A stretch of DNA of 64,000 bases, from assembly GCA_964406795.1 (NCBI GenBank), contig CAYOTA010000002.1, positions 17,549 through 81,548 on the forward strand, in the 5' to 3' direction. The stretch is from an uncultured Gammaproteobacteria bacterium. Lineage in GTDB: Bacteria; Patescibacteriota; Microgenomatia; Levybacterales; GWA1-39-11. Every line of letters starts with the position of its first letter. Positions within the stretch are counted from its first letter, which is position 1. The notes under the pieces are model-generated. The model was not told the DNA's origin, did not search any database, and saw only the letters and a program-made list of their open reading frames with translations. Positions 1-64,000 of this stretch are shown here, one piece after another. Made by a program: the position numbers and the translations under genes.

Positions 1-753
1 CTATAGTGAAACCAGTGGCCAGAGGTTTCATACAATTCTTTTTTATTAAGTATTGGCGTAGATATTTCCTGGTAACCATATTTTTTATGGACCTCACGGG
101 AAAAATCTAGTAACTGGTTATACAGAATAAAACCTTTTGGCAGCCAATACGGCATTCCTGGAGATGTTTCGTGGAAGATAAATAAATCCAATTCTTTGCC
201 TAATTTTTTGTGATCCCTTTTTTTTGCCTCTTCAAGTTGTAAAAGATACTCATTTAGCTCTTTTTGTGTTGAAAATACTGTGCCATAAATGCGGGTTAAC
301 ATTTTGTTTTTTTCGTCTCCCCTCCAGTAAGCTCCCGCCAGTGACAACAATTTAAATGCTCCTATATCTTCCTTTGGATTCTCAGAGTGTCCGCCTCTAC
401 ACAAATCCTCAAAATACCCGGCTTTATACAGTGTTATTTTTTCTCCCTTATCTTCAATATCCGCAATTAATTCCAACTTGTAAGGATTATTCTTATAAAT
501 TTCGCGTGCTTCCTGGAGCGTTACTTCGCGATGTGTAAACTCATTCCAGTCGTTTAGCGTCTTTGCCATCATCTTTTCAATTTTGGGTAAATCCGCGTCT
601 GTAACAGGGTTTGAAAAATCAAAATCGTAATAGAATCCTGTGTCTATTGCAGGTCCTATGGTAATTTTGGTGTCAGGCCAAATTCTTAAAACAGCGGCTG
701 CGAGTAAATGAGCAGTTGAATGTCTTATATGCTCTAAATTATTTGAATTCATA
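1..753 (-). CDS. thrS: Threonyl-tRNA synthetase, N-terminal part (gene continues past window start)
   Basis: Minus-strand translation from ATG at 753 gives MNSNNLEHIRHSTAHLLAAAVLRIWPD...KKRDHKKLGKELDLFIFHETSPGMPYWLPKG. HxxxH editing-domain motif and the RDHRKLG...SPG.PFWLPKG class II core entry typical of ThrRS. No stop before position 1. Confidence 0.8.
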
Positions 754-770
754 TGTGTATTGTATCAATA

Positions 771-1394
771 TCAAAGTCCTCTCACAACGGCCGGTGGTTT
801 TTGAATAATCCGCAAACGTTCCGTAGGACTCATTTGCTGCATCCGTCTTAAGTGATTTCGCCCATCAATGGGATATTGACTTCTGTGAGCGCCTACCGCC
901 CGTCTTTTTGATCTCATTGTGTGCCGAATATCTACTTCTTGTGCCGGAATCATAGTTTGGTCAGGAATAGGAATAAAATATGGCTCCCACAATTCCTTTT
1001 CTTGCCTACTCATAGATCTCCAGGTTAAAAATTTTGCTTGTTCTGATCTGCTAAAAAGTACACTTGAAACTCTGGATGCTGTCATATGATCTGGGTGTCC
1101 AGTGTATCCATGAAAGTCAAAACTAACTATGTTATCGAATGCATGTATATCCACATACTTTCCTATTTGATCAACTGCAGGTTGTATTTCATTTTCAGTG
1201 AACTTCCCATCTTCAAAATTTAAGAATATAGTTTCTCCAATTCCCAATACTTTACTTGCTTGAAGTTCCTCACCTTTTCTTCTTCCTTGGTCTGTTAAGA
1301 TTACGGAAGTTGTAGAGCTTCCTGCCGCGTGTAAAAGCTTGGTATATCCACCAATTCCAATTGCTATGTCGTCACAATGGGCAAAAACCAGCAA
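771..1394 (-). CDS. PIG-L / LmbE family N-acetylglucosaminyl deacetylase. Start uncertain: longest ORF reaches 1559, but PIG-L proteins begin just before the AHxDD motif, so a TTG near 1394 is more plausible.
   Basis: LLVFAHCDDIAIGIGG (AHPDD-like motif) and HPDHMTA (second His motif) of the LmbE/PIG-L fold. Confidence 0.65.
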   Translation of the reverse strand: MLVFAHCDDIAIGIGGYTKLLHAAGSSTTSVILTDQGRRKGEELQASKVLGIGETIFLNFEDGKFTENEIQPAVDQIGKYVDIHAFDNIVSFDFHGYTGHPDHMTASRVSSVLFSRSEQAKFLTWRSMSRQEKELWEPYFIPIPDQTMIPAQEVDIRHTMRSKRRAVGAHRSQYPIDGRNHLRRMQQMSPTERLRIIQKPPAVVRGL

Positions 1395-1521
1395 ATTTTT
1401 TGCTGGAATTGGCCCCGCGTACAGTCCCGCAGTAATTGCCTTTCTGTTTCTCGAGCGTAATATTGTGTTTCTATTTTTCCCATAATCCTTCGATACCCTC
1501 AGGTTTGTGTCATTTAGACAT

Positions 1522-1543
1522 AAAAAAACCTCCCAGTGGGAGG
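1522..1543 (-). terminator. Intrinsic terminator (minus strand): CCTCCCACTGGGAGG hairpin followed by T7
   Basis: Plus strand AAAAAAACCTCCCAGTGGGAGG. Member of a repeated terminator family (see 3057, 3554, 4410). Confidence 0.6.
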
Positions 1544-1658
1544 CTGTTTGTCTACACAAAAGACAACCTCCTAGGAGATTTTTGTGCAGCGAGTATTTTT
1601 TACAAATTTCATATGTGGCTTAGTATATACCGTTTTTATTTTTCTTGTCAAGGATTAT

Positions 1659-1916
1659 TTAACGTTTTGGTGTGGGAGTGGGACTGACAAATGGAAGAAG
1701 CTCAACATCTTTTTGCTTTGTGTTTTGATCAATTTCGGCAATGAAGCTTCCAATAATAGGAATAAAGTCTGATTTTGAAACTATAAATCCTAAAACTGCT
1801 ATAAATAAAATTGCGCCAAAGGCTGTTCCCAGACCCCAAAAAAGCCCTCCAATGAAATTATTTAAGATCATTTGCTTTTTACTGACTGGTCGAGTTACTT
1901 TTTCATGTGGCTGCAT
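1659..1916 (-). CDS. Small membrane protein (85 aa), uncharacterised
   Basis: ORF with hydrophobic core GGLFWGLGTAFGAILFIAVLGFIV. Followed by its own hairpin terminator. Confidence 0.5.
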   Translation of the reverse strand: MQPHEKVTRPVSKKQMILNNFIGGLFWGLGTAFGAILFIAVLGFIVSKSDFIPIIGSFIAEIDQNTKQKDVELLPFVSPTPTPKR

Positions 1917-1997
1917 ACCTATAGTGTAGCAGAAAAAATGTAAGAAGAACGTGTGAGCCTAAAAGTAAAACATGATTTTTTAATAGTGCGCGCACTT

Positions 1998-2047
1998 GGG
2001 ATTGATACCCGTGACCTCATTCAATGTCAATGAAGTATCTTCTACCC
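1998..2047 (-). pseudogene. Partial, diverged duplicate of the tRNA-Val(GAC) anticodon-arm to T-arm segment
   Basis: Minus strand ...CTTCATTGACATTGAATGAGGTCACGGGTATCAATCCC. Shares the exact 13-mer TCATTGACATTGA and the GAGG.CAC...T-arm pattern with the adjacent tRNA-Val. No D-arm and no acceptor pairing. Confidence 0.4.
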
Positions 2048-2060
2048 TTCCTTAAATTTG

Positions 2061-2137
2061 TGGTGGACCTGACAGAACTCGAATCTGTGGCCTCGTCAAT
2101 GTCAATGACGCGCTCTAACCAACTGAGCTACAGGTCC
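2061..2137 (-). tRNA. tRNA-Val (anticodon GAC), CCA encoded
   Basis: GGACCTGTAGCTCAGTTGGTTAGAGCGCGTCATTGACATTGACGAGGCCACAGATTCGAGTTCTGTCAGGTCCACCA. Cloverleaf with 7-bp acceptor, D-arm GCTC/GAGC, anticodon loop TTGACAT, T-loop TTCGAGT. Confidence 0.85.
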
Positions 2138-2293
2138 GCAATTTTAAAGTGGCTTTTGCGACTGAGCCACGTTGCAATTTTAACAAACCGTAGCTTATTA
2201 CACAATTAACCAAGGAGACGCATTGTAACCAACCCAGGCAAAATATGCGCTTGTGCGCGGTATGGGTGCACTACATACCGCGCCATGCCTAAG

Positions 2294-2959
2294 TTATTTT
2301 CCCCTTGGAACACGGGCTACAATAGTTACCGGATTATTCGGTGTTATAATTTCTCCTTGTCTATTAAAATGCAGCGGCGAGAATGCTGTCACTCCATTTC
2401 TTAAATGTTTTTCAGGAACGGTACCTGTAGTAATTCCAGCGTCTACTTTGCCTTCCTTAACATCTAGTACTAACTGACTTTTAGTCAGATGGGTATCTTC
2501 TACTGTTACTCTGAAATCTCTGAAATGTTCTTTTCCCAAAAGATTAACAACGTCAACTCCATTCAACTCTGACAAAGCAATTCTAGTAGGATCTTTTCTT
2601 CTGGATTCAGGTGTAGATATTTCTACAAAATGTCTAATTCCTGTTGCGTTTGCCATATGGATGTTTGTGGAGTCTATTGTTAAAGGTCTTACTTGTGTTC
2701 TTTCAGGAATTGATGCATGTTTTCTTTTTAGTTCAGTTAATTTATCCTTACTTCTTCCTGTTTCTTTTTCATGTAACTTTCTCCTTTGGGCCGGTGTAAG
2801 CGTCCTTTCTGCCTTGGGAGTTTTGCCGGCTTCTTTTTCAGCCTTTGCTTTCTTTTCCATCCTTTTTTTCAAAATAAGTTCTGCATCTTCTGTATGCATG
2901 TAAGGCATTAAATTTAATCTGGCTATTTCACCAGGTATGTCTAATATTTCTTTACTCAT
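2294..2959 (-). CDS. Hypothetical protein (221 aa), Lys/Glu-rich N-terminus
   Basis: Long ORF. The AGGTG of ...GATCGGAGGTGAATTATTATG lies 9 nt upstream of the start. Terminator downstream. Confidence 0.6.
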   Translation of the reverse strand: MSKEILDIPGEIARLNLMPYMHTEDAELILKKRMEKKAKAEKEAGKTPKAERTLTPAQRRKLHEKETGRSKDKLTELKRKHASIPERTQVRPLTIDSTNIHMANATGIRHFVEISTPESRRKDPTRIALSELNGVDVVNLLGKEHFRDFRVTVEDTHLTKSQLVLDVKEGKVDAGITTGTVPEKHLRNGVTAFSPLHFNRQGEIITPNNPVTIVARVPRGK

Positions 2960-3056
2960 AATAATTCACCTCCGATCATTTTTCCGTCAGACGGAAATAA
3001 AATGAAGAAAAATGATTGATCCTGAAGGCCGAGGCCTGAAGGACAACATTTTCCCA

Positions 3057-3081
3057 CAAAAAAAACCTCCCCTTAGGGAGG
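3057..3081 (-). terminator. Intrinsic terminator (minus): CCTCCCTAAGGGGAGG + T8
   Basis: Plus strand CAAAAAAAACCTCCCCTTAGGGAGG. Confidence 0.6.
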
Positions 3082-3209
3082 TCGTGGTGCTGTCATTCTG
3101 GCACTACATTACCTCCCGGATAGGGGGTGTAAAGTAATACCAAAAAGCGTTTATTTGCATAGTAACCATACTAACACAAAATAAACGCTCTTTGCAATAA
3201 GTTTTCCAA

Positions 3210-3479
3210 TTATTTCCCTGGAGCTTTCCAAACTACTCCCTCTTTCGGTAAAGAGGCAACAATTTTTCTGTCAACTTCAGTTAGCCGTTCTGGAAACGCA
3301 GTTTGAACTTTAGGAGCATTTACTCCTTTTGGCTCAGATACTGATGCGAATCCTCTTACTTCTCTATCTTCAGGAAAGATAGAAGCTATATTATTAGGCA
3401 TAACTCTAAATTTATTAAAATCATTACTCGCTCCATCTGCTCTAAAACTACTTCCATCAAATTTTGTTATTTCGCTCAT
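3210..3479 (-). CDS. Hypothetical small protein (~90 aa). True start is the internal ATG with a GGAGGTG RBS; the ORF-track start at 3584 lies inside the upstream terminator and is discounted.
   Basis: AAAGGAGGTGATTATAATATGAGCGAAATAACA... gives MSEITKFDGSSFRADG... Confidence 0.55.
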   Translation of the reverse strand: MSEITKFDGSSFRADGASNDFNKFRVMPNNIASIFPEDREVRGFASVSEPKGVNAPKVQTAFPERLTEVDRKIVASLPKEGVVWKAPGK

Positions 3480-3482
3480 ATT

Positions 3483-3553
3483 ATAATCACCTCCTTTCAA
3501 ATCACTTCGATAAATCTCAGTGCCACGCTTGAGGTTTACCTCAAATTTTGGCA
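3483..3553 (-). promoter_or_regulatory. Conserved leader/promoter module copy B (GTGCCAAAATTTGA-hairpin-CGTGGCACTGAGATTTATCGAAGTG)
   Basis: Near-identical module at 4342-4409. Shared CTGAGATTTATCGAAGT. The hairpin differs between copies with compensating changes (GAGGTAAACCTC vs TCCCGATTTAATCGGGA). Confidence 0.5.
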
Positions 3554-3578
3554 CAAAAAAACCTCCCTTTTGGGGAGG
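3554..3578 (-). terminator. Intrinsic terminator (minus): CCTCCCCAAAAGGGAGG + T7
   Basis: Plus CAAAAAAACCTCCCTTTTGGGGAGG. A second hairpin (CTTACCGGTTGGTAAG, 3605-3620) lies between this and the stop of the upstream gene. Confidence 0.6.
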
Positions 3579-3697
3579 TCGCATTTTTCCACGAAAACCT
3601 CCCCTTACCGGTTGGTAAGAAGAAGGTTAGGTAAAATTACATTAATTTTCGCGTTCATAAAACATATATTATCAAGTGAAGTTAATTGTGTCAAGTA

Positions 3698-4339
3698 TTA
3701 AGCAACGGCGTGTGCTACGCCTGGCATCATATAATTGCCCAAAGTTCTCACATGACCATCAGGTGTTATCGGGATAATCCCAGCTGAGTAAAGTGATCGC
3801 ACCATTTTTCCCATTTGTGAGCTAGGTTCTAAAGGGGTATCTAAATTTGGCAAGTTATCCAGGAGTGCCACCGACCAATCACCTTCACTCATTTTGGCTA
3901 TATGTCCGGAGCTTAACTTCATGCCACCCTGCACTCGTTCCCTATAATCAATTGAATTATTTAGATATGTGTGGAGCTTTGCAATTTTGTTTGTTGGATC
4001 TATTTTACCCCATTCTATAATTAGTTTTCTACCTGTAGTGTCTAGGGTAAAATATGCAGAAACAGGTCTTTCAAATGCCATCTCTGGCTCGTGCATAGCC
4101 GTATTGTTATTTAAGCTAAAGACAAGCGTTCTTCTTAAGTATGCAGCTCGTGCCAGATCTGGACTTATTAATGCATCGTTCACCGCAGCAAGTTCCACCT
4201 GACGTACCTCATCAAGTAAATGTGGCCTCATGGGGACAATTGCCCTTCCAATAGTTACCCCGTCAACAGATTCAGTTGAAATAATTGGTCGTAACCGTCT
4301 TTGTACTTCTATATGTGGTTTTTCAAATTCTAAGTTCAT
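3698..4339 (-). CDS. Hypothetical protein (213 aa), no recognisable family
   Basis: Clean ORF between a conserved leader (upstream) and terminator hairpins (downstream). Confidence 0.6.
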   Translation of the reverse strand: MNLEFEKPHIEVQRRLRPIISTESVDGVTIGRAIVPMRPHLLDEVRQVELAAVNDALISPDLARAAYLRRTLVFSLNNNTAMHEPEMAFERPVSAYFTLDTTGRKLIIEWGKIDPTNKIAKLHTYLNNSIDYRERVQGGMKLSSGHIAKMSEGDWSVALLDNLPNLDTPLEPSSQMGKMVRSLYSAGIIPITPDGHVRTLGNYMMPGVAHAVA

Positions 4340-4341
4340 AT

Positions 4342-4409
4342 GTTTTTAAATACTTCGATAAATCTCAGCACCACGTTTTCTCCCGATTAAATCGGGATCA
4401 AATTTGGCA
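4342..4409 (-). promoter_or_regulatory. Conserved leader/promoter module copy A (GTGCCAAATTTGA-TCCCGATTTAATCGGGA-GAAAACGTGGTGCTGAGATTTATCGAAGTATTTAAAAACAT-ATG)
   Basis: See copy B. No Shine-Dalgarno in this copy; the motif ends 13 nt before the ATG. Confidence 0.5.
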
Positions 4410-4434
4410 CAAAAAAACCTCCCAACATGGGAGG
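4410..4434 (-). terminator. Intrinsic terminator (minus): CCTCCCATGTTGGGAGG + T7
   Basis: Plus CAAAAAAACCTCCCAACATGGGAGG. Confidence 0.6.
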
Positions 4435-4548
4435 TTTGCAAAATAGCATTAAGCCTCCCGGGTTAGGAAGTAATAATGACTAGTGTGTTAGAAAAGATTC
4501 TCACGATTAAAATATTTTACACTAATTAAGCGTCCAGTCAAGAGGATG

Positions 4549-5178
4549 TTAGCCGGTTTGAGTTTGCACTGTGCGCTCGTTATTGAGCGTAAATGAGGTA
4601 CCATGTTTTTTTGCCATAGATTTATATTGCTGTTGCTGTTTCTTGGATTTTTTAGTTTGCAGCCATGAATTTCCTTCTTCCATTTTAATTCTTGCAGACC
4701 TCAAAAGAGTCAAAATAAAAGTAAAAAATGTTTCATGATATTTACCTGCATTGACTATTTTTTGCTCAGCGTTTACTGACTTAAAGGTTGTTTGTAGTTC
4801 AGCGCTTACAGACATTAACTTTCTAATCTCCATTCTAATGTCTTCCACTTTACGCTGGGTTTCAGCATCTCTTTGCATTCCAGGCGCTATGTCTGCGTTT
4901 TTAACAGTTCTGAAATACTCCATGTGAGCCTCAGTAACCTGTTTTTTTTCTTCCTTGGGTTGCTCTTTCTTTAATGACTGAGCCTCTCCAGGCTTCAGTT
5001 CATGTGCGTATGAGCCTGAAAGTTGTCCTATGATGTCTTTGCTTCCGCCACCCAAGAGATCTTTCCATAGGGAGTCAAGGCCGGCATTAGAAATATCGGA
5101 GATAGAGGCGTTAACGCTTGTGTGTTTAGCCTCAATTGATTCTTCGTGTAGCTTGTGTTTTACTGCCTTTTTTTGCAT
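4549..5178 (-). CDS. Hypothetical coiled-coil protein (209 aa), Lys/Gln-rich
   Basis: ORF. TATAAT-like element GAGGTATAAT 17 nt upstream of the ATG. Confidence 0.55.
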   Translation of the reverse strand: MQKKAVKHKLHEESIEAKHTSVNASISDISNAGLDSLWKDLLGGGSKDIIGQLSGSYAHELKPGEAQSLKKEQPKEEKKQVTEAHMEYFRTVKNADIAPGMQRDAETQRKVEDIRMEIRKLMSVSAELQTTFKSVNAEQKIVNAGKYHETFFTFILTLLRSARIKMEEGNSWLQTKKSKKQQQQYKSMAKKHGTSFTLNNERTVQTQTG

Positions 5179-5382
5179 ATGTTGTGCTGGGGCATATTAT
5201 ACCTCAAATGCACAACCGATTCAAACTGCGCAGTAATACCCCGCAGTTTTTTAACGGCAAAATACAATATAACTATATTTTGAATATGTTGTCAAGAATG
5301 GAAAAATAGCTAGCCGTACTTAAATTTTAGCCAGGAAATCGAGGGTTTTTTGCTGCCTAATAGTGAAGCTAAAGACAGTTAC

Positions 5383-6213
5383 TTATATCTTGGCTAAGAA
5401 ATCTAATGTTTTTTGCTGTCTTATAATGCTTGCTAAAAAATATGGATTTTGAAGTAACTGCTGTTTTTGGTTTTCATCCTGAATTCCCTGTAAAGCCTCA
5501 TCTATGTCTGCTTTTTCAACACTAATGTTTTCAGTATCAGCAATTTTTCGGAGTACAAATTCTAGTGCTAAGTCTTTTTTAGCACGTGATTCAGCCTCAG
5601 TTTTCATGTCTTCTGCTGTTTTTCCTCTGGAGCTCAGATATTGTTCAAGTGTTAATCCTAGTGATTTAAGCTCATCCAGTGTTTGAGATAACAGTCTTTG
5701 GGCTTCTTGTTCATATAGAACTTTTGGAATTTCTACTTTACTTGAATTACCTACTGCATCCAATATGTCATTTACGTTAGGCTTAACATCTTCTCTTCCT
5801 GGAACGGTAATTTTGGATTTAGCAGTTATTTGAGAAACAGCATCTTTATAATTACCAAGTGTTACTTCTGGAGCCTCACAAAGTTCTGCTGTGAACACTA
5901 AATCTGTACCGTCTTCAAATGTTTCTACATGTACGCGGGGAGTTATAATTGGGGTTATGTTTTGTTCTTTTACAGCTTCGTTATATGCTTTGCCCAAAAC
6001 GTCTTTTAAAACTTCTTCCTGAACTACTTCTTTTTTCAAATGCGGCTCGGCAATGTTACTTGGCGCAACACCTTTTCTAAATCCGGGGATAGTAATTTGC
6101 TTCACTAACTCCCCTACTACTTTCGTGCGTGCATCTTCCACTGTCTTCCAAGGAACGGTAATTTTAAGGGTAATTGTTTTATCTTCTGCAATAGTTTTTT
6201 CAACCATAAGCAA
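5383..6213 (-). CDS. tig: Trigger factor, short form (N-terminal ribosome-binding and C-terminal chaperone domains, no PPIase domain)
   Basis: ITIPGFRKGVAPSNI matches the trigger-factor GFRKGKVP signature loop. 276 aa versus about 430 aa for full-length Tig. Confidence 0.8.
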   Translation of the reverse strand: MLMVEKTIAEDKTITLKITVPWKTVEDARTKVVGELVKQITIPGFRKGVAPSNIAEPHLKKEVVQEEVLKDVLGKAYNEAVKEQNITPIITPRVHVETFEDGTDLVFTAELCEAPEVTLGNYKDAVSQITAKSKITVPGREDVKPNVNDILDAVGNSSKVEIPKVLYEQEAQRLLSQTLDELKSLGLTLEQYLSSRGKTAEDMKTEAESRAKKDLALEFVLRKIADTENISVEKADIDEALQGIQDENQKQQLLQNPYFLASIIRQQKTLDFLAKI

Positions 6214-6288
6214 TTATTATACTGCACAAGTTACAATAAATCTAGAGTGGCTCGATATATGTGGATTTCTTTAGTATAATAATGGTGC

Positions 6289-6369
6289 GCGGATGTGGTG
6301 AAATGGTATACACGCTTGGTTTAGGACCATGTGCCGAAAGGCGTGGAGGTTCAAGTCCTCTCATCCGCA
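6289..6369 (+). tRNA. tRNA-Leu (anticodon TAG), class II with long variable arm, no encoded CCA
   Basis: GCGGATGTGGTGAAATGGTATACACGCTTGGTTTAGGACCATGTGCCGAAAGGCGTGGAGGTTCAAGTCCTCTCATCCGCA. Acceptor GCGGATG/CATCCGC, anticodon loop TTTAGGA, variable stem GCC-GAAA-GGC, T-loop TTCAAGT. One U-U mismatch in the anticodon stem. Confidence 0.75.
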
Positions 6370-6372
6370 CAC

Positions 6373-6714
6373 TTATGCTTTTCTGGTTTGGAGGCGGAAT
6401 GGCCGTTGAGTCCAACTTTCTTTTATATGTTCTTTTACTGGTACCCCTGACCTCCAGGTAAAGGACTCTTTCTTAAGTGGTGTACTTGATCTCGTAAGCC
6501 AAGCCGAGTTAATTTTTTCTCCACTGAGTCTTATGCCCGGTGATAAGCCCAGAGCGTCGTTAATTTCTACGGTATTGTCATCTATGACCGATAGTGTGTG
6601 TAGTGTAGTGCTTCCTAAGCATCTAAGACGATTTTCGACTGTTCCTGGTGAAAGAACCACAGGCTCTTTATCAACGAGTCCATAAATCCATGATGTAGTG
6701 CGTTCTATAGTCAT
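6373..6714 (-). CDS. Hypothetical protein (113 aa); weak call
   Basis: ORF only. Confidence 0.3.
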   Translation of the reverse strand: MTIERTTSWIYGLVDKEPVVLSPGTVENRLRCLGSTTLHTLSVIDDNTVEINDALGLSPGIRLSGEKINSAWLTRSSTPLKKESFTWRSGVPVKEHIKESWTQRPFRLQTRKA

Positions 6715-6745
6715 AATGTTGAATAGTATCTTGTATTTACCTATT

Positions 6746-7294
6746 TTACAAGTTGGGAGTGAGATATGCTTTTGCCGACAATGCTAGGTATTCAGTATTG
6801 ATCTGGTTCATAAAACTGTTAACTCGCACTGCCCACGTAGGTGACTCCGCATAAATAGGACCAATTTCCCATACGTCTTTTGCTCCCCATTTATCCATGT
6901 AGTTTGTTTTTAGCTTTGAGTTAATCTGATTGATTCCATCTTCCCATGAATCGAAGTAGATTCTTCCACTACCCCATCCGTATGCGTTGTAAGTTCCTTC
7001 TATATAGCGTTTTCCAAAAGAAGATTCAAGTCCTGCAATTGAGGGTAAAAGTCTCCAATCAACACCATGCTTATCTGCAGCCTTAATATAACTCTTAGCA
7101 TATGGTGTTAAAGGCGAATTATACTTATTTAGTATGTTTGTGAGCGCTTCCACACGGTAATCCGATGTCTCTTTTGCACCTATTTTTAAAGGTGTGAGAG
7201 CGGCTGATGAGGCTGCGTTAGTTGAGGCTTCTATGTTTGTAGGAGTAAAACTTACAACGAGTAAAAGTGTTATATGTAGAATAATTATTTTCAT
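6746..7294 (-). CDS. Secreted protein, putative cell-wall glycoside hydrolase (lytic transglycosylase/muramidase-like); paralog of 7565-8248
   Basis: Signal peptide MKIIILHITLLLVVSF. KHGVDWRLLPSIAGLESSFG parallels KYGLDWRLIPAIAMQESTLC in the neighbour (SLT-like ...ES motif). Confidence 0.5.
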   Translation of the reverse strand: MKIIILHITLLLVVSFTPTNIEASTNAASSAALTPLKIGAKETSDYRVEALTNILNKYNSPLTPYAKSYIKAADKHGVDWRLLPSIAGLESSFGKRYIEGTYNAYGWGSGRIYFDSWEDGINQINSKLKTNYMDKWGAKDVWEIGPIYAESPTWAVRVNSFMNQINTEYLALSAKAYLTPNL

Positions 7295-7564
7295 AAATAG
7301 TTAAAACAGTTAAATGGTCATATCCATTCAGCTATTCAAGCTATCTAAGGCTCTACTCCAATAAGTTTAAAAATTAACTTGTGGTTCTCATTCAGATCAA
7401 TTCCGATTTCAAACCATAAAAAAATCCTGAAGAAGTTTTGGGCTACCTCAGGATGTAATGGGTATTGTAACATAAAACTATCGGCTTGTCAAGTTATCCA
7501 CATTTGAAACTTAAAGCTTATTTATGAAGGAATTATTGCGTATTAAAACTACTATCGGATTATA

Positions 7565-8248
7565 TTACATTGATTCTTCTATTCGGCTCATAACAAGTGT
7601 TACCTTGTCAGCCCAGGTGGTGCTTCCGGGGGTATAACGAGTTACAATTTCATGAGGTTCTGAAAGACCTCTTTTTTCTTTATATTCTGTGGCGAGCGTT
7701 TTTGTAACGGTTTCAATTGCCTGGCCATAGTTTTTAAACCTGGTTACTTTGCTTCCATAAATTCCAAACCCCCAACAATTATTTGAATTTTTGGGAGTTT
7801 TTTTACATAAGGTTGATTCCTGCATGGCTATGGCCGGGATTAGCCTCCAGTCAAGACCATATTTATCAGCTGTATTTACAATATGCTCTGAGTACGGTTC
7901 TAATGGTGATTCATACCTTTTGAAAAATTCCCGCAGTGTTTCAACTCTAGCTTCTGTTTCCTGTGTTGTATAGGTAGTAGTAGTTACAGCTTCTGGAATT
8001 GCCTGAAATGATGAACTGGAGGCAATTTTGGTGACCTTTTGAGTTGTAACCCCCATGGTTAAAAGATAATATCCTATAAGAGAGAGTGTAAGCATAGGAA
8101 GCAACATCATATATATCCCAAGCATTATAAAATTACGAGGCTTAATGTGTACTTGTTTTGCGTGTAAAACAATTTCAGGAAGCGGTGTTATGTGAGATTC
8201 TGAGTTCAATTCTTGCTTTTTTTTGTACGTTTTTGAAAATAATCCCAC
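7565..8248 (-). CDS. Membrane-anchored paralog of the putative lytic transglycosylase/muramidase-like protein
   Basis: N-terminal TM MLGIYMMLLPMLTLSLIGYYLL. ADKYGLDWRLIPAIAMQESTLC. Domain shared with 6746-7294. Confidence 0.5.
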   Translation of the reverse strand: MGLFSKTYKKKQELNSESHITPLPEIVLHAKQVHIKPRNFIMLGIYMMLLPMLTLSLIGYYLLTMGVTTQKVTKIASSSSFQAIPEAVTTTTYTTQETEARVETLREFFKRYESPLEPYSEHIVNTADKYGLDWRLIPAIAMQESTLCKKTPKNSNNCWGFGIYGSKVTRFKNYGQAIETVTKTLATEYKEKRGLSEPHEIVTRYTPGSTTWADKVTLVMSRIEESM

Positions 8249-8303
8249 AAATATAATATTGTCATATCAACATAATCCTGTCAAGGAAACATAATGTAGC
8301 AGA

Positions 8304-10973
8304 CTAAATCAATTGTAAAAATGGCAACTTTTTTCTGAATACATATACCACTAATCCAAGAATAACTAAAATAAGAATTACAATTACTCCCTGAACACTG
8401 TGTGATGCAAAGCCAGTCTGGACAAGTTTTATAGAAAGGTCTATGTCAATGTCTTTTTCATCCCCAGTTAAGGCAATTTTGTGCTCACCCGTGTAGCTTT
8501 TATAGGCTATTTTAACTGTATGTTCTCCAGGTTCTACTTTTTTAAACGTTGCGACCCCTTCACTGGATGCAATTGTTTTTTGAACTTTTGAGTGTATCTC
8601 AACCATGGCGCCACCCAGTGGTTTTCCATCAGCAGAAAGTTTTATGGTGAGGTCATATTCTGCAGTTTGTGATAGTTCTTGAGCCTTAACAATTTTTGAT
8701 TCTGAGCTTATTTTGCCTCTGCTCTGCTCAGTTTCACAGGGGAGCTTTAACACATTTTCTAACGGTAGCATATCCTCTATAAACGGATACTCTTTTATAT
8801 TTAATTCTACAATTTCTGCGTAGCGTGTTCCTTCTCCCAAGTATTTTCGTGAAATGGACCACAGACTATCTCCTTTTTGAACAGCGTACTCGCACAAATT
8901 TTCTTTTTTTATCGTTTCTGATGGTAGATTGGGAGTGGCTATTTTTCGAATCTCCTCGACAGTTGAAATTGATTGTTGATTAAACAATTTTTGGATTATG
9001 TTTGGATGAGACAGATATGTGGTGGATGATGACATAATCGGGGAATAATTACCTGGTGCGCATCCATTTTGAGAGCGCACCTTAAAGTACCAAATAGTGT
9101 TATAGCTTAAATCATTTACGCTGAAGCTTATGGCCCCACTCGTATCGGAACTATTAAAGGTTGCTGTGTATTGGTCAGCACTATTTGATGTCCCGTATGA
9201 AATAGTGTAACCAGTCGTGTTGCTGCCTGTAGGGGTGAAATAAAGCGTAGACGAATTAGCGTTCGATTTTATCTGATATATAATTGGGACCCCAGATGGT
9301 ACTTGAGTTGTGCAGCTTGGAGGCGTTGACGAGCCGCTTGTGCTGTTTGACGTGCCTGAAGCACCTGAGCTGGGTGTGGGTGTCGAATCTGCTGTTTCAT
9401 ATTGCAAGGATATGCTTGTGAAAGCGGGCGTTGAAGCACTATCTGTGTTGGCTAGTATTACTTGATACTGAATATATCTATCAGTGTCTGTGACACACGC
9501 ATTTGCTGACATGTCTGATCCACTCGAAATAGCAGTGCAGGTTCCAAATGCTGGAGCTCCTACCATGGACGCAGAGTTACTCGTACGCACTTTTACAGCA
9601 GTACTTGTGTTTGTTGGATTCGTAACAGAGTATGTTACTGAGCCAAATGTTGTGTTTTGAGTTGTGTCAAGTATGGAAGATGTTATGGACGCCGTGGATG
9701 GATAAAGGCCTTCTTCGGAACCAAATGTGTTAAAAGTGTTATTTTCTGATTTGTAGCTTGCAGCAATCCAGTCAGGAGTTTGAGCTATTGTAGAAATCCT
9801 TACTTCGTCCATTCTTCCATTCCAATTTCTATTAAGATTTCCAAAGTCTCCCATACGCAAATTTGAAGAAGAATCCTGCAGAGATGAAGGTATAGTACCA
9901 TTAAATGTGAGTGTCTGGGCTGCACCATCTACATATATTTTTAATTTTCCACTATTTCCTGAGCCAGCGCTGTCATACGTAAATGTAACATTATGCCAGC
10001 CAGTGGACCAAGCACCAGTATTTGTTATTCCATTATTATCTCCGGGATCATTGAGGGCATTTGCAATAAATACTTGCAGCTGGGTGTTGTCAGAGTTTCC
10101 TGTTTGAATTGCCCAGCTCCCTTCCGAACTATAAAACCATTTGGAGGCTAAACTTTTGGCTGTGGAGAGCGAATCCTGATTTGCCCAGAGAGACACAGTC
10201 AGTTGATTTCGGGTAAAATCCGGACTATCTGCGCTCACTATATAGTCATCAATCCCGTCTAGGCTTCTTGCTCCGTCTATTCTTCCTAAATTAGTAAATA
10301 TAGGAAAGCTAATGCAGCTTCCGTCGTTATTGTTAATAGTTGAGTCAAGAAAAGATGTAGGACAGGTGTTCAGTTGTTCTAAGTGGTATACAAGTGCATA
10401 GTTAGAATTCCATGTGCCTTCCGGATTCTCAGCGTCACTTGCAGCAGGATTCCCATAATACATATAGATGTTGTCAGTATTTGATGAGGCGTTTACTTGG
10501 GGAACATTTACCCAGACCCAAGCCTCTTCACCAGCTTGATCCCATTTCTCTATCTCGTAATTTAAAAGAGTGGTTCCATTAGAGTCTGTAAATCTAATAT
10601 CTTCACCGTTTGTTTTTGCCTTAGAAAAGTCAAAGTTACTTGAGGTGAGTGCAACCTGAACTGGGAAATTGACCAGATTGGACGTTTGAGCTGAATTATC
10701 AAACGTAATTTTCTTGCGGTAGTCCCAACTGTTGTTGTACCAATTAGTTTGTGCTTGAATTGCAAACTGTCCCACCGTTGAATAGTCAATATCTGTGGAC
10801 GTTGAGAATTTTGTTGCATCGGTAAAACTAGTTTGCCCTGGGCCTCCTGACCAGTCTGTCTGAGTCCATGTGGAAGTTGCTGCAAAAACTAATGCTGGGA
10901 TTTTAAGAAAGAAAAAAAGAAAGATTACAAGTAACCCAAAAAATAAAAAACGATAGTTTGTAAATTTATTCAC
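8304..10973 (-). CDS. Large cell-surface protein (889 aa): N-terminal TM, DUF2341, LamG/concanavalin-like domain, Ser/Thr-rich region, LysM, C-terminal TM anchor
   Basis: DUF2341-like WDYRKKITFDNSAQ...NIYMYYGNPAA. LamG-like DGIDDYIVSADSPDF...LKIYVDGAAQ. LysM EYAVQKGDSLWSISRKYLGEGTRYAEIVELN. C-terminal VIVILILVILGLVVYVFRKK. Confidence 0.7.
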   Translation of the reverse strand: MNKFTNYRFLFFGLLVIFLFFFLKIPALVFAATSTWTQTDWSGGPGQTSFTDATKFSTSTDIDYSTVGQFAIQAQTNWYNNSWDYRKKITFDNSAQTSNLVNFPVQVALTSSNFDFSKAKTNGEDIRFTDSNGTTLLNYEIEKWDQAGEEAWVWVNVPQVNASSNTDNIYMYYGNPAASDAENPEGTWNSNYALVYHLEQLNTCPTSFLDSTINNNDGSCISFPIFTNLGRIDGARSLDGIDDYIVSADSPDFTRNQLTVSLWANQDSLSTAKSLASKWFYSSEGSWAIQTGNSDNTQLQVFIANALNDPGDNNGITNTGAWSTGWHNVTFTYDSAGSGNSGKLKIYVDGAAQTLTFNGTIPSSLQDSSSNLRMGDFGNLNRNWNGRMDEVRISTIAQTPDWIAASYKSENNTFNTFGSEEGLYPSTASITSSILDTTQNTTFGSVTYSVTNPTNTSTAVKVRTSNSASMVGAPAFGTCTAISSGSDMSANACVTDTDRYIQYQVILANTDSASTPAFTSISLQYETADSTPTPSSGASGTSNSTSGSSTPPSCTTQVPSGVPIIYQIKSNANSSTLYFTPTGSNTTGYTISYGTSNSADQYTATFNSSDTSGAISFSVNDLSYNTIWYFKVRSQNGCAPGNYSPIMSSSTTYLSHPNIIQKLFNQQSISTVEEIRKIATPNLPSETIKKENLCEYAVQKGDSLWSISRKYLGEGTRYAEIVELNIKEYPFIEDMLPLENVLKLPCETEQSRGKISSESKIVKAQELSQTAEYDLTIKLSADGKPLGGAMVEIHSKVQKTIASSEGVATFKKVEPGEHTVKIAYKSYTGEHKIALTGDEKDIDIDLSIKLVQTGFASHSVQGVIVILILVILGLVVYVFRKKLPFLQLI

Positions 10974-11466
10974 ACCACTATGATTGCAAGCTCAACTATA
11001 ATAGTATGCCTTTTGATGACTATATTGCAATATCTTGGTGCGGAAGAGGATTCTTGTTTTGAACCATTCAATGCAATCCTCACTCAATTTAACAAATTAA
11101 TGCTTGCCTATAAACTTGCGATGAACCATGATTTAACTAGGTAAGACTTATCAATGATACTTTAAGTTAAGAAGTGGGATTTAAAAATGATGAGAAGGAT
11201 TAATTGGCAATTTGTGCTTGTTAGTGAATTTAAGTGTTGAGAGGATTTGATCCAGCTCTTTTCATTCCATTTCGTCGTGATAACGAAGTGCTATAGTGAG
11301 GATTTGTTGACCTTTTTTAACATAAATAACCTTGAAAATGCCCCCTCCTTCTAAAAATGGGGCCTTACATTTCCTTGTTTCTACCATATTTACAGTTTGT
11401 TCATCAATTTTATACTCATACTTCTTGTGGCTTGCATAGTTGATTTTATTATTATAGTATTTTTGT

Positions 11467-12375
11467 GTGAATAACCAATTAGAAAATAATGATCCATTTG
11501 GATTGTCTCGACTTGACGATCCTGAATTTGAAGCCAGCGAAAGAGCCAGACTAACCGTGAGCGATGAGGGTGAGATTCCTCCTCCTGAAATGCAAAAGAC
11601 TTTTGTCGATTACGTTGAAAGCATTGATCAACATTATCAAGATGCAGGTAATAATGTGGATTTAAAAGTTGTCCCAGAGGCACTTTTTTATGCGAGTCGG
11701 GTAAATCTTACACACAGAGAATTAAATAGCCGAAGATATTACAAACGTCTCACTCAAGGCAATTTTTCTTTTAGTGACATTTCTGCAGAGCTATTTATAG
11801 ACAAATCCGCAAATGGAAATTATAGTGGTAAGATTAGTAAATATGGAGAAGGTCCAAGTTTTACTGGGGGACCCACAGAGCATGTTGAGGTTTATTTTAC
11901 GCCACCTTCATTTAAATCTCAGAACGGAGTTGCATTTGAAGAGATATCTATCGATGCTGAATTTGCTGGTAAAAATTTAGCTGTGAAATATGATCAAGGT
12001 GGTGAACTGTCAGCATTTGATTTTGATGTCAATAACTCTAGTGAAATTCGAGTACGAAATTTTCCGATTAAACGAATTATGGAGGAAGGTGAAGCTGAGT
12101 ATATTTCAGGTAATATTAAATATCAGGCAAAAGTAGATTCTGAGACTGGCTTTATTTCAATTGAACTCTTGACAGGAGGAAATAGTGAAGACAATTTCGT
12201 AATACCCTATAAAATTGATGGAAAAAGAATTTTTGAAGAATTAGTGCCAAAACCATTATTTGATAATTTGCAGCAAGCGGATCTAGATGCAGATAAAACC
12301 TGGAAAGACTTTAGTTTGAGAACATTTGGAATTAAATGGGATATGCCTTCAGAGATTCAAAATCCATCGCAATAG
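11467..12375 (+). CDS. Hypothetical cytoplasmic protein (302 aa)
   Basis: ORF after a ~490 bp AT-rich intergenic region. No recognisable motifs. Confidence 0.5.
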   Translation: MNNQLENNDPFGLSRLDDPEFEASERARLTVSDEGEIPPPEMQKTFVDYVESIDQHYQDAGNNVDLKVVPEALFYASRVNLTHRELNSRRYYKRLTQGNFSFSDISAELFIDKSANGNYSGKISKYGEGPSFTGGPTEHVEVYFTPPSFKSQNGVAFEEISIDAEFAGKNLAVKYDQGGELSAFDFDVNNSSEIRVRNFPIKRIMEEGEAEYISGNIKYQAKVDSETGFISIELLTGGNSEDNFVIPYKIDGKRIFEELVPKPLFDNLQQADLDADKTWKDFSLRTFGIKWDMPSEIQNPSQ

Positions 12376-12398
12376 TATGAGGCTCTACTGAATCATTG

Positions 12399-12481
12399 TG
12401 CCCGAGAGAGGACTCGAACCTCCACGTCTTTACAGACACAGCGTTCTGAACACTGCGTGTATACCATTTCACCACTCGGGC
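12399..12481 (-). tRNA. tRNA-Leu (anticodon CAG), class II
   Basis: Minus strand GCCCGAGTGGTGAAATGGTATACACGCAGTGTTCAGAACGCTGTGTCTGTAAAGACGTGGAGGTTCGAGTCCTCTCTCGGGCA. Anticodon loop TTCAGAA, long variable arm. Confidence 0.8.
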
Positions 12482-12671
12482 AAATCTAGCTAATTGCCCG
12501 CAGTTATCGCGCAGCGAGCCTGCCTCGCAACATTTGAACAGCGGGCTTATGACAGTATTATACAAAATTAGACACTACTATTCTCTCTTGACAGGAATTT
12601 TACCACGTAGTATGTTCAAATTAGGTTTAAAAAAGTTGAGTTATATTAACCTGGAAAGGTGGTGATTTTAT

Positions 12672-13076
12672 ATGGAAGTAAATTATGTAGCAGTTTTAGT
12701 ATGTGCTATAGCTAGTATGGTCATAGGATCTGTGTGGTACGGGCCTCTTTTTGGAAAAACCTGGACTAAGTTAGTTGGTTTAACTAAAGAAGACTTGGAA
12801 AAAGGTAAAAAAACCATGCCTCAAACGTATAGCATGATGTTTGTAACATCACTCATAACATCATTTGTGTTAGCAGTTACGATAAGTATGGCACCTATGC
12901 CAGGAATGATGACAGGTATAACTGGCGCTTTCTGGGTGTGGCTAGGTTTTGTAGCCGCCGTAAAATATTCTGATGTGCTTTTTGAAAAAAAGCCATTAAG
13001 GCTTTATTTTATAGAAATTGGGTATTACTTTGTATTTTTACTGGTTGCGGGCTTAATCTTGGGTTCTTGGATGTAA
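12672..13076 (+). CDS. Small integral membrane protein (134 aa, 3-4 TM)
   Basis: Hydrophobic segments. Terminator hairpin downstream. Confidence 0.55.
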   Translation: MEVNYVAVLVCAIASMVIGSVWYGPLFGKTWTKLVGLTKEDLEKGKKTMPQTYSMMFVTSLITSFVLAVTISMAPMPGMMTGITGAFWVWLGFVAAVKYSDVLFEKKPLRLYFIEIGYYFVFLLVAGLILGSWM

Positions 13077-13090
13077 TACAAGTGAATTTT

Positions 13091-13128
13091 CAAAAGGGTT
13101 AGGATTACTTCTAGCCCTTTTATTTTGG
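13091..13128 (+). terminator. Intrinsic terminator AAAAGGGTTAGGATTACTTCTAGCCCTTTTATTTT
   Basis: GGGTTAG/CTAGCCC stem followed by T-rich tract, directly after the 12672-13076 ORF. Confidence 0.55.
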
Positions 13129-13199
13129 AGCGGGAGACGGGAATCGGACCCGCTACATCTTCCTTGGCAAGGAAGCATTCTACCGGTGAATTACTCCCG
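13125..13199 (-). tRNA. tRNA-Gly (anticodon GCC), CCA encoded
   Basis: GCGGGAGTAATTCACCGGTAGAATGCTTCCTTGCCAAGGAAGATGTAGCGGGTCCGATTCCCGTCTCCCGCTCCA. Confidence 0.85.
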
Positions 13200-13240
13200 C
13201 TTAAAAAACGAAGTTTTTTAAGCACCGCGTTTTCGCTCGC

Positions 13241-13519
13241 TTAAAGCTCGCTCAAATTCGGCGCAGGTAGCTTGATTCCTGCGATTAGCTTTAATTTCCT
13301 TTCTCGTGTCCAGGTCTTAATTTCTAATTCTCGTCTTAGAGCCTGGCTTTTCGTATTATATTCTTCTGAATAGACTAATGTAACTGGCAACTTTCCTCTG
13401 AGAGATTTTGCTCCTTTTGGGCTAGAATTATGTTCTACTACTCTTTTTTGGATATTTAGTGAATATCCTGTGTAAAGACTTTCATCTCTACACTTCACTA
13501 TATAAATGTAGTGTTTCAT
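13241..13519 (-). CDS. GIY-YIG nuclease family protein (UPF0213-like, ~92 aa)
   Basis: MKHYIYIVKCRDESLYTGYSLNIQKRVVEHN...GAK matches the GIY-YIG core (YIY...GSLYTGYT...RL.EHN). Confidence 0.7.
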   Translation of the reverse strand: MKHYIYIVKCRDESLYTGYSLNIQKRVVEHNSSPKGAKSLRGKLPVTLVYSEEYNTKSQALRRELEIKTWTRERKLKLIAGIKLPAPNLSEL

Positions 13520-13624
13520 GAGCAGTGTGCTGAATTTGAGCCTTGAATCCAAAGTTCACATATCAGTGTGGCAGTTTTGAGTTCACGAAAACCTGCCACT
13601 TAAATTTTACTTGGAAAATTTAAG

Positions 13625-13697
13625 TGCCAAGACCAGGACTCGAACCCGGATAACTTGTTCTTCAGACAAGCGCCTTGACCATCTTGGCTATCTTGGC
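13625..13697 (-). tRNA. tRNA-Phe (anticodon GAA)
   Basis: GCCAAGATAGCCAAGATGGTCAAGGCGCTTGTCTGAAGAACAAGTTATCCGGGTTCGAGTCCTGGTCTTGGCA. Confidence 0.85.
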
Positions 13698-13878
13698 GAA
13701 CGAGCAGAAATTATTTTCTGCGAGTGAAACAAGACATGAACGAAGTTCATATCTTGGCTTGAGTGAAACGAAAGCCAAGTCAAGTTCTGAAAGAACTTAT
13801 CTTGGCAACGCCAAACTTAACGTCTTGTTATTTTACCAAAAAATTACAAATTATTCAGCTTTTGTTGAATTGACGTAT

Positions 13879-14361
13879 CTATGCAGCTTGTTTGAGAGTT
13901 TTTGACCACCTTTGTTTCCACTTGTCTGTAATTTCCTTTGATGGAAGAACTATCAGTGGCTTCGGGCTTTTAAAATATTTACTTTGCACAGTTAATTCAT
14001 GAACTGCAAGCTGTAAATTACGAGGGTAATGATTTTCTTTTTGTTCCTCTGTGTATCCGGTTTGCATAAAAGTTTCCGTTTTTTCCCGTAAGTTTTTTAG
14101 AAGGGTCTCATTTATTTCATTTTGATTGTTTCTGTTAAAAAATAAAGCTATACGTCCTTGCTTATTGTGTTCTTGCTCTTGCTGTTTTAATACCCAGGTT
14201 GCCAAACAATAGGTAGCAAGCAGACCATCCCGTGTGGGGTCTGCCCCCAGAGATGTAGCTATTCTTTCTCCTTCTGGATGAAGCAAGTCTATAAGTTTGA
14301 TATATGCTCTATCTTCTTTGCTTAAGTTTTTAGGTAAAGGCATATGATCAGGGCTTCTCAT
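13879..14361 (-). CDS. Hypothetical protein (160 aa)
   Basis: ORF only. Confidence 0.45.
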   Translation of the reverse strand: MRSPDHMPLPKNLSKEDRAYIKLIDLLHPEGERIATSLGADPTRDGLLATYCLATWVLKQQEQEHNKQGRIALFFNRNNQNEINETLLKNLREKTETFMQTGYTEEQKENHYPRNLQLAVHELTVQSKYFKSPKPLIVLPSKEITDKWKQRWSKTLKQAA

Positions 14362-14392
14362 ATTTAAAGTATACCAAACTTAAAACGCTTAT

Positions 14393-15664
14393 CTATACTG
14401 TTCCTTCTTTCCAAGAGGACAGATATTTTTTCTGCCCTGGGGTGAGTGTGTCAAATGACACTCCCATAGCTTTAAGTTTTAGTGCTGCTACTTCTATATC
14501 TAGTTTTTTAGGTAACACGTGTACGCTGTTTGTTAACTTTCCTTTATTTTTTACAAAATATTCTGCAGCTAGTGCCTGATTTGCAAATGACATATCCATA
14601 ACTTCAGCAGGGTGGCCTTCTGCTGCTGCAAGATTTACCAGCCTACCTTCTCCCAATACATATAATTTGCGGCCATTTTTCATTACATACTCGTCTAAGG
14701 AGTCTCTCAGGCGTCTTTTAGATTTCTTTACTTTTTCAATTCCTGCCATATCTATTTCCACATCAAAATGTCCACTGTTTGCAATTATTGCCCCATCTCG
14801 CATTTGTTCTACATGCTCTACGGTTATTACATGTTTGTCACCAGTGGCTGAAACAAATACATCACCTATCTTTGCTGCGTCCTTCATTTTCATGACCCTG
14901 TACCCGTCCATAACGGCCTCTAAGGCACGTATAGGGTCAACCTCCGTTACGACTACGTTAGCACCCATTCCCTTGGCTCGAATGGCAATTCCTCTGGAAC
15001 ACCATCCGTATCCGCCTACTACAAAAGTTTTACCTGCCAGCAATATATTTGTAGCTCTAAGTATTCCATCAATGGTTGACTGCCCTGTTCCATACCTATT
15101 ATCAAATAAATGCTTTGTGTCAGAATCATTAACTGCAATAACCGGAAGTTTTAGCGCACCTTCTTTTTCCATAGCTTTTAGTCTGATAACACCAGTAGTT
15201 GTTTCCTCAGATGAACCCATAATTTCTTTGATCTGATCAGGTCTTTGCGTGTGCAGCAAATGAATTAAGTCTCCTCCGTCATCCATGGTGATGTGCGGGT
15301 GGTAATCAAGAACAGTATTTAAATGTTTGAAATATGTTTTGTTGTCCTCACCCTTTATAGCAAAGGTTGGAATGTCGTAGTCTAGGGCTAGGGACGCTGC
15401 CACTGAGTCCTGAGTAGAAAGAGGATTAGATGCATTTGCTACCACTTTTGCGCCTCCATCTTTTAATACTAATAATAAGTTTGCCGTTTCTGATGTTATA
15501 TGAAGGCAAGCGGCTATAGTTAACCCCTTTAAAGGTAATTCTTTCTTAAATCTATCCCCTATGCTTTTTAAAACCGGCATGGTTTGCCCTGACCATTCTA
15601 TTTTGAGCTTTCCTTCAGGTGCCAATTTTACATCTTTTACGTCCATTTGTATTGTGCTTTTCAT
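14393..15664 (-). CDS. ahcY: Adenosylhomocysteinase (S-adenosyl-L-homocysteine hydrolase)
   Basis: Global SahH similarity: NAD-binding [28 protein letters not shown], substrate-domain motifs (HLLHTQ..., TTTGV). Confidence 0.85.
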
Positions 15665-15672
15665 AGAATAAG

Positions 15673-16605
15673 TTACCAGTTTAACAGATGAGCATATGTT
15701 TTCAAGTACCTTTTTTTAAACTCTTCTACTGTGTATGTATGGTCTTGTCCACCGTAATTTTCCACCGCATATGCGCCTGCCACGCATCCCATTTGTCCGC
15801 TAATCTTTAAATCAAATCCTCGTGTTAGACCCGTTAGAAATCCTGCCCTCCATGCGTCACCGGCCCCAGTGGGGTCAAGTACCTTTTTTGCTTTGCATGG
15901 TTTTATTTTAATTTCTTCCCCATGATCATAAATAACCACTCCCTTGTCTCCCAGCGTTTTGACAACCACTTGATTCTTATTGTTTTCAGTCCAACTGGGA
16001 ACCATACTCTCCATAAGTTTGATTTCATAATCATTTCCTAATACATATGATGCGTGTGTTAGTCCTTTTTTTAAATCAGTTTTAGATGCTTGAGTTAAAA
16101 TAAATGCAGGGTCAAACATATAGTTTAATTTTTGATTTATGCACTGGTTAATAAAAGACATGGACCCGGTAGCACCACTTGGTCCTATAAATACTGTGTC
16201 TCCCTTTTTGGCGATAGTTGAAAGTTTTAGTGATGTGATTTTTTCAGAAGCACCGTAGAAATATCCCCAGATTTGATTGTGAGTTTTATCAGCCATAGCA
16301 AAGCCGGTGGAGGTAAAATTATCCTTGTCGATTTTTACGTACGAGGTATCAATTTTAAGCTTGTCAAAAGCTTTTTTATATTCTGCAAAATCTTTCCCTG
16401 CATAGGAAAATAATTTGTGCGCTGTTTTTAAAAGTCCTAGGGAATATGAAAGATTTCCTGCAGTACCTCCACGGCGTTTATCAAACTTATTTACAATAAA
16501 TGAAAGATTAATTTTGTGAAGCTGTTCGGGTAAAATGTGGTCTGCAAATGCGCCCGGAAAATCCATGATGTAATCAAACGCAATAGTTCCGGTAACTATA
16601 ATCAT
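15673..16605 (-). CDS. PfkB-family carbohydrate/nucleoside kinase, probably adenosine kinase
   Basis: C-terminal [14 protein letters not shown] (PfkB signature 2). In operon with ahcY (8-nt gap). Confidence 0.7.
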
Positions 16606-16647
16606 CTAGTAAAAATTCACTAAGTGTTAACACTTAGTGAAACGAAG

Positions 16648-16720
16648 TGGGCGATGCAAGGGTCGAACTCGCGACATTCGCAGTGTAAATGCGACGCTCT
16701 ACCAACTGAGCTAATCGCCC
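16648..16720 (-). tRNA. tRNA-Val (anticodon TAC)
   Basis: GGGCGATTAGCTCAGTTGGTAGAGCGTCGCATTTACACTGCGAATGTCGCGAGTTCGACCCTTGCATCGCCCA. Confidence 0.85.
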
Positions 16721-16814
16721 AAAAAAAACTTACGCTTCAATCTCTATTCTACCAACTTATATATGGCTAATCAAGTTGGTGTCCTAGCTTAGCTGGGGCT
16801 TACCGAGTTAGATT

Positions 16815-16900
16815 TGGTGCCCGGGAGAAGAGTCGAACTTCCACACCATTGCTGGCACATGCACCTCAAGCATGCTTGTCTACCATTCCAACACCCGGGC
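16815..16900 (-). tRNA. tRNA-Leu (anticodon GAG), class II, CCA encoded
   Basis: GCCCGGGTGTTGGAATGGTAGACAAGCATGCTTGAGGTGCATGTGCCAGCAATGGTGTGGAAGTTCGACTCTTCTCCCGGGCACCA. Confidence 0.8.
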
Positions 16901-17151
16901 TCATTTTCTCTCGCCCGCCGCTTGGCCGCGCGGGCAATTTGTCAATTATACCTAAATGGTACCTGATTTTAAACATGAAGATTATTAGAAGCTTCTCCAA
17001 CCAGTTCTTGACGAAAACTCATAAATTTGGTTTAATAATGTCTTAATCCTTGTGATTAAATTTTTTCTCATAACCACGATCTTTACAGCCTCCGTACTAC
17101 TCTTTCTCTTTTTTTTTGGAAATGCTATGCTAGACCTAGGAGTTATTCAAA

Positions 17152-18420
17152 ATGGAAGAATCATTGAATCAGTTGAAGGAAGTAGTTCAAAACCCTAAAA
17201 AGGTTCACCCCATAAAGTACGCACTTAAAACGTTTCATAAGAACCCCAAGTTTTATATAATATCTTTTGTATGGTCTATTATCTCCACGGCTGTAGGAAT
17301 TGCTCTATTTCTCAATCAAGAGCGGATTTTAGCTGAACGCAATGCACAAAACTTGGCACTTCAGGAGGATAATAAAAAAATAGAAATTTTACTCAACCAG
17401 ATTCAAGAACGTGACGAATATAAAATAAATGAAGATCTCAAGAAAAATCTAATTACAAATAAAGAAATCTATACTTCAACCATACAGACCTATGAATCGT
17501 TAACTGACATACCAGATACTAATAAAAAACTTCCTGAATTAGAAGAACAGTTCGCACTGATTTTAAATTACTTGGCTGAAACAAATAATTCGTCTGCAAC
17601 AGCGGAACTTAAAAAGCTAAAAGACAGTGTGGAGGCTGAAAAAAAGGCTCTGGCCGCCGCAGTCGCGTCCACTGGAGCTGGCTCCCCTATTTCTATAGAT
17701 AATCTTCCGTCATCTAATACTCCTCCAGGATCTGGTTTTAGCAGGCAGACGGTAGATGTAAACGGAAGTAAATATGTGGTGGATATTGTGGCCGGGAGCT
17801 TAGGTTCCACGCGCGTTATTGTAGATACAGCAACTGATGGGGATTGCCGTGATAACTGTCCGGTTTTATCAGTTGGGGATTATGTAGTGCGTAACGGCGG
17901 TTATGCAGGGATTAATGGATCTTATTTTTGTCCCGTAGATTACCCATCATGTGCTGGAAAAACAAATTCATTTGATACGTTGGCTATGAACAAGAACAAA
18001 AAATATATAAATTCAGATAACAATGTGTACAGTACGGTTCCAGCAGTAATTTCGGGAAGCGGGTTTTTGCGCTTTGTGGGGGCGTCTCAAGATTGGGGTC
18101 GGGATACAAGTGTTGACGGGGTACTGGCAAATCAGCCACTTATGGTGTCAGGCGGTAAGAGTGTTTTTGGGGGAGACGCTGATCCTAAAAAATCAGGAAG
18201 CGGATCCAGAGGCTTTATAGCCAATAAAGGAGGAACTGCTTATATAGGGATTGTGCGTGACGCGTCAGTAGCTCAAGCAGCACTCGTGCTTCAAACTATG
18301 GGTATGGATAATGCACTTAATTTAGATTCAGGCGGATCTCTTGCTCTTTTTGCCAACGGTAGATATCAGGCTGGCCCTGGACGTGCCGTCCCAAATGCAA
18401 TAGTTTTCGTCAATAAATAA
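17152..18420 (+). CDS. Membrane-anchored phosphodiester glycosidase family protein (NAGPA-like domain)
   Basis: N-terminal TM, coiled-coil region, then C-terminal ...MGMDNALNLDSGGSLALF resembling the NAGPA/DUF2233 ALNLDGGGS signature. Confidence 0.6.
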   Translation: MEESLNQLKEVVQNPKKVHPIKYALKTFHKNPKFYIISFVWSIISTAVGIALFLNQERILAERNAQNLALQEDNKKIEILLNQIQERDEYKINEDLKKNLITNKEIYTSTIQTYESLTDIPDTNKKLPELEEQFALILNYLAETNNSSATAELKKLKDSVEAEKKALAAAVASTGAGSPISIDNLPSSNTPPGSGFSRQTVDVNGSKYVVDIVAGSLGSTRVIVDTATDGDCRDNCPVLSVGDYVVRNGGYAGINGSYFCPVDYPSCAGKTNSFDTLAMNKNKKYINSDNNVYSTVPAVISGSGFLRFVGASQDWGRDTSVDGVLANQPLMVSGGKSVFGGDADPKKSGSGSRGFIANKGGTAYIGIVRDASVAQAALVLQTMGMDNALNLDSGGSLALFANGRYQAGPGRAVPNAIVFVNK

Positions 18421-18510
18421 AACTTCGCTTTTTTTGCGTTTCCTAAAGTAAGCTTCGCTTTCTTGCGGTGTTCATATTTCGTTTCACTCAGCATTGTGCT
18501 CCTAAAATAG

Positions 18511-19401
18511 CTAAAATGCAGTGAATTTGGAGCCTGAAATCCAGTTAAGTAATTCTTCGCCTACCCGTTTTCCTGCTCGTAATCTATAAAGGAAATATTT
18601 TGAATCCTGATTATGCATGATTCCCGGAACTGTTGAAACAGCACTTGTGTACCCTGCCTTTTTAGCTAGTTGTATTGCCTTCAGATCAAATGATCCATAC
18701 GGATATGCAAATGACACTATTTCAGCTCCTATGATTTTTTCAAGTTTTTTCTTACTCTCTAGTACTTCCTTATTTAAAAAGTCATTATCTTTGTCTGCTA
18801 ACCAAGGGTGAGTTTCCGAGTGCGCAGCTATTTCCACAAGCCCATCAGTTGCTATTTCTCGAACCATTTCATCTGTCATATAATTAGGGTCATTAAAAAA
18901 TCCGGAAACCACATATTGCGTTGCAGCAACATTATATTTTTTAAGAATTGGATACGCGTCTGTATAGAAATCTCTATATCCGTCATCAAAAGTTAAGACA
19001 ACTGGATTTAAAGGGAGCACTCCTTGCCCGTTTAATAATTTAACTGCCTGCTTAATGGTTAAAAACGTGTAATTTGCCTCCTTTAGTGTTTCAATTTGAG
19101 AGGCTAGTACATGAGGATATGTGTTAAGCGCAATTCTTGTTGTGTCTTTTTCATCTTTCACATACTCCACATAATGGTACATGAGAATCGGAATTCTAAG
19201 AGTTGGCAAGTAGGTTAATGCCTGTAACTTTTTTTGGTTAGTAACAAGCTCCTCAACTTCGGAAGGAATATCTGTTTGAGGCTTTGTTTCCGTATACACT
19301 TTGATACTGAGCGGAAAGTCAGCAGCGTGTGCCTGATTTGTAAAAATGAAAATAAAGCCAAGAAAAAACAGCATGAAAGCTGTTGTTAAAATATGTGACA
19401 T
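18511..19401 (-). CDS. Secreted polysaccharide deacetylase (NodB homology domain)
   Basis: Signal peptide. NPVVLTFDDGYRDFYT (TFDDG motif) and AAHSETHPWL (His-His motif). Confidence 0.75.
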   Translation of the reverse strand: MSHILTTAFMLFFLGFIFIFTNQAHAADFPLSIKVYTETKPQTDIPSEVEELVTNQKKLQALTYLPTLRIPILMYHYVEYVKDEKDTTRIALNTYPHVLASQIETLKEANYTFLTIKQAVKLLNGQGVLPLNPVVLTFDDGYRDFYTDAYPILKKYNVAATQYVVSGFFNDPNYMTDEMVREIATDGLVEIAAHSETHPWLADKDNDFLNKEVLESKKKLEKIIGAEIVSFAYPYGSFDLKAIQLAKKAGYTSAVSTVPGIMHNQDSKYFLYRLRAGKRVGEELLNWISGSKFTAF

Positions 19402-19419
19402 ATACGTATTATAGTACGT

Positions 19420-19728
19420 TTAACCCCGTTTATGAATCCCCTGTTGTCTCAGCTCATTTGCCTCACCTATTGTTGTATCGAATCCGTACTTTTTTGCTTC
19501 TCTCCAATATTCCATTGTATTTCGAACATTTGTCCAAAAAACTTTTGCTACGTATTCTTCGTTATGAAATCTGTGGGTTTGCGGAAACTCATCTTTAGAT
19601 CTTTTTATTTGTGTTAAGAAACCTGCAGCATTTAATCCTGAGTGCACAGCTGCATCTTTTAACGACATGTTGGTTGTGATATGTTGAGCTTCTGGTCGCT
19701 TAGAGCGTAAAGTAAATCTTTCTGACAT
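19420..19728 (-). CDS. Hypothetical protein (~102 aa)
   Basis: ORF. Start chosen at MSERFTLRSK. Confidence 0.4.
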   Translation of the reverse strand: MSERFTLRSKRPEAQHITTNMSLKDAAVHSGLNAAGFLTQIKRSKDEFPQTHRFHNEEYVAKVFWTNVRNTMEYWREAKKYGFDTTIGEANELRQQGIHKRG

Positions 19729-19780
19729 AAGTTGGAAGTATAACAAAAATTGAAGCAAAAATCAAGACTATAGGATTATT

Positions 19781-20923
19781 CTAAAGTTTGGAAGGATTTA
19801 TGCGGATTATTTTGTCGTCTCCTGGGGCAGGTGTTCCTCGGCCATCATAATTGCTGGTTGATATATAAAGTGTGCCGTCTGTGGCCGCTATAACTTCGCG
19901 TATGCGACCATATTTTCCTTTAAAGTGTTCTTGGGTTTTGAGTGGGTTTTGTTTTAAATCTACACTAAATAGTCCTTGGCCTCTGAGGCCAGTTAAAAAC
20001 AGTGTGTTGCCTGTGATGGCTGTTCCTCCAGGTGCCCAAGTAACACTTGCCGTGGAATTGAGATTTGGGGTTACCATATTTTGCGCTGTCTCATCCCCTT
20101 CTATTTCAGGCCAGCCGTAGTTTTTACCTGGTTCTATTTTATTTACCTCATCAAGTCCTGACTGTACTCCTGACCTTCCATGCTCTGTTGACCACAGATT
20201 TCCGTCACTGTCCCACGCAATTCCTTGAGGGTTTCTGTGTCCATATGAATACACCTCATTATCAAATGGGTTTCCCGGTGCAGCTTTGCCATCTTTGGCA
20301 ATACGCAAGATTTTACCAGCTAGTGAATTTTTATTTTGTGCCTCAGATGGTTCTTGAGCGTCCCCGGTTGTAACATATAAATATCCGTCCGGCCCAAATT
20401 TTATCCTTCCCCCATTGTGATTACTGGCTCCTGGAATATTGTCCAGTACTATCTCCTCGTTTGATAAGTTGTGAATCTGATAGGAAAACCGCGATACTCT
20501 ATTCTTTGTGTTATTCCCTTCGGACGCATAGGTATAGTACACGTATACATAATTATTTGTTTCAAAATCCGGATCAAGTACTATTCCCATGAGTCCCCCT
20601 TCTCCTGCTTCTCGCACATTTTTAATTGTCGTAATGGGGTCTTTCTGCAGGTTTCCTGTGGAATCAATATATCTAATTGTTCCCTTCCTTTCTGTCACAA
20701 GCATGGAGTTATCCGGTAAAATTGCTATTCCCCACGGAGTATCTAAATTTTCTGCTATAACAGTTTCTGCTGGTACGGCTTGTGGTGTTTGGGTTGTAAT
20801 ATTTAAAGGGTTTGTGAGTTTTGTGCGAGTGGCGTCTGAATTAACATTGAGAAAGATTACATATCCACCAATTGCCGCCAAGATAAGAATGGCACCAACA
20901 AGAAGTAAAATTTTCATACTCAT
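19781..20923 (-). CDS. PQQ-dependent sugar dehydrogenase / soluble aldose dehydrogenase family (beta-propeller), membrane-anchored
   Basis: YGHRNPQGIAWDSDGNLWSTEHG and GGRIKFGPDGYLYVTTGD, typical of the sGDH/YliI family. N-terminal TM. Confidence 0.7.
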   Translation of the reverse strand: MSMKILLLVGAILILAAIGGYVIFLNVNSDATRTKLTNPLNITTQTPQAVPAETVIAENLDTPWGIAILPDNSMLVTERKGTIRYIDSTGNLQKDPITTIKNVREAGEGGLMGIVLDPDFETNNYVYVYYTYASEGNNTKNRVSRFSYQIHNLSNEEIVLDNIPGASNHNGGRIKFGPDGYLYVTTGDAQEPSEAQNKNSLAGKILRIAKDGKAAPGNPFDNEVYSYGHRNPQGIAWDSDGNLWSTEHGRSGVQSGLDEVNKIEPGKNYGWPEIEGDETAQNMVTPNLNSTASVTWAPGGTAITGNTLFLTGLRGQGLFSVDLKQNPLKTQEHFKGKYGRIREVIAATDGTLYISTSNYDGRGTPAPGDDKIIRINPSKL

Positions 20924-20995
20924 ATCTTATAACAATTAATGTTAAAAACCTGTATGAACTTTGACAAACATAATCATTAAGCCTATAATACTCAC

Positions 20996-21514
20996 ATGAA
21001 AGTACTAGAAATGTGGAGACAGCGAGCGGATAAGAAGGAATTCACAAAAATTGCTGAGATTTCGGCACAAGCCCAAAAAAAGTGGAGTGAGTCATTTATT
21101 ACAGCTAAAATACGAACCGTAAAGATAAAACAGGTCTACGATGCCTACGGTGTGAATTTGACTGATCAAGATTATCAATATATAACTTTGCTTACTGCAT
21201 ATCTTGAAGCTATAAAAACAGAAACACCACTAGCTCGGATGAAACCGGATGCGCTTGCCCTGCGTTTAGAAATAGAAGCAGTAAAAAGTGAACAACTAGA
21301 TGCGAATACTTCTCAAGATGTGCAGATGCAAGGACTTAGTGCGGAGAGTTTATCCGTTTACGCTTTACATGTGGGACACATTTCGCAAACCGCACTGGAT
21401 ATTACCAGGACAAGTTCTATACCTGAAAAGCCTAGGGAATTTTTCTTAGCTACAGCCGTACATGCTAACATGCTGACCCAGATTAGAAGCGGAACTATTA
21501 CTGGTGCAAAGTAG
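20996..21514 (+). CDS. Hypothetical protein (172 aa)
   Basis: ORF only. Confidence 0.45.
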   Translation: MKVLEMWRQRADKKEFTKIAEISAQAQKKWSESFITAKIRTVKIKQVYDAYGVNLTDQDYQYITLLTAYLEAIKTETPLARMKPDALALRLEIEAVKSEQLDANTSQDVQMQGLSAESLSVYALHVGHISQTALDITRTSSIPEKPREFFLATAVHANMLTQIRSGTITGAK

Positions 21515-21515
21515 A

Positions 21516-22199
21516 TTAGAACGGAATGTCTTCTTGGATTGCTTTGGGTTTTTCCACTTTAAATAACGCTCTATATTTACAGTACATGCAGTTATCAGTT
21601 TCAGAAGGGAGCTCTCCGTCCAGCACTTTTGCCACGTCCTGCATAAGCTTCATAAATGTATCCATATCCTCTTTTACTTCATGAAATCTGGGAACTGCCG
21701 TAAACTGAATTTTTCCATCTATTAGCTTCATCTCTTCAGGATTTACACTCACTATTCCCATTTTAGAAATCTTAACTGGTGGCCCCATATGCGGGTTTTC
21801 CAGCGCAAATTTATACGCATGCAGCTGACTCGTGTATTTGAGAATTTTATCCTCATCAGGATTTGTTATTTTAAAATCTATGATGGTATAGGACCCATCA
21901 TCTAATTTAGTTAATATATCAAATCTTCCCTGTAGATATACGCTAGGAGCCGCGGGAATAGGAATAGATCTTAAAAATCCTTCTTGAATTTCTATTATTC
22001 CTGAGGGAAGTGATTCATGAATACTGTTGAGATTTTGACCCATGATGGAATCCTGAAGCAGCTTGTTGATTCTTCCAAACATTGAAGGGAAAATTCCCGG
22101 GGCATATATACCATTTCTTACCTTCTGGTAATAGCAGTGTTTGCACTCAACCCACAGATATCCAAAATCAGATGGAGAGAGTTTATATACTTTGGACAT
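21516..22199 (-). CDS. PD-(D/E)XK family nuclease with Cys cluster (Cas4/RecB-like fold); no CRISPR context
   Basis: N-terminal CKHCYY, core IIDFKIT (D..E.K-type motif), C-terminal DNCMYCKYR. Four Cys arranged as in Fe-S PD-(D/E)XK nucleases. Confidence 0.55.
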   Translation of the reverse strand: MSKVYKLSPSDFGYLWVECKHCYYQKVRNGIYAPGIFPSMFGRINKLLQDSIMGQNLNSIHESLPSGIIEIQEGFLRSIPIPAAPSVYLQGRFDILTKLDDGSYTIIDFKITNPDEDKILKYTSQLHAYKFALENPHMGPPVKISKMGIVSVNPEEMKLIDGKIQFTAVPRFHEVKEDMDTFMKLMQDVAKVLDGELPSETDNCMYCKYRALFKVEKPKAIQEDIPF

Positions 22200-22253
22200 T
22201 TGAAAAGTATACTACCAGAAACGCCAAAATGCCATATAGGTTATAATAAGGAT

Positions 22254-22904
22254 ATGAATATTAAATCGGCAACGTTTGTTAGGGGAATCACTAAAGAAGC
22301 TGACGTTTTAACTGACAAAATTCCGCAAATTTTGTTTATAGGACGCTCTAATGTAGGAAAGTCCAGTGTTATTAACGCTTTTACTCATACTAAAAACCTG
22401 GCTATATCCTCTTCTACTCCCGGAAGAACCAGGCAGGTAAATGTGTTTTTTGTGAATAAACAGTTTTATTTAGTAGATTTACCTGGATACGGGTATGCTA
22501 GCGGATCAGTGGGTAACAGGGTTACATTAAAGGATTTAATTTCCTGGTATCTGTTTATGGATCACCCTGAGTTGAGACGTGTGGTTGTAATAATAGACAT
22601 AGAAATAGGGTTACAGGAATCAGATATGCACATTCTAAATCTTTTAGAAGAAGAACGTGCTGATTTTATTATAGTTGCCAACAAATCTGACAAATTAAAA
22701 CATCAAAAGCTTTTGAAAAATATGGAAGAAGTCAAAAAACAGGTAGGTTCACACACTGTTATTCCATTTTCTGCCAAGAAAAATATAGGAGTAAGTGAAC
22801 TCACGGCGGCCGCATTAAAAAACATTCCAGCTTTAAAAAAAATGCCTCAGATTATTCCTTTGGAGATGAATAGGTATCCGGATGTAGAGCTTGATACTAC
22901 TTAA
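22254..22904 (+). CDS. engB: Ribosome biogenesis GTPase EngB/YsxC
   Basis: GRSNVGKSSVINAF (G1), DLPGYGY (G3), NKSDKL (G4). Start at MNIKSATFVRGI. Confidence 0.8.
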   Translation: MNIKSATFVRGITKEADVLTDKIPQILFIGRSNVGKSSVINAFTHTKNLAISSSTPGRTRQVNVFFVNKQFYLVDLPGYGYASGSVGNRVTLKDLISWYLFMDHPELRRVVVIIDIEIGLQESDMHILNLLEEERADFIIVANKSDKLKHQKLLKNMEEVKKQVGSHTVIPFSAKKNIGVSELTAAALKNIPALKKMPQIIPLEMNRYPDVELDTT

Positions 22905-23247
22905 CTAGCTCACCCTCTATCACTTTACCGCGTGCGTGCTTTTCCAAAATTTCTAAATTTCTTATGTTTGCTTTATAAAAAATGTCAAATGCGTCTCCCA
23001 AAAATGGAATAAGCCCCATTACAAAATCAAGCGCTATGTTAAACAGCATTTGGGCTTTGTGTGCTTTTGAAATCCCCATGGTATGCCCTATTCTGTAAAT
23101 ATAGAGTGCCAGAAAAATTCCAAGGGCGTCTCCTATAAACGGAATAAATCCTAAAAATGATTCTATTCCGAATGAAAATTTTCCAAATTTGAATTGGCTA
23201 TCCAGTAGTTTTGCAACTAATCGTGCACTTTTGAGCTTTTGATCCAT
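22897..23247 (-). CDS. Small membrane protein, DUF4112-like
   Basis: Two hydrophobic helices FIPFIGDALGIFLALYIY / LDFVMGLIPFLGDAFD. Confidence 0.5.
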   Translation of the reverse strand: MDQKLKSARLVAKLLDSQFKFGKFSFGIESFLGFIPFIGDALGIFLALYIYRIGHTMGISKAHKAQMLFNIALDFVMGLIPFLGDAFDIFYKANIRNLEILEKHARGKVIEGELVK

Positions 23248-23294
23248 AACATATATTATACCTGGTTATTGCAACCCGTGTGTTATAGTAGGGT

Positions 23295-23747
23295 ATGAAA
23301 GTTCATCAGGCAAAACCGTTTATTCCTTATTTTGAAACCTCCAGGTATAGAGTGAACACAATGGTGGAGTTATCAAATGTAAAACCAGGCGACAAGGTAG
23401 CTGATTTAGATAGTGGTGACGGGCGTATATCTATAGCTTTTGGGAAAGTAGGCGCTCTCGTTACCGGATTTGAGCTGGATGCAACACTTGCGCAAACCTC
23501 CAGAGAATTAATTATTCAGGAAAAATTAGAAAACAATGTAACTATACTTGTGAAAGATTTTTGGGATGCTGATTTGTCCACGTATGATATTGTGACGGTC
23601 TACCCTATGCCTGATATTATGAAAAAATTAGAGCTAAAACTGCAAACTGAGCTTAAAAAAGGAGCTGTAGTACTTACAAATTATTATCCATTTCCTAACT
23701 GGATTGATAGAGGTTTTAAAGACAAAATATATCTATATAAGAAATAG
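23295..23747 (+). CDS. Small class I SAM-dependent methyltransferase
   Basis: VADLDSGDGRISIAF (motif I, xLDxGxGxG-like). 150 aa. Confidence 0.55.
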   Translation: MKVHQAKPFIPYFETSRYRVNTMVELSNVKPGDKVADLDSGDGRISIAFGKVGALVTGFELDATLAQTSRELIIQEKLENNVTILVKDFWDADLSTYDIVTVYPMPDIMKKLELKLQTELKKGAVVLTNYYPFPNWIDRGFKDKIYLYKK

Positions 23748-23867
23748 TTTGCATGTTGCGCAAGCTAATTTTCTTTATACGTCTTTATAAAGAAAAGTAA
23801 ATAAGCAATTTCATTTATAAATATGCAAATGAAAGTGCGCAAGCTATTTTAACCCCACTCTGTTATA

Positions 23868-24515
23868 ATGATTCTAATGAGAGATTTTAATAGAGGTGGA
23901 AATTCAGGAGGCAGAAGCTTTGACCGCGGTGGAAATCGTGGAGGAGGTTCCTTTGGTGGAGGAAGTCGAGGCGGATATAATGATCGTGGCGGAAGCAGAA
24001 GTGGAGGATTTGGAGGAGATCGCGAAATGTTCCAGGCTACCTGTGACAGTTGCGGAAAATCATGTGAACTTCCCTTTAAACCAAACGGTAGTAAGCCAGT
24101 TTACTGTTCTGACTGTTTTAAAAAACAGGATTCAGGTAGTGACAGACGCAGTGGTGGATTTGACCGTGGTGGAGACAGAAGATCTGACTCCAGACCATCC
24201 AGAGATTTTTCAGCTCCTAGGCCTTCAAATGGCCCTGACCTTTCAGGATTAAACGCTAAACTTGATAAAATTATAGAATTACTTTCTGCTAACTCTCCTA
24301 AATCGACCCCAAAACAAAAAAAAGAAGTTATTAAGGAAGTTTTGGCTGAAGAAGTTTTAGTAACACCTGACGAGAAGATTATGGCTTCAGAAATTGTACC
24401 GGAAGCTGTTGAAATAATGGAACAAGCAGAAGCTGCAAAGCCAAAAAGAAAATCTAAAAAAGCAGCTACACCTGAAACCACTTCAGAAGTACCCACACAA
24501 GAAGCTACAGAGTAA
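23868..24515 (+). CDS. RGG/Gly-Arg-rich protein with CxxC-N17-CxxC zinc ribbon and acidic/Lys-rich tail (putative nucleic-acid binding)
   Basis: RGG repeats (FDRGGNRGGGSFGGGSRGGYNDRGGSRSGGFGGDR). CDSCGKSCELPFKPNGSKPVYCSDCF. Confidence 0.6.
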   Translation: MILMRDFNRGGNSGGRSFDRGGNRGGGSFGGGSRGGYNDRGGSRSGGFGGDREMFQATCDSCGKSCELPFKPNGSKPVYCSDCFKKQDSGSDRRSGGFDRGGDRRSDSRPSRDFSAPRPSNGPDLSGLNAKLDKIIELLSANSPKSTPKQKKEVIKEVLAEEVLVTPDEKIMASEIVPEAVEIMEQAEAAKPKRKSKKAATPETTSEVPTQEATE

Positions 24516-25374
24516 TTTCTAACGGAAAGATTTTTTCCTCCTCTATTCTTTTTTTCATAAGATCTGCCATAAATAGCAAACCTTCATCTGATGGATGTAT
24601 ATTGTCATCAGGATTAATATACCGTGGATTCCCATTACCTTGAGCGTCTAGTGACTCGTCAAACGCATTTATTACTGGTATGTTGTGCTCCTGAGCAAAT
24701 TTTATGTGATTCCTTATGTACTCCATGCGCTCCTCTGCTTGTTGGGCGCGTCCTGCAGCGTCAGACTGAGTAACTTTCATACCATACGTATTTTTATCGG
24801 GCGCAATAGTTGCCATAAACATGATAGCGGTATTTGGAAACTTGCGGGTGAGTGTTGTCATAACCTGCCTTAATATTTCTGTTTGTTTTTGAAGGCCAGG
24901 CGTTAATCCTAAGTGAGATAATGGATTATATCCGTAGGACTCTATAATAATTAATTCCGGATCACCTTCTATAATAGGTTGAAGCAATAAATCATAATCA
25001 GCTTGGACCTCCTGGTTAAGCCGTTCCGGTAGCATTTCTATGTTTTGGCCGGCCTGTCCGTAATTTACTATCTCAAAAAATTCATCAGGATGGGCCTGTG
25101 ACAGTGCTTCGTTAAATCTTCCGCCTCGTGGTCCAAACGCGTTCATCATAGAATCTCCTATAAGATAAATATCATAGCGTTTGCTTTTGGCAACAGTTTT
25201 GGGTGTATATGTCGTAAAAATGCTTGGAGTGGGTGTTGCTACTACTTCCACTCGTTCTAATTTAGCAATATTATCTCTTGGAAGTTTTTGTCTTATAAAC
25301 ATTAACAAACCCACAAGTAATAAAAGCAATGTGAAAATGATAATCGGCAATTTATGGTGTGTTTTCAATCTCAT
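24505..25374 (-). CDS. SGNH/GDSL-family hydrolase, membrane-anchored
   Basis: YLIGDSMMN (GDS block I), DNIHPSDEG (DxxH block V). N-terminal TM. Confidence 0.7.
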   Translation of the reverse strand: MRLKTHHKLPIIIFTLLLLLVGLLMFIRQKLPRDNIAKLERVEVVATPTPSIFTTYTPKTVAKSKRYDIYLIGDSMMNAFGPRGGRFNEALSQAHPDEFFEIVNYGQAGQNIEMLPERLNQEVQADYDLLLQPIIEGDPELIIIESYGYNPLSHLGLTPGLQKQTEILRQVMTTLTRKFPNTAIMFMATIAPDKNTYGMKVTQSDAAGRAQQAEERMEYIRNHIKFAQEHNIPVINAFDESLDAQGNGNPRYINPDDNIHPSDEGLLFMADLMKKRIEEEKIFPLEITL

Positions 25375-25496
25375 CTATTATCTGATTATAAACCTTATAA
25401 AGTACTTAAAGGTTACATTTAGGTAAGAAAAGATGCGCTTTCATGAATCAATTTTTAATAAACATTAACCCATGTCAGCGCACCCTTTCTGAGAAT

Positions 25497-25811
25497 TTAC
25501 TCATTGTCATAAGTATTCCCTGCTCTACCTCCTTTCACTCCCGCCATCCGTGTATCTTGTTCACGGTAACTATTTCTGTCTCTGTTTCTTGTAAGCATGT
25601 AAACTACTGGTATTGCCAGTGCCAATGGAAGCAGCCACCACATCCAACTGGTATCATCATCAGCTGTTGTAGTAGTAAGTGTTTCAGTGGTACTAGCTGG
25701 TCCTGATTGTGTTGGGTCCTGTAATCCTTGTGCTAAAGCAGCACTTGGAAGGGCAAACACATTCAAAAGCAGTATGCTCATTGCTAAAAATCCTATACTT
25801 GTTTGTTTCAT
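25497..25811 (-). CDS. Small secreted/Thr-rich protein with C-terminal TM anchor
   Basis: Signal peptide with AALAQG. TTETLTTTT. WWLLPLALAIPVVY TM followed by RNRDR. Confidence 0.45.
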   Translation of the reverse strand: MKQTSIGFLAMSILLLNVFALPSAALAQGLQDPTQSGPASTTETLTTTTADDDTSWMWWLLPLALAIPVVYMLTRNRDRNSYREQDTRMAGVKGGRAGNTYDNE

Positions 25812-25911
25812 ATTCTATTCTCACCTCCCTTCGTTTCATGATATAAGATTACAATCTAAATGTGAGAAATTTTAGAGTGAGAGGTAATGAAAGTGTAATA
25901 GAAGAAAAAAT

Positions 25912-26088
25912 TTAGAGTTTGAAAATGGCACGAAGTATGCTTCTATTATTTTCAGGACCTTTGTGATCAGGATGTGGGTCTAGTGCTCTTCTAAATCTCC
26001 CCGAAGACGTGAGGCTAACTCTATGAGGAACAAATGTTACTTTCTCCAAATGCTCACAATTCGTAGATTGCAATAATTCTTTTCCCAT
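25912..26088 (-). CDS. Small ORF (58 aa), uncharacterised; weak resemblance to HicA/YcfA-type small toxins, unproven
   Basis: MGKELLQSTNCEHLEKVTFVPHRVSLTSSGRFRRALDPHPDHKGPENNRSILRAIFKL. Not in the ORF track (<60 aa). Confidence 0.25.
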   Translation of the reverse strand: MGKELLQSTNCEHLEKVTFVPHRVSLTSSGRFRRALDPHPDHKGPENNRSILRAIFKL

Positions 26089-26096
26089 CTCTGCAA

Positions 26097-26552
26097 TTAT
26101 ACTCCTTGAAGTTGTTTTATGTCACTTATGATAGTAGCCGTATGAGTAACAGGATTTACGTTTTTGTAAGTCTTTACAATGATGCCTGTTGGATTTATGA
26201 GAAATGTATTACGCTCCACTCCCAGAAACTCTTTACCCCAGAATTTCTTGGGATTCCAGCTGTCATACGCCTCAATTACAGTGTGAGACTCATCGGATAG
26301 AATTGGAAAGTTAAGATTATGTTTCTCTCCAAATTTTTTGTGGGAAGTCACGCTATCTTTTGAGATACCCACTATTTCAACCCCTATGTTTTTGAATTCA
26401 GTGCTGGTGTCTCTAAATGCACAGGCTTCTATAGTGCAGCCGGGAGTGTTGTCTTTAGGGTAAAAATATAGAACAAGCCACTTTCCGGCATAGTCAGAAA
26501 GACTATGCATCTTTCCATTCTGATCAGGTAAATTAAAATCATGCGCTTTCAT
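26097..26552 (-). CDS. bcp: Peroxiredoxin, Bcp/PrxQ type
   Basis: FYPKDNTPGCTIEACAFRD (peroxidatic Cys motif PxxxTxxC). 151 aa. Confidence 0.8.
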   Translation of the reverse strand: MKAHDFNLPDQNGKMHSLSDYAGKWLVLYFYPKDNTPGCTIEACAFRDTSTEFKNIGVEIVGISKDSVTSHKKFGEKHNLNFPILSDESHTVIEAYDSWNPKKFWGKEFLGVERNTFLINPTGIIVKTYKNVNPVTHTATIISDIKQLQGV

Positions 26553-26602
26553 GCACTTAGTCTACCATGATTACCTATGGCATAATAGCCTAAAACAATC
26601 AT

Positions 26603-26634
26603 AATCGTATGTTCGTACGATCATGCGATTGTTG
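26603..26634 (+). repeat. Direct repeat copy 1 (ATCATAATCGTATGTTCGTACGATCATGCGAT)
   Basis: About 80% identical to 26929-26960 (ATCATGATCGTATCATCGTACGATCATACGAT). The two copies bracket the 26674-26928 ORF. Confidence 0.6.
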
Positions 26635-26673
26635 TTTGTATATAAGTACAAATGCAAAAAGTGTGAGTGTTGG

Positions 26674-26928
26674 TTATTTTATTTTAAAGTTTCTTTTGCA
26701 GATAAGGATGAACAGAATTATGAGCGTCCATAGTTCTAGTGTAAGCTTGAATCCATCCTGCTCAGACCCTTCACGGCTTCCATAATATGACATTCTCCAG
26801 AAAATAAGACCTATAAGGATAAATGCTGGAATGATAGCCCATTTGGAGATTTCATCATGTCCCCAAGTACTATCTTTTATAAATCTTTTTACGTCTTTGC
26901 TTTTAAAAAGCTTCATGTGTCTAATCAT
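26674..26928 (-). CDS. Small two-TM membrane protein (84 aa), uncharacterised, flanked by direct repeats
   Basis: WAIIPAFILIGLIFW and LWTLIILFILICK hydrophobic helices. Confidence 0.4.
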   Translation of the reverse strand: MIRHMKLFKSKDVKRFIKDSTWGHDEISKWAIIPAFILIGLIFWRMSYYGSREGSEQDGFKLTLELWTLIILFILICKRNFKIK

Positions 26929-26966
26929 ATCATGATCGTATCATCGTACGATCATACGATCATACG
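26929..26966 (+). repeat. Direct repeat copy 2 plus ACGATCAT tandem (CGTACGATCATACGATCATACGATCG)
   Basis: See copy 1. Also carries 2.5 tandem 8-mers. Confidence 0.6.
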
Positions 26967-26984
26967 ATCGAAATACAGATGATT

Positions 26985-27045
26985 TGTTATTTGGGATTGT
27001 ATGGGGAGATTGGGTGGAGATGGGGATTGGGGGGGGTGGAGGCTA
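26985..27045 (+). repeat. G-tract-rich segment (GGGATTGTATGGGGAGATTGGGTGGAGATGGGGATTGGGGGGGGTGGAGG)
   Basis: At least five G3+ runs within 50 nt in an otherwise AT-rich intergenic region. Potential G-quadruplex former. Confidence 0.5.
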
Positions 27046-27128
27046 AATCAAAAAATAAATTTTGATTTAAAAACACTTGAGGCTAAAAAAATAGCAATTG
27101 AGGCTGGAATGTAGTGGAAACAAAGTCT

Positions 27129-29933
27129 TTACCACTCAAACACATCAATTATATTTTGTATAGTGTTTTTTATTCTATCAATAACTCCTTGTCTTTGAAG
27201 GAATTGGGGTTGCTTTTCTTGGGGAATGAGGTCAAACACATCCTGATCTTTCGGTAATTTTTGAGAATATAAATATTCACCTATAAGTTTTTCTAAGTCT
27301 TCCATTGGAATCTTTTCGTCATCAGCAAGTTTTTTCAACGAGTTTGATCTCTGACTGTTCCAGAACTCATGAAATGCTTTATCAACCTGACTTGATCTTT
27401 CAACGTTTGGAAGATTTTCTTCAATAAACTTTTTGATTAGCTCCTTCTTTTTCCTTAGCTGAACGTCTCTGTCAAAGATTTTTAGAATGTCCTCTGTTCT
27501 TTTCTTACGAAGATCATCGGATTTAATATTCTTAAGCCCTGCAATAAGTAAAATTATGTAATCATAATCAATGATGTCGCGAATCGTCAATTCAAGCTCA
27601 AAATCAATCTGGTCAAGTATTGATTCAGGCCCCATTCCGTGAGTTTTTCTTTCTTCATAAATATCAAGATATTTGCTTTGATAGTCGTAGAATTCTTGCT
27701 CTGAAATGCCCAGCTCTTGGAATGAAAAATCAGCAAATGTTTCAAGGCTTGCTTTAATTCTAAGTAAGTCCCTAAATGTTTTTACAAATTTTGCTTTTTT
27801 TTCTTCGCCTTGCAGTTCACTAACTGAATTAACTGTAGGCGTTTGAGTTCTTAACTCATGAAGCTTGTTCTCAAACTCCTTTTTTTGCTCATCATATGGC
27901 TTTTTAAATACTACCTCTTTAGCGTTTTCGTCGCCAAATAGAGTAAGCGCAGTGTCTGTTGCTTTTTTAAGATTTTGGAATGAAACAATATTTCCGTGAG
28001 GTTTGTCTGAATTAAGTAGTCTGTTTGTTCTAGAGTATGCCTGAATTAATCCGTGATACCTCAAATTTTTATCAACATATAAAGTGTTAAGACGTGGACT
28101 ATCAAATCCAGTTAAAAACATGTTGACTACAAGTACGAGATCCACCTGTTTATCTTTAATTCTCTTTTGCAGGTCTCTGTAGTAGTCATAAAATCGGTCA
28201 GTTGAGAAATTAGTTGAGTACAATGTATTGTAATCTCTTATGCAATTTTCTAAGAAATCTCTAGAATGTTGATTTACAGCTGCACCTTCTACACCAAAAA
28301 CATCTACATCCAGCATGTCACTACTTTCATCTTCGTTTGCTTGATAGGTGAAAATTGTGGCAATATTTAAAGTTTCTGGTTTTTTAGATTTAAAAAGTGA
28401 ATAGTATTTTTTTAATACATCTACGCTGGTTACAGCAAATAATGCGTTAAACTTTCCGTTTTTTGTTTTTCTTTTCCAGTCAGCTAATATGTAATCAGTT
28501 ATTTTAGAAAGTCTGTCATCACTTTCCAGCACTTCACGTGTATCAATCCCTTCCACCATTGCATCTGCAAAAATATCGGCATCCAGAGTATCTGCATCTT
28601 TTTGTGTATAGCGTCCTACGTACTCTACTGCAAATCCAAGCACATTATTATCAGATATAGCATTTGTGATAATGTATTTATGCAAACACTTCTCAAAAAC
28701 ATCTACGGTGGTTACTCCTCCTACGTTATTATCTGCAAAGATGGGAGTACCAGTAAACCCAAAAAGTTGAGCTTTTTTAAAAAAGCCTTTAATCCTTGCA
28801 TGAGTTTGGCCAAACTGGCTTCTATGACATTCGTCAAATATTATAACCACTCTCTCATCTGCTAAATTTGTAAATTGTGAGGTGTATGAATCTCTACTGA
28901 TTGCAATATCAAGTTTTTGAATAGTTGTTACAATGAGTTTTGTTTTTGAGTCTTTTAACTGGTTTACTAAATTGTTTGTGTTACTTGTTCCGTCAACTGA
29001 ACCATCAGAAAATGAATTAAATTCTTTTGTTGTCTGAATATCCAAATCCTTTCTATCCACAACAAATAATACTTTTTTAATTTCTGGCATGCGTTTCAGA
29101 ATTTGACTTGTTTTAAAAGATGTTAACGTTTTTCCACTTCCTGTTGTGTGCCATATGTAGCCGTTTTTGGTTGACTCTTTGACCTTTTCTTCGATTGCAC
29201 GTGCGGCATAGTACTGATATGGGCGCATAACCATAGGAATTTTAGGTACTTCGGCAAGTACTATGTACTCTGCAATCATTTCAGACACACTGCATTTTTC
29301 CAGGAATACTTCAGCAAATTCTGACAATTTAGTTACCTTTTTATTATCTATATCAGTCCAGTAAAACGTTTGTTCAAATGACTGAGTTGGATTATTAGAA
29401 AAGTATTTTGTGTTAACACCGTTACTTATTACAAAAATTTGTATGTATTCAAAGAGTGTATTTGTGAAAGAATGTCTGTGATATCTTTGGATTTGATTAA
29501 ATGCTTCTTTCATTTCCATGCCTCGTCTTTTAAGTTCTATTTGTACCAAAGGAAGCCCATTAATAAGTAGGGTTACGTCATATCTGTTTTGGTAACTTCC
29601 GGTTTGGGTTAATTGGTGAGTGACCTGATATTCATTTTTACACCACTGATCCATGTTAAAAAACCTGATCCATATTTCAGTTTCATCATCACGTTTTAAC
29701 ACAAATCTATCTCTTAAAGTTTTTGCTTTTAAGAATCTGTCCCCACGGTTTAAATGGTTTAGGATTCTTTCAAATTCAGCTTCTGAAAAATTAGCCTCAT
29801 TAAATCTTTCTAGTTGAGATTTTAAATTTGAGATGAGTGCATTTGTGTCAGGTAGGACCACAGGAGTAAATCCCAACTTTTGAAGCTGGACCATTAACTC
29901 ATTTTCAAGTTGTAATTCAGATTGTGTATTCAT
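27129..29933 (-). CDS. hsdR: Type I restriction enzyme R subunit (HsdR)
   Basis: HTTGSGKTLTSF (helicase motif I), FDECHRSQFG (motif II DEAH-like). N-terminal nuclease region. 934 aa. Confidence 0.9.
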   Translation of the reverse strand: MNTQSELQLENELMVQLQKLGFTPVVLPDTNALISNLKSQLERFNEANFSEAEFERILNHLNRGDRFLKAKTLRDRFVLKRDDETEIWIRFFNMDQWCKNEYQVTHQLTQTGSYQNRYDVTLLINGLPLVQIELKRRGMEMKEAFNQIQRYHRHSFTNTLFEYIQIFVISNGVNTKYFSNNPTQSFEQTFYWTDIDNKKVTKLSEFAEVFLEKCSVSEMIAEYIVLAEVPKIPMVMRPYQYYAARAIEEKVKESTKNGYIWHTTGSGKTLTSFKTSQILKRMPEIKKVLFVVDRKDLDIQTTKEFNSFSDGSVDGTSNTNNLVNQLKDSKTKLIVTTIQKLDIAISRDSYTSQFTNLADERVVIIFDECHRSQFGQTHARIKGFFKKAQLFGFTGTPIFADNNVGGVTTVDVFEKCLHKYIITNAISDNNVLGFAVEYVGRYTQKDADTLDADIFADAMVEGIDTREVLESDDRLSKITDYILADWKRKTKNGKFNALFAVTSVDVLKKYYSLFKSKKPETLNIATIFTYQANEDESSDMLDVDVFGVEGAAVNQHSRDFLENCIRDYNTLYSTNFSTDRFYDYYRDLQKRIKDKQVDLVLVVNMFLTGFDSPRLNTLYVDKNLRYHGLIQAYSRTNRLLNSDKPHGNIVSFQNLKKATDTALTLFGDENAKEVVFKKPYDEQKKEFENKLHELRTQTPTVNSVSELQGEEKKAKFVKTFRDLLRIKASLETFADFSFQELGISEQEFYDYQSKYLDIYEERKTHGMGPESILDQIDFELELTIRDIIDYDYIILLIAGLKNIKSDDLRKKRTEDILKIFDRDVQLRKKKELIKKFIEENLPNVERSSQVDKAFHEFWNSQRSNSLKKLADDEKIPMEDLEKLIGEYLYSQKLPKDQDVFDLIPQEKQPQFLQRQGVIDRIKNTIQNIIDVFEW

Positions 29934-29936
29934 TTT

Positions 29937-30461
29937 TTATCCATCTAATATTACTTTCTTTAATGGTTTTACTGCAGTTAGTATAGCAGAGGTCAGTCCT
30001 AATATAGCCCTTTCGTGGGCTACAATTCCGCCTATTTTTAAAATAAATCCATCCCCTTTAAGACGTCTTAATTCATCGGTGTTTGAATGATCTTCATGAG
30101 CCCCTTCCTGATCCGCGAACACTTTTATTAATTCTTTGTTAGTAAGGCTAACAGGTGAGGGTACATTGCTAGCGAAAGCTAGTTCATCTAATAACTCATT
30201 CAGTGATAATATGCTTTTCTTTCCTATTATTGGTGGTATATTTCTGTGAATAATCATTTCCATTCCATAATATTTAGTTAGGTGCTGTAAGAGCGGTTTA
30301 TTGGTTCGAGTTTCAATTATAAGAGCCCTTAGGTTAGAAGCAATATCTTTAATTCTGCTGTGTTTCCCTTTATGATAGTCTTGCAGATAATCATCTAAGT
30401 TGATGATTCTATCCAGAAACGCTTGTTCTAGTTCTTTTTGCTCTCTTGGTATTCTGTTCAT
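29937..30461 (-). CDS. Uncharacterised protein (174 aa) translationally coupled between hsdS and hsdR
   Basis: ATGA start/stop overlap with hsdS (GTATGAACAG). Only a 3-nt gap to the hsdR start. No recognisable motif. Confidence 0.55.
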   Translation of the reverse strand: MNRIPREQKELEQAFLDRIINLDDYLQDYHKGKHSRIKDIASNLRALIIETRTNKPLLQHLTKYYGMEMIIHRNIPPIIGKKSILSLNELLDELAFASNVPSPVSLTNKELIKVFADQEGAHEDHSNTDELRRLKGDGFILKIGGIVAHERAILGLTSAILTAVKPLKKVILDG

Positions 30462-31726
30462 ACAAACATCTGCTGGAGGAGGCCCTTCTTCCATTCATCT
30501 GCTTTTTTAATTTGAGTTTTTTTTACTTCAATTTGCTGATCAATGAGACTCAAAAATTCAGCGATTTTTTCTTGTTCCAGCAAACAAGGTACTGTGATTT
30601 TCAGTTTTAAAAAATCTTTCTTACTCAAAACTCTATTTCTTCCTGCTCCTCCTGGAGAAATAACTCCAAGTAAATATTTCATTCGAGCTGTTGGATATAC
30701 GAACCTAAAATACTTAGGCGTATATTTTTCTTTGTTGAATATATATGTAGGGAATCGATGAGAAACTAACCCGTCACCATCATCACGCGTGGCTATTGCC
30801 AGCGCACCCTCCCAAGCAAAGGTTATATTGACTATAAAATCATTTTCTTTCACTACGTAAAGTTTGTCCATTTCTATTTTATTTGGATCTGAATTCAGCT
30901 TCTGAAACGTACCCCTAAAGTGGCTTCGGATTCCAATAGCTTTATATGCTTCTCGGGGTTTGACTATCTCTCTAAGTTCGGGAATTAAGATTTCCTCCAG
31001 CATTACCTCAGTCCACTCAGGAAAGTTTTTACCATTGTCATTTTTAAATCTAACTACCTGAGATAATATTTTTTGCGCTATGCCTTTTTTATATTTTTCC
31101 AAATTCTTTCTCTGTGCTGACAAATTCTCTATCCAATCATCAACAGATGATAAAAACAAGGCAATTTTCTGCTGTTCTGCAGGAGATGGGAGCCCAATAC
31201 TCAAGCTATTTAGGGATTCCTGATTAATGTTAGTGTTTGCACTCGTAGAACTAAGTGAGACTAGTTTTTTTCTAAATTTTCTATCTGAAAAACAATATTT
31301 TTTAAAATTCAAGTCAAGTTTCTGTTTTTCATCCCTAAATCGTATAAGGAACCCGCTATAGACTGTATTTTCTAAATCAGTTAATAACAAAGAAGTTTCA
31401 CCAACTCCTTCTTTTTTGACTGAAGATCTAATAAATAGGACATCTCCTTTCTTCAAATTGTACAGCTCTAGTTCCTTCTGGTTAGCGTTAACCAAACTTA
31501 ATTTAAGGTTTGATATTGTAGGCTTTCCAAACACATCCATCAAATTAACAAATGGGAATCCAAAACCAAAGTTTTCTTTAGATTTATTAATCCCGTTTTT
31601 GAAGCTTCCAATGTTCTCTAATTTTGTCTCTTTCCATTCGCCATAAAACTCTGGGAAGCGGAGAGTGGGCTTGCACGCCGTAGCTTTAGCGTAGGTGGGG
31701 ATTTTGTTTGTTGCTGTTTGGTTCAT
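30458..31726 (-). CDS. hsdS: Type I restriction-modification specificity subunit (HsdS), two target-recognition domains
   Basis: Typical HsdS architecture: TRD1, central conserved QQKIALFLSSVDDWIENL, TRD2, C-terminal conserved QEKIAEFLSLIDQQIE. Confidence 0.85.
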   Translation of the reverse strand: MNQTATNKIPTYAKATACKPTLRFPEFYGEWKETKLENIGSFKNGINKSKENFGFGFPFVNLMDVFGKPTISNLKLSLVNANQKELELYNLKKGDVLFIRSSVKKEGVGETSLLLTDLENTVYSGFLIRFRDEKQKLDLNFKKYCFSDRKFRKKLVSLSSTSANTNINQESLNSLSIGLPSPAEQQKIALFLSSVDDWIENLSAQRKNLEKYKKGIAQKILSQVVRFKNDNGKNFPEWTEVMLEEILIPELREIVKPREAYKAIGIRSHFRGTFQKLNSDPNKIEMDKLYVVKENDFIVNITFAWEGALAIATRDDGDGLVSHRFPTYIFNKEKYTPKYFRFVYPTARMKYLLGVISPGGAGRNRVLSKKDFLKLKITVPCLLEQEKIAEFLSLIDQQIEVKKTQIKKADEWKKGLLQQMFV

Positions 31727-31731
31727 AATAT

Positions 31732-32580
31732 TTACTTCTTATCTACACTTGATAGTAGTTTTTTTTGTTCTTCTTCCTCTAATAATAATGATTTGAATTG
31801 TCTTTCAGCAGAATTTACAAGTAGATTGATTCTCTGATTCTGATTCTTCCCTTCACTAATAAAATGGGCGTTCAAATTTTCTAAATTTGCCAGAATTACT
31901 AATTGTTGCACGGTGGCATAATCTCTTTGATTTCTACCACTTTTTGAAGATTTTTTATTTGACACTCTCCAGTCAGCAGCCGTTTGTCCAAATACAATCA
32001 GGTTTAAAATGTCAGCCTCGTCTGTATATACAAATGTTTGTTGAGACTTGGTTAGCTGAAGAGCGGGAAGGAGTATGTTTTTTATTGAGTCTGTGTGCAG
32101 TCTATAATTTACTTTAGATAAGTATCTATGGGAGTCCCACTTAATAAAATTCTGCTCCTTCTCTTTAAGCCGTTGGAACTCTGTAATTATTAACAACTTG
32201 AATCCTGGGCTAAGCCAAGTACCAAATTCAAAAGCAATATCATGATGAGCATATGTTCCTCCGTAACGTCCCCTTCTTGCAGTTATACCTTTGGCATTGG
32301 TTTTTTCAATCCATTCTATGATTGACGGATTGAAGTTGTTTGCGCCTGCATTATTTTTAAAGTACACGAATTCGTGTACTTTAAAATCAGAGTTATTAAT
32401 TTGCTCCCAAAAGCCCAGAAAATCTATTGTATTTTTAGTTCTTAGCCAACTATGGAGTGCTCTGTCCGATCCAGCACTTTTAGCCATGTCAGTTAAGCAA
32501 ATGTAGTCTTCTCCGTTAACTTTAGTAACGTTTATTGTGCTGTCATTTATATTCATTGACAAATTATTTAGTTTTGTCAT
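31732..32580 (-). CDS. KilA-N domain protein inserted between hsdM and hsdS
   Basis: N-terminal ...NVTKVNGEDYICLTDMAKSAG... (KilA-N/APSES-type DNA-binding domain pattern). C-terminal coiled-coil. Confidence 0.6.
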   Translation of the reverse strand: MTKLNNLSMNINDSTINVTKVNGEDYICLTDMAKSAGSDRALHSWLRTKNTIDFLGFWEQINNSDFKVHEFVYFKNNAGANNFNPSIIEWIEKTNAKGITARRGRYGGTYAHHDIAFEFGTWLSPGFKLLIITEFQRLKEKEQNFIKWDSHRYLSKVNYRLHTDSIKNILLPALQLTKSQQTFVYTDEADILNLIVFGQTAADWRVSNKKSSKSGRNQRDYATVQQLVILANLENLNAHFISEGKNQNQRINLLVNSAERQFKSLLLEEEEQKKLLSSVDKK

Positions 32581-32583
32581 AGT

Positions 32584-34161
32584 TTAGAACGGCTTTTCAA
32601 TTTTTAGCTCATCACAAAATTTTGTAATGTTTTGTTGTATATCTTTTTCTTCCATTTGAAGTTCCTTTAGTTTTTTAGCAACAGTATTTATGTCTATTGG
32701 CTCTTCATCTTCAAAAGTATCTACGTATCTTGGAATATTAAGATTGAATTCGTTTTCTTTTATCTCAGCAAGTTGAGCCTTGTGGGAATACTTCTCAATT
32801 TCATTTCTATTTCTATAGGTTTCAAAAATTTTTTGTATGTTTTCATCATTTAATCTATTTTGATTCTTTCCTTTTTCAAACTCTTTTGAAGCATCAATGA
32901 ATAGAACATTCTCATCATCTCTTCTACATTTTTTAAAAATGAGAACTGTTGCAGGAATGGAAGTTCCATAAAAAAGATTGGAAGGAAGGCCTATAACTGC
33001 GTCCAGGTAATTTTGTTTTTCTATAATGTATTTTCTTATGTGTCCTTCAGCTCCACCTCTGAATAACGCACCATGTGGTAGTACTATTGCCATGGTTCCG
33101 TTATCTGACAAGTGATGCAACATGTGTGTTACAAATGCATAATCTGCCGCACTTTTTGGAGCCAGTCTTCCATACTGCGAAAATCTTTCATCACTTACAA
33201 GTGCTGGATCATTTTCTCCTTTCCATTCTGCAGAAAATGGAGGATTTGCTATAACTACCTCAGCTTTTAAGTCAGGAAACATATCATCAGTTAATGTGTC
33301 TCCTTGCATTATTTTGAAATGATCAAAATGAACTCCATGTAAAATCATATTCATGCGTCCTAAGTTATAGGTTGTGGGGTTTAGTTCTTGCCCATAATAG
33401 TCGGTAATTTCTGCATAGTCTTTAATTCTTAAAAGAAGCGATCCAGATCCGCATGCAGGATCATAAACTGAGCGGATTTTTTTCTTATCTATTGTTACAA
33501 TTTGTGCCATGAGTCTAGAAACTTGAGAAGGTGTATAAAATTCTCCACCCTTTTTACCTGCACCTGCTGCAAATTCTCCTATAAGATATTCATAAGCGTC
33601 CCCTAAAAGATCACTTTTATTATCATCTAGTTTGAAATCAATACCCTCTAAGTGTGAAAGAACTTCGACAATAATTTCATTTTTCTTATTTTCTCCAGAC
33701 CCCAGTTTATTTGAGGTTAGGTCAACGTCATCAAATAATCCAGTAAAATCGTCTTCACTAGCTGTTCCACGTGACGTACTCTCGATATTAGTTAAAACCT
33801 TTTTTAAATCTTCAAGAATAAAATTTGACTCACCCGAAATACCACTTTTGCCTTTTTTGACCAAATATGAGAAGAGTTCAGTGGGTTTTAGGAAGTATCC
33901 TAATTCATTAACACAAGCAGTTTCTATGTGTTTTAAATATTCTTTTCCTTCTTTAGTCTTCTCTTTGATTTGTTCAAACGTGATGTTATCTTTGTGGAGA
34001 AGTTTACTATCTATGTAATTTGTAAGTTTTTCGGAAAGGTATTTATAAAAGATAAAGCCAAGGATGTAATTCTTATACTCGTCAGCATTCATTCTGCCAC
34101 GCAAGACATTTGCTACTGCCCAGAGTTGCTTTTCCATTATCCTTTTTTGCTCTTCTGACAT
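32584..34161 (-). CDS. hsdM: Type I restriction-modification DNA methyltransferase subunit (HsdM), N6-adenine
   Basis: VIANPPFS (motif IV NPPF/Y), DPACGSGSLL (motif I). HsdM N-terminal domain. Confidence 0.9.
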   Translation of the reverse strand: MSEEQKRIMEKQLWAVANVLRGRMNADEYKNYILGFIFYKYLSEKLTNYIDSKLLHKDNITFEQIKEKTKEGKEYLKHIETACVNELGYFLKPTELFSYLVKKGKSGISGESNFILEDLKKVLTNIESTSRGTASEDDFTGLFDDVDLTSNKLGSGENKKNEIIVEVLSHLEGIDFKLDDNKSDLLGDAYEYLIGEFAAGAGKKGGEFYTPSQVSRLMAQIVTIDKKKIRSVYDPACGSGSLLLRIKDYAEITDYYGQELNPTTYNLGRMNMILHGVHFDHFKIMQGDTLTDDMFPDLKAEVVIANPPFSAEWKGENDPALVSDERFSQYGRLAPKSAADYAFVTHMLHHLSDNGTMAIVLPHGALFRGGAEGHIRKYIIEKQNYLDAVIGLPSNLFYGTSIPATVLIFKKCRRDDENVLFIDASKEFEKGKNQNRLNDENIQKIFETYRNRNEIEKYSHKAQLAEIKENEFNLNIPRYVDTFEDEEPIDINTVAKKLKELQMEEKDIQQNITKFCDELKIEKPF

Positions 34162-34224
34162 GTGCTTATTTTAGCACGATTAGGGGGTTTGTGCGAGGTG
34201 TTCACCTTTTAACTGCAGAGCTAA

Positions 34225-34599
34225 TTACTTCTTATCATTCAGCTTTTTCAAAAAATCATCTACATCTTTCACAAAAACTTCTCTGGGAATTGACCCATCA
34301 CCAGGTCCTACAGCACCACTTTCCTCCAGCTGTTCTAATAACCTGGCAGCACGGTTAAATCCAACTTGCAATCTTCTTTGTAGCATGGAAGAAGATGCCC
34401 TATCATATTGAGCAACTAGTTTTACCGCATCATCAAATAACTCATCCCTTCCTTCAAATCCTAAATGATTATGTTTTTTAATATAGCTAGAAGGAAGAGG
34501 GAAGGCTGAACAAAAGTCCTCTAACCTCTGGAGTCTAATCTTGGCGCTTACAAGTTCCGTCTTTATTTCTTCAAGTTCTTTTTTTATGTCCTCATCCAT
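34225..34599 (-). CDS. Stand-alone FtsK-gamma winged-helix domain protein with N-terminal coiled coil
   Basis: DDAVKLVAQYDRASSSMLQRRLQVGFNRAARLLEQLEESGAVGPGDGSIPREVFV matches the FtsK gamma signature (SxLQRRLRIGYNRAARLIE.ME..GIVGP..GSKPREVL). Confidence 0.7.
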   Translation of the reverse strand: MDEDIKKELEEIKTELVSAKIRLQRLEDFCSAFPLPSSYIKKHNHLGFEGRDELFDDAVKLVAQYDRASSSMLQRRLQVGFNRAARLLEQLEESGAVGPGDGSIPREVFVKDVDDFLKKLNDKK

Positions 34600-34652
34600 T
34601 GTTAAATTATTCTAACACTATTTGTGGGAAGATTATAGTATGGATGAGATTG

Positions 34653-35033
34653 TTATCTTCTTCTGGGGATGTGGGAGTATCTAATACTTAACATTTTTCC
34701 ATCCTTCCATAGAATCCTTCTTTCAAGCGGTTTGTCTCCACTTGTAAGCGTCGCTAATAACTCTTCTGATTCTATAGTTTCAGGGTCTATTGTATTTCGC
34801 TCAAAAAGCACCGTTCCAGGTTTTAGTTTTACCCTGTGAACAGTGGTCGTAATATTATCCTCTGAACATCTTGCAGTTAATACAGATCTGGGATGAACAG
34901 CAGTCAAATCCTCTCGCATGATGTCCATATCCCCAGGGCGTGCCCGTCCTAATTCAGACCACCGCTTTGTATGAGGACTAAACATTTCTACTTTAGATAC
35001 CATAGGTATGTGAGTATGTATTATATCCACCAA
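34653..35033 (-). CDS. Small uncharacterised protein, member 1 of a tandem paralog array
   Basis: Shares the ...TIDPETIESEELL... core and ...SIRY C-terminal end with 35901-36314. Confidence 0.5.
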   Translation of the reverse strand: MVDIIHTHIPMVSKVEMFSPHTKRWSELGRARPGDMDIMREDLTAVHPRSVLTARCSEDNITTTVHRVKLKPGTVLFERNTIDPETIESEELLATLTSGDKPLERRILWKDGKMLSIRYSHIPRRR

Positions 35034-35072
35034 ATATGAAAGTAGAGTAATAAAGTGCTGACGCCAGAATAA

Positions 35073-35474
35073 TTACGGTTGAGGCATGCGGGATAAAAGA
35101 TCCACAGGACTCAATATGCATTTATCATTTACTGGTTGAGAAGACTGAATAATTGTTGCAAAGTGTAAACTGTCAGGTGTAACTTCTAATGCGCGTAATA
35201 TGTACATAGACTTGTCAGTACCTCTAAATGCAGGAACAATTTTTAAATTTCTTTCTACATCAACTCCGATAATTCCAAATCTTAACCATACCTGTCCTAA
35301 TTCACCCATATTATTACGTATGGCATTCAAAGTTCTCTTAAAACCTTCCACATTCGTTTCTTTATCTTTGTTTTTAGAATCGGTCATTCTCAACCGTTCA
35401 ATTCCGCAATTTTTCAAAATTTGCAATGCTGCGTTTTCCGGGGATATGTATCTGGGTTCTGTTTCTTGAGTCAT
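35073..35474 (-). CDS. Small uncharacterised protein, member 2 (most diverged) of the tandem array
   Basis: IGVDVERNLKIVPA segment aligns loosely with the array motif. Confidence 0.45.
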   Translation of the reverse strand: MTQETEPRYISPENAALQILKNCGIERLRMTDSKNKDKETNVEGFKRTLNAIRNNMGELGQVWLRFGIIGVDVERNLKIVPAFRGTDKSMYILRALEVTPDSLHFATIIQSSQPVNDKCILSPVDLLSRMPQP

Positions 35475-35530
35475 AAGCAGGCATTATATCATTTCCAAGG
35501 CAAAAGTGATAACTAGTCTATGTAAATGTT

Positions 35531-35872
35531 TTACTCTTGGGTTATGTTGTAGACCTTGGTAGGTCCGTAGGGTTCCGACTGTATAAGAATTGGGTGCTCA
35601 TCTCCTTTTTTAATATCCATCAGATGTTTTACTAAATGTAATTTTTCTATTATCAGTATTTCTGGTCTTTTTGGGTCCACAATTGTATTCACCCCAGGGG
35701 TAACAGCCACAGTTGCCTCACTCTCATCTGAACTACACTCTATTATGATAATATCTTTCCATCCACGGTTCCATGATTCATACCACACCCTGTCTCTTGG
35801 CAGTAAATAATTATCTCTTTTCAGAGTTACTGGATTGCTACCCGTGTCTAAGTGTTCTATTTTTGTTCCCAT
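35531..35872 (-). CDS. Small uncharacterised protein, member 3 of the tandem paralog array
   Basis: RDRVWYESWNRGWKDIIIIECSSDESEATVAV...TIVDPKRPEILII aligns with DTRVIFDFKKKEDDAIIVAHDGNSDLVHVA...FIDPQKIRPVAIL of member 4. Confidence 0.5.
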   Translation of the reverse strand: MGTKIEHLDTGSNPVTLKRDNYLLPRDRVWYESWNRGWKDIIIIECSSDESEATVAVTPGVNTIVDPKRPEILIIEKLHLVKHLMDIKKGDEHPILIQSEPYGPTKVYNITQE

Positions 35873-35900
35873 AGTAATAACGCTTTAAAATCTTTTATTA

Positions 35901-36314
35901 TTAGTGATTTATACGGATAGGAAGAATTGGGCCTTTGCGGTCAAGCCGTGCGTATTGAATGCAAGATTCGCGTCCCTTAATAACGCTAATGGGAAGCGTT
36001 CCGTGTTCGTCAGAAACAGATGAAAATCCCATATTATTTCCATGCAGTATTGCGACCGGTCTTATTTTTTGAGGATCAATAAATCTCACGTCACATCTTC
36101 CAGTATCAGGATCGAAATGTATGCTTGCAATATTATTAGCTTCTGTTCTTGCAACGTGCACTAGATCACTATTTCCGTCATGAGCTACAATAATTGCATC
36201 ATCTTCCTTTTTTTTAAAATCAAAAATAACACGCGTGTCATTTGGTTCAATTTCCATAGACTCTCCCCACTTGTGAAAAGTTTTTGAAGCTGACCCAATT
36301 TCAATTCTTGGCAT
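35901..36314 (-). CDS. Small uncharacterised protein, member 4 of the tandem paralog array
   Basis: See members 1 and 3. Confidence 0.5.
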   Translation of the reverse strand: MPRIEIGSASKTFHKWGESMEIEPNDTRVIFDFKKKEDDAIIVAHDGNSDLVHVARTEANNIASIHFDPDTGRCDVRFIDPQKIRPVAILHGNNMGFSSVSDEHGTLPISVIKGRESCIQYARLDRKGPILPIRINH

Positions 36315-36362
36315 AGAAGAAGCATTGTAGCACTAAAAGCGGTGAAGTCAAACTATAGGCAA

Positions 36363-38948
36363 TTATTGAACCAGTACGGGGGTGCCTACTGTAGCATTGT
36401 CTCTCACAGTAATATAACTGTATATTTCGTCAGCCGGGGCCATCCACAATTCATTTGTCCCCCCTACTCCATAGGTATTGCGTGCAAAAGTTGCTACGTT
36501 TAAGAGATTTGCTTCTCTACTACCATGTAAAAATGTGTTAAGCCAGAATTTATTTTGAGACGAGGAGTTTGCTGCCATCCAATTCATTCGTTGTTTTATA
36601 TTCTCAGGCGCCCAATCTATCTCACCATCGCGTCCTAACACTGTAGTTTCAGCATTTACAGCCGAAGCGGTTATTCCACTTGCTGTGAAAGTAGCAGCAT
36701 TTGGAGCTATGTTCATCATTCCTGAGCCTTGGGTTTCGTTAAACTTAACTTCACTTTCATTATTTGCCCTCATGGTGTTTATAAGTGGCGTATATCCTGC
36801 ATTAAAACAAGGAGCTGCAAAGGACAGTAATTTATACCCTGGTTTATTTGACGAATTCACTAAATCTTTTCCTACGTTATAGCCCAGATTTATAGTATTT
36901 ACACTTGGATTACTACAATCATGATCCCAGGCGTGATTGCCTATGGACCAGCCAGAATTAAGTTTTTGGACCAAATATGGTTTATCAATTATCCATGATT
37001 CGTTTCGAGTGGGAAACACTATGTCACCAATAAGGTAAAATGTTCCACGGAATCCTAGTGATTCCAGTACTGTGACTGATTCTTTAATGTAGACATTGTC
37101 ATCAAATCCTATAGACCATGCCCACTTTTTATTATCTTTTAGTGGCGCTTTTTGAACAGTGACTGATTCTGGGGACGTTGCATCTACTAAATGCAGTCTG
37201 GCGGAATTTGATGAAGTGGTAAACATAAGATTTCCAGTACTAGTGTCATACGTACTTGGGATTGCAGTTCCGTTAACACTTACTGTAGCTCCGCTCACAC
37301 TACCCACCTGTGCAATTAGCGTTAAGTTTGTATAGTAAATACCTCCTACTTGCGAGTATGAAATAGGAATATCTAGAGCCGTTGTTCCAGGAATGACTGT
37401 AGGAGTTGGAGTTATGCTAGGAGAAGGTGATGGTGTTGGGCTAGCAGATGGTATAGCACTAATAGATGGAGTTACGGCTGGTGTGCCGGTAGGCGTTGGG
37501 GTTACCTGGGACGTAGAATACGTAACTGTTAGTGTAGGTTTTTGGCCTGCGCCTGTAAAATCTGCCGACATGTAATTTGCACTGGAGTATGGATCAGAAT
37601 TATTGTCTTCCGTTAAGATCTGTATACTATTTCCAGAATTCCACGAAGGATTATTCACCAATTCTTGAATAATTGAGGAAATGTTTGGGGAGGTTATTTT
37701 AGTGCCCCAATTTCCCTGCGGCACGGCGTTCCATAGAACGTTTGCGCTGGTGAGACTGATTTGTTTGTTGGCAAATTCAGCCGCATTTGTAGGAGGTGTT
37801 GGGGATGAATTATTTTCTGCTGCAATTCTCACGTTTGCTGTGTTGGGAGAAAATCCTACGAGTTCATAGCTTAAGGTTGCTTGGGTTATAACGGCGTTTT
37901 GAGGAATTGTCATGTTTGTGTATAGAGTAAATGCGTTAACCGGCTGATTCATATCATTCCCTAATTTAATAGACTGAGCTGTGGGATTAAAAACAGTGTT
38001 TATAAGCGTACTGTCATGTTTTGGAGAGGCAACTGCTCTAGTAACTGTGGTTTGTGTACCTTGAATTACCGTGGGAGTTGGTGTTGGCGGCGTAGTAGTT
38101 ACTGTAGGAGAAGGCGTTACGGTTGGAGTAACTGGGGGAATAGGAGACGGGCTTGGTGCTAAGGTAGGAGTAGGTGTTGAAGTTGGCAGTGATGTTATTG
38201 TTGGAGTTGGACTTGGGGTGAGTGTTGGAGTTGGTATTGCTGTCGGTGTTGGAGAAGTTGTGGGAGATAAGGTAGGAGTTGGCGTCTGAGTAGGTAGCGA
38301 TGTTGGTGTTGGAGACGGTGTAGATGTGGGGGTTGCACTAGTTGTGTACGTTATGATTAATTTTGGTCTTTGGCTAGCGTTTTGAAAATTTGCTGAAAAG
38401 TAGTTACTATTCGCAAAAGTTTCGGAATTATTGTCACCTACAAATATTTGCATACTATTACCACTTTGCCAATCACTTCTATTTACTAATTCTTGTATGA
38501 CTGTAGATATATTAGGGGAGGTTATTATGTTTCCCCAACTACCATGTGGAACTGCATTCCATAGCACTTCTGATGTCGTAAGATTTCCTGCTTTAGTGTT
38601 GAATTGAGCAGCTGTGGTAGGAGCACTCGGTGTTGCAGTATTTTCTGCATTAATTTTTGTATTAATGATTCCTCCACCAGAGTTTGCAATTCCTAATTCC
38701 AGGATTGCGCTTGTTATGGTACCGTTTCTAGGAACTGAAATGTTTTTAAATAATTGAAACGTTTTTATGCTGACAGCCCCGCTTTTACCCAGTCCACTGG
38801 TATTTATGGTGCGGTTAAACGATGATCCGGTAAGAGTACTATCATCATTACCTATAGTAACAGTGCTGGAAACGGTTGCGGCTGCGGCATCAGAAGGAGA
38901 ATATAGGAGGAATGCGAGGAGAAAGAACGCAAAAAAAAATTTCTTCAT
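36363..38948 (-). CDS. Large secreted protein (861 aa): two tandem ~150-aa repeat domains separated by Pro/Thr-rich linkers, C-terminal NodB polysaccharide-deacetylase domain
   Basis: Repeats ...[50 protein letters not shown]... and ...[51 protein letters not shown].... PTPTxSPTPT linkers. C-terminal [11 protein letters not shown]...GNHAWDHD (NodB motifs). Confidence 0.7.
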
Positions 38949-39025
38949 TTGAAAAGATGCTATTTAGTGATTATATCCATATTTTCACATAACATTGTAA
39001 GAATAATTATAAAAGATTACGAAAA

Positions 39026-39358
39026 TTACTGAGAGGATTTTGTAGGAGTCTTTTTCTTTGTAGCTTTTTTGACTGCTTTTACGACAGTCTTTTTGACTGG
39101 TGCTGATTGCTTTTTGGAAGTGCTAGGTTTAGCAGGAGTTGATTTAGTAGCTTTTTGGCCTAACTTTTCTACTTTGTTTTTAAGATTTATACTGAGTTCC
39201 GCTGCTTTATCAGCTGTTTTTTCTACTGCTTGTTTTACTTTTTTCTGATTTTTAGGGTCGGACAGGTATACTGCTGCAGCACCTAAGGCGGCCGCTGTTA
39301 TAGCGCTTCCAGCAACTGCTGCCTCAGAAAGTAAGCTCTTTTTGTTTTTCTTTGCCAT
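39026..39358 (-). CDS. Lys/Ala-rich small protein with one hydrophobic helix (histone-H1-like tail)
   Basis: AVAGSAITAAALGAAAVYL followed by a KK-rich tail. Confidence 0.45.
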   Translation of the reverse strand: MAKKNKKSLLSEAAVAGSAITAAALGAAAVYLSDPKNQKKVKQAVEKTADKAAELSINLKNKVEKLGQKATKSTPAKPSTSKKQSAPVKKTVVKAVKKATKKKTPTKSSQ

Positions 39359-39397
39359 GTAAATGTATTATAGCACAGTTTGTCTAGATGCGTAAAA

Positions 39398-39877
39398 TCA
39401 AATTATTGGAGCTCTCACAATAGAAATATTTTCAGCATATGTATCATTTGGAAATTTTAAAAGTGTTAAAGGGCCGTCATGTTGGGGTTCCAACTTAAAT
39501 TCATTTTCCATTTCCCATGCTATCGTTTTAGTTACTCTTTCAAGATGTTCTCTGACAACAGGTTTAATTTCAGATTGTGTATCTTCTTCTAGGATAAAAT
39601 GAGGACTCCGAGGTGAATACCTGACCCCTTCTTTAGTAATTGTTGGAATCTGAGGGGAAAAACCTGAGAATGAAATATCTAGTCCAGGCGTTTTCCATCG
39701 CAACAGATCTCGTTCCTCAGCATTTATAGATTCTATAACGCGCTCAAGAAAGCGTGGCCATTGTCGTGTCCAGTCAGTATTAGTATATTTTGCAAAATCA
39801 GAAACAAGTCTAACCGAAGCGCCAATCATTTTTGGCTTATCGTAGGTAACCAATTCAAACTCAATCTGTTTTGACAT
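39398..39877 (-). CDS. Hypothetical protein (159 aa)
   Basis: ORF only. Confidence 0.45.
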   Translation of the reverse strand: MSKQIEFELVTYDKPKMIGASVRLVSDFAKYTNTDWTRQWPRFLERVIESINAEERDLLRWKTPGLDISFSGFSPQIPTITKEGVRYSPRSPHFILEEDTQSEIKPVVREHLERVTKTIAWEMENEFKLEPQHDGPLTLLKFPNDTYAENISIVRAPII

Positions 39878-39918
39878 ATGCCTATTATAGAAATAATATG
39901 GAGGATTTCAAGATGCAC

Positions 39919-41031
39919 TTATACTATTTTCTCCCAGGGGAATTGGGATCTTCCAAAATGTCCGTATGCGGCTGTTTTTTTATAAATAGGGCGTCTTAAA
40001 TCTAAACCTTCTATAATTCCTTCAACTGAACAGTCCAAAAGTTCCTTCATATATTTTTCAATTTCCTTTTTATCTACTTTTTCAGTACCAAACGTTTCTA
40101 CCTCCTGCATTACAGGTTTTTTAGCACCTATAAAATAAGCCAAAGACACCTCTGCCCTATCAGCAAGTCCCGCCGCCACTATATTTTTTGCTAAATACCT
40201 TGCGGCATACGCACCACTTCTGTCTACCTTTGACGGATCTTTTCCGGAAAAAGCGCCTCCCCCTACTCTAGCATACCCGCCGTATGTGTCTACTACAATT
40301 TTTCGTCCAGTAACGCCTGTATCAGCTGCAGGGCCTGAAAAATGCCACACACCGGTACCATTTAATATGAAGTTTTCTATCTTAGGTTTTAGACTGTAGG
40401 TTTTAAACACAGGTGTTATCACATGCTTAAATAAATCCTTTTTTACACGTTCTATGTCTACACTTTTTTGATGAGGGGCTGCTATTACTATGTGGGTGAC
40501 TTCTTTAGGTTTTCCGTTTACATATGAAACAGTCACCTGGGATTTTCCATCTGGCTTTAAGTAACTTACTATTTTTCTCTCACGAACTTCATCTAATCTT
40601 TTGGTCAAACTATGGGAAAGTGCGATAGGAAGGGGCATAAATTCGGGGGTTTCATTACATGCAAATCCAAACATCATGCCCTGGTCCCCTGCTCCTTTTT
40701 TCTTGACACCCACTGCTATTTCAGGAGATTGTTGATGAACTAACACGGTAATGGGTGATTCATAGGTAAAATTTAATTCGGAATCAGTGTATCCCAGACG
40801 CTTTATTTCAGCCCTCGCTATTTTTTCAAAATTTACTTTTGCGCTACTATTAACTTCACCTGCTAGAGTTACATGATTAACTGTAACCAGTGTTTCAACT
40901 GCAACTTTACCATGAGGATCTTTTCTAAGCACAGCGTCCACAATTGCGTCACTTATTTGGTCACAAATTTTGTCAGGGTGACCGGCACAAACTGATTCCG
41001 AGGTAAAACTGTAGTTTTTGGTGTTAGTCAT
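39919..41031 (-). CDS. metK: S-adenosylmethionine synthetase
   Basis: FTSESVCAGHPDKICDQISDA (MetK N-terminal signature), GAGDQGMMFGFA, hexapeptide region. Confidence 0.9.
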   Translation of the reverse strand: MTNTKNYSFTSESVCAGHPDKICDQISDAIVDAVLRKDPHGKVAVETLVTVNHVTLAGEVNSSAKVNFEKIARAEIKRLGYTDSELNFTYESPITVLVHQQSPEIAVGVKKKGAGDQGMMFGFACNETPEFMPLPIALSHSLTKRLDEVRERKIVSYLKPDGKSQVTVSYVNGKPKEVTHIVIAAPHQKSVDIERVKKDLFKHVITPVFKTYSLKPKIENFILNGTGVWHFSGPAADTGVTGRKIVVDTYGGYARVGGGAFSGKDPSKVDRSGAYAARYLAKNIVAAGLADRAEVSLAYFIGAKKPVMQEVETFGTEKVDKKEIEKYMKELLDCSVEGIIEGLDLRRPIYKKTAAYGHFGRSQFPWEKIV

Positions 41032-41201
41032 ATTTTCCCTTCGTCGGCTTTGCCTTTTTATTGCAAGCCATTCTCAGGACGCATGATAGTGAGGCACCGT
41101 TATATTTGTATCGGTTGCCGCCCCAGTTACTCGGGGACTCTGCATGCTGTATTTATTAAATCAGAGAACTATTCTAAAAACAAGCGAGATTTGTATGAAT
41201 T

Positions 41202-41813
41202 TTATGCTTTAGGTAAAAAAGCAGATGACTTATTACAATGTAAAATCATAAAAAACGGAAGAATAATCACACTAATTAAGGTTCCCAATACTGCTGTGAG
41301 TAAAATCAACTCAAGGGAAGTTACTGTATTCCACACATCTATAACTACTCGCATAGGGTTTGTCACAATAAGCCAAGAATGAGTTCTTTGAACTTTTCCA
41401 AGAACAACCCCAAAAGCCATGATGAAAGAAATGAATGCGTATATTACTGATTTTTGTGAAAGGCTCATTGCTTTTGTCCGCATGTACCATTCCACAGGAA
41501 TTAAAGACAAAAAATACGTTAAAACCCCAAGTGATATGAGCAGTGCGTATTGAAGTAAAAGTACTAGAACATCAGGAAAATTTACGTACAAAAGCTGTGC
41601 CATAAAATGTTCAGTATCAGTGAGTAGGTAGATGGTATTGGGAAGAAAAATAAACCATAAAAAGAGAATCGGCAAATTTTTAAAACGCATTGGGTTTTTT
41701 AAAAGTGGATAAGATAGCACTACAGGAATTAAGGCTAAAAGCAGATTAAATGACATCCAGGGGATATTTTGTAAAACTACATTCATAAGTAATTTTAACA
41801 TAATTTGAGGCAA
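41202..41813 (-). CDS. Polytopic membrane protein (203 aa), uncharacterised
   Basis: At least 6 hydrophobic segments. The overlapping plus-strand ORF 41050-41382 is judged spurious. Confidence 0.5.
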   Translation of the reverse strand: MPQIMLKLLMNVVLQNIPWMSFNLLLALIPVVLSYPLLKNPMRFKNLPILFLWFIFLPNTIYLLTDTEHFMAQLLYVNFPDVLVLLLQYALLISLGVLTYFLSLIPVEWYMRTKAMSLSQKSVIYAFISFIMAFGVVLGKVQRTHSWLIVTNPMRVVIDVWNTVTSLELILLTAVLGTLISVIILPFFMILHCNKSSAFLPKA

Positions 41814-41944
41814 AATACAATCCTATAGGTCGTTTATGTGAACCTTAACATGTAAAATTACGTTATGCTTCAGACAGCAAACCAGGCTGGAGCCGCAAAA
41901 TTCATGGAAACATGTTTGAATATTTAGATACGAACGATAAAAAA

Positions 41945-42400
41945 AGTAATGGATAGTGAAATTGACAGGATCCATCAACTAGCAATATTCCCCCGCATAC
42001 AAATAGGTGTGGTTATGTACCATCCTAATTGGAATAAGACATCCCAAGAAAAGGAGTATCTGGTCAAGAGCTGTTTGAATATAAAGAGGAAGCCTGAGAA
42101 ATTTAACCTGTCACGTCAGATGATGTGAATGAATTTATCCTAAGTATAACCGGCAAAGACATAACAGCCAAAGATTTTAGAACATGGGGAGGAACAGTTT
42201 TTGCAGCAACGCTATTTGATAAAGCCGGTGTGTATGATGATGAGACTGTAACCAAACAAAGTGTAATAGATACGGTTAAAAAAGTGGCAGCACATCTCAG
42301 AAATAAACCCAATACGTGCAAAAAATGTAGAAGGTCTGGACAAAAACGAAAATTATGTGCTTGCCATGCTAATCCACGCTCAAAAATCCCTCTAATTTAA
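41945..42400 (+). pseudogene. Decayed DNA topoisomerase IB gene remnant
   Basis: Fragment 1 MDSEIDRIHQLAIFP... resembles the TopIB N-terminus (RIR.LAIPPAW). Fragment 2 ...TAKDFRTWGGTVFAA...VAAHLRNKPNTCKKC... resembles the TopIB KDFRTW and AHLGNTPAVCRKSY regions, with a frame break before the catalytic Tyr. Total span about 450 bp versus about 1 kb for intact genes. Confidence 0.55.
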
Positions 42401-42859
42401 AAGGAAAATAGATACGTTTAATAGTGTGGCAAATGACACCCACAGTAAGTATGGAACTAAAAGATTTGCTGCTGTTTTGTTAATTCTTTTAAAAAGTAAT
42501 ATGGTATACAAGATGCTTGCCCATAGTGCTAAAATTGTTATGACCGCCAACCCTAACTGATGTGCTCCAAAAAACACAAACGACCACAAAAAATTAAGTC
42601 CCAACTGAACTACAAATACTTTTCTAGCATATATGGCCTCCTTTGTTTGCTTTCCTTTCCAAATTAGGAATAATGAAATCGCCATGAAAGCGTAAAGGAT
42701 TGTCCATACCGGTCCAAAAATAAAATTAGGCGGATTAAATGGAGGCTTAGTGAGTTCTGCATACCAAGTGGGGATAGAATCAAAAGTGGCAGTGCTACCC
42801 GCTCCCGCTACCACAAACACTACTACAAAAGACATAGTTAACTTCCACATGTTATTCAT
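42392..42859 (-). CDS. tspO: TspO/MBR family tryptophan-rich sensory protein
   Basis: Five TM helices. WYAELTKPPFNPPNFIFGPVWTILY, LNFLWSFVFFG, LLVPYLLWVSFATLLN, typical of TspO. Confidence 0.75.
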   Translation of the reverse strand: MNNMWKLTMSFVVVFVVAGAGSTATFDSIPTWYAELTKPPFNPPNFIFGPVWTILYAFMAISLFLIWKGKQTKEAIYARKVFVVQLGLNFLWSFVFFGAHQLGLAVITILALWASILYTILLFKRINKTAANLLVPYLLWVSFATLLNVSIFLLN

Positions 42860-42874
42860 TTCATTTATTCTAAA

Positions 42875-43279
42875 CTAATTACTTACTATTTGAAATTTGC
42901 CGGACGTTAACCCAGCTATAGAAATGGTATATATGCCGTCAGGAATTTGAGACGGAACTGTGTATTGCACGCGTGAAGTGCTTGATATGTCATATACTCG
43001 GTCCATAATACTTACTGATTCACCTGCTTTCTCCATTTCAGTATTTTGTAAAAATAACGCTTCACCTATTTTACCTCCCGTCCACTGAACATTATAGGTG
43101 TGGCCTTTATAAAGAGTCCCACCAGAAGTAGGAAATGTAATTTGCGAATTCTCACGCTCAGATTGAATTTGTGCAATGGTTCCAGTTGTTTTTTGAGCCG
43201 TATAAATTCTATATAAGTAACCTGCTGCAATTACTGTTACAACAAACAAAGGAAGTAGGATAAGATGATTCTTTTTCAT
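42875..43279 (-). CDS. Secreted small protein (134 aa), uncharacterised
   Basis: Signal-anchor followed by a beta-rich sequence. Confidence 0.45.
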   Translation of the reverse strand: MKKNHLILLPLFVVTVIAAGYLYRIYTAQKTTGTIAQIQSERENSQITFPTSGGTLYKGHTYNVQWTGGKIGEALFLQNTEMEKAGESVSIMDRVYDISSTSRVQYTVPSQIPDGIYTISIAGLTSGKFQIVSN

Positions 43280-43321
43280 ACAGTATTAGTATATGCCGGA
43301 CTTCTTAAAGGTGTCAAGAAT

Positions 43322-44032
43322 TTAGCGGATGTCAGGAAGATTAACGTTTTTTCGTCTTAAAAGAAATGATTCTGTAAAAGTTAAAGGATGCTGTACAAGC
43401 CCCAGTGCCAGGTTTTTTTTGTAGCGTCTACCTGAAAATACAACAGGTAATTCTCCTACATACTGAATTTTGCCAAGCTTTCTTACCCTGAATGACAAAT
43501 CTATATCTTCCTGAGAAATAAGTTCATATTTAAATCCGCCTGATTTGTCATATGCGTCTTTATAAATTGCAAAGCTAAAGCCTGACAGCCAATAATGGCC
43601 AAATAAAACTCTATAGCCTCGCATAAAAACCGGTTGGAGCGCATTATAAATTGTGTTAGTAGTTTTAGAACAATCGGTGATTCTATTGTTTCCCGTAACA
43701 GCAATTGCCTTACTGTTGGTAAGCGTTGTAAAAAATGTGTCAATCCAATTTGAAGGAACTTGTGTATCGGCGTCTGTTGAGAATATTACGTCACCTGCTG
43801 CTGCCTTAAAGCCTGTGCGGCGGGCCGCTCCTCTTCCCTTCTTATTTTCGTGAAGAATACGCAGATTGAGATGTATTTTAAATTTCTGGGAAATCTCAAC
43901 CGTTTTGTCAGTTGACGCATTATCCACTAAAATAACCTCAAAAGACCGTTTGGTTTTCTGATTTACCAAAGATTCAAGACACTTTTGTATGGTCTTTTCT
44001 TCATTATAGGCTGGAATAACTACTGATATCAT
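43322..44032 (-). CDS. Family 2 glycosyltransferase
   Basis: MISVVIPAYNEEKTIQKCLESL..., VILVDNASTDKT, DADT (DxD). Start placed at MISVV rather than the upstream in-frame M. Confidence 0.75.
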   Translation of the reverse strand: MISVVIPAYNEEKTIQKCLESLVNQKTKRSFEVILVDNASTDKTVEISQKFKIHLNLRILHENKKGRGAARRTGFKAAAGDVIFSTDADTQVPSNWIDTFFTTLTNSKAIAVTGNNRITDCSKTTNTIYNALQPVFMRGYRVLFGHYWLSGFSFAIYKDAYDKSGGFKYELISQEDIDLSFRVRKLGKIQYVGELPVVFSGRRYKKNLALGLVQHPLTFTESFLLRRKNVNLPDIR

Positions 44033-44128
44033 AAATAAATTACCTTTCAAGTATACCAAAAATACATTTACAATATATTTACACAATCCACTTGAAACTA
44101 TTATAGTTGTGCTCTACACTAAAAGCAT

Positions 44129-44404
44129 ATGAAGCGAGGAGACGGAAATACAACACAGCCAGATGTAATTTCACTAGATCAGCTGGAGCAGGAAGAGAAA
44201 CCCAAAAAGTCTTTTGCCTCTCCACAGATGGAGGACGAACAGTCTGTAAGCGGATCTATGCCTGATCCTGAGTCAGATGATGATGTGTTAGCAAACGCAA
44301 ATACCATGGGTCTTCAAAGAGGTGAAACGTTTAATTCGCTACCTCAAGAATTAAACATCGCTCATGATTTGGATTCTAACGAAAAAAACGCCCACACCCA
44401 CTAA
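44129..44404 (+). CDS. Acidic hypothetical protein (91 aa)
   Basis: ORF only. Confidence 0.35.
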   Translation: MKRGDGNTTQPDVISLDQLEQEEKPKKSFASPQMEDEQSVSGSMPDPESDDDVLANANTMGLQRGETFNSLPQELNIAHDLDSNEKNAHTH

Positions 44405-44450
44405 ATCTCGTCAATTGACATAGCCCTTTACTCCCATCTACACTAGTTAT

Positions 44451-45551
44451 ATGGATAAGAAGGACAATGACTCGTTAGAATCCTCATTTAAAAGTATTCA
44501 CACTGCTATTTCTAAACCGTCTCGCAAAATTGCCGGTGCTATAGGTAAATACTTAGATGCACTCAACCCGCTTACAAAATCGGAAAAGCCAAAAGAAGAA
44601 AAAGAGATTAAAGACATAGTAAGAACCCAAAAGCACAATAATATTACCTGGACTGATATAGAAAACCCAACACGCAAAACATTAACGGAAATTGGGGAAA
44701 AATATTCTTTTAACACATTTCATTTGCGAGGAAGTCTGAATCGTGGTCAGGTGTCGCGTATAGATTTTGAAGAAAAGTATGTATTTATAGTGTTAAATAT
44801 TCCAAGACTAGTGTCTCATGATTCTGCAGTTACGTCTAGCCAAGTTTGTGTGTTCTTAGGAAAAGATTATCTTATTACCATTCACTCCGGCAAACCGGAG
44901 TCTTTGAGGTCTATTTTTTCAACCTGTATGGAATCCAAAGAAGATAGGGAAACTCTTTTCAAAAGATCACCCGGATACTTACTCCATGGGATTCTAGAGG
45001 TATTTGTCAAAGAAATTGGTGGAATACTGCAATCAACCAGTCAAGAATTGGATCAGATCGAAGACATTGTATTTGATGTTAAAAAATCTGCCACTTATAG
45101 AATCAGTGCCTTGCGTCAAAAAATTATAAGACTGAGAAGAATTATAGGCCCCATGCGTGTTATTTCTCAAGATTTGTATGAAGCAAAGCCTCATTCAATA
45201 GGCGAAGGAATGGGAAGATATTACAAAAATCTCTACAATGTGTTAAGCAAGTTATGGGATACGTTAGAAGAAGTACGGGAAACTGCGGAAATTTACAAAG
45301 ATACTGATTTTACAGTGTCCTCAGAACGCACCAACAAAATATTGGCGGTTCTGACAGTTATATTTACGTTAACAATTCCGCTTACTATCATAGGTACGTT
45401 TTATGGAATGAATGTTTTGCTGCCTGGCGGAATTGAGACAGGTCCATGGGTATTTTTAGGTGAATATACCACATTCTTTATCATTATTTCAGTCTCAGCC
45501 CTCAGCGTGTTAGCAATGCTTTGGTATTTCAAATACAAAGACTGGTTCTAA
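44451..45551 (+). CDS. corA: Magnesium/cobalt transporter CorA
   Basis: C-terminal two TM helices with GTFYGMNV (YGMN pore motif). Confidence 0.85.
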   Translation: MDKKDNDSLESSFKSIHTAISKPSRKIAGAIGKYLDALNPLTKSEKPKEEKEIKDIVRTQKHNNITWTDIENPTRKTLTEIGEKYSFNTFHLRGSLNRGQVSRIDFEEKYVFIVLNIPRLVSHDSAVTSSQVCVFLGKDYLITIHSGKPESLRSIFSTCMESKEDRETLFKRSPGYLLHGILEVFVKEIGGILQSTSQELDQIEDIVFDVKKSATYRISALRQKIIRLRRIIGPMRVISQDLYEAKPHSIGEGMGRYYKNLYNVLSKLWDTLEEVRETAEIYKDTDFTVSSERTNKILAVLTVIFTLTIPLTIIGTFYGMNVLLPGGIETGPWVFLGEYTTFFIIISVSALSVLAMLWYFKYKDWF

Positions 45552-45552
45552 A

Positions 45553-46439
45553 TTAGGGAATAGAAACGGTAAGTGCTTTCGGGAAAACCTCTATTTTTAG
45601 TTTATTGGTCACGGGAAACACGTTCCCATCACATTGGTATGGTATAGGTTTTCCGGGAATATTAATTTCCGCCTTTTTGCATGTTAAAAGTGTATAGTGC
45701 TGGCTTTTGTGAATAGTGCCTTTTATAGAATTAAACAAGAGGTTTAAAAAATTTAACTTGCTCTCTGCTTGAATTATACCTATTTTAAGTGAACCGCTTT
45801 TAGGATGTGCATGTGGAGCTATTTTTATACCACCTTGGATTTTATCCATATTTGCAATTAGGATACTTTTGGCAGTATATGTTTCAGGTGGTTTTTCATC
45901 CAGCGTAATTTCATATTTATTTGGCTTTTTAGGTAAGTTTTTTATAGTGCTTAAAACATAAGCTAACATTCCAAGTTTTTTTTCATGTCAGGATCTGCGT
46001 CTCTCATGATTCTGGCGTCCATCCCCACTCCGGCCATAATAGTGAAATAAATTCCGTTGACTTTTCCAACATCTATGGTTGTAGTTTTTTTACCAAATGC
46101 AGTTTTCAAACTTTCTGAAATATCTAAAGGAATACCCAAATTTCTTGCAAATAAATTTCCCGTTCCTAACGGCACAACACCTAAGCTCACCTTAGTTTTG
46201 ATGCATACTCCCAAAGCGTCCAGTATGGTTCCATCCCCACCGCATACTATAACAAGTTTTACTCCTTTTTTTATTTCTCTGATTGCGAGTTTATCAGCAC
46301 CTATGGTTTTTGTAGTCATAACTATCTTGCCTTTGTAGCCTAGCGTTCTTGCTATGTGAGAAATTGAATCAAGCTTATCTGTACCTGCTATTGTTCCACT
46401 TGCCGGGTTAACTATTATTACAGATTTTGAAGTTGTCAT
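45553..46439 (-). pseudogene. Diacylglycerol/lipid kinase (YegS/DagK catalytic family) split by a frameshift at ~45963-45969
   Basis: N-terminal half VIIVNPASG...LVIVCGGDGTILDA...VPLGTGNLFARNLGIP. The break KKNLEC*/MLAYVLSTIKNL would read through as KKxLGxLAYV... in intact homologues. Break sits immediately after an A8 homopolymer. Confidence 0.6.
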
Positions 46440-46447
46440 GGGAAAAA

Positions 46448-47785
46448 TTAGCTTTTTTGATATTCTTTATTAAGCATGGTGTATGATTTTGTTTTCATGG
46501 CAAAGAGTGTCACAATAAGACCGGTTAGGCCAGCTGCCATAAACACAAGTGCTATTCCCCTGCCTGGCCCTACACCAAACCAGCCACCAATCAATTCTAC
46601 TCCCGCACCTGTTGTCATAAACGGTATAAATATAAATTGAGTGATTGGTCCTATAAAAAACGCAGTGAGAGGTGAGGCTGCCTGTTCTACACTTTGCTGG
46701 AATCCAAATACTCGACCTTGGCGTTCGGGAGGTACAACTTTTTGAATAACAGTCTGCTCTGCTGCTTCTGCAAATGGAATTAATGTCATCCACGCAAACA
46801 TACCTATTCCCATCAAAATAATGGACGGCTGGATTACAAAGAATATAGACATAATCCACATGGCAATATTTGCTATGAAAAGAGTTCTTAACGGCTTTTT
46901 CCCCAAGCCCTTTTTAGCAATAAATAACCCACCCACTATAAATCCAAGACTTAAAATACCCCACATAAATCCCCAGACTTGTACGCTTACTAAGTTCAGT
47001 CCATACGCGTCCATGAGAGCCATAAATGCACCACCTAAAAAATTATTTATAGTTGCAAAAAAGATAAGCGCCATCAGTCCTGGGATTCCCATAACTACTT
47101 TTAATGTGCCACGAATATCCAGTTTTTTAGGATTTTCTTTTGTGTGTACTATGTTTTTTTCAGGAATTGGGATGAAGAACAAATGAATGGCGGCCAACGC
47201 CGTTAGTACAATTGAGATAGTAAGCACACCGGAAATACCTGTGTATGCTAAAGCTACTCCCGAGAAAACTGAGCAAATAGTAAAAGAAAGTCCCATAATA
47301 GTTCCTGATAGTCCATTTGCTTTATCATGTAGTTTTTCAGGCACCAAAATTGTGACAAGTGTGGGAAGCGCTATGTTTCGAATATTTGCGGCAATAACTC
47401 CTAAAAGCAATATAGTTGTTAAAACCCAAAAAAGCGGATTAGAAACTTTGTTAAAGGAATTAGCAGGAGCGCCTAAATAGATGAGAAGTCCTAAGGAAAA
47501 AAGTACAAGCGTTATAAGACTAGACACCATCATACTGCTCTTTTTCTTGTGATGATCTACAATTCCACCAAGCCAGAACCCCGAAATAGCAGTAATAACT
47601 AGATAAATTCCGGCAATTATAGATGTTGCCATGACTGACCTTGTCTCCAGATACACCCAAAAAGTTAGCGCAAACCACAAAAAGTTGGTTGTAACAGCTG
47701 CAATAAGAGTATTAGTTAATACTAAATAAAATGTCTTCATATGAGTATTATACTTTTTTTCTGTTTGAAAAAAAGTTGGAACCAA
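46448..47785 (-). CDS. MFS transporter
   Basis: About 12 TM segments. MFS-like motif GGIVDHHKKK after TM2. Confidence 0.7.
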   Translation of the reverse strand: MVPTFFQTEKKYNTHMKTFYLVLTNTLIAAVTTNFLWFALTFWVYLETRSVMATSIIAGIYLVITAISGFWLGGIVDHHKKKSSMMVSSLITLVLFSLGLLIYLGAPANSFNKVSNPLFWVLTTILLLGVIAANIRNIALPTLVTILVPEKLHDKANGLSGTIMGLSFTICSVFSGVALAYTGISGVLTISIVLTALAAIHLFFIPIPEKNIVHTKENPKKLDIRGTLKVVMGIPGLMALIFFATINNFLGGAFMALMDAYGLNLVSVQVWGFMWGILSLGFIVGGLFIAKKGLGKKPLRTLFIANIAMWIMSIFFVIQPSIILMGIGMFAWMTLIPFAEAAEQTVIQKVVPPERQGRVFGFQQSVEQAASPLTAFFIGPITQFIFIPFMTTGAGVELIGGWFGVGPGRGIALVFMAAGLTGLIVTLFAMKTKSYTMLNKEYQKS

Positions 47786-47839
47786 ATATATAAGTAGAAG
47801 TTAGTGAATTTTTAGCCTGTTTTTAGTATGATTATCCAC

Positions 47840-49060
47840 CTAATTAATAGGAAGAGAGAAATAAAACTTAGAACCTTTATTCTCAACACTTTCTACCCAA
47901 ATTTTACCTTTATGACGCTCTATAATTTCATAGGAAATAAATAGTCCCAGTCCTAGACCTGTTATGTTATTTTCTTTTTTGCCTTTCACTCTAAAAAATC
48001 TGTCAAAAGTTTTTGTTTGCTCCATTTTTTCTATACCTATTCCAAAATCTTGGACTGAAATTATGACGTTTTTTGAGTCCTTTATGCATTTAATAGCTAC
48101 TTTGTTTTTCCCAGGCGAATATTTTATAGCATTTGAAATAAGGTTTACCAGTACCTGTGCAATTCTTTCTTTATCCGCTGTAACTTCTATATTTACATCC
48201 CCACTCCAATTTACTACATGAGTATTAGTTGTATATTGAAAATCTGTTACAACACTTTTAATTAAGTCATCAATATTAATTTTTTTCTTATGTAAAGATA
48301 ATTTTCCATTTTGAATCTGGTAAACGTTTACAAATGACGCCATAAGTTGGGTAAGTCGTTTTGTTTGGATTGTCATTCTTGAAAGTAAATAAGCCCCTTT
48401 TTTGTCTTTACTTTGATTTAAATGTTTTTCCATGAGTTGCGAGTACAGTAAAATGCTGGTTAGCGGAGTCTTAAGCTCATGGGATACAATTCCAATAAAA
48501 TCATCTTTTTGATTCTCAAGCAGTTTTCTGTTAGTTATGTCATCAAAAGCCAAAAGGATTGCCTCAGTATTATTTACTTGACGGTATGTTCTTCTGGCAT
48601 TGAGAAGAAGGGTTCTTGGTCCTAAATGCGGAAGATCAATTTCAACTTCATAATTATCAAAATGAGTATTTGTTGGAAGAATTTTTTCAAGCAATACCTT
48701 TAATTTAGGAATGTTCCACGCATTCCTGTTTAGCTTATATACTAATTTGTTTTCTGTCTGCTTCGGGGTTAATTTAAACGTGTCATAAAATGCCCGGTTA
48801 GCAGTTAATACTTCAAGTTTTTTATTTATCACCATGAGCGGTATTTTAACCGTGTCCACAATTGCTTCTGAGTAGTCAAGCGCATATTTTAAAAGATCTA
48901 GTGAGTGTTGAAGTTCATTTATGTCTATTCCAGGAATAATACTGGAATGGTCTGGGGGAACAATGCGATGCTGTACAGCCTCCTTTACTGTAGCATGAGG
49001 AATAGTAGGTTCAGTATTACTCTTAATAATCTTAGAAAAATATTTTTTCTTAGTAAGCAT
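47840..49060 (-). CDS. Sensor histidine kinase (PAS - HisKA - HATPase_c), cytoplasmic
   Basis: H-box IVSHELKTPLTSI, N-box LVNLISNAIKYS, G-boxes QDFGIGI / GLGLGLFISYEIIERHKGKIW. Confidence 0.8.
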   Translation of the reverse strand: MLTKKKYFSKIIKSNTEPTIPHATVKEAVQHRIVPPDHSSIIPGIDINELQHSLDLLKYALDYSEAIVDTVKIPLMVINKKLEVLTANRAFYDTFKLTPKQTENKLVYKLNRNAWNIPKLKVLLEKILPTNTHFDNYEVEIDLPHLGPRTLLLNARRTYRQVNNTEAILLAFDDITNRKLLENQKDDFIGIVSHELKTPLTSILLYSQLMEKHLNQSKDKKGAYLLSRMTIQTKRLTQLMASFVNVYQIQNGKLSLHKKKINIDDLIKSVVTDFQYTTNTHVVNWSGDVNIEVTADKERIAQVLVNLISNAIKYSPGKNKVAIKCIKDSKNVIISVQDFGIGIEKMEQTKTFDRFFRVKGKKENNITGLGLGLFISYEIIERHKGKIWVESVENKGSKFYFSLPIN

Positions 49061-49146
49061 CTACAAGTATACATACTATATCACAAACCCCTGTACACGT
49101 GCTTAGCAATTAGTTTTTTCAATATATTAATCACGTATAATAATGG

Positions 49147-49735
49147 TGTGATAACTTTTTATATAATTCGGCATGGAACAAAAGAAGCTGTATCAGTGGA
49201 TCCTCAGTTAACAGAAGCAGGCAAGAAGCAAGCTCAGTTAACAGGAGAATTTCTAAAAAACATAAAATTTAAAAAAGTTGTTGCAAGTCCCAAATTCCGT
49301 ACACTTGAAACCGCTACGCAAATTGCAAAACAACACAATCTGAAAGTTGAAACTGATGAACGATTACGTGAACGTATGGAATGGGAAGGTGGAACATTTG
49401 AAGAATTTGTGAATGAATGGAATGAAACAGATAGAAATAGAAATTTACAACCCTCCAATGGCATGTCGTCGCTTGAAAAGGGTAAGGCAGTAAGGTCAGT
49501 TTTGGATGAGATTACAAATCAGGAGTCAGATGGAGAATTTGCAATTGTTACGCATGGTGGAACTATTGGGGACTTGCTAAGAAACTTGTTTAATGAATCA
49601 TCTCTAAACCACATCACTCATCCAAAATATAATGTAAGGTATATAGAGATACTTGAATGTTCTATCACAAAAATAATCTATGATAATGGAGCGTTTACAT
49701 TAGCATCAGTAAATGATACCTCTCATCTTTCCTAA
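49147..49735 (+). CDS. Histidine phosphatase superfamily protein (phosphoglycerate-mutase-like)
   Basis: FYIIRHGTKEA (RHG catalytic motif), IVTHGGTIG (second His). Start approximate (GTG). The upstream part of the long ORF overlaps the kinase gene and is discounted. Confidence 0.6.
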
Positions 49736-49823
49736 CCTTTTTTTGTATTTTTCGTGTAAAAATCTTACGGTTGGAAGCGCAAATAGCTATTTCATATTCT
49801 TACAAACTTTGTCATAATAAGGT

Positions 49824-51077
49824 ATGGACGATTTTTTAAAACGATCACTTGATTTACTCAATAAAGCTTCCGAAACTGCAGATATAGCTCCTAAGGTTTT
49901 GCAAAAACTTCTTAAGCACGATAATGTCATAGAAATGGATTTAAATGCTGGTGGAAAACGAGTAAAAGGTCACCGAGTCCAGCATAATAATACACTTGGC
50001 CCATATAAAGGAGGCTTACGGTATCACCCAAATGTAACAGTTGATGAGATGAAAGCACTTTCATTACTCATGACAATTAAAAACGCTGTAATAGACGTCC
50101 CATTTGGTGGAGGAAAAGGTGGAATCGCAATTAATCCTAAAACTCTCACAGAAATAGAATTAGAAGAATTAACCCGTGAATTTACTCGCCAGCTAACACC
50201 GTTTATAGGCCCTAAAACAGATATTCCTGCACCAGATGTTAACACGAACTCAAAAGTTATGGGCTGGATAGAAGATGAGTACAGTAAAGCAGTTTCATTT
50301 CCATCCCCTGCTGTAGTTACAGGCAAAGACGTACTAAAAGGAGGGTCAGAAGGAAGAACAGAGGCTACAGGTTACGGTGGAGTTTATTCACTGTTAACAC
50401 TTCTCAAAAAGATCAATAAAAAGCCAGAGGATTTAACGGTTGCGGTGCAAGGTTTTGGAAATGTAGGTCAGTTTTTAATTGAAGAATTACAAAAATCAGG
50501 ATTTAAAATTGTGGCAGTGTCGGATTCAAAAGGCGGTATATTTATACCCGGTGGGGTTCCTGATTCATTGCTCCTTTCAACTTGCAAAAAGGAAAAGGGT
50601 TTAATTGCCGGATGTTACTGTGTAGGATCTGTTTGTGATATGTCAAACAAGGATCAAGTCCAGGGAAAAGATATTACACCAGCAGAGTTATTGGAATTGG
50701 ATGTAGATATTTTAGTGCCTGCTGCATTTGAAAATGTCATACATGTAGAAAATGCAGAAAATATTAAGGCATCAATCATTTTAGAAATGGCAAACGGACC
50801 ACTGACGTCAGAAGCTGATGAGATATTAAACAAAAATGGAAAACTTATAGTTCCTGATATTTTGGCAAATTCCGGAGGTGTTGCAGTAAGTTATTTTGAG
50901 TGGTACCAAAATCTTAATAATGAAAAATGGTCAAAGGATGAAGTACTTCAAAAATTAAAGATTAAAATGGAGCACGCAACTGACCTCGTATTTGACACGC
51001 ATGAAAAATATGCTGTGTCATTACGGCAAGCTGCTTTTATAGTGGCACTTCAAAGAATTCAAAAAGGCAAAGAGTAA
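49824..51077 (+). CDS. gdhA: Glu/Leu/Phe/Val dehydrogenase family, glutamate dehydrogenase
   Basis: VPFGGGKGG (catalytic Lys region), NAD(P) fold GFGNVG. Confidence 0.85.
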   Translation: MDDFLKRSLDLLNKASETADIAPKVLQKLLKHDNVIEMDLNAGGKRVKGHRVQHNNTLGPYKGGLRYHPNVTVDEMKALSLLMTIKNAVIDVPFGGGKGGIAINPKTLTEIELEELTREFTRQLTPFIGPKTDIPAPDVNTNSKVMGWIEDEYSKAVSFPSPAVVTGKDVLKGGSEGRTEATGYGGVYSLLTLLKKINKKPEDLTVAVQGFGNVGQFLIEELQKSGFKIVAVSDSKGGIFIPGGVPDSLLLSTCKKEKGLIAGCYCVGSVCDMSNKDQVQGKDITPAELLELDVDILVPAAFENVIHVENAENIKASIILEMANGPLTSEADEILNKNGKLIVPDILANSGGVAVSYFEWYQNLNNEKWSKDEVLQKLKIKMEHATDLVFDTHEKYAVSLRQAAFIVALQRIQKGKE

Positions 51078-51137
51078 AAATCTTTTACAACATCCTCCCA
51101 GTTTGACATCTTTACTCTCCTTGCGTACAATGCGGGA

Positions 51138-52490
51138 ATGGAATTTTTAGCACTTAAATTGTTGCTCGCTATTGGAATTGGGGCCGCCATAGGTTTAGAA
51201 CGGGAAGTACATGGAAAACCGTTTAAAAGTGCTAATGAGGATGTAGCCCTTCATTCTGTAGGAGTGAGAACGTTTGCTCTCATTTCAATGTTGGGTACTC
51301 TCGCTGGTCTTACTATCTCATCTTTTTTTCCTTTTTTTCTTATAATTACAGGCGCATTTTTTTCTCTAACCTTGGCATATTACATATTGCAGTCTATTCA
51401 GTCAAAAGATAATGGATTTACTACAGAGCTATCAATCTTTTTTACATTTTTGATAGGTGTATTTATTGCAATTGATTTTCTTCCTTTACAGCTTATTTTT
51501 GCTTTAGTAGTCATGACAATTGTACTTCTTTCAAGAAAAGATGACATAAGAAATTTACTTGTTAAAATAAATAGAGAAGAAATAAATGCATTTGTAATCT
51601 TTGCATTAGTGACACTTGTAATACTTCCTTTCCTTCCTAATAGCGCATTTTCTATTTCTGATATGCCCGCTTTTGAGCAATTTCTTTCCACATATGGAAT
51701 TAGACTTGGAGAATTTGCAAAAGTTGAACTATTTAATCCGTTTAGATTTTGGCTTATTGTGGTTCTTATAACTGGAATTGACATGGCAGGTTATTTACTG
51801 ACAAAACTAGTAGGACATAACAGAGGGATTATTCTAACAAGTCTTGTGGGCGGACTAGTCTCATCTACTGCAACAACACAGGCTTTAGCAAATCAAAGTA
51901 AAGCGTCTAAAAATATAAATAGTTTAGTCGGTGCAGCAATACTTGCAACAGGAACATCATTTCTCCCCATATTTGTGCTGATTGCCTCCGTTAATCCCTC
52001 CTTTTTAGTAACTCTCACTCCTACTCTTTTGTCTTTACTAGTTGCGTCCGTTATGGTTGGATTATCTTTTTTCTTTTTTGGTCGCCGCAATCAACCAAAG
52101 CGCCGTAAAACTAAAGTCAAAAATAAAACAGAATCAGAAATATTTTCAATCGGCCCGGCTTTAAAATTTGGTGTACTTTTTATACTGGTTAGAATTATAA
52201 CTCAGGTGTCGCTTCTTTTATTTGGTGACACAGGATTTTTAGTGTCGTCTGCTCTTGCCGGATTTACCGGAATTGATGCGTCAACCCTAAACATATCAGA
52301 GCTAGCCGGTAAGAACATTGGGGTTGATCTGGCAATTCTTGCATTTATACTGGTTAATACAGTGAATCTAAGCGCTAAAGTATTCTACAGCTTCATACAA
52401 GGAACACGAACATTTGCACTTAAATTAGGAATTGGGATGATTGTTATTATTCTTTGTAGTCTTCTTGGGTTTACCTCATTACTTTTTTAA
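51138..52490 (+). CDS. MgtC/SapB-family N-terminal domain fused to DUF4010 membrane domain
   Basis: LLLAIGIGAAIGLEREVHGKP (MgtC-type start), then multi-TM C-terminal region. Confidence 0.6.
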   Translation: MEFLALKLLLAIGIGAAIGLEREVHGKPFKSANEDVALHSVGVRTFALISMLGTLAGLTISSFFPFFLIITGAFFSLTLAYYILQSIQSKDNGFTTELSIFFTFLIGVFIAIDFLPLQLIFALVVMTIVLLSRKDDIRNLLVKINREEINAFVIFALVTLVILPFLPNSAFSISDMPAFEQFLSTYGIRLGEFAKVELFNPFRFWLIVVLITGIDMAGYLLTKLVGHNRGIILTSLVGGLVSSTATTQALANQSKASKNINSLVGAAILATGTSFLPIFVLIASVNPSFLVTLTPTLLSLLVASVMVGLSFFFFGRRNQPKRRKTKVKNKTESEIFSIGPALKFGVLFILVRIITQVSLLLFGDTGFLVSSALAGFTGIDASTLNISELAGKNIGVDLAILAFILVNTVNLSAKVFYSFIQGTRTFALKLGIGMIVIILCSLLGFTSLLF

Positions 52491-52598
52491 ACAGTAGAAC
52501 GCAGATTTGTAAAGCCTGTGGAAAAGTGGTACGTCAAAAACAGGTAAAAGGCAACGGTCGAGCTTTTATTGGGAGGTAGACTAACTGTGAAGGGGAGT

Positions 52599-53012
52599 TT
52601 AGACTGCGGATAAAGTTTCTATTATTTGCCAATTGTCCTTAAAGAACACTTGGGTTAAGGGATGAATACGTAGCTTAGCTAATTCTTTTAGTCCAAAAAA
52701 TTGCAAATTACGACCCTCTGCTCTTTGAATGTTATTTACATGTTTATCAGTTAATTTCCCATGAAATAAGTGCTGTGTGGTGTCATCTAGAGGAGTGCTG
52801 GATAAAAGCTCAACGGTGTCAAGCATTATGTTTGTTTCTCGGAAAACTTCTTGAATGATAGTTTTTTCCGCAGAAACGTTTTTCTTTTTAATCTTATTTA
52901 TAAATCTCCACTCGTTTGTATTAGGTATGGGAAGCACATTATCTTGCTGTAAAAGAAGGACTTTTCCTTTATAGGTGAGTAAAATGAGGCATTGATCTAT
53001 ATATGGTGTCAC
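52599..53012 (-). CDS. NUDIX-like hydrolase with degenerate Nudix box
   Basis: ...SAEKTIIQEVFRETNIML approximates GX5EX7REUXEEXGU (spacing off by one). Confidence 0.4.
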   Translation of the reverse strand: MTPYIDQCLILLTYKGKVLLLQQDNVLPIPNTNEWRFINKIKKKNVSAEKTIIQEVFRETNIMLDTVELLSSTPLDDTTQHLFHGKLTDKHVNNIQRAEGRNLQFFGLKELAKLRIHPLTQVFFKDNWQIIETLSAV

Positions 53013-53079
53013 TATACTTAGTATAACACTAAAAGTAGTAAAAAGGTGGGTGAAAATTTTAATATGATGGTGTATAGTG

Positions 53080-53799
53080 TTAAGGTTGTTTTCTTGTTAC
53101 CATACTCTGATCACTCTCTCCCTCAAAATATTGAAGATCATATGTTTTAACAATTTGTTTAAACATAGTATTTAGGATTCTAACATTTAAAGCAATTACC
53201 TCGTCTTGTGTCATGTTTGGGTGAGAAAATTCAGTAAATCTATTTTTCATTTGCCAAGTCCAAAGATTCATTTTTTTCCTCACTTCTTCATCTGTTAACT
53301 GAGGTGTGTTTTCACCTCTAAAAGTAATCATATGTATAGTTCTACCTATCGAAAAAGATGCGGTAGGACTTTGAGCTGCAGAGTCTTCTAATAGCAATAA
53401 TCCTTGCCCGGTTAAGGTAGTATGAGAATCCATATTGCTCGAGGTGCTCATCAACATTGCAAGATACCTTGATTCAAGCCCTCGTCTTTTTGCTTCCTGC
53501 TTAGACAATGGCGAAGTTGAAGTAATTATTGTAACGTTTTCCGAATTTGACTTGGTAAACGAAGTTTTTGGAATCAGTACTTTTTCGGATCCGGTAACAT
53601 AAATAGGCTTTACAAAATTTCCATCGTTAGGATATGATGCATTTGTCAATGATCTTGCTTCATCTGTAAATACTCCTAGGTCAATTTGATTAACATCAGG
53701 GGAAAGTGCACGCCCCGGTTTAAAGTGCGTATCCACTAACACATCTCTTAAAAGAAGAGTCGGTCCAATTCCTTCAGCTGGTTTTCTCATTTCACTCAT
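53080..53799 (-). CDS. Hypothetical protein (239 aa)
   Basis: ORF only. Confidence 0.4.
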   Translation of the reverse strand: MSEMRKPAEGIGPTLLLRDVLVDTHFKPGRALSPDVNQIDLGVFTDEARSLTNASYPNDGNFVKPIYVTGSEKVLIPKTSFTKSNSENVTIITSTSPLSKQEAKRRGLESRYLAMLMSTSSNMDSHTTLTGQGLLLLEDSAAQSPTASFSIGRTIHMITFRGENTPQLTDEEVRKKMNLWTWQMKNRFTEFSHPNMTQDEVIALNVRILNTMFKQIVKTYDLQYFEGESDQSMVTRKQP

Positions 53800-53848
53800 A
53801 TCTATATGTCGAAGAAGTAATTATAGCTATATTAGTCAACAGTATCAA

Positions 53849-54466
53849 CTATAGGTCTAATAATTTTTTAGGGGATTTTATTATATAGTCAGGGTTGTGC
53901 TTTATTAATCCTTCTTCTGAGTTAAAGCCCCAGGTAACTGATGCAATTTTTATACCTGCTTTTTTGCTGGCTTCTATATCACGTATTTCATCTCCCACGT
54001 ATACAACTTCTTCAGAAAGCAACCTGTGATCCGCTATAATTTTTTTAAATATATTATTCTTTCCAAACATACCTATATCCGCATACAGAAATTCAAATTC
54101 ATCCATGTCATTATTAACCAAGAATGCTTTTACGTTTTCTCGCCCATTTGACGTAACTATTCCCAATTTATAACCTTTTTCCTTTAAACTTTTGAGTACA
54201 AGTGGCAAACCGGGAAATGTTTTGAGAGTTTGTATATGCTGGCCTTGCATACGTTTCATGTCACGTGCCATGAATGGAATTTTGTATAGTGGTATTTTAA
54301 GACGTTTTATTAAATCTCCTGCACTTTCGCGTCTAAGTTCTGGGATATCTTCTTTGGGAATTTTTGGAAGTTTATATTTTGCTGTCATTAAGTCTACAAT
54401 GCCCAAAAAATTATCAAATGAATCTGCCAGGGTTCCATCAAAATCAAACATGATTAACTTAGTCAT
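53849..54466 (-). CDS. HAD-superfamily hydrolase, subfamily IA (phosphoglycolate-phosphatase-like)
   Basis: LIMFDFDGTLADS (motif I DxDGT), VTSNG, VGDEIRDIEASKKAG (motifs III/IV). Confidence 0.75.
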   Translation of the reverse strand: MTKLIMFDFDGTLADSFDNFLGIVDLMTAKYKLPKIPKEDIPELRRESAGDLIKRLKIPLYKIPFMARDMKRMQGQHIQTLKTFPGLPLVLKSLKEKGYKLGIVTSNGRENVKAFLVNNDMDEFEFLYADIGMFGKNNIFKKIIADHRLLSEEVVYVGDEIRDIEASKKAGIKIASVTWGFNSEEGLIKHNPDYIIKSPKKLLDL

Positions 54467-54565
54467 ACAATTATTATATAGAAAAAATGAAAACGTTTCG
54501 AGTTTACTTATAAATTTTTGGCGGTATCTACTCAGCCGTTATTTCTTTCTTTGTAGAAGCAAATA

Positions 54566-54590
54566 ATTTTACACCCGGGTGTACAAAACT
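54566..54590 (-). terminator. Perfect palindrome TTTTACACCCGGGTGTACAAAA (putative terminator)
   Basis: 14-bp perfect palindrome TACACCCGGGTGTA flanked by A/T runs, directly after the stop of the 35-aa ORF. Confidence 0.4.
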
Positions 54591-54593
54591 TAC

Positions 54594-54701
54594 TTATGAG
54601 CCGGCTAGCGGCCATGAATCTACAATTCCTACTGCTAAATGAACATATACGAGAGCCAAGACTACTAAGACTGAGAATCCTATTATGATTTTCTTTTTCA
54701 T
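54594..54701 (-). CDS. Small hydrophobic peptide (35 aa) downstream of the XRE regulator
   Basis: GGAGGTGATAGAATG RBS. MKKKIIIGFSVLVVLALVYVHLAVGIVDSWPLAGS. Confidence 0.4.
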   Translation of the reverse strand: MKKKIIIGFSVLVVLALVYVHLAVGIVDSWPLAGS

Positions 54702-54714
54702 TCTATCACCTCCT

Positions 54715-54918
54715 TTACTCTTTATATTCCAAAATATCTCCTGGTTGGCAGTCTAAAGCTTTACATATTGCTTCTAAGGTTGAAAATCTGATTGCTTTTG
54801 CTTTTCCATTTTTAAGAATAGACAAATTTGCCATAGTAATACCTACTTTTTCAGTAAGCTCTGTTACGCTCATTTTGCGCTTTGCCAACATCACATCTAT
54901 GTTTACGATTATTCCCAT
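54715..54918 (-). CDS. XRE/Cro-CI family HTH transcriptional regulator (YozG-like)
   Basis: MSVTELTEKVGITMANLSILKNGKAKAIRFSTLEAICKALDCQPGDI, the classic 67-aa YozG-type HTH. Confidence 0.8.
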   Translation of the reverse strand: MGIIVNIDVMLAKRKMSVTELTEKVGITMANLSILKNGKAKAIRFSTLEAICKALDCQPGDILEYKE

Positions 54919-54934
54919 TTATACCTGCCTTCTA

Positions 54935-55414
54935 TTACACGGTTAAGTCATTTTCAGACTTAATGTCTACTGCGTTTTGTAAAAGAGCTTGGAAAACCGC
55001 TGCAGCAGTTGCGACCACAATAGCTGCAAAAATAAGGACAACTCCGATTAACACTACTCCAGGGGAATCATCATCATGTGCGAATGCAAAAATATATGGC
55101 ATAGTGGGAAGAACAAATACAGCAAATGCTAACGCACAGTATTTAATGTTTCTGAGTCTATGTACTCCGGCCTTTGTAAATGTCTTACTGTGTTCTATAA
55201 GTCCCAGTAATTTAAACGCTTGGTAAATTGCCCAAAAAAAAGGGATGGACGTTAGATATATATATGCTAAAAATGGATCCTGAAAGTATATTTGAAAAAG
55301 ATTGTGATTTACATTTCTACCTTCGGCTGTTGGAAAGAAAAGTAGACCTGATAACACACTCAGTCCAATCAAAACTAGTACAGTTTTTAAAAATGTTGTA
55401 GAACCACGTTTCAT
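54935..55414 (-). CDS. DUF2975-like membrane protein, partner of the YozG-type regulator
   Basis: Four TM helices. Conserved gene pair with a downstream small XRE regulator. Confidence 0.6.
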   Translation of the reverse strand: MKRGSTTFLKTVLVLIGLSVLSGLLFFPTAEGRNVNHNLFQIYFQDPFLAYIYLTSIPFFWAIYQAFKLLGLIEHSKTFTKAGVHRLRNIKYCALAFAVFVLPTMPYIFAFAHDDDSPGVVLIGVVLIFAAIVVATAAAVFQALLQNAVDIKSENDLTV

Positions 55415-55506
55415 AATAATATACTCGACTTTCTCTATTGTAGATCAATATATATTGTTTGTCAATATATAATTATTAATATTCAATATATTTGTATGAA
55501 AATCAC

Positions 55507-56043
55507 CTACTTTTTAACAGAAAATGCTGTGTCATCTATTATTCCTGTTTTCCAGATAGTTTCATCTTTTAACAATTTCACATATTTCCCTCCGGACTTT
55601 TCTGCAAGAAACAGGTTAGTTGAAATTAACATACCTCCCCTTTCGAGTAGATTGTATAGTTGAAGAACAAATTTTCTTTGCGGAACAAATCCATCGTAGA
55701 ATATTAGATCAAATTTTTGAGTAAATGTCGGCATTGTGTCTTCGGCAGTTCCTGTATGTGTTCTAATCTGCTTATCAACTCCAAATTCCTTAAAATATTC
55801 TTTTGCTAGTTTTATATGAAGCGAATTTTTATCAATTGTGTGGATTTGAGCTGACTTACTTCCCAAGGCAAGACAGACCGTAGAATATCCTATTCCAGTA
55901 CCTACCTCTAAAATGTTCTCAGCTTTGGTTGCTGCCACAAGTGAGGTTAAGACACTTCCATACGCGTACGGCATTGCACCACAATCCTCAAAATGCTCCT
56001 TCTGATGTTTAATTGCCAACTCATAAAATTCAGAGATAGTCAT
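55507..56043 (-). CDS. Class I SAM-dependent O-methyltransferase (family 3-like)
   Basis: ILEVGTGIGYSTVCLA (motif I), FDLIFYDG. 178 aa. Confidence 0.65.
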   Translation of the reverse strand: MTISEFYELAIKHQKEHFEDCGAMPYAYGSVLTSLVAATKAENILEVGTGIGYSTVCLALGSKSAQIHTIDKNSLHIKLAKEYFKEFGVDKQIRTHTGTAEDTMPTFTQKFDLIFYDGFVPQRKFVLQLYNLLERGGMLISTNLFLAEKSGGKYVKLLKDETIWKTGIIDDTAFSVKK

Positions 56044-56117
56044 AAGTTACTGATGATAAGTACAACAGATCATACTATCAACTGATTCCTGGATAATTTT
56101 GATCTACTTCTAGACAT

Positions 56118-56134
56118 GTGCTGGGACGCCTGGA
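56118..56134 (-). repeat. 17-bp direct duplicate of the tRNA-Gln 3' end (TGCTGGGACGCCTGGAT)
   Basis: Identical to 56160-56176, which spans the tRNA-Gln 3' terminus plus 2 nt of flank. Copies are about 41 bp apart. Confidence 0.55.
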
Positions 56135-56161
56135 TACCACAATTTTGACTTAATACTTTTG

Positions 56162-56232
56162 CTGGGACGCCTGGATTCGAACCAGAATAAACAGCTCCAA
56201 AGGCTGTTGTCCTACCATTAGACGACATCCCA
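56162..56232 (-). tRNA. tRNA-Gln (anticodon TTG)
   Basis: TGGGATGTCGTCTAATGGTAGGACAACAGCCTTTGGAGCTGTTTATTCTGGTTCGAATCCAGGCGTCCCAG. U1-A72 pair and G73, as in bacterial tRNA-Gln. Anticodon loop CTTTGGA. Confidence 0.8.
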
Positions 56233-56373
56233 ATATGCCCTTAAAATCAGGGCAATTGAATTATATTACGAGCCTGCCTGTAATACAAGGTAAAACCTGT
56301 AGGTCAACTTTTGGTAGATAAAAACAAGAATTGCTTAATTATTCAGTTGATTCTGATATAATCACAAGACTTC

Positions 56374-57687
56374 GTGGAAATACTTATTGTTTTAGTTTTA
56401 ATTATTTTAAATGGTGTATTTGCCATGGCAGAGATAGCTATCGTTTCATCACGTAAATCAAAACTCCAACAACTGAGTCAAGATGGTGACATACAAGCAA
56501 GAAAAGCTTTAGAAATTGCTAATAACCCAAGCCGATTTTTGTCTACAGTCCAGATAGGCATAACACTGGTGGGAATATTTGCAGGTGCATTTGGAGGGGC
56601 AACAATTGCATCCAGTCTTTCAGATCAGTTAAGCGTTTTTCCACTTCTTGATCCATATAGTAATGTCTTATCTTTGGCAATTGTTGTTGGCGTTATTACC
56701 TATCTTTCACTTATCATAGGTGAATTAGTTCCCAAAAATATAGCACTTTCCAATCCTGAAAAAATTGCGTTTTTAGTTTCTAGCCCCATGAACATGATTT
56801 CTAAATTTGCAAGTCCGCTTGTAACACTGTTAAGTTTTTCCACAGATGTTATCTTAAAGGTGTTTCATATTAAACATGTCGCGCAGCCCTCAGTTACAGA
56901 TGAAGAGATACGATTGTTAATCAGGGAAGGAGCTAAAACAGGAGCGTTTGAGTTAGGTGAGCAAGATATTGTGGAACGCACACTAAAGCTGTCTGACAAA
57001 AGGGTAAAGTCACTTATGACATCCAGAAAAGAGATTGTTTGGCTTGATGTTGATAGTCCTTTTAAAACCATACGGAATAAAATTATTAGAAAACCCCATG
57101 CTCACTTTCCTGTTTGCAAAGGTACTCTTGACAAAATTCTTGGAATTATAAGAACGGAAAATTTACTTGTTGATTTTTTGGCTGATGAGAAAATAATTCT
57201 AAAAAAGTCAATGCATAAGCCTTTATTTGTTCCGGAAAGCATGGATGTATTTAAGGTTTTGGAATTGTTTAAAAAATCTGGAATTCACATGGCGTTAGTG
57301 TCAGATGAATATGGAAACACCCAGGGCTTAATTACCATTACAGATATAATGGAAGAAATTGTGGGAGACATACCCACTTTGAATGATGCTGTAGAAAAAG
57401 AAATAGTTAAAAGACTTGATGGTACATTTTTGGTTGACGGGTTGGTTTCTATAGAAGAGTTTAAAGAGTATTTTGGAATTAAAAGACTTGCTGGTGAAAA
57501 ATCAGGAGTATTTCATACGGTAGGCGGATTTATTACAACAAGAATGGGAAGGATCCCACTTGTGGGTGATAACTTTATATTTAACAATCACAAATATGAA
57601 GTTATGGACATGGATGGAACACGGGTTGATAAAATTTTAGTCTATGACCAAATAATTTTAAAAAAGTCCAAGTCACAACCTGTGTAA
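56374..57687 (+). CDS. CNNM/CorC-HlyC family transporter (DUF21 - CBS pair - CorC_HlyC)
   Basis: N-terminal DUF21 TM domain (LNGVFAMAEIAIVSSRKSKL), CBS region, C-terminal transporter-associated domain. Confidence 0.8.
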   Translation: MEILIVLVLIILNGVFAMAEIAIVSSRKSKLQQLSQDGDIQARKALEIANNPSRFLSTVQIGITLVGIFAGAFGGATIASSLSDQLSVFPLLDPYSNVLSLAIVVGVITYLSLIIGELVPKNIALSNPEKIAFLVSSPMNMISKFASPLVTLLSFSTDVILKVFHIKHVAQPSVTDEEIRLLIREGAKTGAFELGEQDIVERTLKLSDKRVKSLMTSRKEIVWLDVDSPFKTIRNKIIRKPHAHFPVCKGTLDKILGIIRTENLLVDFLADEKIILKKSMHKPLFVPESMDVFKVLELFKKSGIHMALVSDEYGNTQGLITITDIMEEIVGDIPTLNDAVEKEIVKRLDGTFLVDGLVSIEEFKEYFGIKRLAGEKSGVFHTVGGFITTRMGRIPLVGDNFIFNNHKYEVMDMDGTRVDKILVYDQIILKKSKSQPV

Positions 57688-57689
57688 GT

Positions 57690-58466
57690 ATGAAATATAA
57701 AGCACTTATGTTGGATATAGATGGAACAATTATTCCGTATGAACACCATGCGCTACCTTCCCAAAACGTAATTGATGCTATACAAAAAGCCGCCCAAAAA
57801 GGTGTAATTGTGTGTCTTGTAACAGGACGGGCATACGAATCCACAAAGCATATTCTTGAAAAATTAAAACTTCATGATGGAGTTGTGGTGACAAATGCTG
57901 GTGGTGGCATATTTGATATAAAAACTGCAAAACCACTGTACTTAAGACCCATGGAATCAGATCACGTGGATTTTTGTATACAATTACTTAGAAAACACAA
58001 AATTGAATTTTGGGTTAAAAACGGCATGCATGATGGTGCAGAACGAGAGGCTTATAAAGATGGGGATTCACGTAACGAAGTGTATATGATTTTTGCTATT
58101 GAGGAATATGACAGTAAGGTTGTGGAGATTGTACTTAAACAACTTTCAAAGCTTCCTAATTTAACCTCATATAAAACGAAGGGTAAGAATTTTCAGAAAG
58201 TTGGAATTAATATTTCCCATGGGCAAGCAACCAAGCTACATGGCATGGAGTTTCTAGTGAAATATTACAATTTAAAACGAGAAGAAGTAATAGGGGTGGG
58301 TGATTCATATAATGATTTTCCACTCTTGATGGCATCTGGTTTAAAAATTGCTATGGGAAACGCTTTGGAAGATCTCAAGGCTATTGCTGATTATGTAGCC
58401 CCAACTGTCACAAATGACGGAGTCGCTGAGGTGATTAACAAATTTTTACTTTCAGATCCTGCTTGA
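57690..58466 (+). CDS. Cof-type HAD-IIB hydrolase
   Basis: LMLDIDGTI (motif I), GVGDSYNDFPLLMASG (motif IV region). Confidence 0.75.
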   Translation: MKYKALMLDIDGTIIPYEHHALPSQNVIDAIQKAAQKGVIVCLVTGRAYESTKHILEKLKLHDGVVVTNAGGGIFDIKTAKPLYLRPMESDHVDFCIQLLRKHKIEFWVKNGMHDGAEREAYKDGDSRNEVYMIFAIEEYDSKVVEIVLKQLSKLPNLTSYKTKGKNFQKVGINISHGQATKLHGMEFLVKYYNLKREEVIGVGDSYNDFPLLMASGLKIAMGNALEDLKAIADYVAPTVTNDGVAEVINKFLLSDPA

Positions 58467-58526
58467 GATACGCTCAAAAATCTGCTATAATAGAATCTAT
58501 TCAAACTCAAAATATGTTTTTACGAG

Positions 58527-58853
58527 TTGAATTTATTTTACATGATTAACCTACCTCCTAACTTATGTACACGTTGCGGAAAAGACCGCATAGAATCTAA
58601 ATCCTGGAACGAAGAAATTACAGCCTTTTTTGGCTCTACCACCATAGTTCACACCGAGATGGTGTGCCCTGACGCAGAATGCCAGAAAATTGTTGAGGAA
58701 AAAATGGATGCTTTAAGACAGCGTACAGAAGACATGAAGGTGGAAAAAGAAAAACGTAAAACAGCTGCAGCGGCCTCATTTTTGGCTAAAAAAACTGAGG
58801 CCGCTAAAAATGCTGCTCCACAGGAAAAACCAGCCTCAAAAAAGAAAAAATAG
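58527..58853 (+). CDS. Hypothetical Cys-containing small protein with Lys-rich tail
   Basis: CTRCGK...CPDAEC (possible zinc ribbon). Tail KKTEAAKNAAPQEKPASKKKK. Confidence 0.45.
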   Translation: MNLFYMINLPPNLCTRCGKDRIESKSWNEEITAFFGSTTIVHTEMVCPDAECQKIVEEKMDALRQRTEDMKVEKEKRKTAAAASFLAKKTEAAKNAAPQEKPASKKKK

Positions 58854-58924
58854 CCTCAAATTTACCTCGTATTTCACCCTTCTTACTTGATTTATACTCT
58901 AATTTTTGATACAATGCTTGCTTC

Positions 58925-59731
58925 GTGGGATTTTGGAAAGCAAGTCTTACTGCCCTGCTTGTAGTGATCGTTTTCTCTTTTACAAGTACAGTACTTACAA
59001 CGCAAACACATGCCCAAGAGGTAGCCTTGGATGCTTTGAAAAAAGCTTCTGTTAGCAAAACCTGTATTCAGGACACCTTTGTTTTACCTTCAAAACCTTG
59101 TTCTCTGAATATTTCCACAAAAAAGAAAAACGCAGAATTTTTACCTACCTCAAATTTAATCCCCGAAATAGAACTGAAGAAAGTAGAGTTAAATAAAGAG
59201 GAAGTATATGTGGTACCGCAGGTAAACTTTGCAACAGAACCTACAGGTACATTATCAGCTGAGGTATTATTTAGCATGGTTAATACATACAGAACTTCAA
59301 TTGCTCTTCCAGCTTTTGAAAAAGAGGCACAAATTTGTTCAGTTGCGGAATCCAGAAGGGAAGGAATAGCTCAGGAAATTTACCAAGGTTTGCCCTTGCA
59401 TTCGGGTTTTTGGTCTATGAACCTTCCCTACTTCGCTACAGAAAACATGATTTACCAAAACACTGAAGCAGAAGCCCTAAATTGGTGGCTAAACTCACCC
59501 GTGCACAGATCCGCAATAGAGGGAAATTATAAATATGCTTGTGGGGTATGTAATGGTGAGGTGTGTAATTTAGTATTTACTAATTATGATCCTAAAGTGT
59601 TTACTCTTGCGCCAACCTTAACTCCTACCCCTGCTCCCACATTACCTTCCATCGTACCCATTGATACTAAAAACGCTGCAGCAGTAGTTCTCACAAGAGC
59701 TACAAAAAACTTTGCAGATACCTCAAAATAA
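58925..59731 (+). CDS. Secreted CAP/SCP/PR-1 domain protein with Pro/Thr-rich C-terminus
   Basis: Signal peptide. NWWLNSPVHRSAIEGNYKYACGVCNG (CAP domain H...N/G block). Confidence 0.65.
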   Translation: MGFWKASLTALLVVIVFSFTSTVLTTQTHAQEVALDALKKASVSKTCIQDTFVLPSKPCSLNISTKKKNAEFLPTSNLIPEIELKKVELNKEEVYVVPQVNFATEPTGTLSAEVLFSMVNTYRTSIALPAFEKEAQICSVAESRREGIAQEIYQGLPLHSGFWSMNLPYFATENMIYQNTEAEALNWWLNSPVHRSAIEGNYKYACGVCNGEVCNLVFTNYDPKVFTLAPTLTPTPAPTLPSIVPIDTKNAAAVVLTRATKNFADTSK

Positions 59732-59770
59732 TAATAGTACAGTTCCAGTTTTGTTTGGTACAATATCAAA

Positions 59771-60991
59771 GTGATTAGAAGATTTAAAAATTACTATCAT
59801 CTCTCAAGAGCCATTTTGGCATCTCTTCTATATGGCTTTCCGTCTCATAAACTTATTATAGTTGGCGTAACAGGAACTGATGGAAAAACTACTACTTCAA
59901 CCCTTCTCTATCACGTTTTAAACGAAGCAGGACACAAAACTCTTCTTATTTCCACCATAGGCGCTTATATGCATGGAAAGTATATAGAAACTGGTCTTCA
60001 CACAACAACTCCTTCATCTTTTGAAATTCAAAAATTATTAAAACAGGCAGTTGACCGCGGCATGACACATGCAGTACTAGAAGTAACTTCCCACGCGTTG
60101 GATCAGAATAGAATCTGGGGAATTCCTTTTGACATTGGTATTGTTACAAACGTTACGCGTGAACATTTGGACTACCACAAAACACACTCCAAATACATAC
60201 TGGCAAAGCAAAAACTATTGGAAAGATCAAAAATAGCAATTGTAAATAAGGATGATTCGTCTTATGAATCGTTTAAAAAGGCGTTGCCTGAATCAAAAAT
60301 TTTGACCTATTCCTTACAAGACACTACTGCCACAATATGCGCTGCAACATCACCTTTTAAAACTAAGCTTATTGGAGAATTTAATAGACAAAATGTTTTA
60401 GCTGCAGTTTTGGCTGCCCAAAAGTTAGAAGTATCAAACGACATCATTAAAAAAGCAATTGAAATATTTGAGCCTCCAGCTGGAAGACAGGAGATTGTGT
60501 ATGATAAGAAATTTAGGGTCATGATTGATTTTGCTCATACTCCTAACTCGTTTCTCAAGGTTTTGCCGGTTGTACGTGAGCGCACTACAGGCAAGTTAAT
60601 TCATGTATATGGGTCAGCTGGGAAAAGAGATCACGGAAAAAGGCCGCTTATGGGAAAAGCGTCATCTGAATTTGCAGATGTTATGATTCTGACGGCAGAA
60701 GACCCAAGAGAGGAAAGTGTTGAGGTAATAAATACTGAGATAGAAAGTGGTTTTATACCAGGGTTTGTTTTATTAGATACAGCTGTAACTGATATTAAGG
60801 AGAAATCATTTTTTAAAATTTCTGATAGATTTCAAGCTCTCACAAAAGCGGTTGAAATAGCAAGACCCCATGACGCTATACTCATAACTGGAAAAGGACA
60901 CGAAAAATCCATGAATATAAATGGAAAAGAAATTCCTTGGGACGACAAAAAGGAAGTGTTAAAGGTACTCAAAGAGACAAAATTACTGTAA
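59771..60991 (+). CDS. Mur ligase family protein (MurE-like UDP-MurNAc-tripeptide synthetase, short N-terminus)
   Basis: GVTGTDGKTTTSTLL (P-loop), Mur ligase middle and C-terminal domains (HTPNSF). Confidence 0.7.
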   Translation: MIRRFKNYYHLSRAILASLLYGFPSHKLIIVGVTGTDGKTTTSTLLYHVLNEAGHKTLLISTIGAYMHGKYIETGLHTTTPSSFEIQKLLKQAVDRGMTHAVLEVTSHALDQNRIWGIPFDIGIVTNVTREHLDYHKTHSKYILAKQKLLERSKIAIVNKDDSSYESFKKALPESKILTYSLQDTTATICAATSPFKTKLIGEFNRQNVLAAVLAAQKLEVSNDIIKKAIEIFEPPAGRQEIVYDKKFRVMIDFAHTPNSFLKVLPVVRERTTGKLIHVYGSAGKRDHGKRPLMGKASSEFADVMILTAEDPREESVEVINTEIESGFIPGFVLLDTAVTDIKEKSFFKISDRFQALTKAVEIARPHDAILITGKGHEKSMNINGKEIPWDDKKEVLKVLKETKLL

Positions 60992-61002
60992 TATAGAACT
61001 TC

Positions 61003-61962
61003 ATGAAGTTTTTGACAGGACTATTCTTATCATTCACTATTTTAGGAATATTTGTGTTTGGGATTAGGTATTATTCTGAACTTACAGACGTAAACAGCAC
61101 GCTCTCCTCCCCTCTTCCTGATAAATTAACTAAAATAAGCAAATCCTTCTCTTCTCCATTTGAATTTTGGATGCCTGCAAAAACAAAAGTTGCAACAAGC
61201 ACAAAAATACCCCAAATCCAAGCTGCTGCAGCACTATCATATGATTTGACTACCGGTCAAGTATTATTTGATAAAAACAGTACTAAAAAACTTCCCATGG
61301 CATCTTTAACAAAGGTTATGACGGCAATTGTAGCACTAGATACTCTTAAATCAAGTGATATGGTTACTATTAACAAAAACTCAGCAAGTATCGGTGAGAA
61401 CTCCATGGGGCTCTCGGCCGGAGAAAAGTTAACTGTTGAGGACTTGTTGTACGGTCTCTTTTTACTTTCAGGAAACGATGCAGCTGAGGCACTAGCAAAT
61501 GCCTCTCCATTTGGGCGAGAAAACTTTGTGTTCCAAATGAATAAAAAGGCAGAAGAATTAGGATTATCGAATACTAGATTTACAAATCCAAGCGGACTTC
61601 AAGGGGATGGTAACCAATACAGTACAGCAAAAGACTTACTCATTATAACAAAATACGCATTGGAAAATCCAACCATTGCGCAAGTTGCAAGTAAACCGTA
61701 TTACTTTATCCCCTACACTGACACTCACAAAGCATTTGAATTATATAATGAAACAAACTTGTTAACTACCTATCCTGGGGTAAAAGGGTTTAAAACCGGA
61801 TATACGTATGAAGCTGGGTTGTGCCTTATAACTTATTTAGAATATAACGGACACAAAATTATAGCAGTAGTACTAAATAGTCCTTCCAGGCGAGAAGAAA
61901 TGATTCAAATATTGGACTATTCACTCAAATCATTAGGAACTAATCCCCCACCACGCGGATAA
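61003..61962 (+). CDS. D-alanyl-D-alanine carboxypeptidase (peptidase S11, PBP5/6-like)
   Basis: SLTKVMT (SxxK), LLSGNDAA (SxN), GFKTGYT (KTG). Confidence 0.8.
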   Translation: MKFLTGLFLSFTILGIFVFGIRYYSELTDVNSTLSSPLPDKLTKISKSFSSPFEFWMPAKTKVATSTKIPQIQAAAALSYDLTTGQVLFDKNSTKKLPMASLTKVMTAIVALDTLKSSDMVTINKNSASIGENSMGLSAGEKLTVEDLLYGLFLLSGNDAAEALANASPFGRENFVFQMNKKAEELGLSNTRFTNPSGLQGDGNQYSTAKDLLIITKYALENPTIAQVASKPYYFIPYTDTHKAFELYNETNLLTTYPGVKGFKTGYTYEAGLCLITYLEYNGHKIIAVVLNSPSRREEMIQILDYSLKSLGTNPPPRG

Positions 61963-62007
61963 TGTATGCATATTGAATATTATAGGCTATATTGATATAA
62001 TTCCTGA

Positions 62008-62505
62008 ATGACAGAATTTGAAACTTCAAAAGGGAATCCAAATGAGCCAACTTCGTTTGAAATATTTGGAAAAAGTTTATTGTTAACAGCCTTTCAAGCT
62101 CACGGAGATTGGATAAGCGTTTCAGACCGTGATGGGAATGTTTTACACGCTGTATTAACATATGGCACTACGAACTATAAGGTTAGGGCAAGAAGGGATC
62201 AAGTGCTGAACAATAAGCAGACTTCAGAGCTTGTTGTGGAGCAAGACAGAGATACAAGCACTTCAAGAAGACAAAAACTTTTTCATGCTCAGATTGTCTG
62301 TGCTGTAAATATTACAACAGGTGAGGAGGAGGTTCATTTAAGGGCATATTTCTTAGGTTCTGTTAATACTCTAAGCGAAAGTGAAAGAAAAGTATTTTTG
62401 AATAGTTTCTCAAAGGCTACTTTTAATCCAAATCGTACACAAATTTATGAAACAGAACTTACAAACAGGTATGGAGTGGATCATGTGTCACGTATTACCC
62501 GCTAA
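62008..62505 (+). CDS. Hypothetical protein (165 aa)
   Basis: ORF only. Confidence 0.4.
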   Translation: MTEFETSKGNPNEPTSFEIFGKSLLLTAFQAHGDWISVSDRDGNVLHAVLTYGTTNYKVRARRDQVLNNKQTSELVVEQDRDTSTSRRQKLFHAQIVCAVNITTGEEEVHLRAYFLGSVNTLSESERKVFLNSFSKATFNPNRTQIYETELTNRYGVDHVSRITR

Positions 62506-62517
62506 TTTCAAAATGAG

Positions 62518-62598
62518 TGCCGAAGGCGGGACTCGGACCCGCATCCCTTACGAGACACGCTCTTAAGGCGTGCGTGTATACCATTCCACCACTTCGGC
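62518..62598 (-). tRNA. tRNA-Leu (anticodon TAA), class II
   Basis: GCCGAAGTGGTGGAATGGTATACACGCACGCCTTAAGAGCGTGTCTCGTAAGGGATGCGGGTCCGAGTCCCGCCTTCGGCA. Confidence 0.8.
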
Positions 62599-62644
62599 AT
62601 AAACATATTGTACCAAGAAATTAGTCTAAATTCGAGCCTGAACT

Positions 62645-63559
62645 TTAGTTACTACATTGGGGCATTTGAGCTGATAAAAAAGAAAATACTTCTTTTTCAA
62701 ATAATTCCGGGTCAGTTTTAAATGACTGTACATGATCCGCATCTGCAAATGCTACTAACTTACTTTGTGGGGAAGACGCCTTTAAAAGTTCTTCACTGTT
62801 CTGAAACGGTATAAATACATCCTTAACTCCATGAATAAATAGAATTGGTTTTGAAGAATATTCTTTTACTTTATCAATAGGTCTCACGCTTCCAATATCA
62901 ACTCCATATAGTAACTTTGATGCAAGAAATATTCCAGGATTCATGAAGGTAGGAATCTTTTCCTTCACCATTTCCCGCTCAATAATAGGCTTTATAGCAG
63001 TTGCCGCACTATCAACTATTACGGCCCCCAAATCTTTTGTAATATCTAAGTCTTGAAGAGTCGTAATACCTCCCAAGGAGCTTCCAATTACAGCAATATT
63101 TTTAGATGCATATCCTGAATCAGTTAGATATTTTAAAACTGCGTTAACATCCCGCACTTCAGTAGCCCCAAACCCGAGCGTGTTACCACCGGAAAACCCT
63201 GATCCTCTTGGATCATACATAATAACTCCGTATCCTTTTTCCAGCGCCAATTGCGCAATTCCTTGTCCTCCATAATCCCCACTTATCCTGTTCTGGTGGA
63301 TTCCGGGTACTAAAACTACTGCACAGGTAGCATTATTTTTGAAAAACCATCCTTTTAAATTAATGTTGTCAGTTGTATTTACCTCAAAATCCTGTGCACC
63401 TGGCCCTATAGCGCTACTTTTTTGCGTAAACGTCAAGTGCTTTGGCTGCAAAAATTTATTTGCTATAAACCAACTTATCCCAACATATGCTGCAACTCCA
63501 AGTACAAATAGTATCGCTAGTATAATAAGTATTGTTTTCAAGTTATATAAAATTCTCAA
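62645..63559 (-). CDS. Alpha/beta hydrolase (dienelactone-hydrolase/S9-like), membrane-anchored
   Basis: GSSLGG (GxSxG nucleophile elbow), HGVKD, acid/His region. N-terminal TM. Confidence 0.7.
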   Translation of the reverse strand: MRILYNLKTILIILAILFVLGVAAYVGISWFIANKFLQPKHLTFTQKSSAIGPGAQDFEVNTTDNINLKGWFFKNNATCAVVLVPGIHQNRISGDYGGQGIAQLALEKGYGVIMYDPRGSGFSGGNTLGFGATEVRDVNAVLKYLTDSGYASKNIAVIGSSLGGITTLQDLDITKDLGAVIVDSAATAIKPIIEREMVKEKIPTFMNPGIFLASKLLYGVDIGSVRPIDKVKEYSSKPILFIHGVKDVFIPFQNSEELLKASSPQSKLVAFADADHVQSFKTDPELFEKEVFSFLSAQMPQCSN

Positions 63560-64000
63560 TAAGTTTGGCAGTTATCTCAGGGTTGTTAATAACAATTATG
63601 TGATTTTCCCCCGCTACAACTTCTAATTTAGCATTTTTTATACTATTTTTCATCTCTTCTGAAATTTTGGTAGGATACACACTGTCGCGACTTCCTGAAA
63701 TAATAAGTGTGGGACATGTAATGTTTTTAATAACATCTCTGGCGTCCAGCTTCAAAATATTTGCGAGTAAATACATATAACTTTTACCAGATGTGTGAAG
63801 TATATCTGAGGCAATTCTTTTAACATCATGGTCCCCTGTTCCTTTATATCCTTCAAAATGAACCTGTTTTTTGTACCGCATGGATGGCAAAACATGTGCA
63901 AGCGCTATAAACAAACTTTGAGAAATATCATTTGAAAGTAAAGCATTTGCAAACGGTTTTTTATATGTTGTATTAATTAAGATAAGCTTTGATACCAGCT
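63543..64000 (-). CDS. Second alpha/beta hydrolase, C-terminal part (gene begins beyond window end)
   Basis: ...CPTLIISGSRDSVYP...AKLEVVAGENHIIV...PEITAKLIENFI, the typical alpha/beta-hydrolase C-terminus with catalytic His. Frame open to position 64000. Confidence 0.6.
   Translation of the reverse strand, partial: LVSKLILINTTYKKPFANALLSNDISQSLFIALAHVLPSMRYKKQVHFEGYKGTGDHDVKRIASDILHTSGKSYMYLLANILKLDARDVIKNITCPTLIISGSRDSVYPTKISEEMKNSIKNAKLEVVAGENHIIVINNPEITAKLIENFI

Follow-up and report, generated by a model that had tools for sequence, protein, structure and literature searches.

Attenuators of the classical type (leu, ilv, thr, his, trp; Yanofsky model) have a leader that can fold into three alternative hairpins and whose region 1 contains a string of regulatory codons. 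The T-box leaders of Firmicutes regulate aminoacyl-tRNA synthetase genes and amino-acid genes; they recognize uncharged tRNA directly, through RNA–RNA contacts, and need no upstream open reading frame (uORF). Amino-acid biosynthesis is largely missing from CPR organisms. The window, by which we mean the whole 64 kb stretch of DNA analysed, comes from a genome of the CPR/Patescibacteria type, and four of its intergenic regions (modules A to D, Table 1) resemble the classical attenuators in having a codon run in region 1, a stop codon beside region 2 and an intrinsic terminator. They differ in that their uORFs are apparently leaderless, their leaders are shorter and the genes behind them encode lineage-specific proteins. 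T-boxes are functional analogues, since there, as proposed for the modules, the charging of tRNA with a particular amino acid decides whether a leader terminator is read through; however, each module has a uORF, and an Rfam search of the window leaders gave no T-box match. Leader peptides of Escherichia coli are generally preceded by a Shine–Dalgarno (SD) sequence, whereas 14 leaderless leader peptides are predicted in Deinococcus deserti, where the peptide abounds in the amino acid that matters to the gene behind it (PMC4007540). Polycysteine leaderless small ORFs are among those reported from mycobacteria (bioRxiv 10.1101/834739). In both cases, at least as that preprint outlines the mycobacterial one, the uORF start codon is the transcription start, as we propose here; those organisms belong to other phyla, and their start sites were mapped by experiment, while ours are deduced from the spacing between −10 box and ATG.

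The pheA/pheL attenuator of Enterobacteria and Alteromonadales (RF01859, Phe_leader) is similar in detail. There, too, the uORF closes with ...F-T-(F/P)-stop and its final codons, ACC YYC CC, make up region 1; region 2 is GGGAGG, region 3 is CCUCCC, and the terminator carries a U-run. Each of the four modules aligns over its full length with the Rfam model, but their scores of 20–35 bits (C 35.0, E 0.003; B 25.2; A 22.1; D 20.3) lie below its gathering score of 55 bits. In the two alignments shown, C and B, the AUG of the model coincides with that of the uORF. Unlike pheA leaders, module C alone is aromatic, mixing F, W and Y, and the downstream genes are not pheA. The same search pattern finds leaders in Alteromonas and Rheinheimera before genes with pheA-type N-termini, as judged by eye rather than by domain search; these gammaproteobacterial leaders lack the start codon abutting the U-run that is usual in CPR.

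We consider it probable that the four intergenic regions are self-contained ribosome-mediated (leader-peptide) transcription attenuators, each serving its downstream gene. The pattern CCTCCC-N3-5-GGGAGG-TTTT occurs four times in the 64 kb, always on the minus strand, against an expectation of 0 from shuffles, and these hairpins make up four of the five strong intrinsic terminators found by a stricter scan of the window. An earlier note on this DNA had described four near-identical CCTCCC/GGGAGG terminators, which the pattern count bears out, but had placed them a few dozen nucleotides after genes; measured from the upstream stop codon, the distance is 113–126 nt in all four modules. That gap contains a sigma-70-type promoter, a uORF of 13–18 codons and a second GGGAGG complementary to the CCTCCC arm of the terminator. 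Because this second GGGAGG can pair with the CCTCCC arm, each leader has three mutually exclusive hairpins of similar strength, 1:2, 2:3 (antiterminator) and 3:4 (terminator). The uORF starts 7–9 nt past the −10 box in 4/4 modules, and its stop codon adjoins region 2 within ~12 nt in every one. This anatomy and the alternative pairings are directly visible. The note had suggested either an RNA structure under selection or a unit of promoter and attenuator; this holds as to the attenuator, whereas the placement and order of its unit do not: promoter and regulatory leader (uORF, antiterminator) lie 5′ of each terminator, which is part of the downstream gene's 5′ leader and not merely the end of the upstream gene. 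Of the five genes that it saw as punctuated and uncharacterized, the 213-, 90- and 221-aa genes do follow modules; the 209- and 85-aa genes lack one of their own and belong to DUF5660 and DUF5665, while the 213-aa protein has no Pfam match and the 221-aa protein is an orphan.

Table 1. Predicted attenuator modules, their parts and downstream genes (pairing energies in kcal/mol).
Feature	Positions	Strand	Description and basis
Four hairpin cores	1525-1543, 3062-3081, 3558-3578, 4414-4434	minus	CCTCCC-N3-5-GGGAGG-TTTT pattern
A, promoter	4514-4541	minus	TTGACT-16-TAAAAT, TG extension; score 10/12; begins 8 nt past DUF5660 stop codon
A, putative uORF	4463-4504	minus	VRIFSNTLVIITS-stop; GTG start 9 nt past −10 box; homologous Ile-type leaders
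A, predicted switch	4411-4471	minus	1:2 −9.7, 2:3 −13.6, 3:4 −14.2; Phe_leader and R1 matches
A, regions 1, 2	4466-4471, 4454-4460	minus	ACTTCC; CGGGAGG
A, regions 3, 4	4428-4434, 4411-4424	minus	CCTCCCA; TGGGAGG + U7
A, element copy	4352-4410	minus	GTGCCA...hairpin...TGGTGC-TGAGATTTATCGAAGT
213-aa gene	3698-4339	minus	predicted control by A; small CPR family
B, promoter	3666-3694	minus	TTGACA-17-TAATAT, TG-extended; score within 10-11/12; begins 4 nt past 213-aa gene stop codon
B, putative uORF	3605-3658	minus	MNAKINVILPNLLLTNR-stop; ATG 7 nt past −10 box
B, predicted switch	3555-3628	minus	1:2 −17.6, 2:3 −18.6, 3:4 −13.3; covariance matches; near-identical in L007
B, regions 1, 2, 3, 4 + U7	3614-3628, 3596-3609, 3572-3580, 3555-3567	minus	
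B, element copy	3504-3554	minus	
90-aa gene (MSEITKF...)	3210-3479	minus	predicted control by B
C, promoter	3168-3197	minus	TTGCAA-18-TAGTAT; score 8/12; conserved in L007
C, putative uORF	3104-3160	minus	MQINAFWYYFTPPIREVM-stop; ATG 7 nt past −10 box
C, predicted switch	3058-3141	minus	2:3 −18.8, 3:4 −14.4; Phe_leader and R1 matches
C, regions 1, 2, 3, 4 + U8	3123-3141, 3100-3117, 3076-3083, 3058-3072	minus	
C, read-through 5′ UTR	2956-3057	minus	two stable hairpins; −33.2, z −3.8
221-aa gene (orphan)	2294-2959	minus	predicted control by C
D, promoter	1622-1651	minus	TTGACA-18-TATACT; score 11/12; begins 8 nt past DUF5665 stop codon
D, putative uORF	1571-1612	minus	MKFVKNTRCTKIS-stop; ATG 9 nt past −10 box
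D, predicted switch	1522-1579	minus	1:2 −5.2 (weak), 2:3 −16.4, 3:4 −12.2; Phe_leader and R1 matches
D, regions 1, 2, 3, 4 + U7	1574-1579, 1562-1571, 1538-1552, 1522-1534	minus	
D, read-through UTR	1484-1521	minus	short motif at 1488-1503
PIG-L family deacetylase gene	771-1483	minus	predicted control by D

Transcription would start from the promoter right behind the upstream stop codon, and the transcript would open with the uORF and practically no 5′ UTR. The end of the uORF (region 1) could pair with the GGGAGG segment (region 2), region 2 alternatively with CCUCCC (region 3), and region 3 with the second GGGAGG of the transcript (region 4), which with U7–8 would form an intrinsic terminator. 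When charged tRNA is abundant, a ribosome at the uORF stop codon would mask region 2, so that 3:4 would form and transcription would end ~100 nt in. Without translation, as on transcripts that run on from the gene upstream, both 1:2 and 3:4 would form, again with termination as the result. A ribosome stalled at hungry codons in region 1 would allow 2:3 to form, and read-through would express the gene. This reading requires coupling of polymerase and ribosome in CPR; from the DNA it predicts where transcription starts, that the uORFs are translated and that the leaders respond to amino acids. The codons suggest what is sensed. Five aromatic codons in succession (UUU UGG UAU UAC UUU) would make module C responsive to aromatic amino acids, and CUU CUU CUU within region 1 would make module B responsive to Leu. 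Module A is the weakest of the four, with a GTG start and two Ile codons only, and would be of the Ile/branched-chain type; module D has one Cys and no clear codon run, and possibly senses Cys. Downstream of the switch in module C, the 221-aa gene has its SD paired with the second 5′ UTR hairpin, and a 33-codon mini-ORF with a GTG start has a TGA that overlaps the ATG at 2959. Module D is followed by an ATG at 1483 that lies outside the PIG-L frame, an apparent 1 nt frameshift.

A covariance model (R1) trained on 87 leaders from genomes other than that of the window and that of its closest relative (L007) matched exactly the four modules in the 64 kb (C 53.8, B 48.1, A 42.2 and D 31.5 bits; next match 19.6). 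The pattern of regions 2, 3 and 4 has matches in more than 118 genome contigs, and many Patescibacteria MAGs have the same design. A uORF ends beside region 2 in 86/89 CPR-like matches (43% in shuffles), one amino acid fills at least four of seven successive codons in 51% (8% in shuffles), and an ATG lies 5–11 nt past the −10 box, with a mode of 6–7, in 80 of the 99 matches with a good promoter. No significant covariation in pairing was found in the pattern-derived set outside the fixed GGGAGG/CCTCCC cores, and most of its evidence for 2:3 is therefore built in by the search pattern. However, two loci (L130, L132) have a CCCGCC/GGCGGG terminator stem, with region 2 changed alongside to GGGCGGGAGG, which we read as covariation independent of any search pattern.

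In relatives the codon run fits the function of the downstream gene. Cys runs precede PALP/CysK-like (CCC; L011, L087), Cys_Met_Meta_PP (CC; L069) and PIG-L genes (CCC; L114); SSSSS precedes a SerB–SerA fusion (L032), a Thr run ThrRS (L035), HH.H HisRS (L056), FFYFFF PDT (L082), WFYFYF DHQ synthase (AroB; L118), MM.MM a MetE-type gene (L128) and QNQQNN GatC (L042). Chloroflexi Leu/Val/Ile leaders stand before N-termini that look acetolactate-synthase-like, as judged by eye and not by domain search. Every recoverable leader of the 213-aa family (seven other loci and module A) has a Leu/Ile/Val-rich uORF. Leaders B and C are ~85–100% identical to those of the closest relative; the 213-aa protein is only 64% identical.

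Behind the terminators of modules A and B lies an element of ~55–70 nt. The copies share an exact 17-mer, CTGAGATTTATCGAAGT (2 matches vs 0.19 expected), and a GUGCCA/UGG(C/U)(A/G)C outer stem around unrelated inner hairpins; one folds at −19.7 kcal/mol (z −3.4), the other at −19.2 kcal/mol (z −2.9). The earlier note's ~70-nt leader survives as two structured copies, but probably not in a leader or promoter role: we found no promoter-like site in it and no further copy in the 64-kb window or 128 fetched loci. It also had no exact 22-mer match in JGI metagenomes and no Rfam family match, and the closest relative lacks it at the orthologous positions. The short motif noted near 1487–1503 was recovered as CTGAGGGTATCGAAGG, while a proposed degenerate copy before the 2959 start is too weak to call. 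The supposed compensatory changes involve two paralogous copies only, whose inner hairpins are wholly different between near-identical flanks; this is a replacement between the copies, not graded covariation. The element is a lineage-specific addition in the read-through 5′ UTR, outside the switch. Freed region 4 would present an SD-like GGGAGG on which ribosomes would load, and our best guess, held with low confidence, is that the element's hairpin and the start codon abutting the U-run pass these ribosomes on to the real start codon. Copy A opens with the GTG of a 7-codon mini-ORF (4387–4410), and copy B has a GTG at 3554 that shares the reading frame of the 90-aa gene.

That the hairpins are plain terminators of the upstream genes and this element the functional leader, as promoter or structured RNA, seems to us quite improbable. 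The hairpins are truly terminator-like, lie 3′ of genes and would also block upstream read-through, a property partly compatible with attenuators, and the post-terminator hairpins are stable, with the 17-mer identical in both copies. However, plain termination does not account for strong promoters and uORFs that separate the upstream stop codon from the terminator, and relatives keep terminator and gene yet lack the element, for which promoter, further copies and Rfam match are all missing. It is unlikely, too, that the units are stand-alone genes for trans-acting sRNAs of ~100 nt, or terminated leaders with such a second life. Promoter, ~100 nt and terminator are the anatomy of an sRNA gene as well, attenuator-derived sRNAs are known (rnTrpL of Sinorhizobium; PMC6614838), and CAGCACCACG in leader C and CGTGGTGCTG in the post-terminator element of A are exact reverse complements of each other. 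Yet the units always lie on the same strand directly 5′ of a gene, they show no conservation between modules outside the hairpin cores, and a trans-acting RNA would not need uORF codon runs that fit the downstream gene in relatives.

Antitermination by a ligand, tRNA or protein (riboswitch, T-box, RNA-binding protein), with incidental uORFs, is very unlikely. Terminator/antiterminator alternatives are common to all such mechanisms, but the leaders are short, have no conserved aptamer-like core and match neither riboswitch nor T-box families with the E limit relaxed to 10; nor would incidental uORFs explain their excess (86/89 vs 43%), fixed promoter distance and function-matched codons. We give practically no weight to recent, functionless duplication of one intergenic region. 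The four terminator cores are near-identical and A and B have flanking sequence in common, but uORFs, spacers and promoters differ from module to module, the design recurs across many Patescibacteria lineages, and leaders B and C are better conserved in the closest relative than the neighbouring proteins. The comparative data already contradict this reading.

Attenuation by leader peptides is a known mechanism; what is new are four further leaders and a compact variant of it. In the window, the genes downstream of the modules are not known to be connected with amino-acid metabolism, and the match of codons to function comes from relatives. The predicted leaders suggest that a shortage of particular amino acids would turn these four genes on.

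The repeated hairpins of the earlier note are real: CCTCCC-N3-5-GGGAGG-TTTT occurs four times on the minus strand and nowhere else in the window, and none is expected from shuffled sequence. When a perfect stem of ≥6 bp, ≥4 GC pairs and ≥6 T in eight were required, the 64 kb held only five strong intrinsic terminators, and these hairpins account for four of them. They do not stand a few dozen nucleotides behind a gene, as had been stated, since the distance from the upstream stop codon to the hairpin is 113–126 nt. Three of the four gaps begin with a strong predicted σ70-type promoter; the fourth predicted promoter (module C) is weaker but is kept in L007, the closest relative of the window locus. 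The −10 box is followed after 7–9 nt by the start of a leader-peptide ORF (uORF), whose stop adjoins an upstream GGGAGG, the core of leader region 2 (from ∼6 nt 5′ of this core to 11 nt past its start). An intrinsic terminator with a perfect 6–9-bp GC-rich stem followed by U7–8 separates each uORF from the structural gene. The structural genes encode the 213-aa, 90-aa, 221-aa and PIG-L proteins (modules A, B, C and D respectively), which amends the earlier list of punctuated genes; the DUF5660 and DUF5665 genes have no module. Folding of sub-segments gave three mutually exclusive hairpins in every module: 1:2, formed by the uORF end and the first GGGAGG (−5.2 to −17.6 kcal/mol), the 2:3 antiterminator (−13.6 to −18.8 kcal/mol) and the 3:4 terminator (−12.2 to −14.4 kcal/mol). 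Attenuation by way of a leader peptide is a standard textbook mechanism. Judged from their sequence, modules A–D share the architecture of the trp, phe, leu and thr leader-peptide attenuators, and we interpret the feature as a cluster of four such putative attenuators, a known mechanism that would explain the observation.

Positions of the predicted leader features, in window coordinates. Peptides run to the stop codon.
Feature	Position	Strand	Sequence or remark
Module A promoter	4541–4514	−	TTGACT-16-TAAAAT
Module A uORF (start codon near 4504)		−	(GTG) VRIFSNTLVIITS
Module A terminator hairpin (U-run 4411–4417)	4414–4434	−	CCTCCC-N3-5-GGGAGG-TTTT
Module A U-run start codon	4410	−	GTG
Post-terminator element, after terminator A	4352–4410	−	
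Module B promoter	3694–3666	−	TTGACA-17-TAATAT
Module B uORF (start codon near 3658)		−	MNAKINVILPNLLLTNR
Module B terminator hairpin (U-run 3555–3561)	3558–3578	−	CCTCCC-N3-5-GGGAGG-TTTT
Module B U-run start codon	3554	−	GTG, in frame with the 90-aa gene
Post-terminator element, after terminator B	3504–3554	−	
Module C promoter	3197–3168	−	TTGCAA-18-TAGTAT
Module C uORF (start codon near 3160)		−	MQINAFWYYFTPPIREVM
Module C terminator hairpin (U-run 3058–3065)	3062–3081	−	CCTCCC-N3-5-GGGAGG-TTTT
Module C U-run start codon	3057	−	GTG, opens 33 codons; TGA overlaps ATG at 2959
Module D promoter	1651–1622	−	TTGACA-18-TATACT
Module D uORF (start codon near 1612)		−	MKFVKNTRCTKIS
Module D terminator hairpin (U-run 1522–1528)	1525–1543	−	CCTCCC-N3-5-GGGAGG-TTTT
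Module D U-run start codon	1521	−	ATG
Short version of the element motif	1488–1503		CTGAGGGTATCGAAGG

The uORFs differ in how clearly they name an amino acid. The codon run of module C is clear, with five consecutive aromatic codons (F-W-Y-Y-F; two F, one W, two Y), as is that of module B, L-L-L (CUU CUU CUU inside region 1) with one more Leu. By their codons, module C should respond to aromatic amino acids and module B to Leu. The run of module A, which has a GTG start, is weak (two Ile codons, I-I, plus V/L) and resembles Ile-type leaders (..IIT..). Module D has no codon run and a single Cys codon; in a Gottesmanbacteria MAG (L114) the leader 5′ of a PIG-L gene has a CCC run, which hints by analogy that module D may sense Cys. 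Module C carries two further features. Its −10 box lies between the arms of an inverted repeat of 10 nt at ∼3145–3187 (GCGTTTATTT / AAATAAACGC), which also spans uORF codons 2–5; in L007 (1410–1455) T>C in one arm is accompanied by A>G in the other. The repeat could serve as the operator for a protein, or it could form a hairpin that hides the uORF start in read-through transcripts. In addition, the 1:2 hairpin with GTGCCAGAATGA (3094–3129, compared with 3047–3082) resembles the terminator with GTGCCAAAATTTGA found 3′ of other terminators (repeat family D1), which fits an origin of attenuators by tandem duplication of a terminator hairpin.

We weighed membership of known RNA families. At the gathering threshold Rfam returned only tRNAs from the window, and T-box and riboswitch models gave no match at that threshold, nor at E up to 10 in 1350–5450. 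With the threshold relaxed, each of the four modules gave a full-length alignment with Phe_leader (RF01859; E = 0.003 for module C); in the two alignments displayed, those of C and B, the model AUG coincides with the uORF AUG. The scores of modules C, B, A and D (35.0, 25.2, 22.1 and 20.3 bits) all fall short of the 55-bit gathering threshold. The peptide of Phe_leader/pheA is Phe-rich, whereas in the window only module C is aromatic, and the four downstream genes contain no chorismate mutase or PDT domain. By score, modules A–D are outside Rfam Phe_leader, yet they would work like it. R1, a covariance model built from 87 leaders of other genomes with the window and its closest relative left out, was run on the window with filters off and found exactly modules C, B, A and D (53.8, 48.1, 42.2 and 31.5 bits); the next match, at 19.6 bits, is the reverse strand of one terminator.

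The search pattern GGGAGG-N15-45-ACCTCCC-N3-8-GGGAGGTTTTTT had more than 118 matches in genome contigs and none in viral contigs. Many Patescibacteria have matches: Collier-, Davies-, Woese-, Roizman-, Curtiss-, Levyi-, Gottesman-, Shapiro- and Dojkabacteria and Saccharibacteria. Matches in Alteromonas, Rheinheimera and Alkalimonas have a Phe-rich leader (e.g. MKSDIQQVAAFFFAFIPFT) and a pheA-like downstream protein, those in Chloroflexi have Leu/Val/Ile leaders 5′ of acetolactate-synthase-like proteins, the proteins in both cases being judged from the N-terminus alone. Within the subset resembling the Candidate Phyla Radiation (CPR), a uORF ends beside region 2 in 86 of 89 leaders, against 43% in shuffles, and one amino acid takes at least four of seven consecutive codons in 51%, against 8%. 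The uORF stops in 88 CPR-like leaders cluster at −12 to −1 and +6 to +23 relative to region 2. Across all groups the −10 box lies 5–11 nt from the ATG in 80 of the 99 matches with a good promoter (mode 6–7), so the uORFs appear to be leaderless. Published examples of leaderless leader peptides come from Deinococcus deserti (PMC4007540), and a preprint reports leaderless polycysteine attenuator ORFs in mycobacteria (bioRxiv 10.1101/834739).

Codon runs of leaders at the compared loci and the protein encoded downstream.
Codon run	Downstream protein	Locus
CCC / CC	PALP (CysK-like)	L011, L087
CC	Cys_Met_Meta_PP	L069
CCC	PIG-L	L114
SSSSS	SerB-SerA fusion	L032
Thr	ThrRS	L035
HH.H	HisRS	L056
FFYFFF	prephenate dehydratase	L082
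WFYFYF	3-dehydroquinate synthase	L118
MM.MM	MetE-type	L128
QNQQNN	GatC	L042
Leu-rich	RelA/SpoT homologue	L098
Leu-rich	peptidase S51	L066

The concordance between codon run and downstream gene is independent of the search pattern and is the strongest argument that the uORFs may be functional sensors. At L098 (3175–4732) the Leu-rich leader (…NLLLVLFMGAFWGGLFR) stands directly 5′ of a RelA/SpoT homologue (HD_4, RelA_SpoT and TGS domains) and would couple (p)ppGpp metabolism to the charging of Leu-tRNA. Locus L001 (11160–12693) has an F-rich leader (MNTSRFFSFYFTSQTGR) and a terminator 3′ of infC-rpmI-rplT, with the downstream gene cut off; this mirrors the E. coli arrangement thrS-infC-rpmI-rplT-pheM-pheST. 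A separate observation concerns low-GC MAGs named ‘TPA_asm: uncultured Gammaproteobacteria’ (L033, L035, L076, L082, L098, L110 and others), which resemble Microgenomates. The leader of L076 matches that of Roizmanbacteria L032. At the DNA level the ThrRS gene of the window shares ∼70% identity with those of L110 and L035, and the gene of a Levyibacteriota MAG is equally close to it. The Gammaproteobacteria label of the MAGs looks wrong.

Metagenomic relatives have a syntenic locus, with the order tig – DUF5660 – 213-aa family – ... – DUF5665 – ... – thrS. They keep the promoter–uORF–hairpin–terminator units, with the terminator usually only 0–25 nt 5′ of the start codon. Leaders B and C are ∼85–100% identical to those of L007, whereas its 213-aa protein is only 64% identical, which indicates purifying selection on the leaders. 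Every 213-aa-family gene with a recoverable leader (seven other loci and module A) has a Leu/Ile/Val-rich uORF; a second metagenome scan for this family gave only five loci, three of them new. In L130 and L132 the terminator stem is CCCGCC/GGCGGG and region 2 has changed along with it to GGGCGGGAGG. Regions 2, 3 and 4 co-vary in these two loci, and this covariation is not imposed by any search pattern. Across the pattern matches, covariation flanking the GGGAGG/CCTCCC cores was not significant.

Among CPR-like leaders (L001–L128), 48 of 92 have an ATG or GTG directly at the end of the U-run, against a background of 9.8%; in gammaproteobacterial leaders the figure is 1 of 31. This codon lies 6–9 nt 3′ of the region 4 GGAGG. 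It opens the main ORF in 17 of the 48 cases and a mini-ORF of 2–33 codons in the remaining 31, several of which stop in a real SD sequence (AGG AGG TGA) or overlap the main ATG. Region 4 thus looks like an SD sequence that the terminator would sequester and antitermination would free, which would account for all stems being CCUCCC/GGGAGG. The arrangement suggests that translation may be relayed from the U-run start codon to the main gene. In module C the second post-terminator hairpin pairs with the SD sequence of the 221-aa gene, and translation of the mini-ORF could open it. We regard modules A–D as a putative compact variant of the attenuator, widespread in Patescibacteria: the uORF is apparently leaderless, region 4 is SD-like and the start codon abuts the U-run.

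The shared ‘70-nt leader’ that the earlier note placed after two of the hairpins is indeed present 3′ of terminators A and B, as a ∼55–70-nt element in the read-through UTR. Common to both copies are GTGCCAAA(A)TTTGA and, without a mismatch, CTGAGATTTATCGAAGT; each copy folds into a GUGCCA/UGG(C/U)(A/G)C stem enclosing an inner hairpin; the shorter version of the motif is also found. The compensatory changes proposed for the inner hairpins are not supported. These hairpins, which MAFFT could not align, are unrelated between near-identical flanks, and two paralogues are not evidence of covariation. As for the proposed promoter, no σ70-like site was found in the element, and TGGCAC-N5-TTTAT, read as a σ54 promoter, is by eye without the −12 GC of such promoters. 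A hammerhead-like reading of CUGAGA...GAAG was rejected on a core misfit and the absence of a ribozyme family match; the element had no match in Rfam. Further copies were found neither in the window (17-mer with up to three mismatches; blastn-short) nor in 128 loci (blastn-short), and an exact 22-mer had no match in JGI metagenomes. The copies, two full and one partial, are all within this cluster and have no terminal inverted repeats, which argues against a dispersed repeat or MITE. The element is absent from relatives, and at the orthologous sites of L007 the terminator runs directly into SD sequence and start codon. Short direct repeats (ATTTGA, GGAAAATG, TTATG) flank the insertions. In our view the element is probably an insertion or duplication specific to this lineage, with a stable hairpin retained; our low-confidence guess is that it relays or gates ribosomes on their way from region 4 to the true start codon. 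The antiterminator spacer of module C (∼3084–3093) contains CAGCACCACG, to which CGTGGTGCTG in the element after terminator A (∼4367–4376) is exactly reverse-complementary. Pairing of a terminated C leader with the 5′ UTR of A, and imperfectly with that of B, is conceivable in principle; the match may be due to chance.

AlphaFold models the 213-aa family with confidence (pLDDT 81), and the model has no match in the PDB; the 221-aa protein has no homologue but itself among 5.8 billion proteins. In the PIG-L gene (771–1483, minus strand) the ATG at 1483–1481 opens an ORF of only 40 codons (MGKIETQ...), out of frame with the PIG-L domain (…NLLVFAHCDD…). The two frames would be continuous (MGKNRNTILRS…) if the GGGAAAAA run immediately 3′ of the ATG (1470–1490) were one base longer; the break reflects either an error in assembling the homopolymer or a genuine frameshift. 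Some ORFs are extended 5′ through the attenuator terminators, namely 771–1559 and 3210–3584 of the window in a longest-ORF reading and 8668–9417 of L001 in the gene call, and annotated N-termini at such loci are probably too long. Leader uORFs are easily missed in annotation, and gene callers push downstream ORFs into leaders. Near the cluster a 49-nt segment occurs twice, at 5317–5365 and 5380–5428 (78% identity, offset by 63 nt). The copy at 5380–5428 includes the 3′ end of the trigger-factor gene; that at 5317–5365 is its decayed duplicate, in the intergenic region upstream of the DUF5660 gene.

Patescibacteria, at least Microgenomates, mostly cannot make amino acids and depend on others for them. 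We found no description of leader-peptide attenuation in the CPR in the searchable literature. We tentatively propose, as a possibility somewhat short of probable, that Patescibacteria, at least Microgenomates, sense amino-acid starvation mainly through compact leaderless attenuators of one large family, with region 4 doubling as SD sequence and lineage-specific dark-matter proteins placed in amino-acid-specific regulons. If so, region 4 and the start codon at the U-run would gate transcription and translation together. The 213-aa family, the 90-aa and 221-aa proteins and many proteins of 60–120 aa would be wired into such regulons, as would the RelA/SpoT homologue (L098) and peptidases (L066, L120), and the leader codon run would be a first functional handle on dark-matter genes. 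The codon run may hint at when a gene is wanted: the 221-aa orphan in aromatic shortage, the 90-aa protein and the 213-aa family in shortage of Leu or branched-chain amino acids, and PIG-L deacetylases, going by the relative, in relation to Cys. The main value of the finding would lie in such functional hints for CPR genes without known function.

Follow-up and report, generated by a model that had tools for sequence, protein, structure and literature searches.

A previously unannotated small protein family between hsdS and hsdR in a restriction-modification operon of Type IC-like character: conservation, predicted fold and a possible role as embedded defence cargo

The 64,000-nt stretch of DNA analysed here (hereafter the window) carries five large open reading frames (ORFs) between positions 27129 and 34161, all on the minus strand and either 3-5 nt apart or overlapping by 4 nt. 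These encode the methyltransferase, specificity and restriction subunits of a restriction-modification (R-M) system together with two embedded genes, one for a KilA-N domain protein and one, ORF174, for a small protein of 174 codons. In the order of transcription, the operon and its junctions around ORF174 comprise:

32584-34161, minus strand: hsdM, methyltransferase subunit, first of the five genes (525 aa; Pfam N6_Mtase, E 4e-112, and HsdM_N)
31732-32580, minus strand: KilA-N domain protein, between hsdM and hsdS (282 aa; Pfam KilA-N, E 3.1e-21)
30458-31726, minus strand: hsdS, specificity subunit (422 aa; Pfam Methylase_S, E 1e-22, in two stretches)
30458-30461, minus strand: ATGA junction, in which the ORF174 start overlaps the hsdS stop (putative translational coupling)
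29937-30461, minus strand: ORF174, 174 codons plus TAA, MNRIPREQ...VILDG (from the ORF list and the sequence)
29934-29936, minus strand: AAA spacer of 3 nt between the ORF174 TAA and the hsdR ATG (read from the sequence)
27129-29933, minus strand: hsdR, Type IC-like restriction subunit (934 aa; Pfam HSDR_N, SWI2_SNF2, T1R_D3-like and EcoR124_C, the last at E 1.4e-56)

The R-M system was classed as Type IC-like because of the EcoR124_C domain on HsdR. An initial annotation, made from the letters of the DNA, had named hsdS and hsdR as the genes flanking ORF174, and the Pfam domains listed above bear this out. The 282-aa KilA-N protein matches the PADLOC candidate PDC-S22 almost over its full length (E 2.8e-105). 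This gene is missing from the orthologous operon of Candidatus Woesebacteria described below, and the same slot is occupied by an AlbA_2/HATPase_c_4 gene in another orthologous operon (L023).

The surroundings of the operon also show some features of their own. G+C content is 0.34-0.36 across the R-M block (26001-34000) and 0.37-0.40 in the surrounding DNA, which is consistent with horizontally acquired DNA. Just upstream of hsdM, a 124-aa ORF (34225-34599, minus strand) has a C-terminus that by eye resembles a stand-alone FtsK-gamma winged-helix domain. Four co-directional ORFs of 113-137 aa with no obvious identity (34653-36314, minus strand) lie between the R-M block and an 861-aa protein rich in Pro/Thr linkers (36363-38948). 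On the other side of the block, a 215-aa ORF (23868-24515, plus strand) appears by eye to consist of an N-terminal RGG/GGS-rich low-complexity region, a zinc-ribbon-like CxxC...CxxC motif and a Lys/Glu-rich tail. Across the whole window, the only Rfam matches at the gathering threshold are eight tRNA genes:

2064-2137, 6289-6369, 12399-12481, 13129-13200, 13625-13697, 16648-16720, 56162-56232 and 62518-62598: tRNA genes (Rfam)

Examination of the junctions confirmed that ORF174 is tightly packed between its neighbours, as first described. Its ATG (30461-30459) overlaps the hsdS TGA (30460-30458) in a 4-nt ATGA, the minus strand reading CAG ATG TTT GTA TGA ACA GAA at this point (given as GTATGAACAG in the initial annotation), and AAA (29936-29934) separates its TAA (29939-29937) from the hsdR ATG (29933-29931), within the minus-strand sequence GAT GGA TAA AAA ATG. 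Given the overlap with hsdS at one end and the 3-nt gap before hsdR at the other, the protein is probably made whenever HsdS and HsdR are made. Internal promoters and terminators were matched no more often than expected from shuffled sequence. In the public gene call (P0001), ORF174 is 185 aa long and starts 33 nt further upstream (30462-30494), within hsdS; the 11 additional residues arise from reading the conserved HsdS C-terminus in another frame and show no conservation at the protein level. The shorter, 174-aa form is preferred because conservation among homologues begins at MNR with nothing before it, because the same ATGA junction is found in related loci (L001 and L020), and because the upstream gene is a different one in L023, where the orthologue opens with MTR. 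Comparison of these sequences thus identifies the 174-aa form as the likely product.

ORF174 belongs to a family of its own. A word-based search returned a single relative (P0002, 54% identity), and an exhaustive HMMER scan of 1.84 billion representatives at a cut-off of E<=1e-3 recovered homologues in 65 representative clusters, nearly all 160-200 aa long, to which two profile searches added 57 and 81 matches. These relatives derive almost entirely from metagenome-assembled genomes (MAGs) and metagenomes, and all are labelled 'hypothetical', the sole Pfam domain being C-terminal TPR repeats in a few members. The position of the gene is itself conserved: in Candidatus Woesebacteria MAGs and related metagenome contigs, the orthologous operon reads hsdM-hsdS-ORF176-hsdR with 4-nt overlaps on both sides of ORF176, and in a second lineage (L023) it reads hsdM-AlbA_2/HATPase_c_4-hsdS-220 aa-ORF180-hsdR. 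Among these three operons of candidate-phyla-radiation (CPR) type, which are orthologous and so represent one evolutionary event, identities are 75-77% for HsdM, 73-77% for HsdR and 45-54% for the ORF174 orthologues. Correspondingly, dN is 0.42-0.54 for ORF174 vs. 0.16-0.19 for hsdR and hsdM; the dN/dS of ORF174 is ~0.16 in the single computable pair, with dS otherwise saturated, so that dN/dS is largely uninformative. The gene is under purifying selection while evolving ~2.5 times faster than hsdR and hsdM. With a 65-cluster family and a slot kept in three orthologous operons, the proposition that ORF174 is not a gene, or is a mis-called ORF as the initial annotation had allowed, is effectively excluded: it is a confirmed, genuine protein-coding gene. 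ORF174 is not considered a core R-M subunit.

Conservation across a 95-sequence family alignment is concentrated in a few residues. R45, L47 and H122 are invariant (95/95 each), and a further set is nearly so: D124 (94/95), G120 and L57 (93/95 each), L58 (92/95), L44 and L22 (90/95 each), Q118 (87/95), E123 (85/95), A41 (84/95) and N54 (82/95). Many of these residues fall within two motifs:

30318-30347, minus strand: motif 1, residues 39-48, DIASNLRALI (consensus EIAxKLRxLV), containing R45 (codon 30327-30329) and L47
30087-30110, minus strand: motif 2, residues 118-125, QEGAHEDH (consensus QxGxAHEDW), containing H122 (codon 30096-30098), E123 and D124

The conserved polar set of the family thus consists of R45, N54, Q118, H122, E123 and D124. 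By contrast, the one motif singled out in the initial annotation, a loose Rx7H stretch, is present in ORF174 (RTNKPLLQH, residues 52-60) but is not a family feature, R52 being found in 39/95 sequences and H60 in 7/95. AlphaFold2 models were obtained for ORF174 (pLDDT 87.2, pTM 0.83) and for the consensus-like member P0068 (pLDDT 90.8, pTM 0.87), and display the same architecture. Both begin with a long N-terminal hairpin of helices, which precedes a short helix, an extended stretch containing PP and a beta-hairpin; next come a helix that terminates at the AHED motif, a loop and helix of lower confidence and, finally, a long helix at the C-terminus. Motif 2 lies in this lower-confidence loop, after helix 108-120 (pLDDT 58-69 over residues 121-140). 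No transmembrane segment or signal peptide was apparent by eye in the ORF174 sequence, and the modelled product would be a small cytoplasmic, mostly helical protein, of a family typically ~180 aa in length. The pattern of conservation at R45, Q118, H122, E123 and D124 points to an active or binding site more than to a mere scaffold.

Neither the sequence nor the predicted structure could be linked to an established family. ORF174 has no match in Pfam (E<=1), NCBIfam or PADLOC (E<=1; 5027 PADLOC v2 models) beyond a single Pfam line, Nop at E 0.1, which represents noise; nothing meaningful was detected when 52 family members were compared to Pfam (E<=0.1), and a literature search for the motif string returned chance matches only. 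Sequence searches of the PDB retrieved nothing with the single protein and 0 matches at E<=10 with the profile, and a Foldseek comparison of both models to the PDB gave nothing at E<=0.001. The family was thus previously unannotated, and its predicted fold is without a solved analogue. Several specific candidates were considered and set aside. As anticipated in the initial annotation, the protein is far smaller than PrrC and lacks an ATPase signature, its 174 aa yielding no AAA or ABC match in Pfam and no PADLOC match, unlike the PrrC/RloC anticodon nucleases, in which an N-terminal ABC-type NTPase domain precedes a C-terminal tRNase domain (about 400 aa or more). An R-M controller (C) protein or other helix-turn-helix (HTH) regulator was rejected on the basis of the Pfam and NCBIfam scans, in which no HTH was found, and of the model, which shows helices of 25 and 15 residues. 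A DNA mimic of the Ocr or ArdA type, with a strongly acidic surface and a pI of about 4, does not fit a pI of 8.76 for ORF174 or a family median of 6.4 (5th-95th percentile 5.0-9.4).

The absence of a HEPN signature, also part of the initial annotation, was upheld by both sequence and structure. No HEPN, DUF4145, Abi or PrrC match was found for ORF174 in Pfam, PADLOC or NCBIfam, and no HEPN fold with Foldseek. Membership in this group was rejected for want of an Rx4-6H motif in the family: H122 is preceded at positions -4 to -6 by Q118, E/Q117 and A116, never by R, and the invariant R45 and H122 stand 77 residues apart. The HEPN protein AbiV (9bj7) recurs weakly among the Foldseek matches of the ORF174 model (E 1.3-7.6, TM 0.31-0.33, probability <=0.11) and is gone from those of the P0068 model, for which the best E is 0.41.

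We also surveyed the genomic context of the wider family at 47 further loci, covering up to two flanking ORFs per side and 119 ORFs overall, among which an all-versus-all comparison identified no recurrent partner protein. DNA methylases were detected by Pfam and PADLOC in 3 of these 47 loci, while most neighbours are unannotated or housekeeping-like, and most of the distant family members are solo genes. An R-M association outside the CPR-type operons comes from a Gammaproteobacteria MAG (L016), in which a member with 29% identity is separated by 110 nt from an hsdM-hsdS-AlbA_2/HATPase_c_4/HTH-hsdR operon downstream of it; this is a Type I association independent of the CPR-type operons. In two other loci (L008 and L009), the family gene starts 3 nt after a methylase+Mrr_cat+NA-iREase1 fusion, and in L027 a 39%-identical member is found two genes from an N6_N4 methylase. 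Other members occur near a Shedu SduA gene accompanied by two small membrane or coiled-coil ORFs, adjoin an SF1 helicase (AAA_11/12), an AlbA_2 protein, a PIN toxin-antitoxin pair or a resolvase, or have a Lit-type peptidase and an SNase as neighbours. Fusion to HsdR C-termini, an arrangement proposed as a check in the initial annotation, did not materialise: among the 65 representatives and the 81 profile matches, none is fused to HsdR or HsdS, and the longest members are TPR fusions, with the repeats at the C-terminus, or carry Pfam-free extra sequence.

The expectation that homologues would be R-M linked is thus borne out by the three orthologous CPR-type operons, the L016 Type I operon and the L008 methylase-Mrr fusion. 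With the three CPR-type operons counted once, ~4 of ~20 informative independent contexts are R-M-adjacent, a proportion that on a plain count looks above chance and is far from obligatory. Linkage of the family to methylase and restriction genes is therefore recurrent but non-obligatory, and the family as a whole is neither obligately R-M linked nor clearly island-bound. Two types of neighbour were also seen in more than one of these loci. Small predicted membrane or coiled-coil ORFs accompany the family gene in two unrelated contexts, as a 220-aa protein with an N-terminal hydrophobic helix just upstream in L023 (5635-6297), and as a 62-aa ORF and a 154-aa ORF with two hydrophobic segments just downstream in L006 (1984-2642); these could be partner effectors, and the window has no equivalent. 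SLFN_AlbA_2 proteins, with or without HATPase_c_4 and HTH domains, occur together with the family gene in L016 (12359-13732), L023 (2907-4319) and L055 (1534-2682), two of these three loci lying inside Type I operons, a co-occurrence that may just reflect how common such proteins are in Type I loci.

A connection to phages emerged from profile and fold comparisons. The phage protein profile phrog_7805 (218 positions, of which 4-65 align) matches residues 1-62 of ORF174 at E 4.5e-9, and is matched by 15 of 52 family members. Two BFVD models of uncharacterised viral proteins match the predicted fold (TM 0.56-0.58, probability 1.0), one of them being gp33 of Gordonia phage Bowser (KU998235), with a whole-chain fold match of TM 0.56/0.53. 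Bowser is a temperate phage, in which gp33 is part of an accessory block (gp31-35) transcribed leftward and flanked by the tail genes and the integrases (PMC4982277). When run on the six-frame ORFs of Bowser, the family HMM selects gp33 at E 3e-4, aligning its LRvL segment, and its IHYDDELD segment to AHEDWxLDE, and hhalign assigns a probability of 27% to the pairing of the family with gp33. We consider gp33 a probable remote homologue, which resembles ORF174 in the N-terminal helix hairpin with its LRxL motif and in the whole-chain fold match, and differs in that the sequence match is mostly confined to ~60 residues. The gp33 frame (L063, 27334-27987, minus strand) is open upstream of its annotated start, and the extra residues (TVPRDPSTYGPA) align with the N-terminal segment of the family, so translation may begin further upstream than annotated. 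No match to ORF174 or to the family member P0074 was obtained by tblastn in phage and plasmid collections, and no relative turned up in IMG/VR.

The slot occupied by ORF174 has a known precedent. The EcoprrI locus of E. coli has the gene order prrA(hsdM)-prrB(hsdS)-prrC-prrD(hsdR), with prrC in the hsdS-hsdR slot, and PrrC is a protein of ~400 aa that combines an ABC-type NTPase domain with a tRNase domain. This gene is embedded in a Type IC locus, and its product becomes active once the enzyme has been inhibited by T4 Stp (PMC12707154). ORF174 is likewise a single accessory gene, on the same strand and in the same hsdS-hsdR slot of a Type IC-family locus; unlike PrrC, it has 174 aa, no P-loop and no PADLOC or Pfam match. 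Operons with HsdR proteins related to the one in the window (~50% identity) come in three arrangements: on a Sulfitobacter plasmid, the operon is a plain hsdM-hsdS-hsdR with an empty S-R junction, on an Arcobacter plasmid it reads hsdM-hsdS-like-DUF2971-Fic-hsdR, and on an Ilyobacter plasmid the gene order is rearranged. In this R-M family, the hsdS-hsdR junction is thus a position of variable cargo, and the R-M system does not need ORF174.

Genes nested in defence operons have been exploited more broadly in a guilt-by-embedding approach, which validated defences inside Hma systems and listed candidates in Type I R-M, BREX and DISARM (bioRxiv 10.1101/2024.01.29.577857). According to Payne et al. 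2024, such nested genes are a rich source of new defences, with over half of them unexplained (10.1101/2024.01.29.577857). ORF174 resembles the PDC families of that study in being on the same strand, nested in a Type I R-M operon and unannotated, and the neighbouring KilA-N gene is itself PDC-S22; it differs in matching no PADLOC v2 model, PDC models included, and its MAG and metagenome relatives would escape RefSeq-based screens. Another nested case is TgvAB, located within the Type I R-M cluster of Vibrio cholerae VPI-2, where it forms an independent module complementing restriction (PMC11411939). The nesting inside a Type I operon is shared with ORF174; TgvAB, however, is a two-protein GmrSD-like Type IV system, whereas ORF174 is one small protein without DUF262 or DUF1524 similarity.

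The likeliest function of ORF174 is that of an accessory factor, either anti-phage or linked to restriction. We tentatively favour a more specific reading, plausible though short of probable, in which it is cargo in the variable position between hsdS and hsdR and serves in defence as an accessory factor equipped with an R/H/E/D centre. By analogy with PrrC at the same position in EcoprrI, ORF174 would ride on the R-M system and complement it, whether as a PrrC-like latent effector or as a piggy-back module working on its own, and may contact HsdR or HsdM2S. An abortive-infection role, raised in the initial annotation, is suggested by the position of the gene. The catalytic or ligand-binding centre would be built from the invariant R/H/E/D residues, some of them on a flexible loop, with a presumed enzymatic activity. 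This hypothesis is supported by the close junctions with hsdS and hsdR, the retention of the slot in orthologues, the varied cargo of related operons, the independent Type I association, the other R-M contexts and the published embedded defences, as well as by the TPR-fused members, which have an effector-plus-sensor architecture, the phage relative gp33 and the conserved polar residues. It is weakened by the solo occurrence of most of the distant members, the lack of any defence-model match or solved analogue, and the fact that the CPR-type operons amount to one event. No toxin-type partner, whether antitoxin or RNA, that would restrain a toxic effector is evident for ORF174. Alternatively, ORF174 might modulate the R-M enzyme itself, binding HsdR or HsdM2S and tuning assembly, translocation or self-restriction, which would amount to restriction alleviation or establishment control for a Type IC-like system. 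Such a role would account for the placement of the gene directly upstream of hsdR in 3/3 orthologous operons, its start overlapping the hsdS stop and its stop <=3 nt from or overlapping the hsdR start, and a general R-M helper could explain why relatives adjoin three different kinds of methylase or restriction genes; evolution ~2.5 times faster than HsdR and HsdM is also something that interface proteins can display. We nonetheless consider modulation unlikely, given that related HsdR systems are plain M-S-R operons or hold unrelated cargo in the same slot, that most family members have no R-M gene nearby, that Pfam detects no HTH or other regulator domain in ORF174, and that the invariant R/H/D set is more like a catalytic or ligand site.

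The phage connection raises the prospect of a selfish or phage-derived hitchhiker, such as a moron, an addiction module or an anti-defence gene, that would have settled in a permissive slot and be independent of the R-M system. The phrog_7805 match to the 62 N-terminal residues, the two uncharacterised viral proteins as best fold matches, the location of Bowser gp33 in a prophage accessory block, the resolvases beside some relatives and the varied cargo taken up by the slot all agree with this scenario. It appears quite unlikely, however, for a gene that has stayed intact in the same position, with tight spacing or overlap, across operons whose HsdR has diverged by 23-27%, and for which phage and plasmid collections and IMG/VR yielded no relative and hhalign to gp33 remained at 27%. 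HEPN proteins are a small helical class with R/H motifs that is commonly attached to R-M systems, like DUF4145 and AbiV, and ORF174 is itself small, helical and R-M-associated, with an invariant Arg and His and with AbiV among the weak matches of its first model. AbiV, too, carries its catalytic motif in a flexible region (bioRxiv 10.1101/2024.05.05.592566). That ORF174 is a divergent RNase of the HEPN type, resembling DUF4145 or AbiV, is nevertheless very improbable considering the R45-H122 spacing of 77, the lack of R at -4 to -6 from H122, the poor conservation of R52-x7-H60, the absence of HEPN, DUF4145 or Abi profile matches for ORF174 or the 52 members, the lack of a significant fold match and the disappearance of AbiV with the second model. 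The probability left over by these readings, including that of embedded defence cargo, falls to something else. A bolder version of the embedded-cargo hypothesis, which we deem improbable as a whole, would see in the family an enzyme of new fold, whose R45/Q118/H122/E123/D124 active site is carried in part by a mobile loop, and in ORF174 a minimal R-M-coupled abortive-infection effector, i.e., a ~20-kDa functional analogue of PrrC that the Type I complex of CPR bacteria would keep latent until phage anti-restriction proteins disable restriction and set it free. Under this scheme, family members that stand alone, are fused to TPR repeats or reside in prophages would respond to other triggers.

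Embedded cargo at the prrC position of a Type I operon is of a known kind, while the ORF174 family and its predicted fold are new. Genes nested in R-M systems have repeatedly proved to be second-line anti-phage systems, as for PrrC, TgvAB and the Hma-embedded systems, from which ORF174 is set apart by an unannotated family, a confident predicted fold without analogue and a strict R/H/D set. A well-defined dark-matter candidate, it belongs to a large number of embedded genes that are still unexplained, and should it prove inert, it would caution against taking guilt-by-embedding as proof. ORF174 also comes from CPR-type genomes, the defences of which are for the most part overlooked by screens based on RefSeq. 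Were it active, R-M-coupled defences would gain a new small effector or sensor chemistry, and the five-gene operon, with its two embedded cargo genes, would provide a compact case for the co-expression of restriction and back-up systems.

Follow-up and report, generated by a model that had tools for sequence, protein, structure and literature searches.

Two unrelated families of fast-evolving small proteins in the metK-ahpC segment, beside a probably inserted type I restriction-modification island

Polymorphic toxin and contact-dependent inhibition loci reportedly carry tandem arrays of immunity proteins (SUKH, Imm), an arrangement said to have been described by Zhang, Aravind and colleagues in 2012. 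The cluster of four genes examined here, termed M1 to M4, resembles such arrays in that small, cytoplasmic, co-directional and highly diverged paralogues follow one another in a variable part of the genome. It also recalls the anti-restriction proteins ArdA, ArdB/KlcA and Ocr, which are likewise small and encoded close to a type I restriction-modification (R-M) system, and type II toxin-antitoxin (TA) systems, since two small adjacent genes (M3-like and M2-like) lie in a defence-rich variable region. We analyzed the cluster within a stretch of DNA of 64,000 nucleotides, hereafter the window (Table 1). A first-pass annotation of the window had read all four genes as one array of rapidly diverging paralogues, of the immunity or anti-restriction kind and unusual for standing next to an R-M system. 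The analysis shows instead that the small cytoplasmic proteins encoded here belong to two families, unrelated to each other and not described before.

Table 1. Positions of the M genes and neighboring features in the window.
Feature	Position	Strand	Description
R-M block, type I	27129-34161	-	hsdM, KilA-N/PDC-S22, hsdS, 185-aa unknown, hsdR; Pfam and PADLOC
FtsK gamma protein	34225-34599	-	124 aa; coiled N-terminus and FtsK_gamma winged-helix, Pfam E 2e-25
M1	34653-35003	-	116 aa from ATG; orphan, probable third and most diverged M3/M4 paralogue
M2	35073-35474	-	133-aa ORF; separate, predicted alpha/beta family, no paralogue of M1/M3/M4
Promoter-like site	35483-35512	-	TTATCA-18-TG-TATAAT; ends 8 nt before M2 ATG
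M3	35531-35872	-	113-aa ORF; second subfamily of the predicted all-beta family of M4
M4	35901-36314	-	137-aa ORF; subfamily of the predicted all-beta MxxK[IV]E...[IV]x[IV][TS]H family
Promoter-like site	36324-36351	-	TTGACT-16-TG-TACAAT; ends 9 nt before M4 ATG

The four small, co-directional minus-strand open reading frames (ORFs) were confirmed at the positions given for them. M1 was first listed as 34653-35033, which includes an upstream TTG start; independent gene calls in identical Logan contigs begin at ATG 35003 and give the 116-aa product, and this ATG rather than the TTG is most likely the translation start. The best codon-usage score fell on the annotated frame for M1, M2, M3 and M4 alike; the score of M1 was the lowest among the four, its frame being the best of six (0.138 bits per codon vs. 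an off-frame mean of -0.057 ± 0.054). A dN/dS of 0.20 against its 78%-identical homologue places M2 under purifying selection. All four look like real genes, because homologues exist, M2 has this dN/dS value, codon usage favors the annotated frame in each case, and the AlphaFold models are confident. Neither signal peptides nor transmembrane segments were found in the M1-M4 proteins. The number of promoter-like sites in the region was not above that in shuffled sequences; -10-like hexamers concentrate 6-9 nt before start codons across the window. The putative promoter of M4 would yield a near-leaderless transcript, and the M genes seem to be transcribed from such promoters of their own, as is common in this genome. 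Leaderless transcripts are predicted to begin near 36317 and 35476.

BLASTP among M1-M4 gave a best E-value of 0.04, no better than that of each protein against the unrelated FtsK gamma neighbor, so the four sequences by themselves do not establish any similarity. Family profiles, which are very shallow (2-7 sequences, all from one lineage with conserved synteny), were compared with hhalign. The M3-family and M4-family profiles aligned with a score of 34.5 (P 2.3e-5) over 87 columns reaching the C-terminus, and none of 200 column shuffles reached this score (shuffle mean 11.0, maximum 17.7). When 1491 ORFs from the window and related loci were searched with hmmsearch, the top non-members for the M3-family HMM were P0009 and M4 (E 0.003 and 0.007; next 0.82), and the M4-family HMM ranked the M3-like protein of locus L089 first (E 0.003). 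Judged from these profiles, M3 and M4 are old, very diverged remote paralogues. Their split must be older than the divergence from a relative with a 78%-identical MetK, because that relative carries one orthologue of each. Residues 1-58 of M1 matched the combined M3+M4 profile (P 3.2e-4; 0/200 shuffles as high), and in leave-one-out hmmsearch M1 was the top non-member (E 0.01; HMM E-value range 0.01-0.07), while its C-terminal half alone gave nothing significant. M1 is thus a probable third and most diverged paralogue, borderline and related through its N-terminal half only.

M2 stands apart from these three. Its family profile compared with M3+M4 gave an hhalign P of 0.37, and 31 of 100 shuffles scored as high. 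The AlphaFold2 models of M2 and M3, confident from only 6-8 sequences, depict M2 as an alpha/beta protein with three helices plus strands (pLDDT 87.3) and M3 as an all-beta protein of ten strands (pLDDT 86.7, pTM 0.78). By sequence profile and predicted fold class, M2 is unrelated to M1, M3 and M4. The array of four paralogues thus shrinks to three diverged members, M4, M3 and, more weakly, M1; the HMM-HMM comparison named as its check joins these three and leaves M2 out, and the fold supposed to be common to all four is contradicted by the two models. We infer a common fold for M1, M3 and M4 from their profile similarity.

The M3 fold had no significant match in the PDB or BFVD, and the M2 fold had no match in the PDB. 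M3 resembles FHA-type and other 10-11-stranded beta-sandwich domains in size (about 110-130 aa), all-beta composition and about ten strands. Assignment to FHA was rejected: the highest-TM match in the PDB, the engineered FHA 6c4u, reached a TM-score of only 0.41, short of the 0.5 required (E 0.1, 10% identity), and FHA signature residues were not seen in the family consensus. The resemblances of M3 to LAMP, lectin and Pam3-plug and of M2 to MglB/roadblock were discarded as well (TM-scores 0.15-0.41 with poor E-values, FHA included). M2 opens with a helix, two strands, a long helix and then strands, a succession that recalls the alpha-beta-beta-alpha-beta order of Roadblock/LC7 proteins (MglB, Ragulator), which recur among its weak PDB matches (TM 0.15-0.2, rmsd 11-13 Å, E 0.3-0.9); lacking real superposition, this resemblance is only a lead. 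Neither M2 nor M3 showed an effector-like motif or fold, such as that of a nuclease or NTPase.

Members of the all-beta family measure about 113-137 aa and share an N-terminal MxxK[I/V]E strand, which the MVSKVE of M1 fits, a central hhhhEC(S)xDD...TTVAxTPxxN hairpin, a G[E/D]S turn and a C-terminal [I/V]x[I/V][T/S]H strand. The family has no polar residue common to all members; M4 carries His in place of the motif Cys, and M3 carries Gln in place of the C-terminal His. Among the shared blocks that the first-pass annotation had listed, the first between M3 and M4 (RDRVWYES...ATVAV ~ DTRVIFDF...VHVA) is aligned in the same register by hhalign. The second, TIVDPKRPEILII ~ FIDPQKIRPVAIL, is shifted by about 14 residues in the hhalign alignment and is not conserved in orthologues, P0009 having QFNNFSDVSQIAL and M3-like proteins TWESPFLPG or VWDNPYLPG. 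The endings SIRY of M1 and CIQY of M4 are also out of register and unconserved in orthologues, the actual C-terminal match being SIRYSH ~ PIRINH. The supposed core [F/T]-I-[V]-D-P-x-x-[I/P]-x-[I/L] falls out of register in the M3/M4 alignment and is absent from P0009, P0010, P0011 and P0013, and the M2 block GVDVERNLKIVPA, taken as a feature of the whole array, is conserved within the M2 family only. Further proteins whose terminal motifs look alike by eye were considered for the family and rejected, namely a 117-aa protein of L087 (hhalign P 0.12-0.18, missed by leave-one-out search), an 84-aa protein of L087 (P 0.008-0.04, confined to the C-terminal 28 residues) and the w159 family (P 0.04-0.08). 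A regex count of the terminal motifs was designed post hoc and is descriptive only.

Among 1.84e9 representative proteins, M4 has a sole non-self relative, P0009 (28% identity, E 7e-6), encoded downstream of metK on contig L004, and M1 retrieved only itself. M3 has the homologues P0010 (33% identity; E 1e-16 in a small database), P0011, P0012 and P0013, in loci L086, L004, L087 and L089, and the M2 relatives P0004-P0008 range from 78 to 33% identity. A pattern scan for M2, which used a four-sequence alignment since the seven-sequence version was too diverged for search patterns, found no relatives in GTDB species representatives, JGI metagenome contigs or IMG/VR, and a scan with the M4 alignment found none in IMG/VR or JGI contigs. 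The four proteins do not fall into four distinct known families: M1-M4 matched nothing in Pfam, PHROGs or NCBIfam, immunity, anti-restriction and defence families included, nothing in PADLOC at E<=1, nothing in the PDB by sequence-profile search and nothing in phage and plasmid sets by tblastn. Their pI values span 5.6-9.6, and none is of the strongly acidic DNA-mimic type. The immunity or anti-restriction identity that had been suggested for them finds no footing in these results. In a scan of genome representatives, MetK was 63-64% identical to that of Patescibacteria/Saccharibacteria MAGs, with one MAG bearing a Gammaproteobacteria label, and the metK loci of those MAGs held no M-family genes. 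Both families are limited to a handful of contigs of one lineage, which by MetK similarity alone is probably Patescibacteria. Sequencing runs and assemblies in which the genes occur are SRR13608702/705, SRR22388333/338, SRR14271341/359, ERZ27297427 and ERZ27275114.

The cluster segment lies between metK and ahpC/rhodanese, a position that is stable in three genomes. Between this genome and its relatives the cluster genes are 24-38% identical, compared with 56-82% for the chromosomal backbone genes around them, which bears out the rapid divergence noted at the outset. Orthologues of M2, M3 and M4 lie downstream of metK in L004, where a second M2-like copy is also present and the all-beta copies number two, vs. 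three here; between the window and L005, the M2 gene is alignable and its flanks are not. These comparisons show that the metK-ahpC segment evolves much more quickly than the flanking backbone, in its gene order and copy number as well as in sequence. The GC content of the M-gene cluster is native. An M2-like and an M3-like gene are adjacent or nearby in L086, L087 and L089, and all five known M3-like genes have an M2-like gene within about 2 kb (adjacent in three loci), a co-occurrence drawn from one lineage with conserved synteny and thus not independent evidence of a functional pair. The same segment holds w159 and w110, further fast-evolving small genes of unknown function. The neighboring FtsK gamma protein has no similarity to M1-M4. 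Upstream of the cluster lies a gene whose secreted product of 861 aa carries a polysaccharide-deacetylase-like domain; this gene is absent beside the orthologues in L004, L086 and L087.

The type I R-M block, whose KilA-N gene matches PADLOC PDC-S22, has a GC content of 33-36%, vs. 37-42% in its flanks. In L087 the cluster runs directly into ahpC, with neither R-M nor defence genes; in L004 the position of the R-M block is occupied by GmrSD/Mrr/toxin-antitoxin genes. The window, L004 and L086 all have defence genes beside the cluster. No convincing direct repeats that could mark insertion scars were found on either side of the R-M block. Because of its low GC content, its absence in L087 and the other defence genes at L004, the R-M block is probably a later inserted island. 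Since it combines low GC with absence from the same place in relatives, its adjacency to the cluster is probably incidental. The proposed tie between the array and the R-M system dissolves on these observations, and the expectation that homologues would sit next to polymorphic-toxin or R-M loci was not borne out, R-M being absent in L087 and no toxin gene being consistently adjacent.

Taken jointly, the descriptive elements, namely two families with M3, M4 and M1 as paralogues and M2 separate, a fast-changing metK-ahpC segment and an inserted R-M block, appear quite probable to us. We propose in addition that the M-family proteins would be non-enzymatic binding proteins rather than enzymes, because the all-beta family has no invariant polar residue and the proteins have no signal peptides or transmembrane segments. 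In the most likely arrangement, an M2-like protein would act jointly with at least one M3/M4/M1-like partner, and the paralogues would have diversified as their binding specificity changed, in an accessory role that concerns either conflict or interaction with a host. The binding function, the partnership and the accessory role are jointly a tentative proposal, with somewhat less than even chances. Description and functional proposal together constitute our best explanation of the locus, to which we assign a probability of about 0.6. Should the description hold, two small-protein families not catalogued before, with confidently predicted folds and no PDB or BFVD match, would join the large pool of lineage-specific Patescibacteria proteins, and the metK-ahpC segment would stand out in this lineage as a fast-evolving hotspot for defence-system insertion. 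The description would be useful for annotation, with the caution that a functional link cannot be read from proximity to an R-M system alone.

The M proteins could instead be ordinary lineage-specific housekeeping or structural proteins under weak constraint, tied for example to the reduced symbiotic lifestyle of Patescibacteria, with no role in conflict. The stable metK-ahpC position in three genomes, the purifying selection on M2, the native GC content and the presence of other fast-evolving small genes (w159, w110) in the segment all fit such a role. It is harder to reconcile with the differences among close relatives in gene order and in copy number of both families, and with the comparison to L005, where M2 itself is the only alignable part; the genes look accessory rather than core, and we consider the housekeeping role somewhat unlikely.

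Another possibility is that an M2-like and an M3-like gene form a new lineage-specific two-gene conflict module, TA-like or defensive, with M4 and M1 as spare or alternative partners. The constant proximity of the two genes would suit this, as would their small size, fast evolution and variable copy number and order, and a location that accumulates defence genes. However, position alone could account for the linkage, since all loci belong to one lineage of conserved synteny, M2 and M3 are separated by a 56-nt gap without overlap, M2 has a promoter-like site of its own, no TA match came from PADLOC or Pfam, and effector-like motifs or folds were not found; we regard this module as rather improbable. 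Its strongest form, in which M2-like and M3/M4/M1-like proteins make up a new lineage-restricted two-component system of toxin-antitoxin-like, defence or episymbiont-host interaction type, is improbable in our estimation. Such a module, located at a hotspot for defence islands in a Patescibacteria lineage, would bring together two folds without solved structural relatives, and expansion of the paralogues would supply alternative specificities. Only if the M2-like/M3-like pair proves to be a conflict module is a broader question touched.

An array of four paralogous immunity or anti-restriction proteins tied to the neighboring R-M system, as first proposed, is very improbable. The genes are indeed tandem, co-directional, small and fast-evolving, three of the four are related, and defence genes adjoin the cluster in three loci; against this, M2 differs in sequence and fold class, the cluster of L087 abuts ahpC with no defence genes, the R-M block differs in GC content and does not occupy this position in relatives, no match to ArdA, KlcA, Ocr, Imm, SUKH-type or PADLOC models was obtained, the pI range is unlike that of a DNA mimic, and no polymorphic-toxin gene accompanies the cluster consistently, L004 lacking the 861-aa secreted protein. 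That some or all of the ORFs are chance open frames is scarcely credible even for the orphan M1, which has no homologue and the lowest codon-usage score, and whose length of about 120 codons an open frame should reach by chance (by estimate) roughly once per 64 kb at this GC, but which is in the best-scoring of six frames, is remotely similar to the N-terminus of M3/M4 and fits the co-directional, non-overlapping spacing of M2, M3 and M4, for which there are homologues and, for M2 and M3, confident models.

From type II TA systems the M3-like/M2-like pair differs in having no Pfam or PADLOC TA match, no gene overlap and, in the M2 and M3 models, no recognisable DNA-binding antitoxin or toxin fold. 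From ArdA, ArdB/KlcA and Ocr, the M1-M4 proteins differ in lacking a sequence match and a strongly acidic pI, in having no relatives in phage, plasmid and IMG/VR sets, and in being encoded in L087 without any R-M system. The M proteins could conceivably have a conflict-related role. Compared with the immunity arrays of polymorphic-toxin loci, the cluster has no consistently adjacent toxin gene with a secretion or trafficking domain and matches no Imm or SUKH model; one of its four genes, M2, is unrelated to the rest, and its paralogues have their own orthologues in a related genome, which points to old copies rather than recent cassettes.

The four small open reading frames (ORFs) M4, M3, M2 and M1 were shown to represent two unrelated small-protein families, with three old tandem paralogues, in a native, fast-evolving location that has a probably incidental type I restriction-modification (R-M) neighbour. 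All four ORFs claimed in the first-pass annotation were present on the minus strand, co-directional and without overlap, within a long co-directional run in the order metK, the small genes w159 and w110, a gene for a secreted protein, M4, M3, M2, M1, the gene of an FtsK-gamma-domain protein, the R-M block, and ahpC. On three short Logan contigs that match the window with 100% identity, M1 is called from an internal ATG, and the resulting N-terminus, MVSKVE, agrees with the family pattern set out further on.

Positions of the features discussed, in the window unless a related contig (L004) is named
Feature	Position	Strand	Remarks
metK	39919-41031	-
w159	39398-39877	-	downstream of metK
w110	39026-39358	-	downstream of metK
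Secreted Pro/Thr-rich protein	36363-38948	-	861 aa; between w110 and M4
M4	35901-36314	-	137 aa; ORF
M3	35531-35872	-	113 aa; ORF
M2	35073-35474	-	133 aa; ORF
M1	34653-35033 as ORF	-	ATG start at 35003, 116 aa; ORF and gene calls on Logan contigs
FtsK-gamma-domain protein	34225-34599	-	124 aa; directly upstream of hsdM
Type I R-M block	27129-34161	-	hsdM, KilA-N/PDC-S22 gene, hsdS, 185-aa gene, hsdR
hsdR-ahpC gap	26553-27128		576 nt, gene-free
Clustered repeats in gap	26913-26982		8-nt period
Inverted repeat copy in gap	26598-26629		305 nt away
L004 tandem M2-like paralogues	8837-9674		28% identical to each other
L004 defence stretch	12623-16606		GmrSD, Mrr-type nuclease, DUF5615/DUF433 pair

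All four ORFs are genes, M1 being the least certain. By codon usage, the annotated frame scored best of six for each of them (0.14-0.26 bits per codon, with M1 lowest at 0.138), the references being 0.278 ± 0.056 for long window genes and -0.057 ± 0.054 off-frame. A single-sequence search of 1.84 billion representative proteins returned five relatives of M2 (78-33% identity), one relative of M4 (P0009 from L004; 28% identity, E 7e-6), and self matches only for M3 and M1. M3-like genes were found beside M2-like ones on the contigs encoding M2 and M4 relatives, giving an M3 family of five members, with no others detected by a profile search of 5.8 billion clusters. Comparison of M2 with its 78%-identical homologue gave a dN of 0.14 and a dS of 0.72 (ratio 0.20). 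The AlphaFold2 models of M3 (pLDDT 86.7, pTM 0.78) and M2 (pLDDT 87.3, pTM 0.79) were confident from 8 and 6 sequences only, respectively. No matches to M1-M4 were obtained in Pfam, PHROGs, PADLOC or NCBIfam, in a sequence-profile search of the PDB, or among GenBank phages, PLSDB plasmids and IMG/VR.

Paralogy is not evident from the four sequences by themselves, since the best BLASTP E-value among them (0.04) was the same as that against the unrelated FtsK-gamma neighbour. Profiles did relate M3 to M4: the M3 family (five sequences) aligned with the M4 family (two sequences) by hhalign with a score of 34.5 (P 2.3e-5) over 87 columns extending to both C-termini, a score well above the highest among 200 column shuffles (mean 11.0, sd 2.0, max 17.7). 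As a real-sequence control, 1491 ORFs from the window and related loci were searched with hmmsearch. The best non-members for the M3-family HMM were the two M4-family proteins (E 0.0034 and 0.0074; next 0.82), and an M3-like protein ranked first for the M4-family HMM (E 0.0032). M1 is a probable member of the same family: it matched the combined M3+M4 profile over residues 1-58 (P 3.2e-4; 0/200 shuffles as high), with a global score of 22.4 (shuffles 3.7 ± 2.0), and was the top non-member in a leave-one-out hmmsearch (E 0.01), although its C-terminal half by itself was not significant. M2 is a separate family, since its seven-sequence profile showed no relationship to M3+M4 (P 0.37; 31 of 100 shuffles scored as high) and its predicted fold is alpha/beta with three helices, whereas that of M3 is all-beta with ten strands. 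The outcome that the first-pass annotation had itself named as refuting its four-paralogue array, no significant relationship in profile-profile comparison, applies to M2 but not to M3, M4 and M1; overall, its observation is partly confirmed and its interpretation partly supported.

Multiple alignments of the all-beta family revealed an N-terminal M-x-x-K/N/S-I/V-E, a hydrophobic strand ending E-C-(S)-x-D-D followed by T-T-V-A-x-T-P-x-x-N, a G-E/D-S turn, and a C-terminal I/V-x-I/V-T/S-H (IRINH in M4, LRISHI in P0009, IRYSHIPRRR in M1, YNITQE in M3), which map to strands 1, 4, 5 and 10 of the M3 model. No polar position is kept in every member: M4 carries His in place of the Cys, and M3 carries Gln in place of the terminal His. 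The hhalign alignment bears out the register of a previously noted pairing of M3 RDRVWYES...ATVAV and M4 DTRVIFDF...VHVA. The D-P core motif is out of register and missing from orthologues; hhalign pairs M3 TIVDPKRPE with M4 IASIHFDPD, and M4 FIDPQKIRPVAI falls about 14 residues further on. The SIRY and CIQY endings are likewise out of register. The earlier motif definition was wrong, and one gene, M2, was wrongly included.

The window MetK shares no more than 63-64% identity with that of any GTDB species representative, the best matches being Patescibacteria/Saccharibacteria MAGs, at whose loci no M-family genes were found. Relatives were located on a few metagenome contigs. The 319-kb contig L004 encodes a MetK 78% identical to that of the window, followed downstream by w159-like, w110-like, M3-like, Gmad2, Zincin_1, two M2-like, 68-aa, M4-like, 192-aa and Band_7 genes, a defence stretch, and then rhodanese, GDSL lipase and zf_Tbcl_2. 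The other contigs carry an 84-aa gene, M3-like, a 117-aa gene, M2-like, a 115-aa gene, ahpC, rhodanese and zf_Tbcl_2 (L087); Zincin_1, Band_7, M2-like, M3-like and an EcoRI-type methylase (L086); M3-like, then M2-like (L089); and Zincin_1, M2-like, a 75-aa and a 194-aa gene (L005). M3 and M4 each have an L004 orthologue, so they were duplicated before these genomes diverged. When the DNA of the window (35084-35494) and L005 (176-586) is compared, alignment is limited to the M2 gene itself (80.5% over 411 nt). The sequence on either side of it differs, suggesting mosaic rearrangement or an exchange of the gene between contexts. The fast-evolving w110 and w159 have conserved counterparts in L004 (46% and 38% identity). 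The w110 protein is highly basic (pI 10.4), with one hydrophobic segment and a weak GvpT-like match; the similarity of w159 to the all-beta family is weak and not significant (P 0.04).

The window and its relatives share a backbone of TspO and metK on one side and ahpC, GDSL, zf_Tbcl_2, methyltransferase, DUF4112 and GTPase genes on the other, with 56-82% identity for backbone proteins and 24-38% for cluster proteins. GC content is 33-36% in the R-M block, 37-42% in its surroundings and 37-39% across M1-M4. In L087 the cluster passes directly into ahpC without defence genes, and in L004 GmrSD, Mrr and DUF5615/DUF433 occupy the place of the R-M system. Taken together, these observations indicate that the small-protein cluster belongs natively to a rapidly evolving stretch between metK and ahpC, that the defence genes inserted at its distal edge differ from genome to genome, and that the R-M adjacency is probably one such insertion and not functional coupling; no functional link of the kind raised earlier was demonstrated. 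Because L004 has a different defence set at this place, the metK-ahpC locus behaves as a defence-island hotspot.

Several neighbours have features of their own. The KilA-N-domain protein between hsdM and hsdS matches the PADLOC candidate PDC-S22 (E 3e-105), and the 185-aa protein between hsdS and hsdR has no family match. The FtsK-gamma protein has a probable coiled-coil N-terminus and a KOPS-binding winged-helix domain without a translocase motor; this domain also occurs in several PHROGs lacking functional annotation. The ATCGTACGATCAT-type repeats in the hsdR-ahpC gap, with their inverted copy, may mark the boundary of an island or be a regulatory element. The secreted protein, missing from the equivalent L004 position, has a signal-peptide-like N-terminus, long Pro/Thr-rich linkers, two ~170-aa domain copies each ending ...NWG..ITSPNIS..IQELVN...KP.L.VTY, and a weak polysaccharide-deacetylase match in its C-terminal region (E 2.6e-5).

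Upstream of M4 and M2 lie extended -10 promoter-like sites whose ends are 9 nt and 8 nt, respectively, from the ATG; taken alone, they are not above chance. Across the 66 window ORFs of at least 100 aa, strict -10-like hexamers clustered 6-9 nt before the ATG in 20 genes (22 at 5-10 nt), hexamers including TATAAT, TACAAT, TAAAAT and TAGAAT being strongly concentrated there in about a third of genes, and Shine-Dalgarno-like motifs were rare. This spacing and rarity suggest that leaderless mRNAs are widespread in this genome. Leaderless transcription is apparently the usual mode, and M4 and M2 conform to it.

M1-M4 have no hydrophobic segments. Their pI values (M4 6.4, M3 5.6, M2 8.6, M1 9.6) do not fit acidic DNA mimics. 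Because the proteins are small and soluble and have no invariant residue of catalytic appearance, we infer a role in binding and not in catalysis. All known M3-like genes have an M2-like gene no more than about 2 kb away, and the two stand side by side in the window, L086 and L089. In the simplest working model, based on this linkage, an M2-like protein would act together with all-beta partners, and diversification of the all-beta paralogues would change specificity. The linkage is weak support for joint action, since a single syntenic lineage supplied all the loci. The proteins could serve in conflict (toxin-antitoxin-like, defence, host interaction), or the genes could simply be weakly constrained; that they form a conflict module is improbable. 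The result is real but modest: small proteins that are specific to a lineage and expanded in tandem within a variable region are of a familiar kind.
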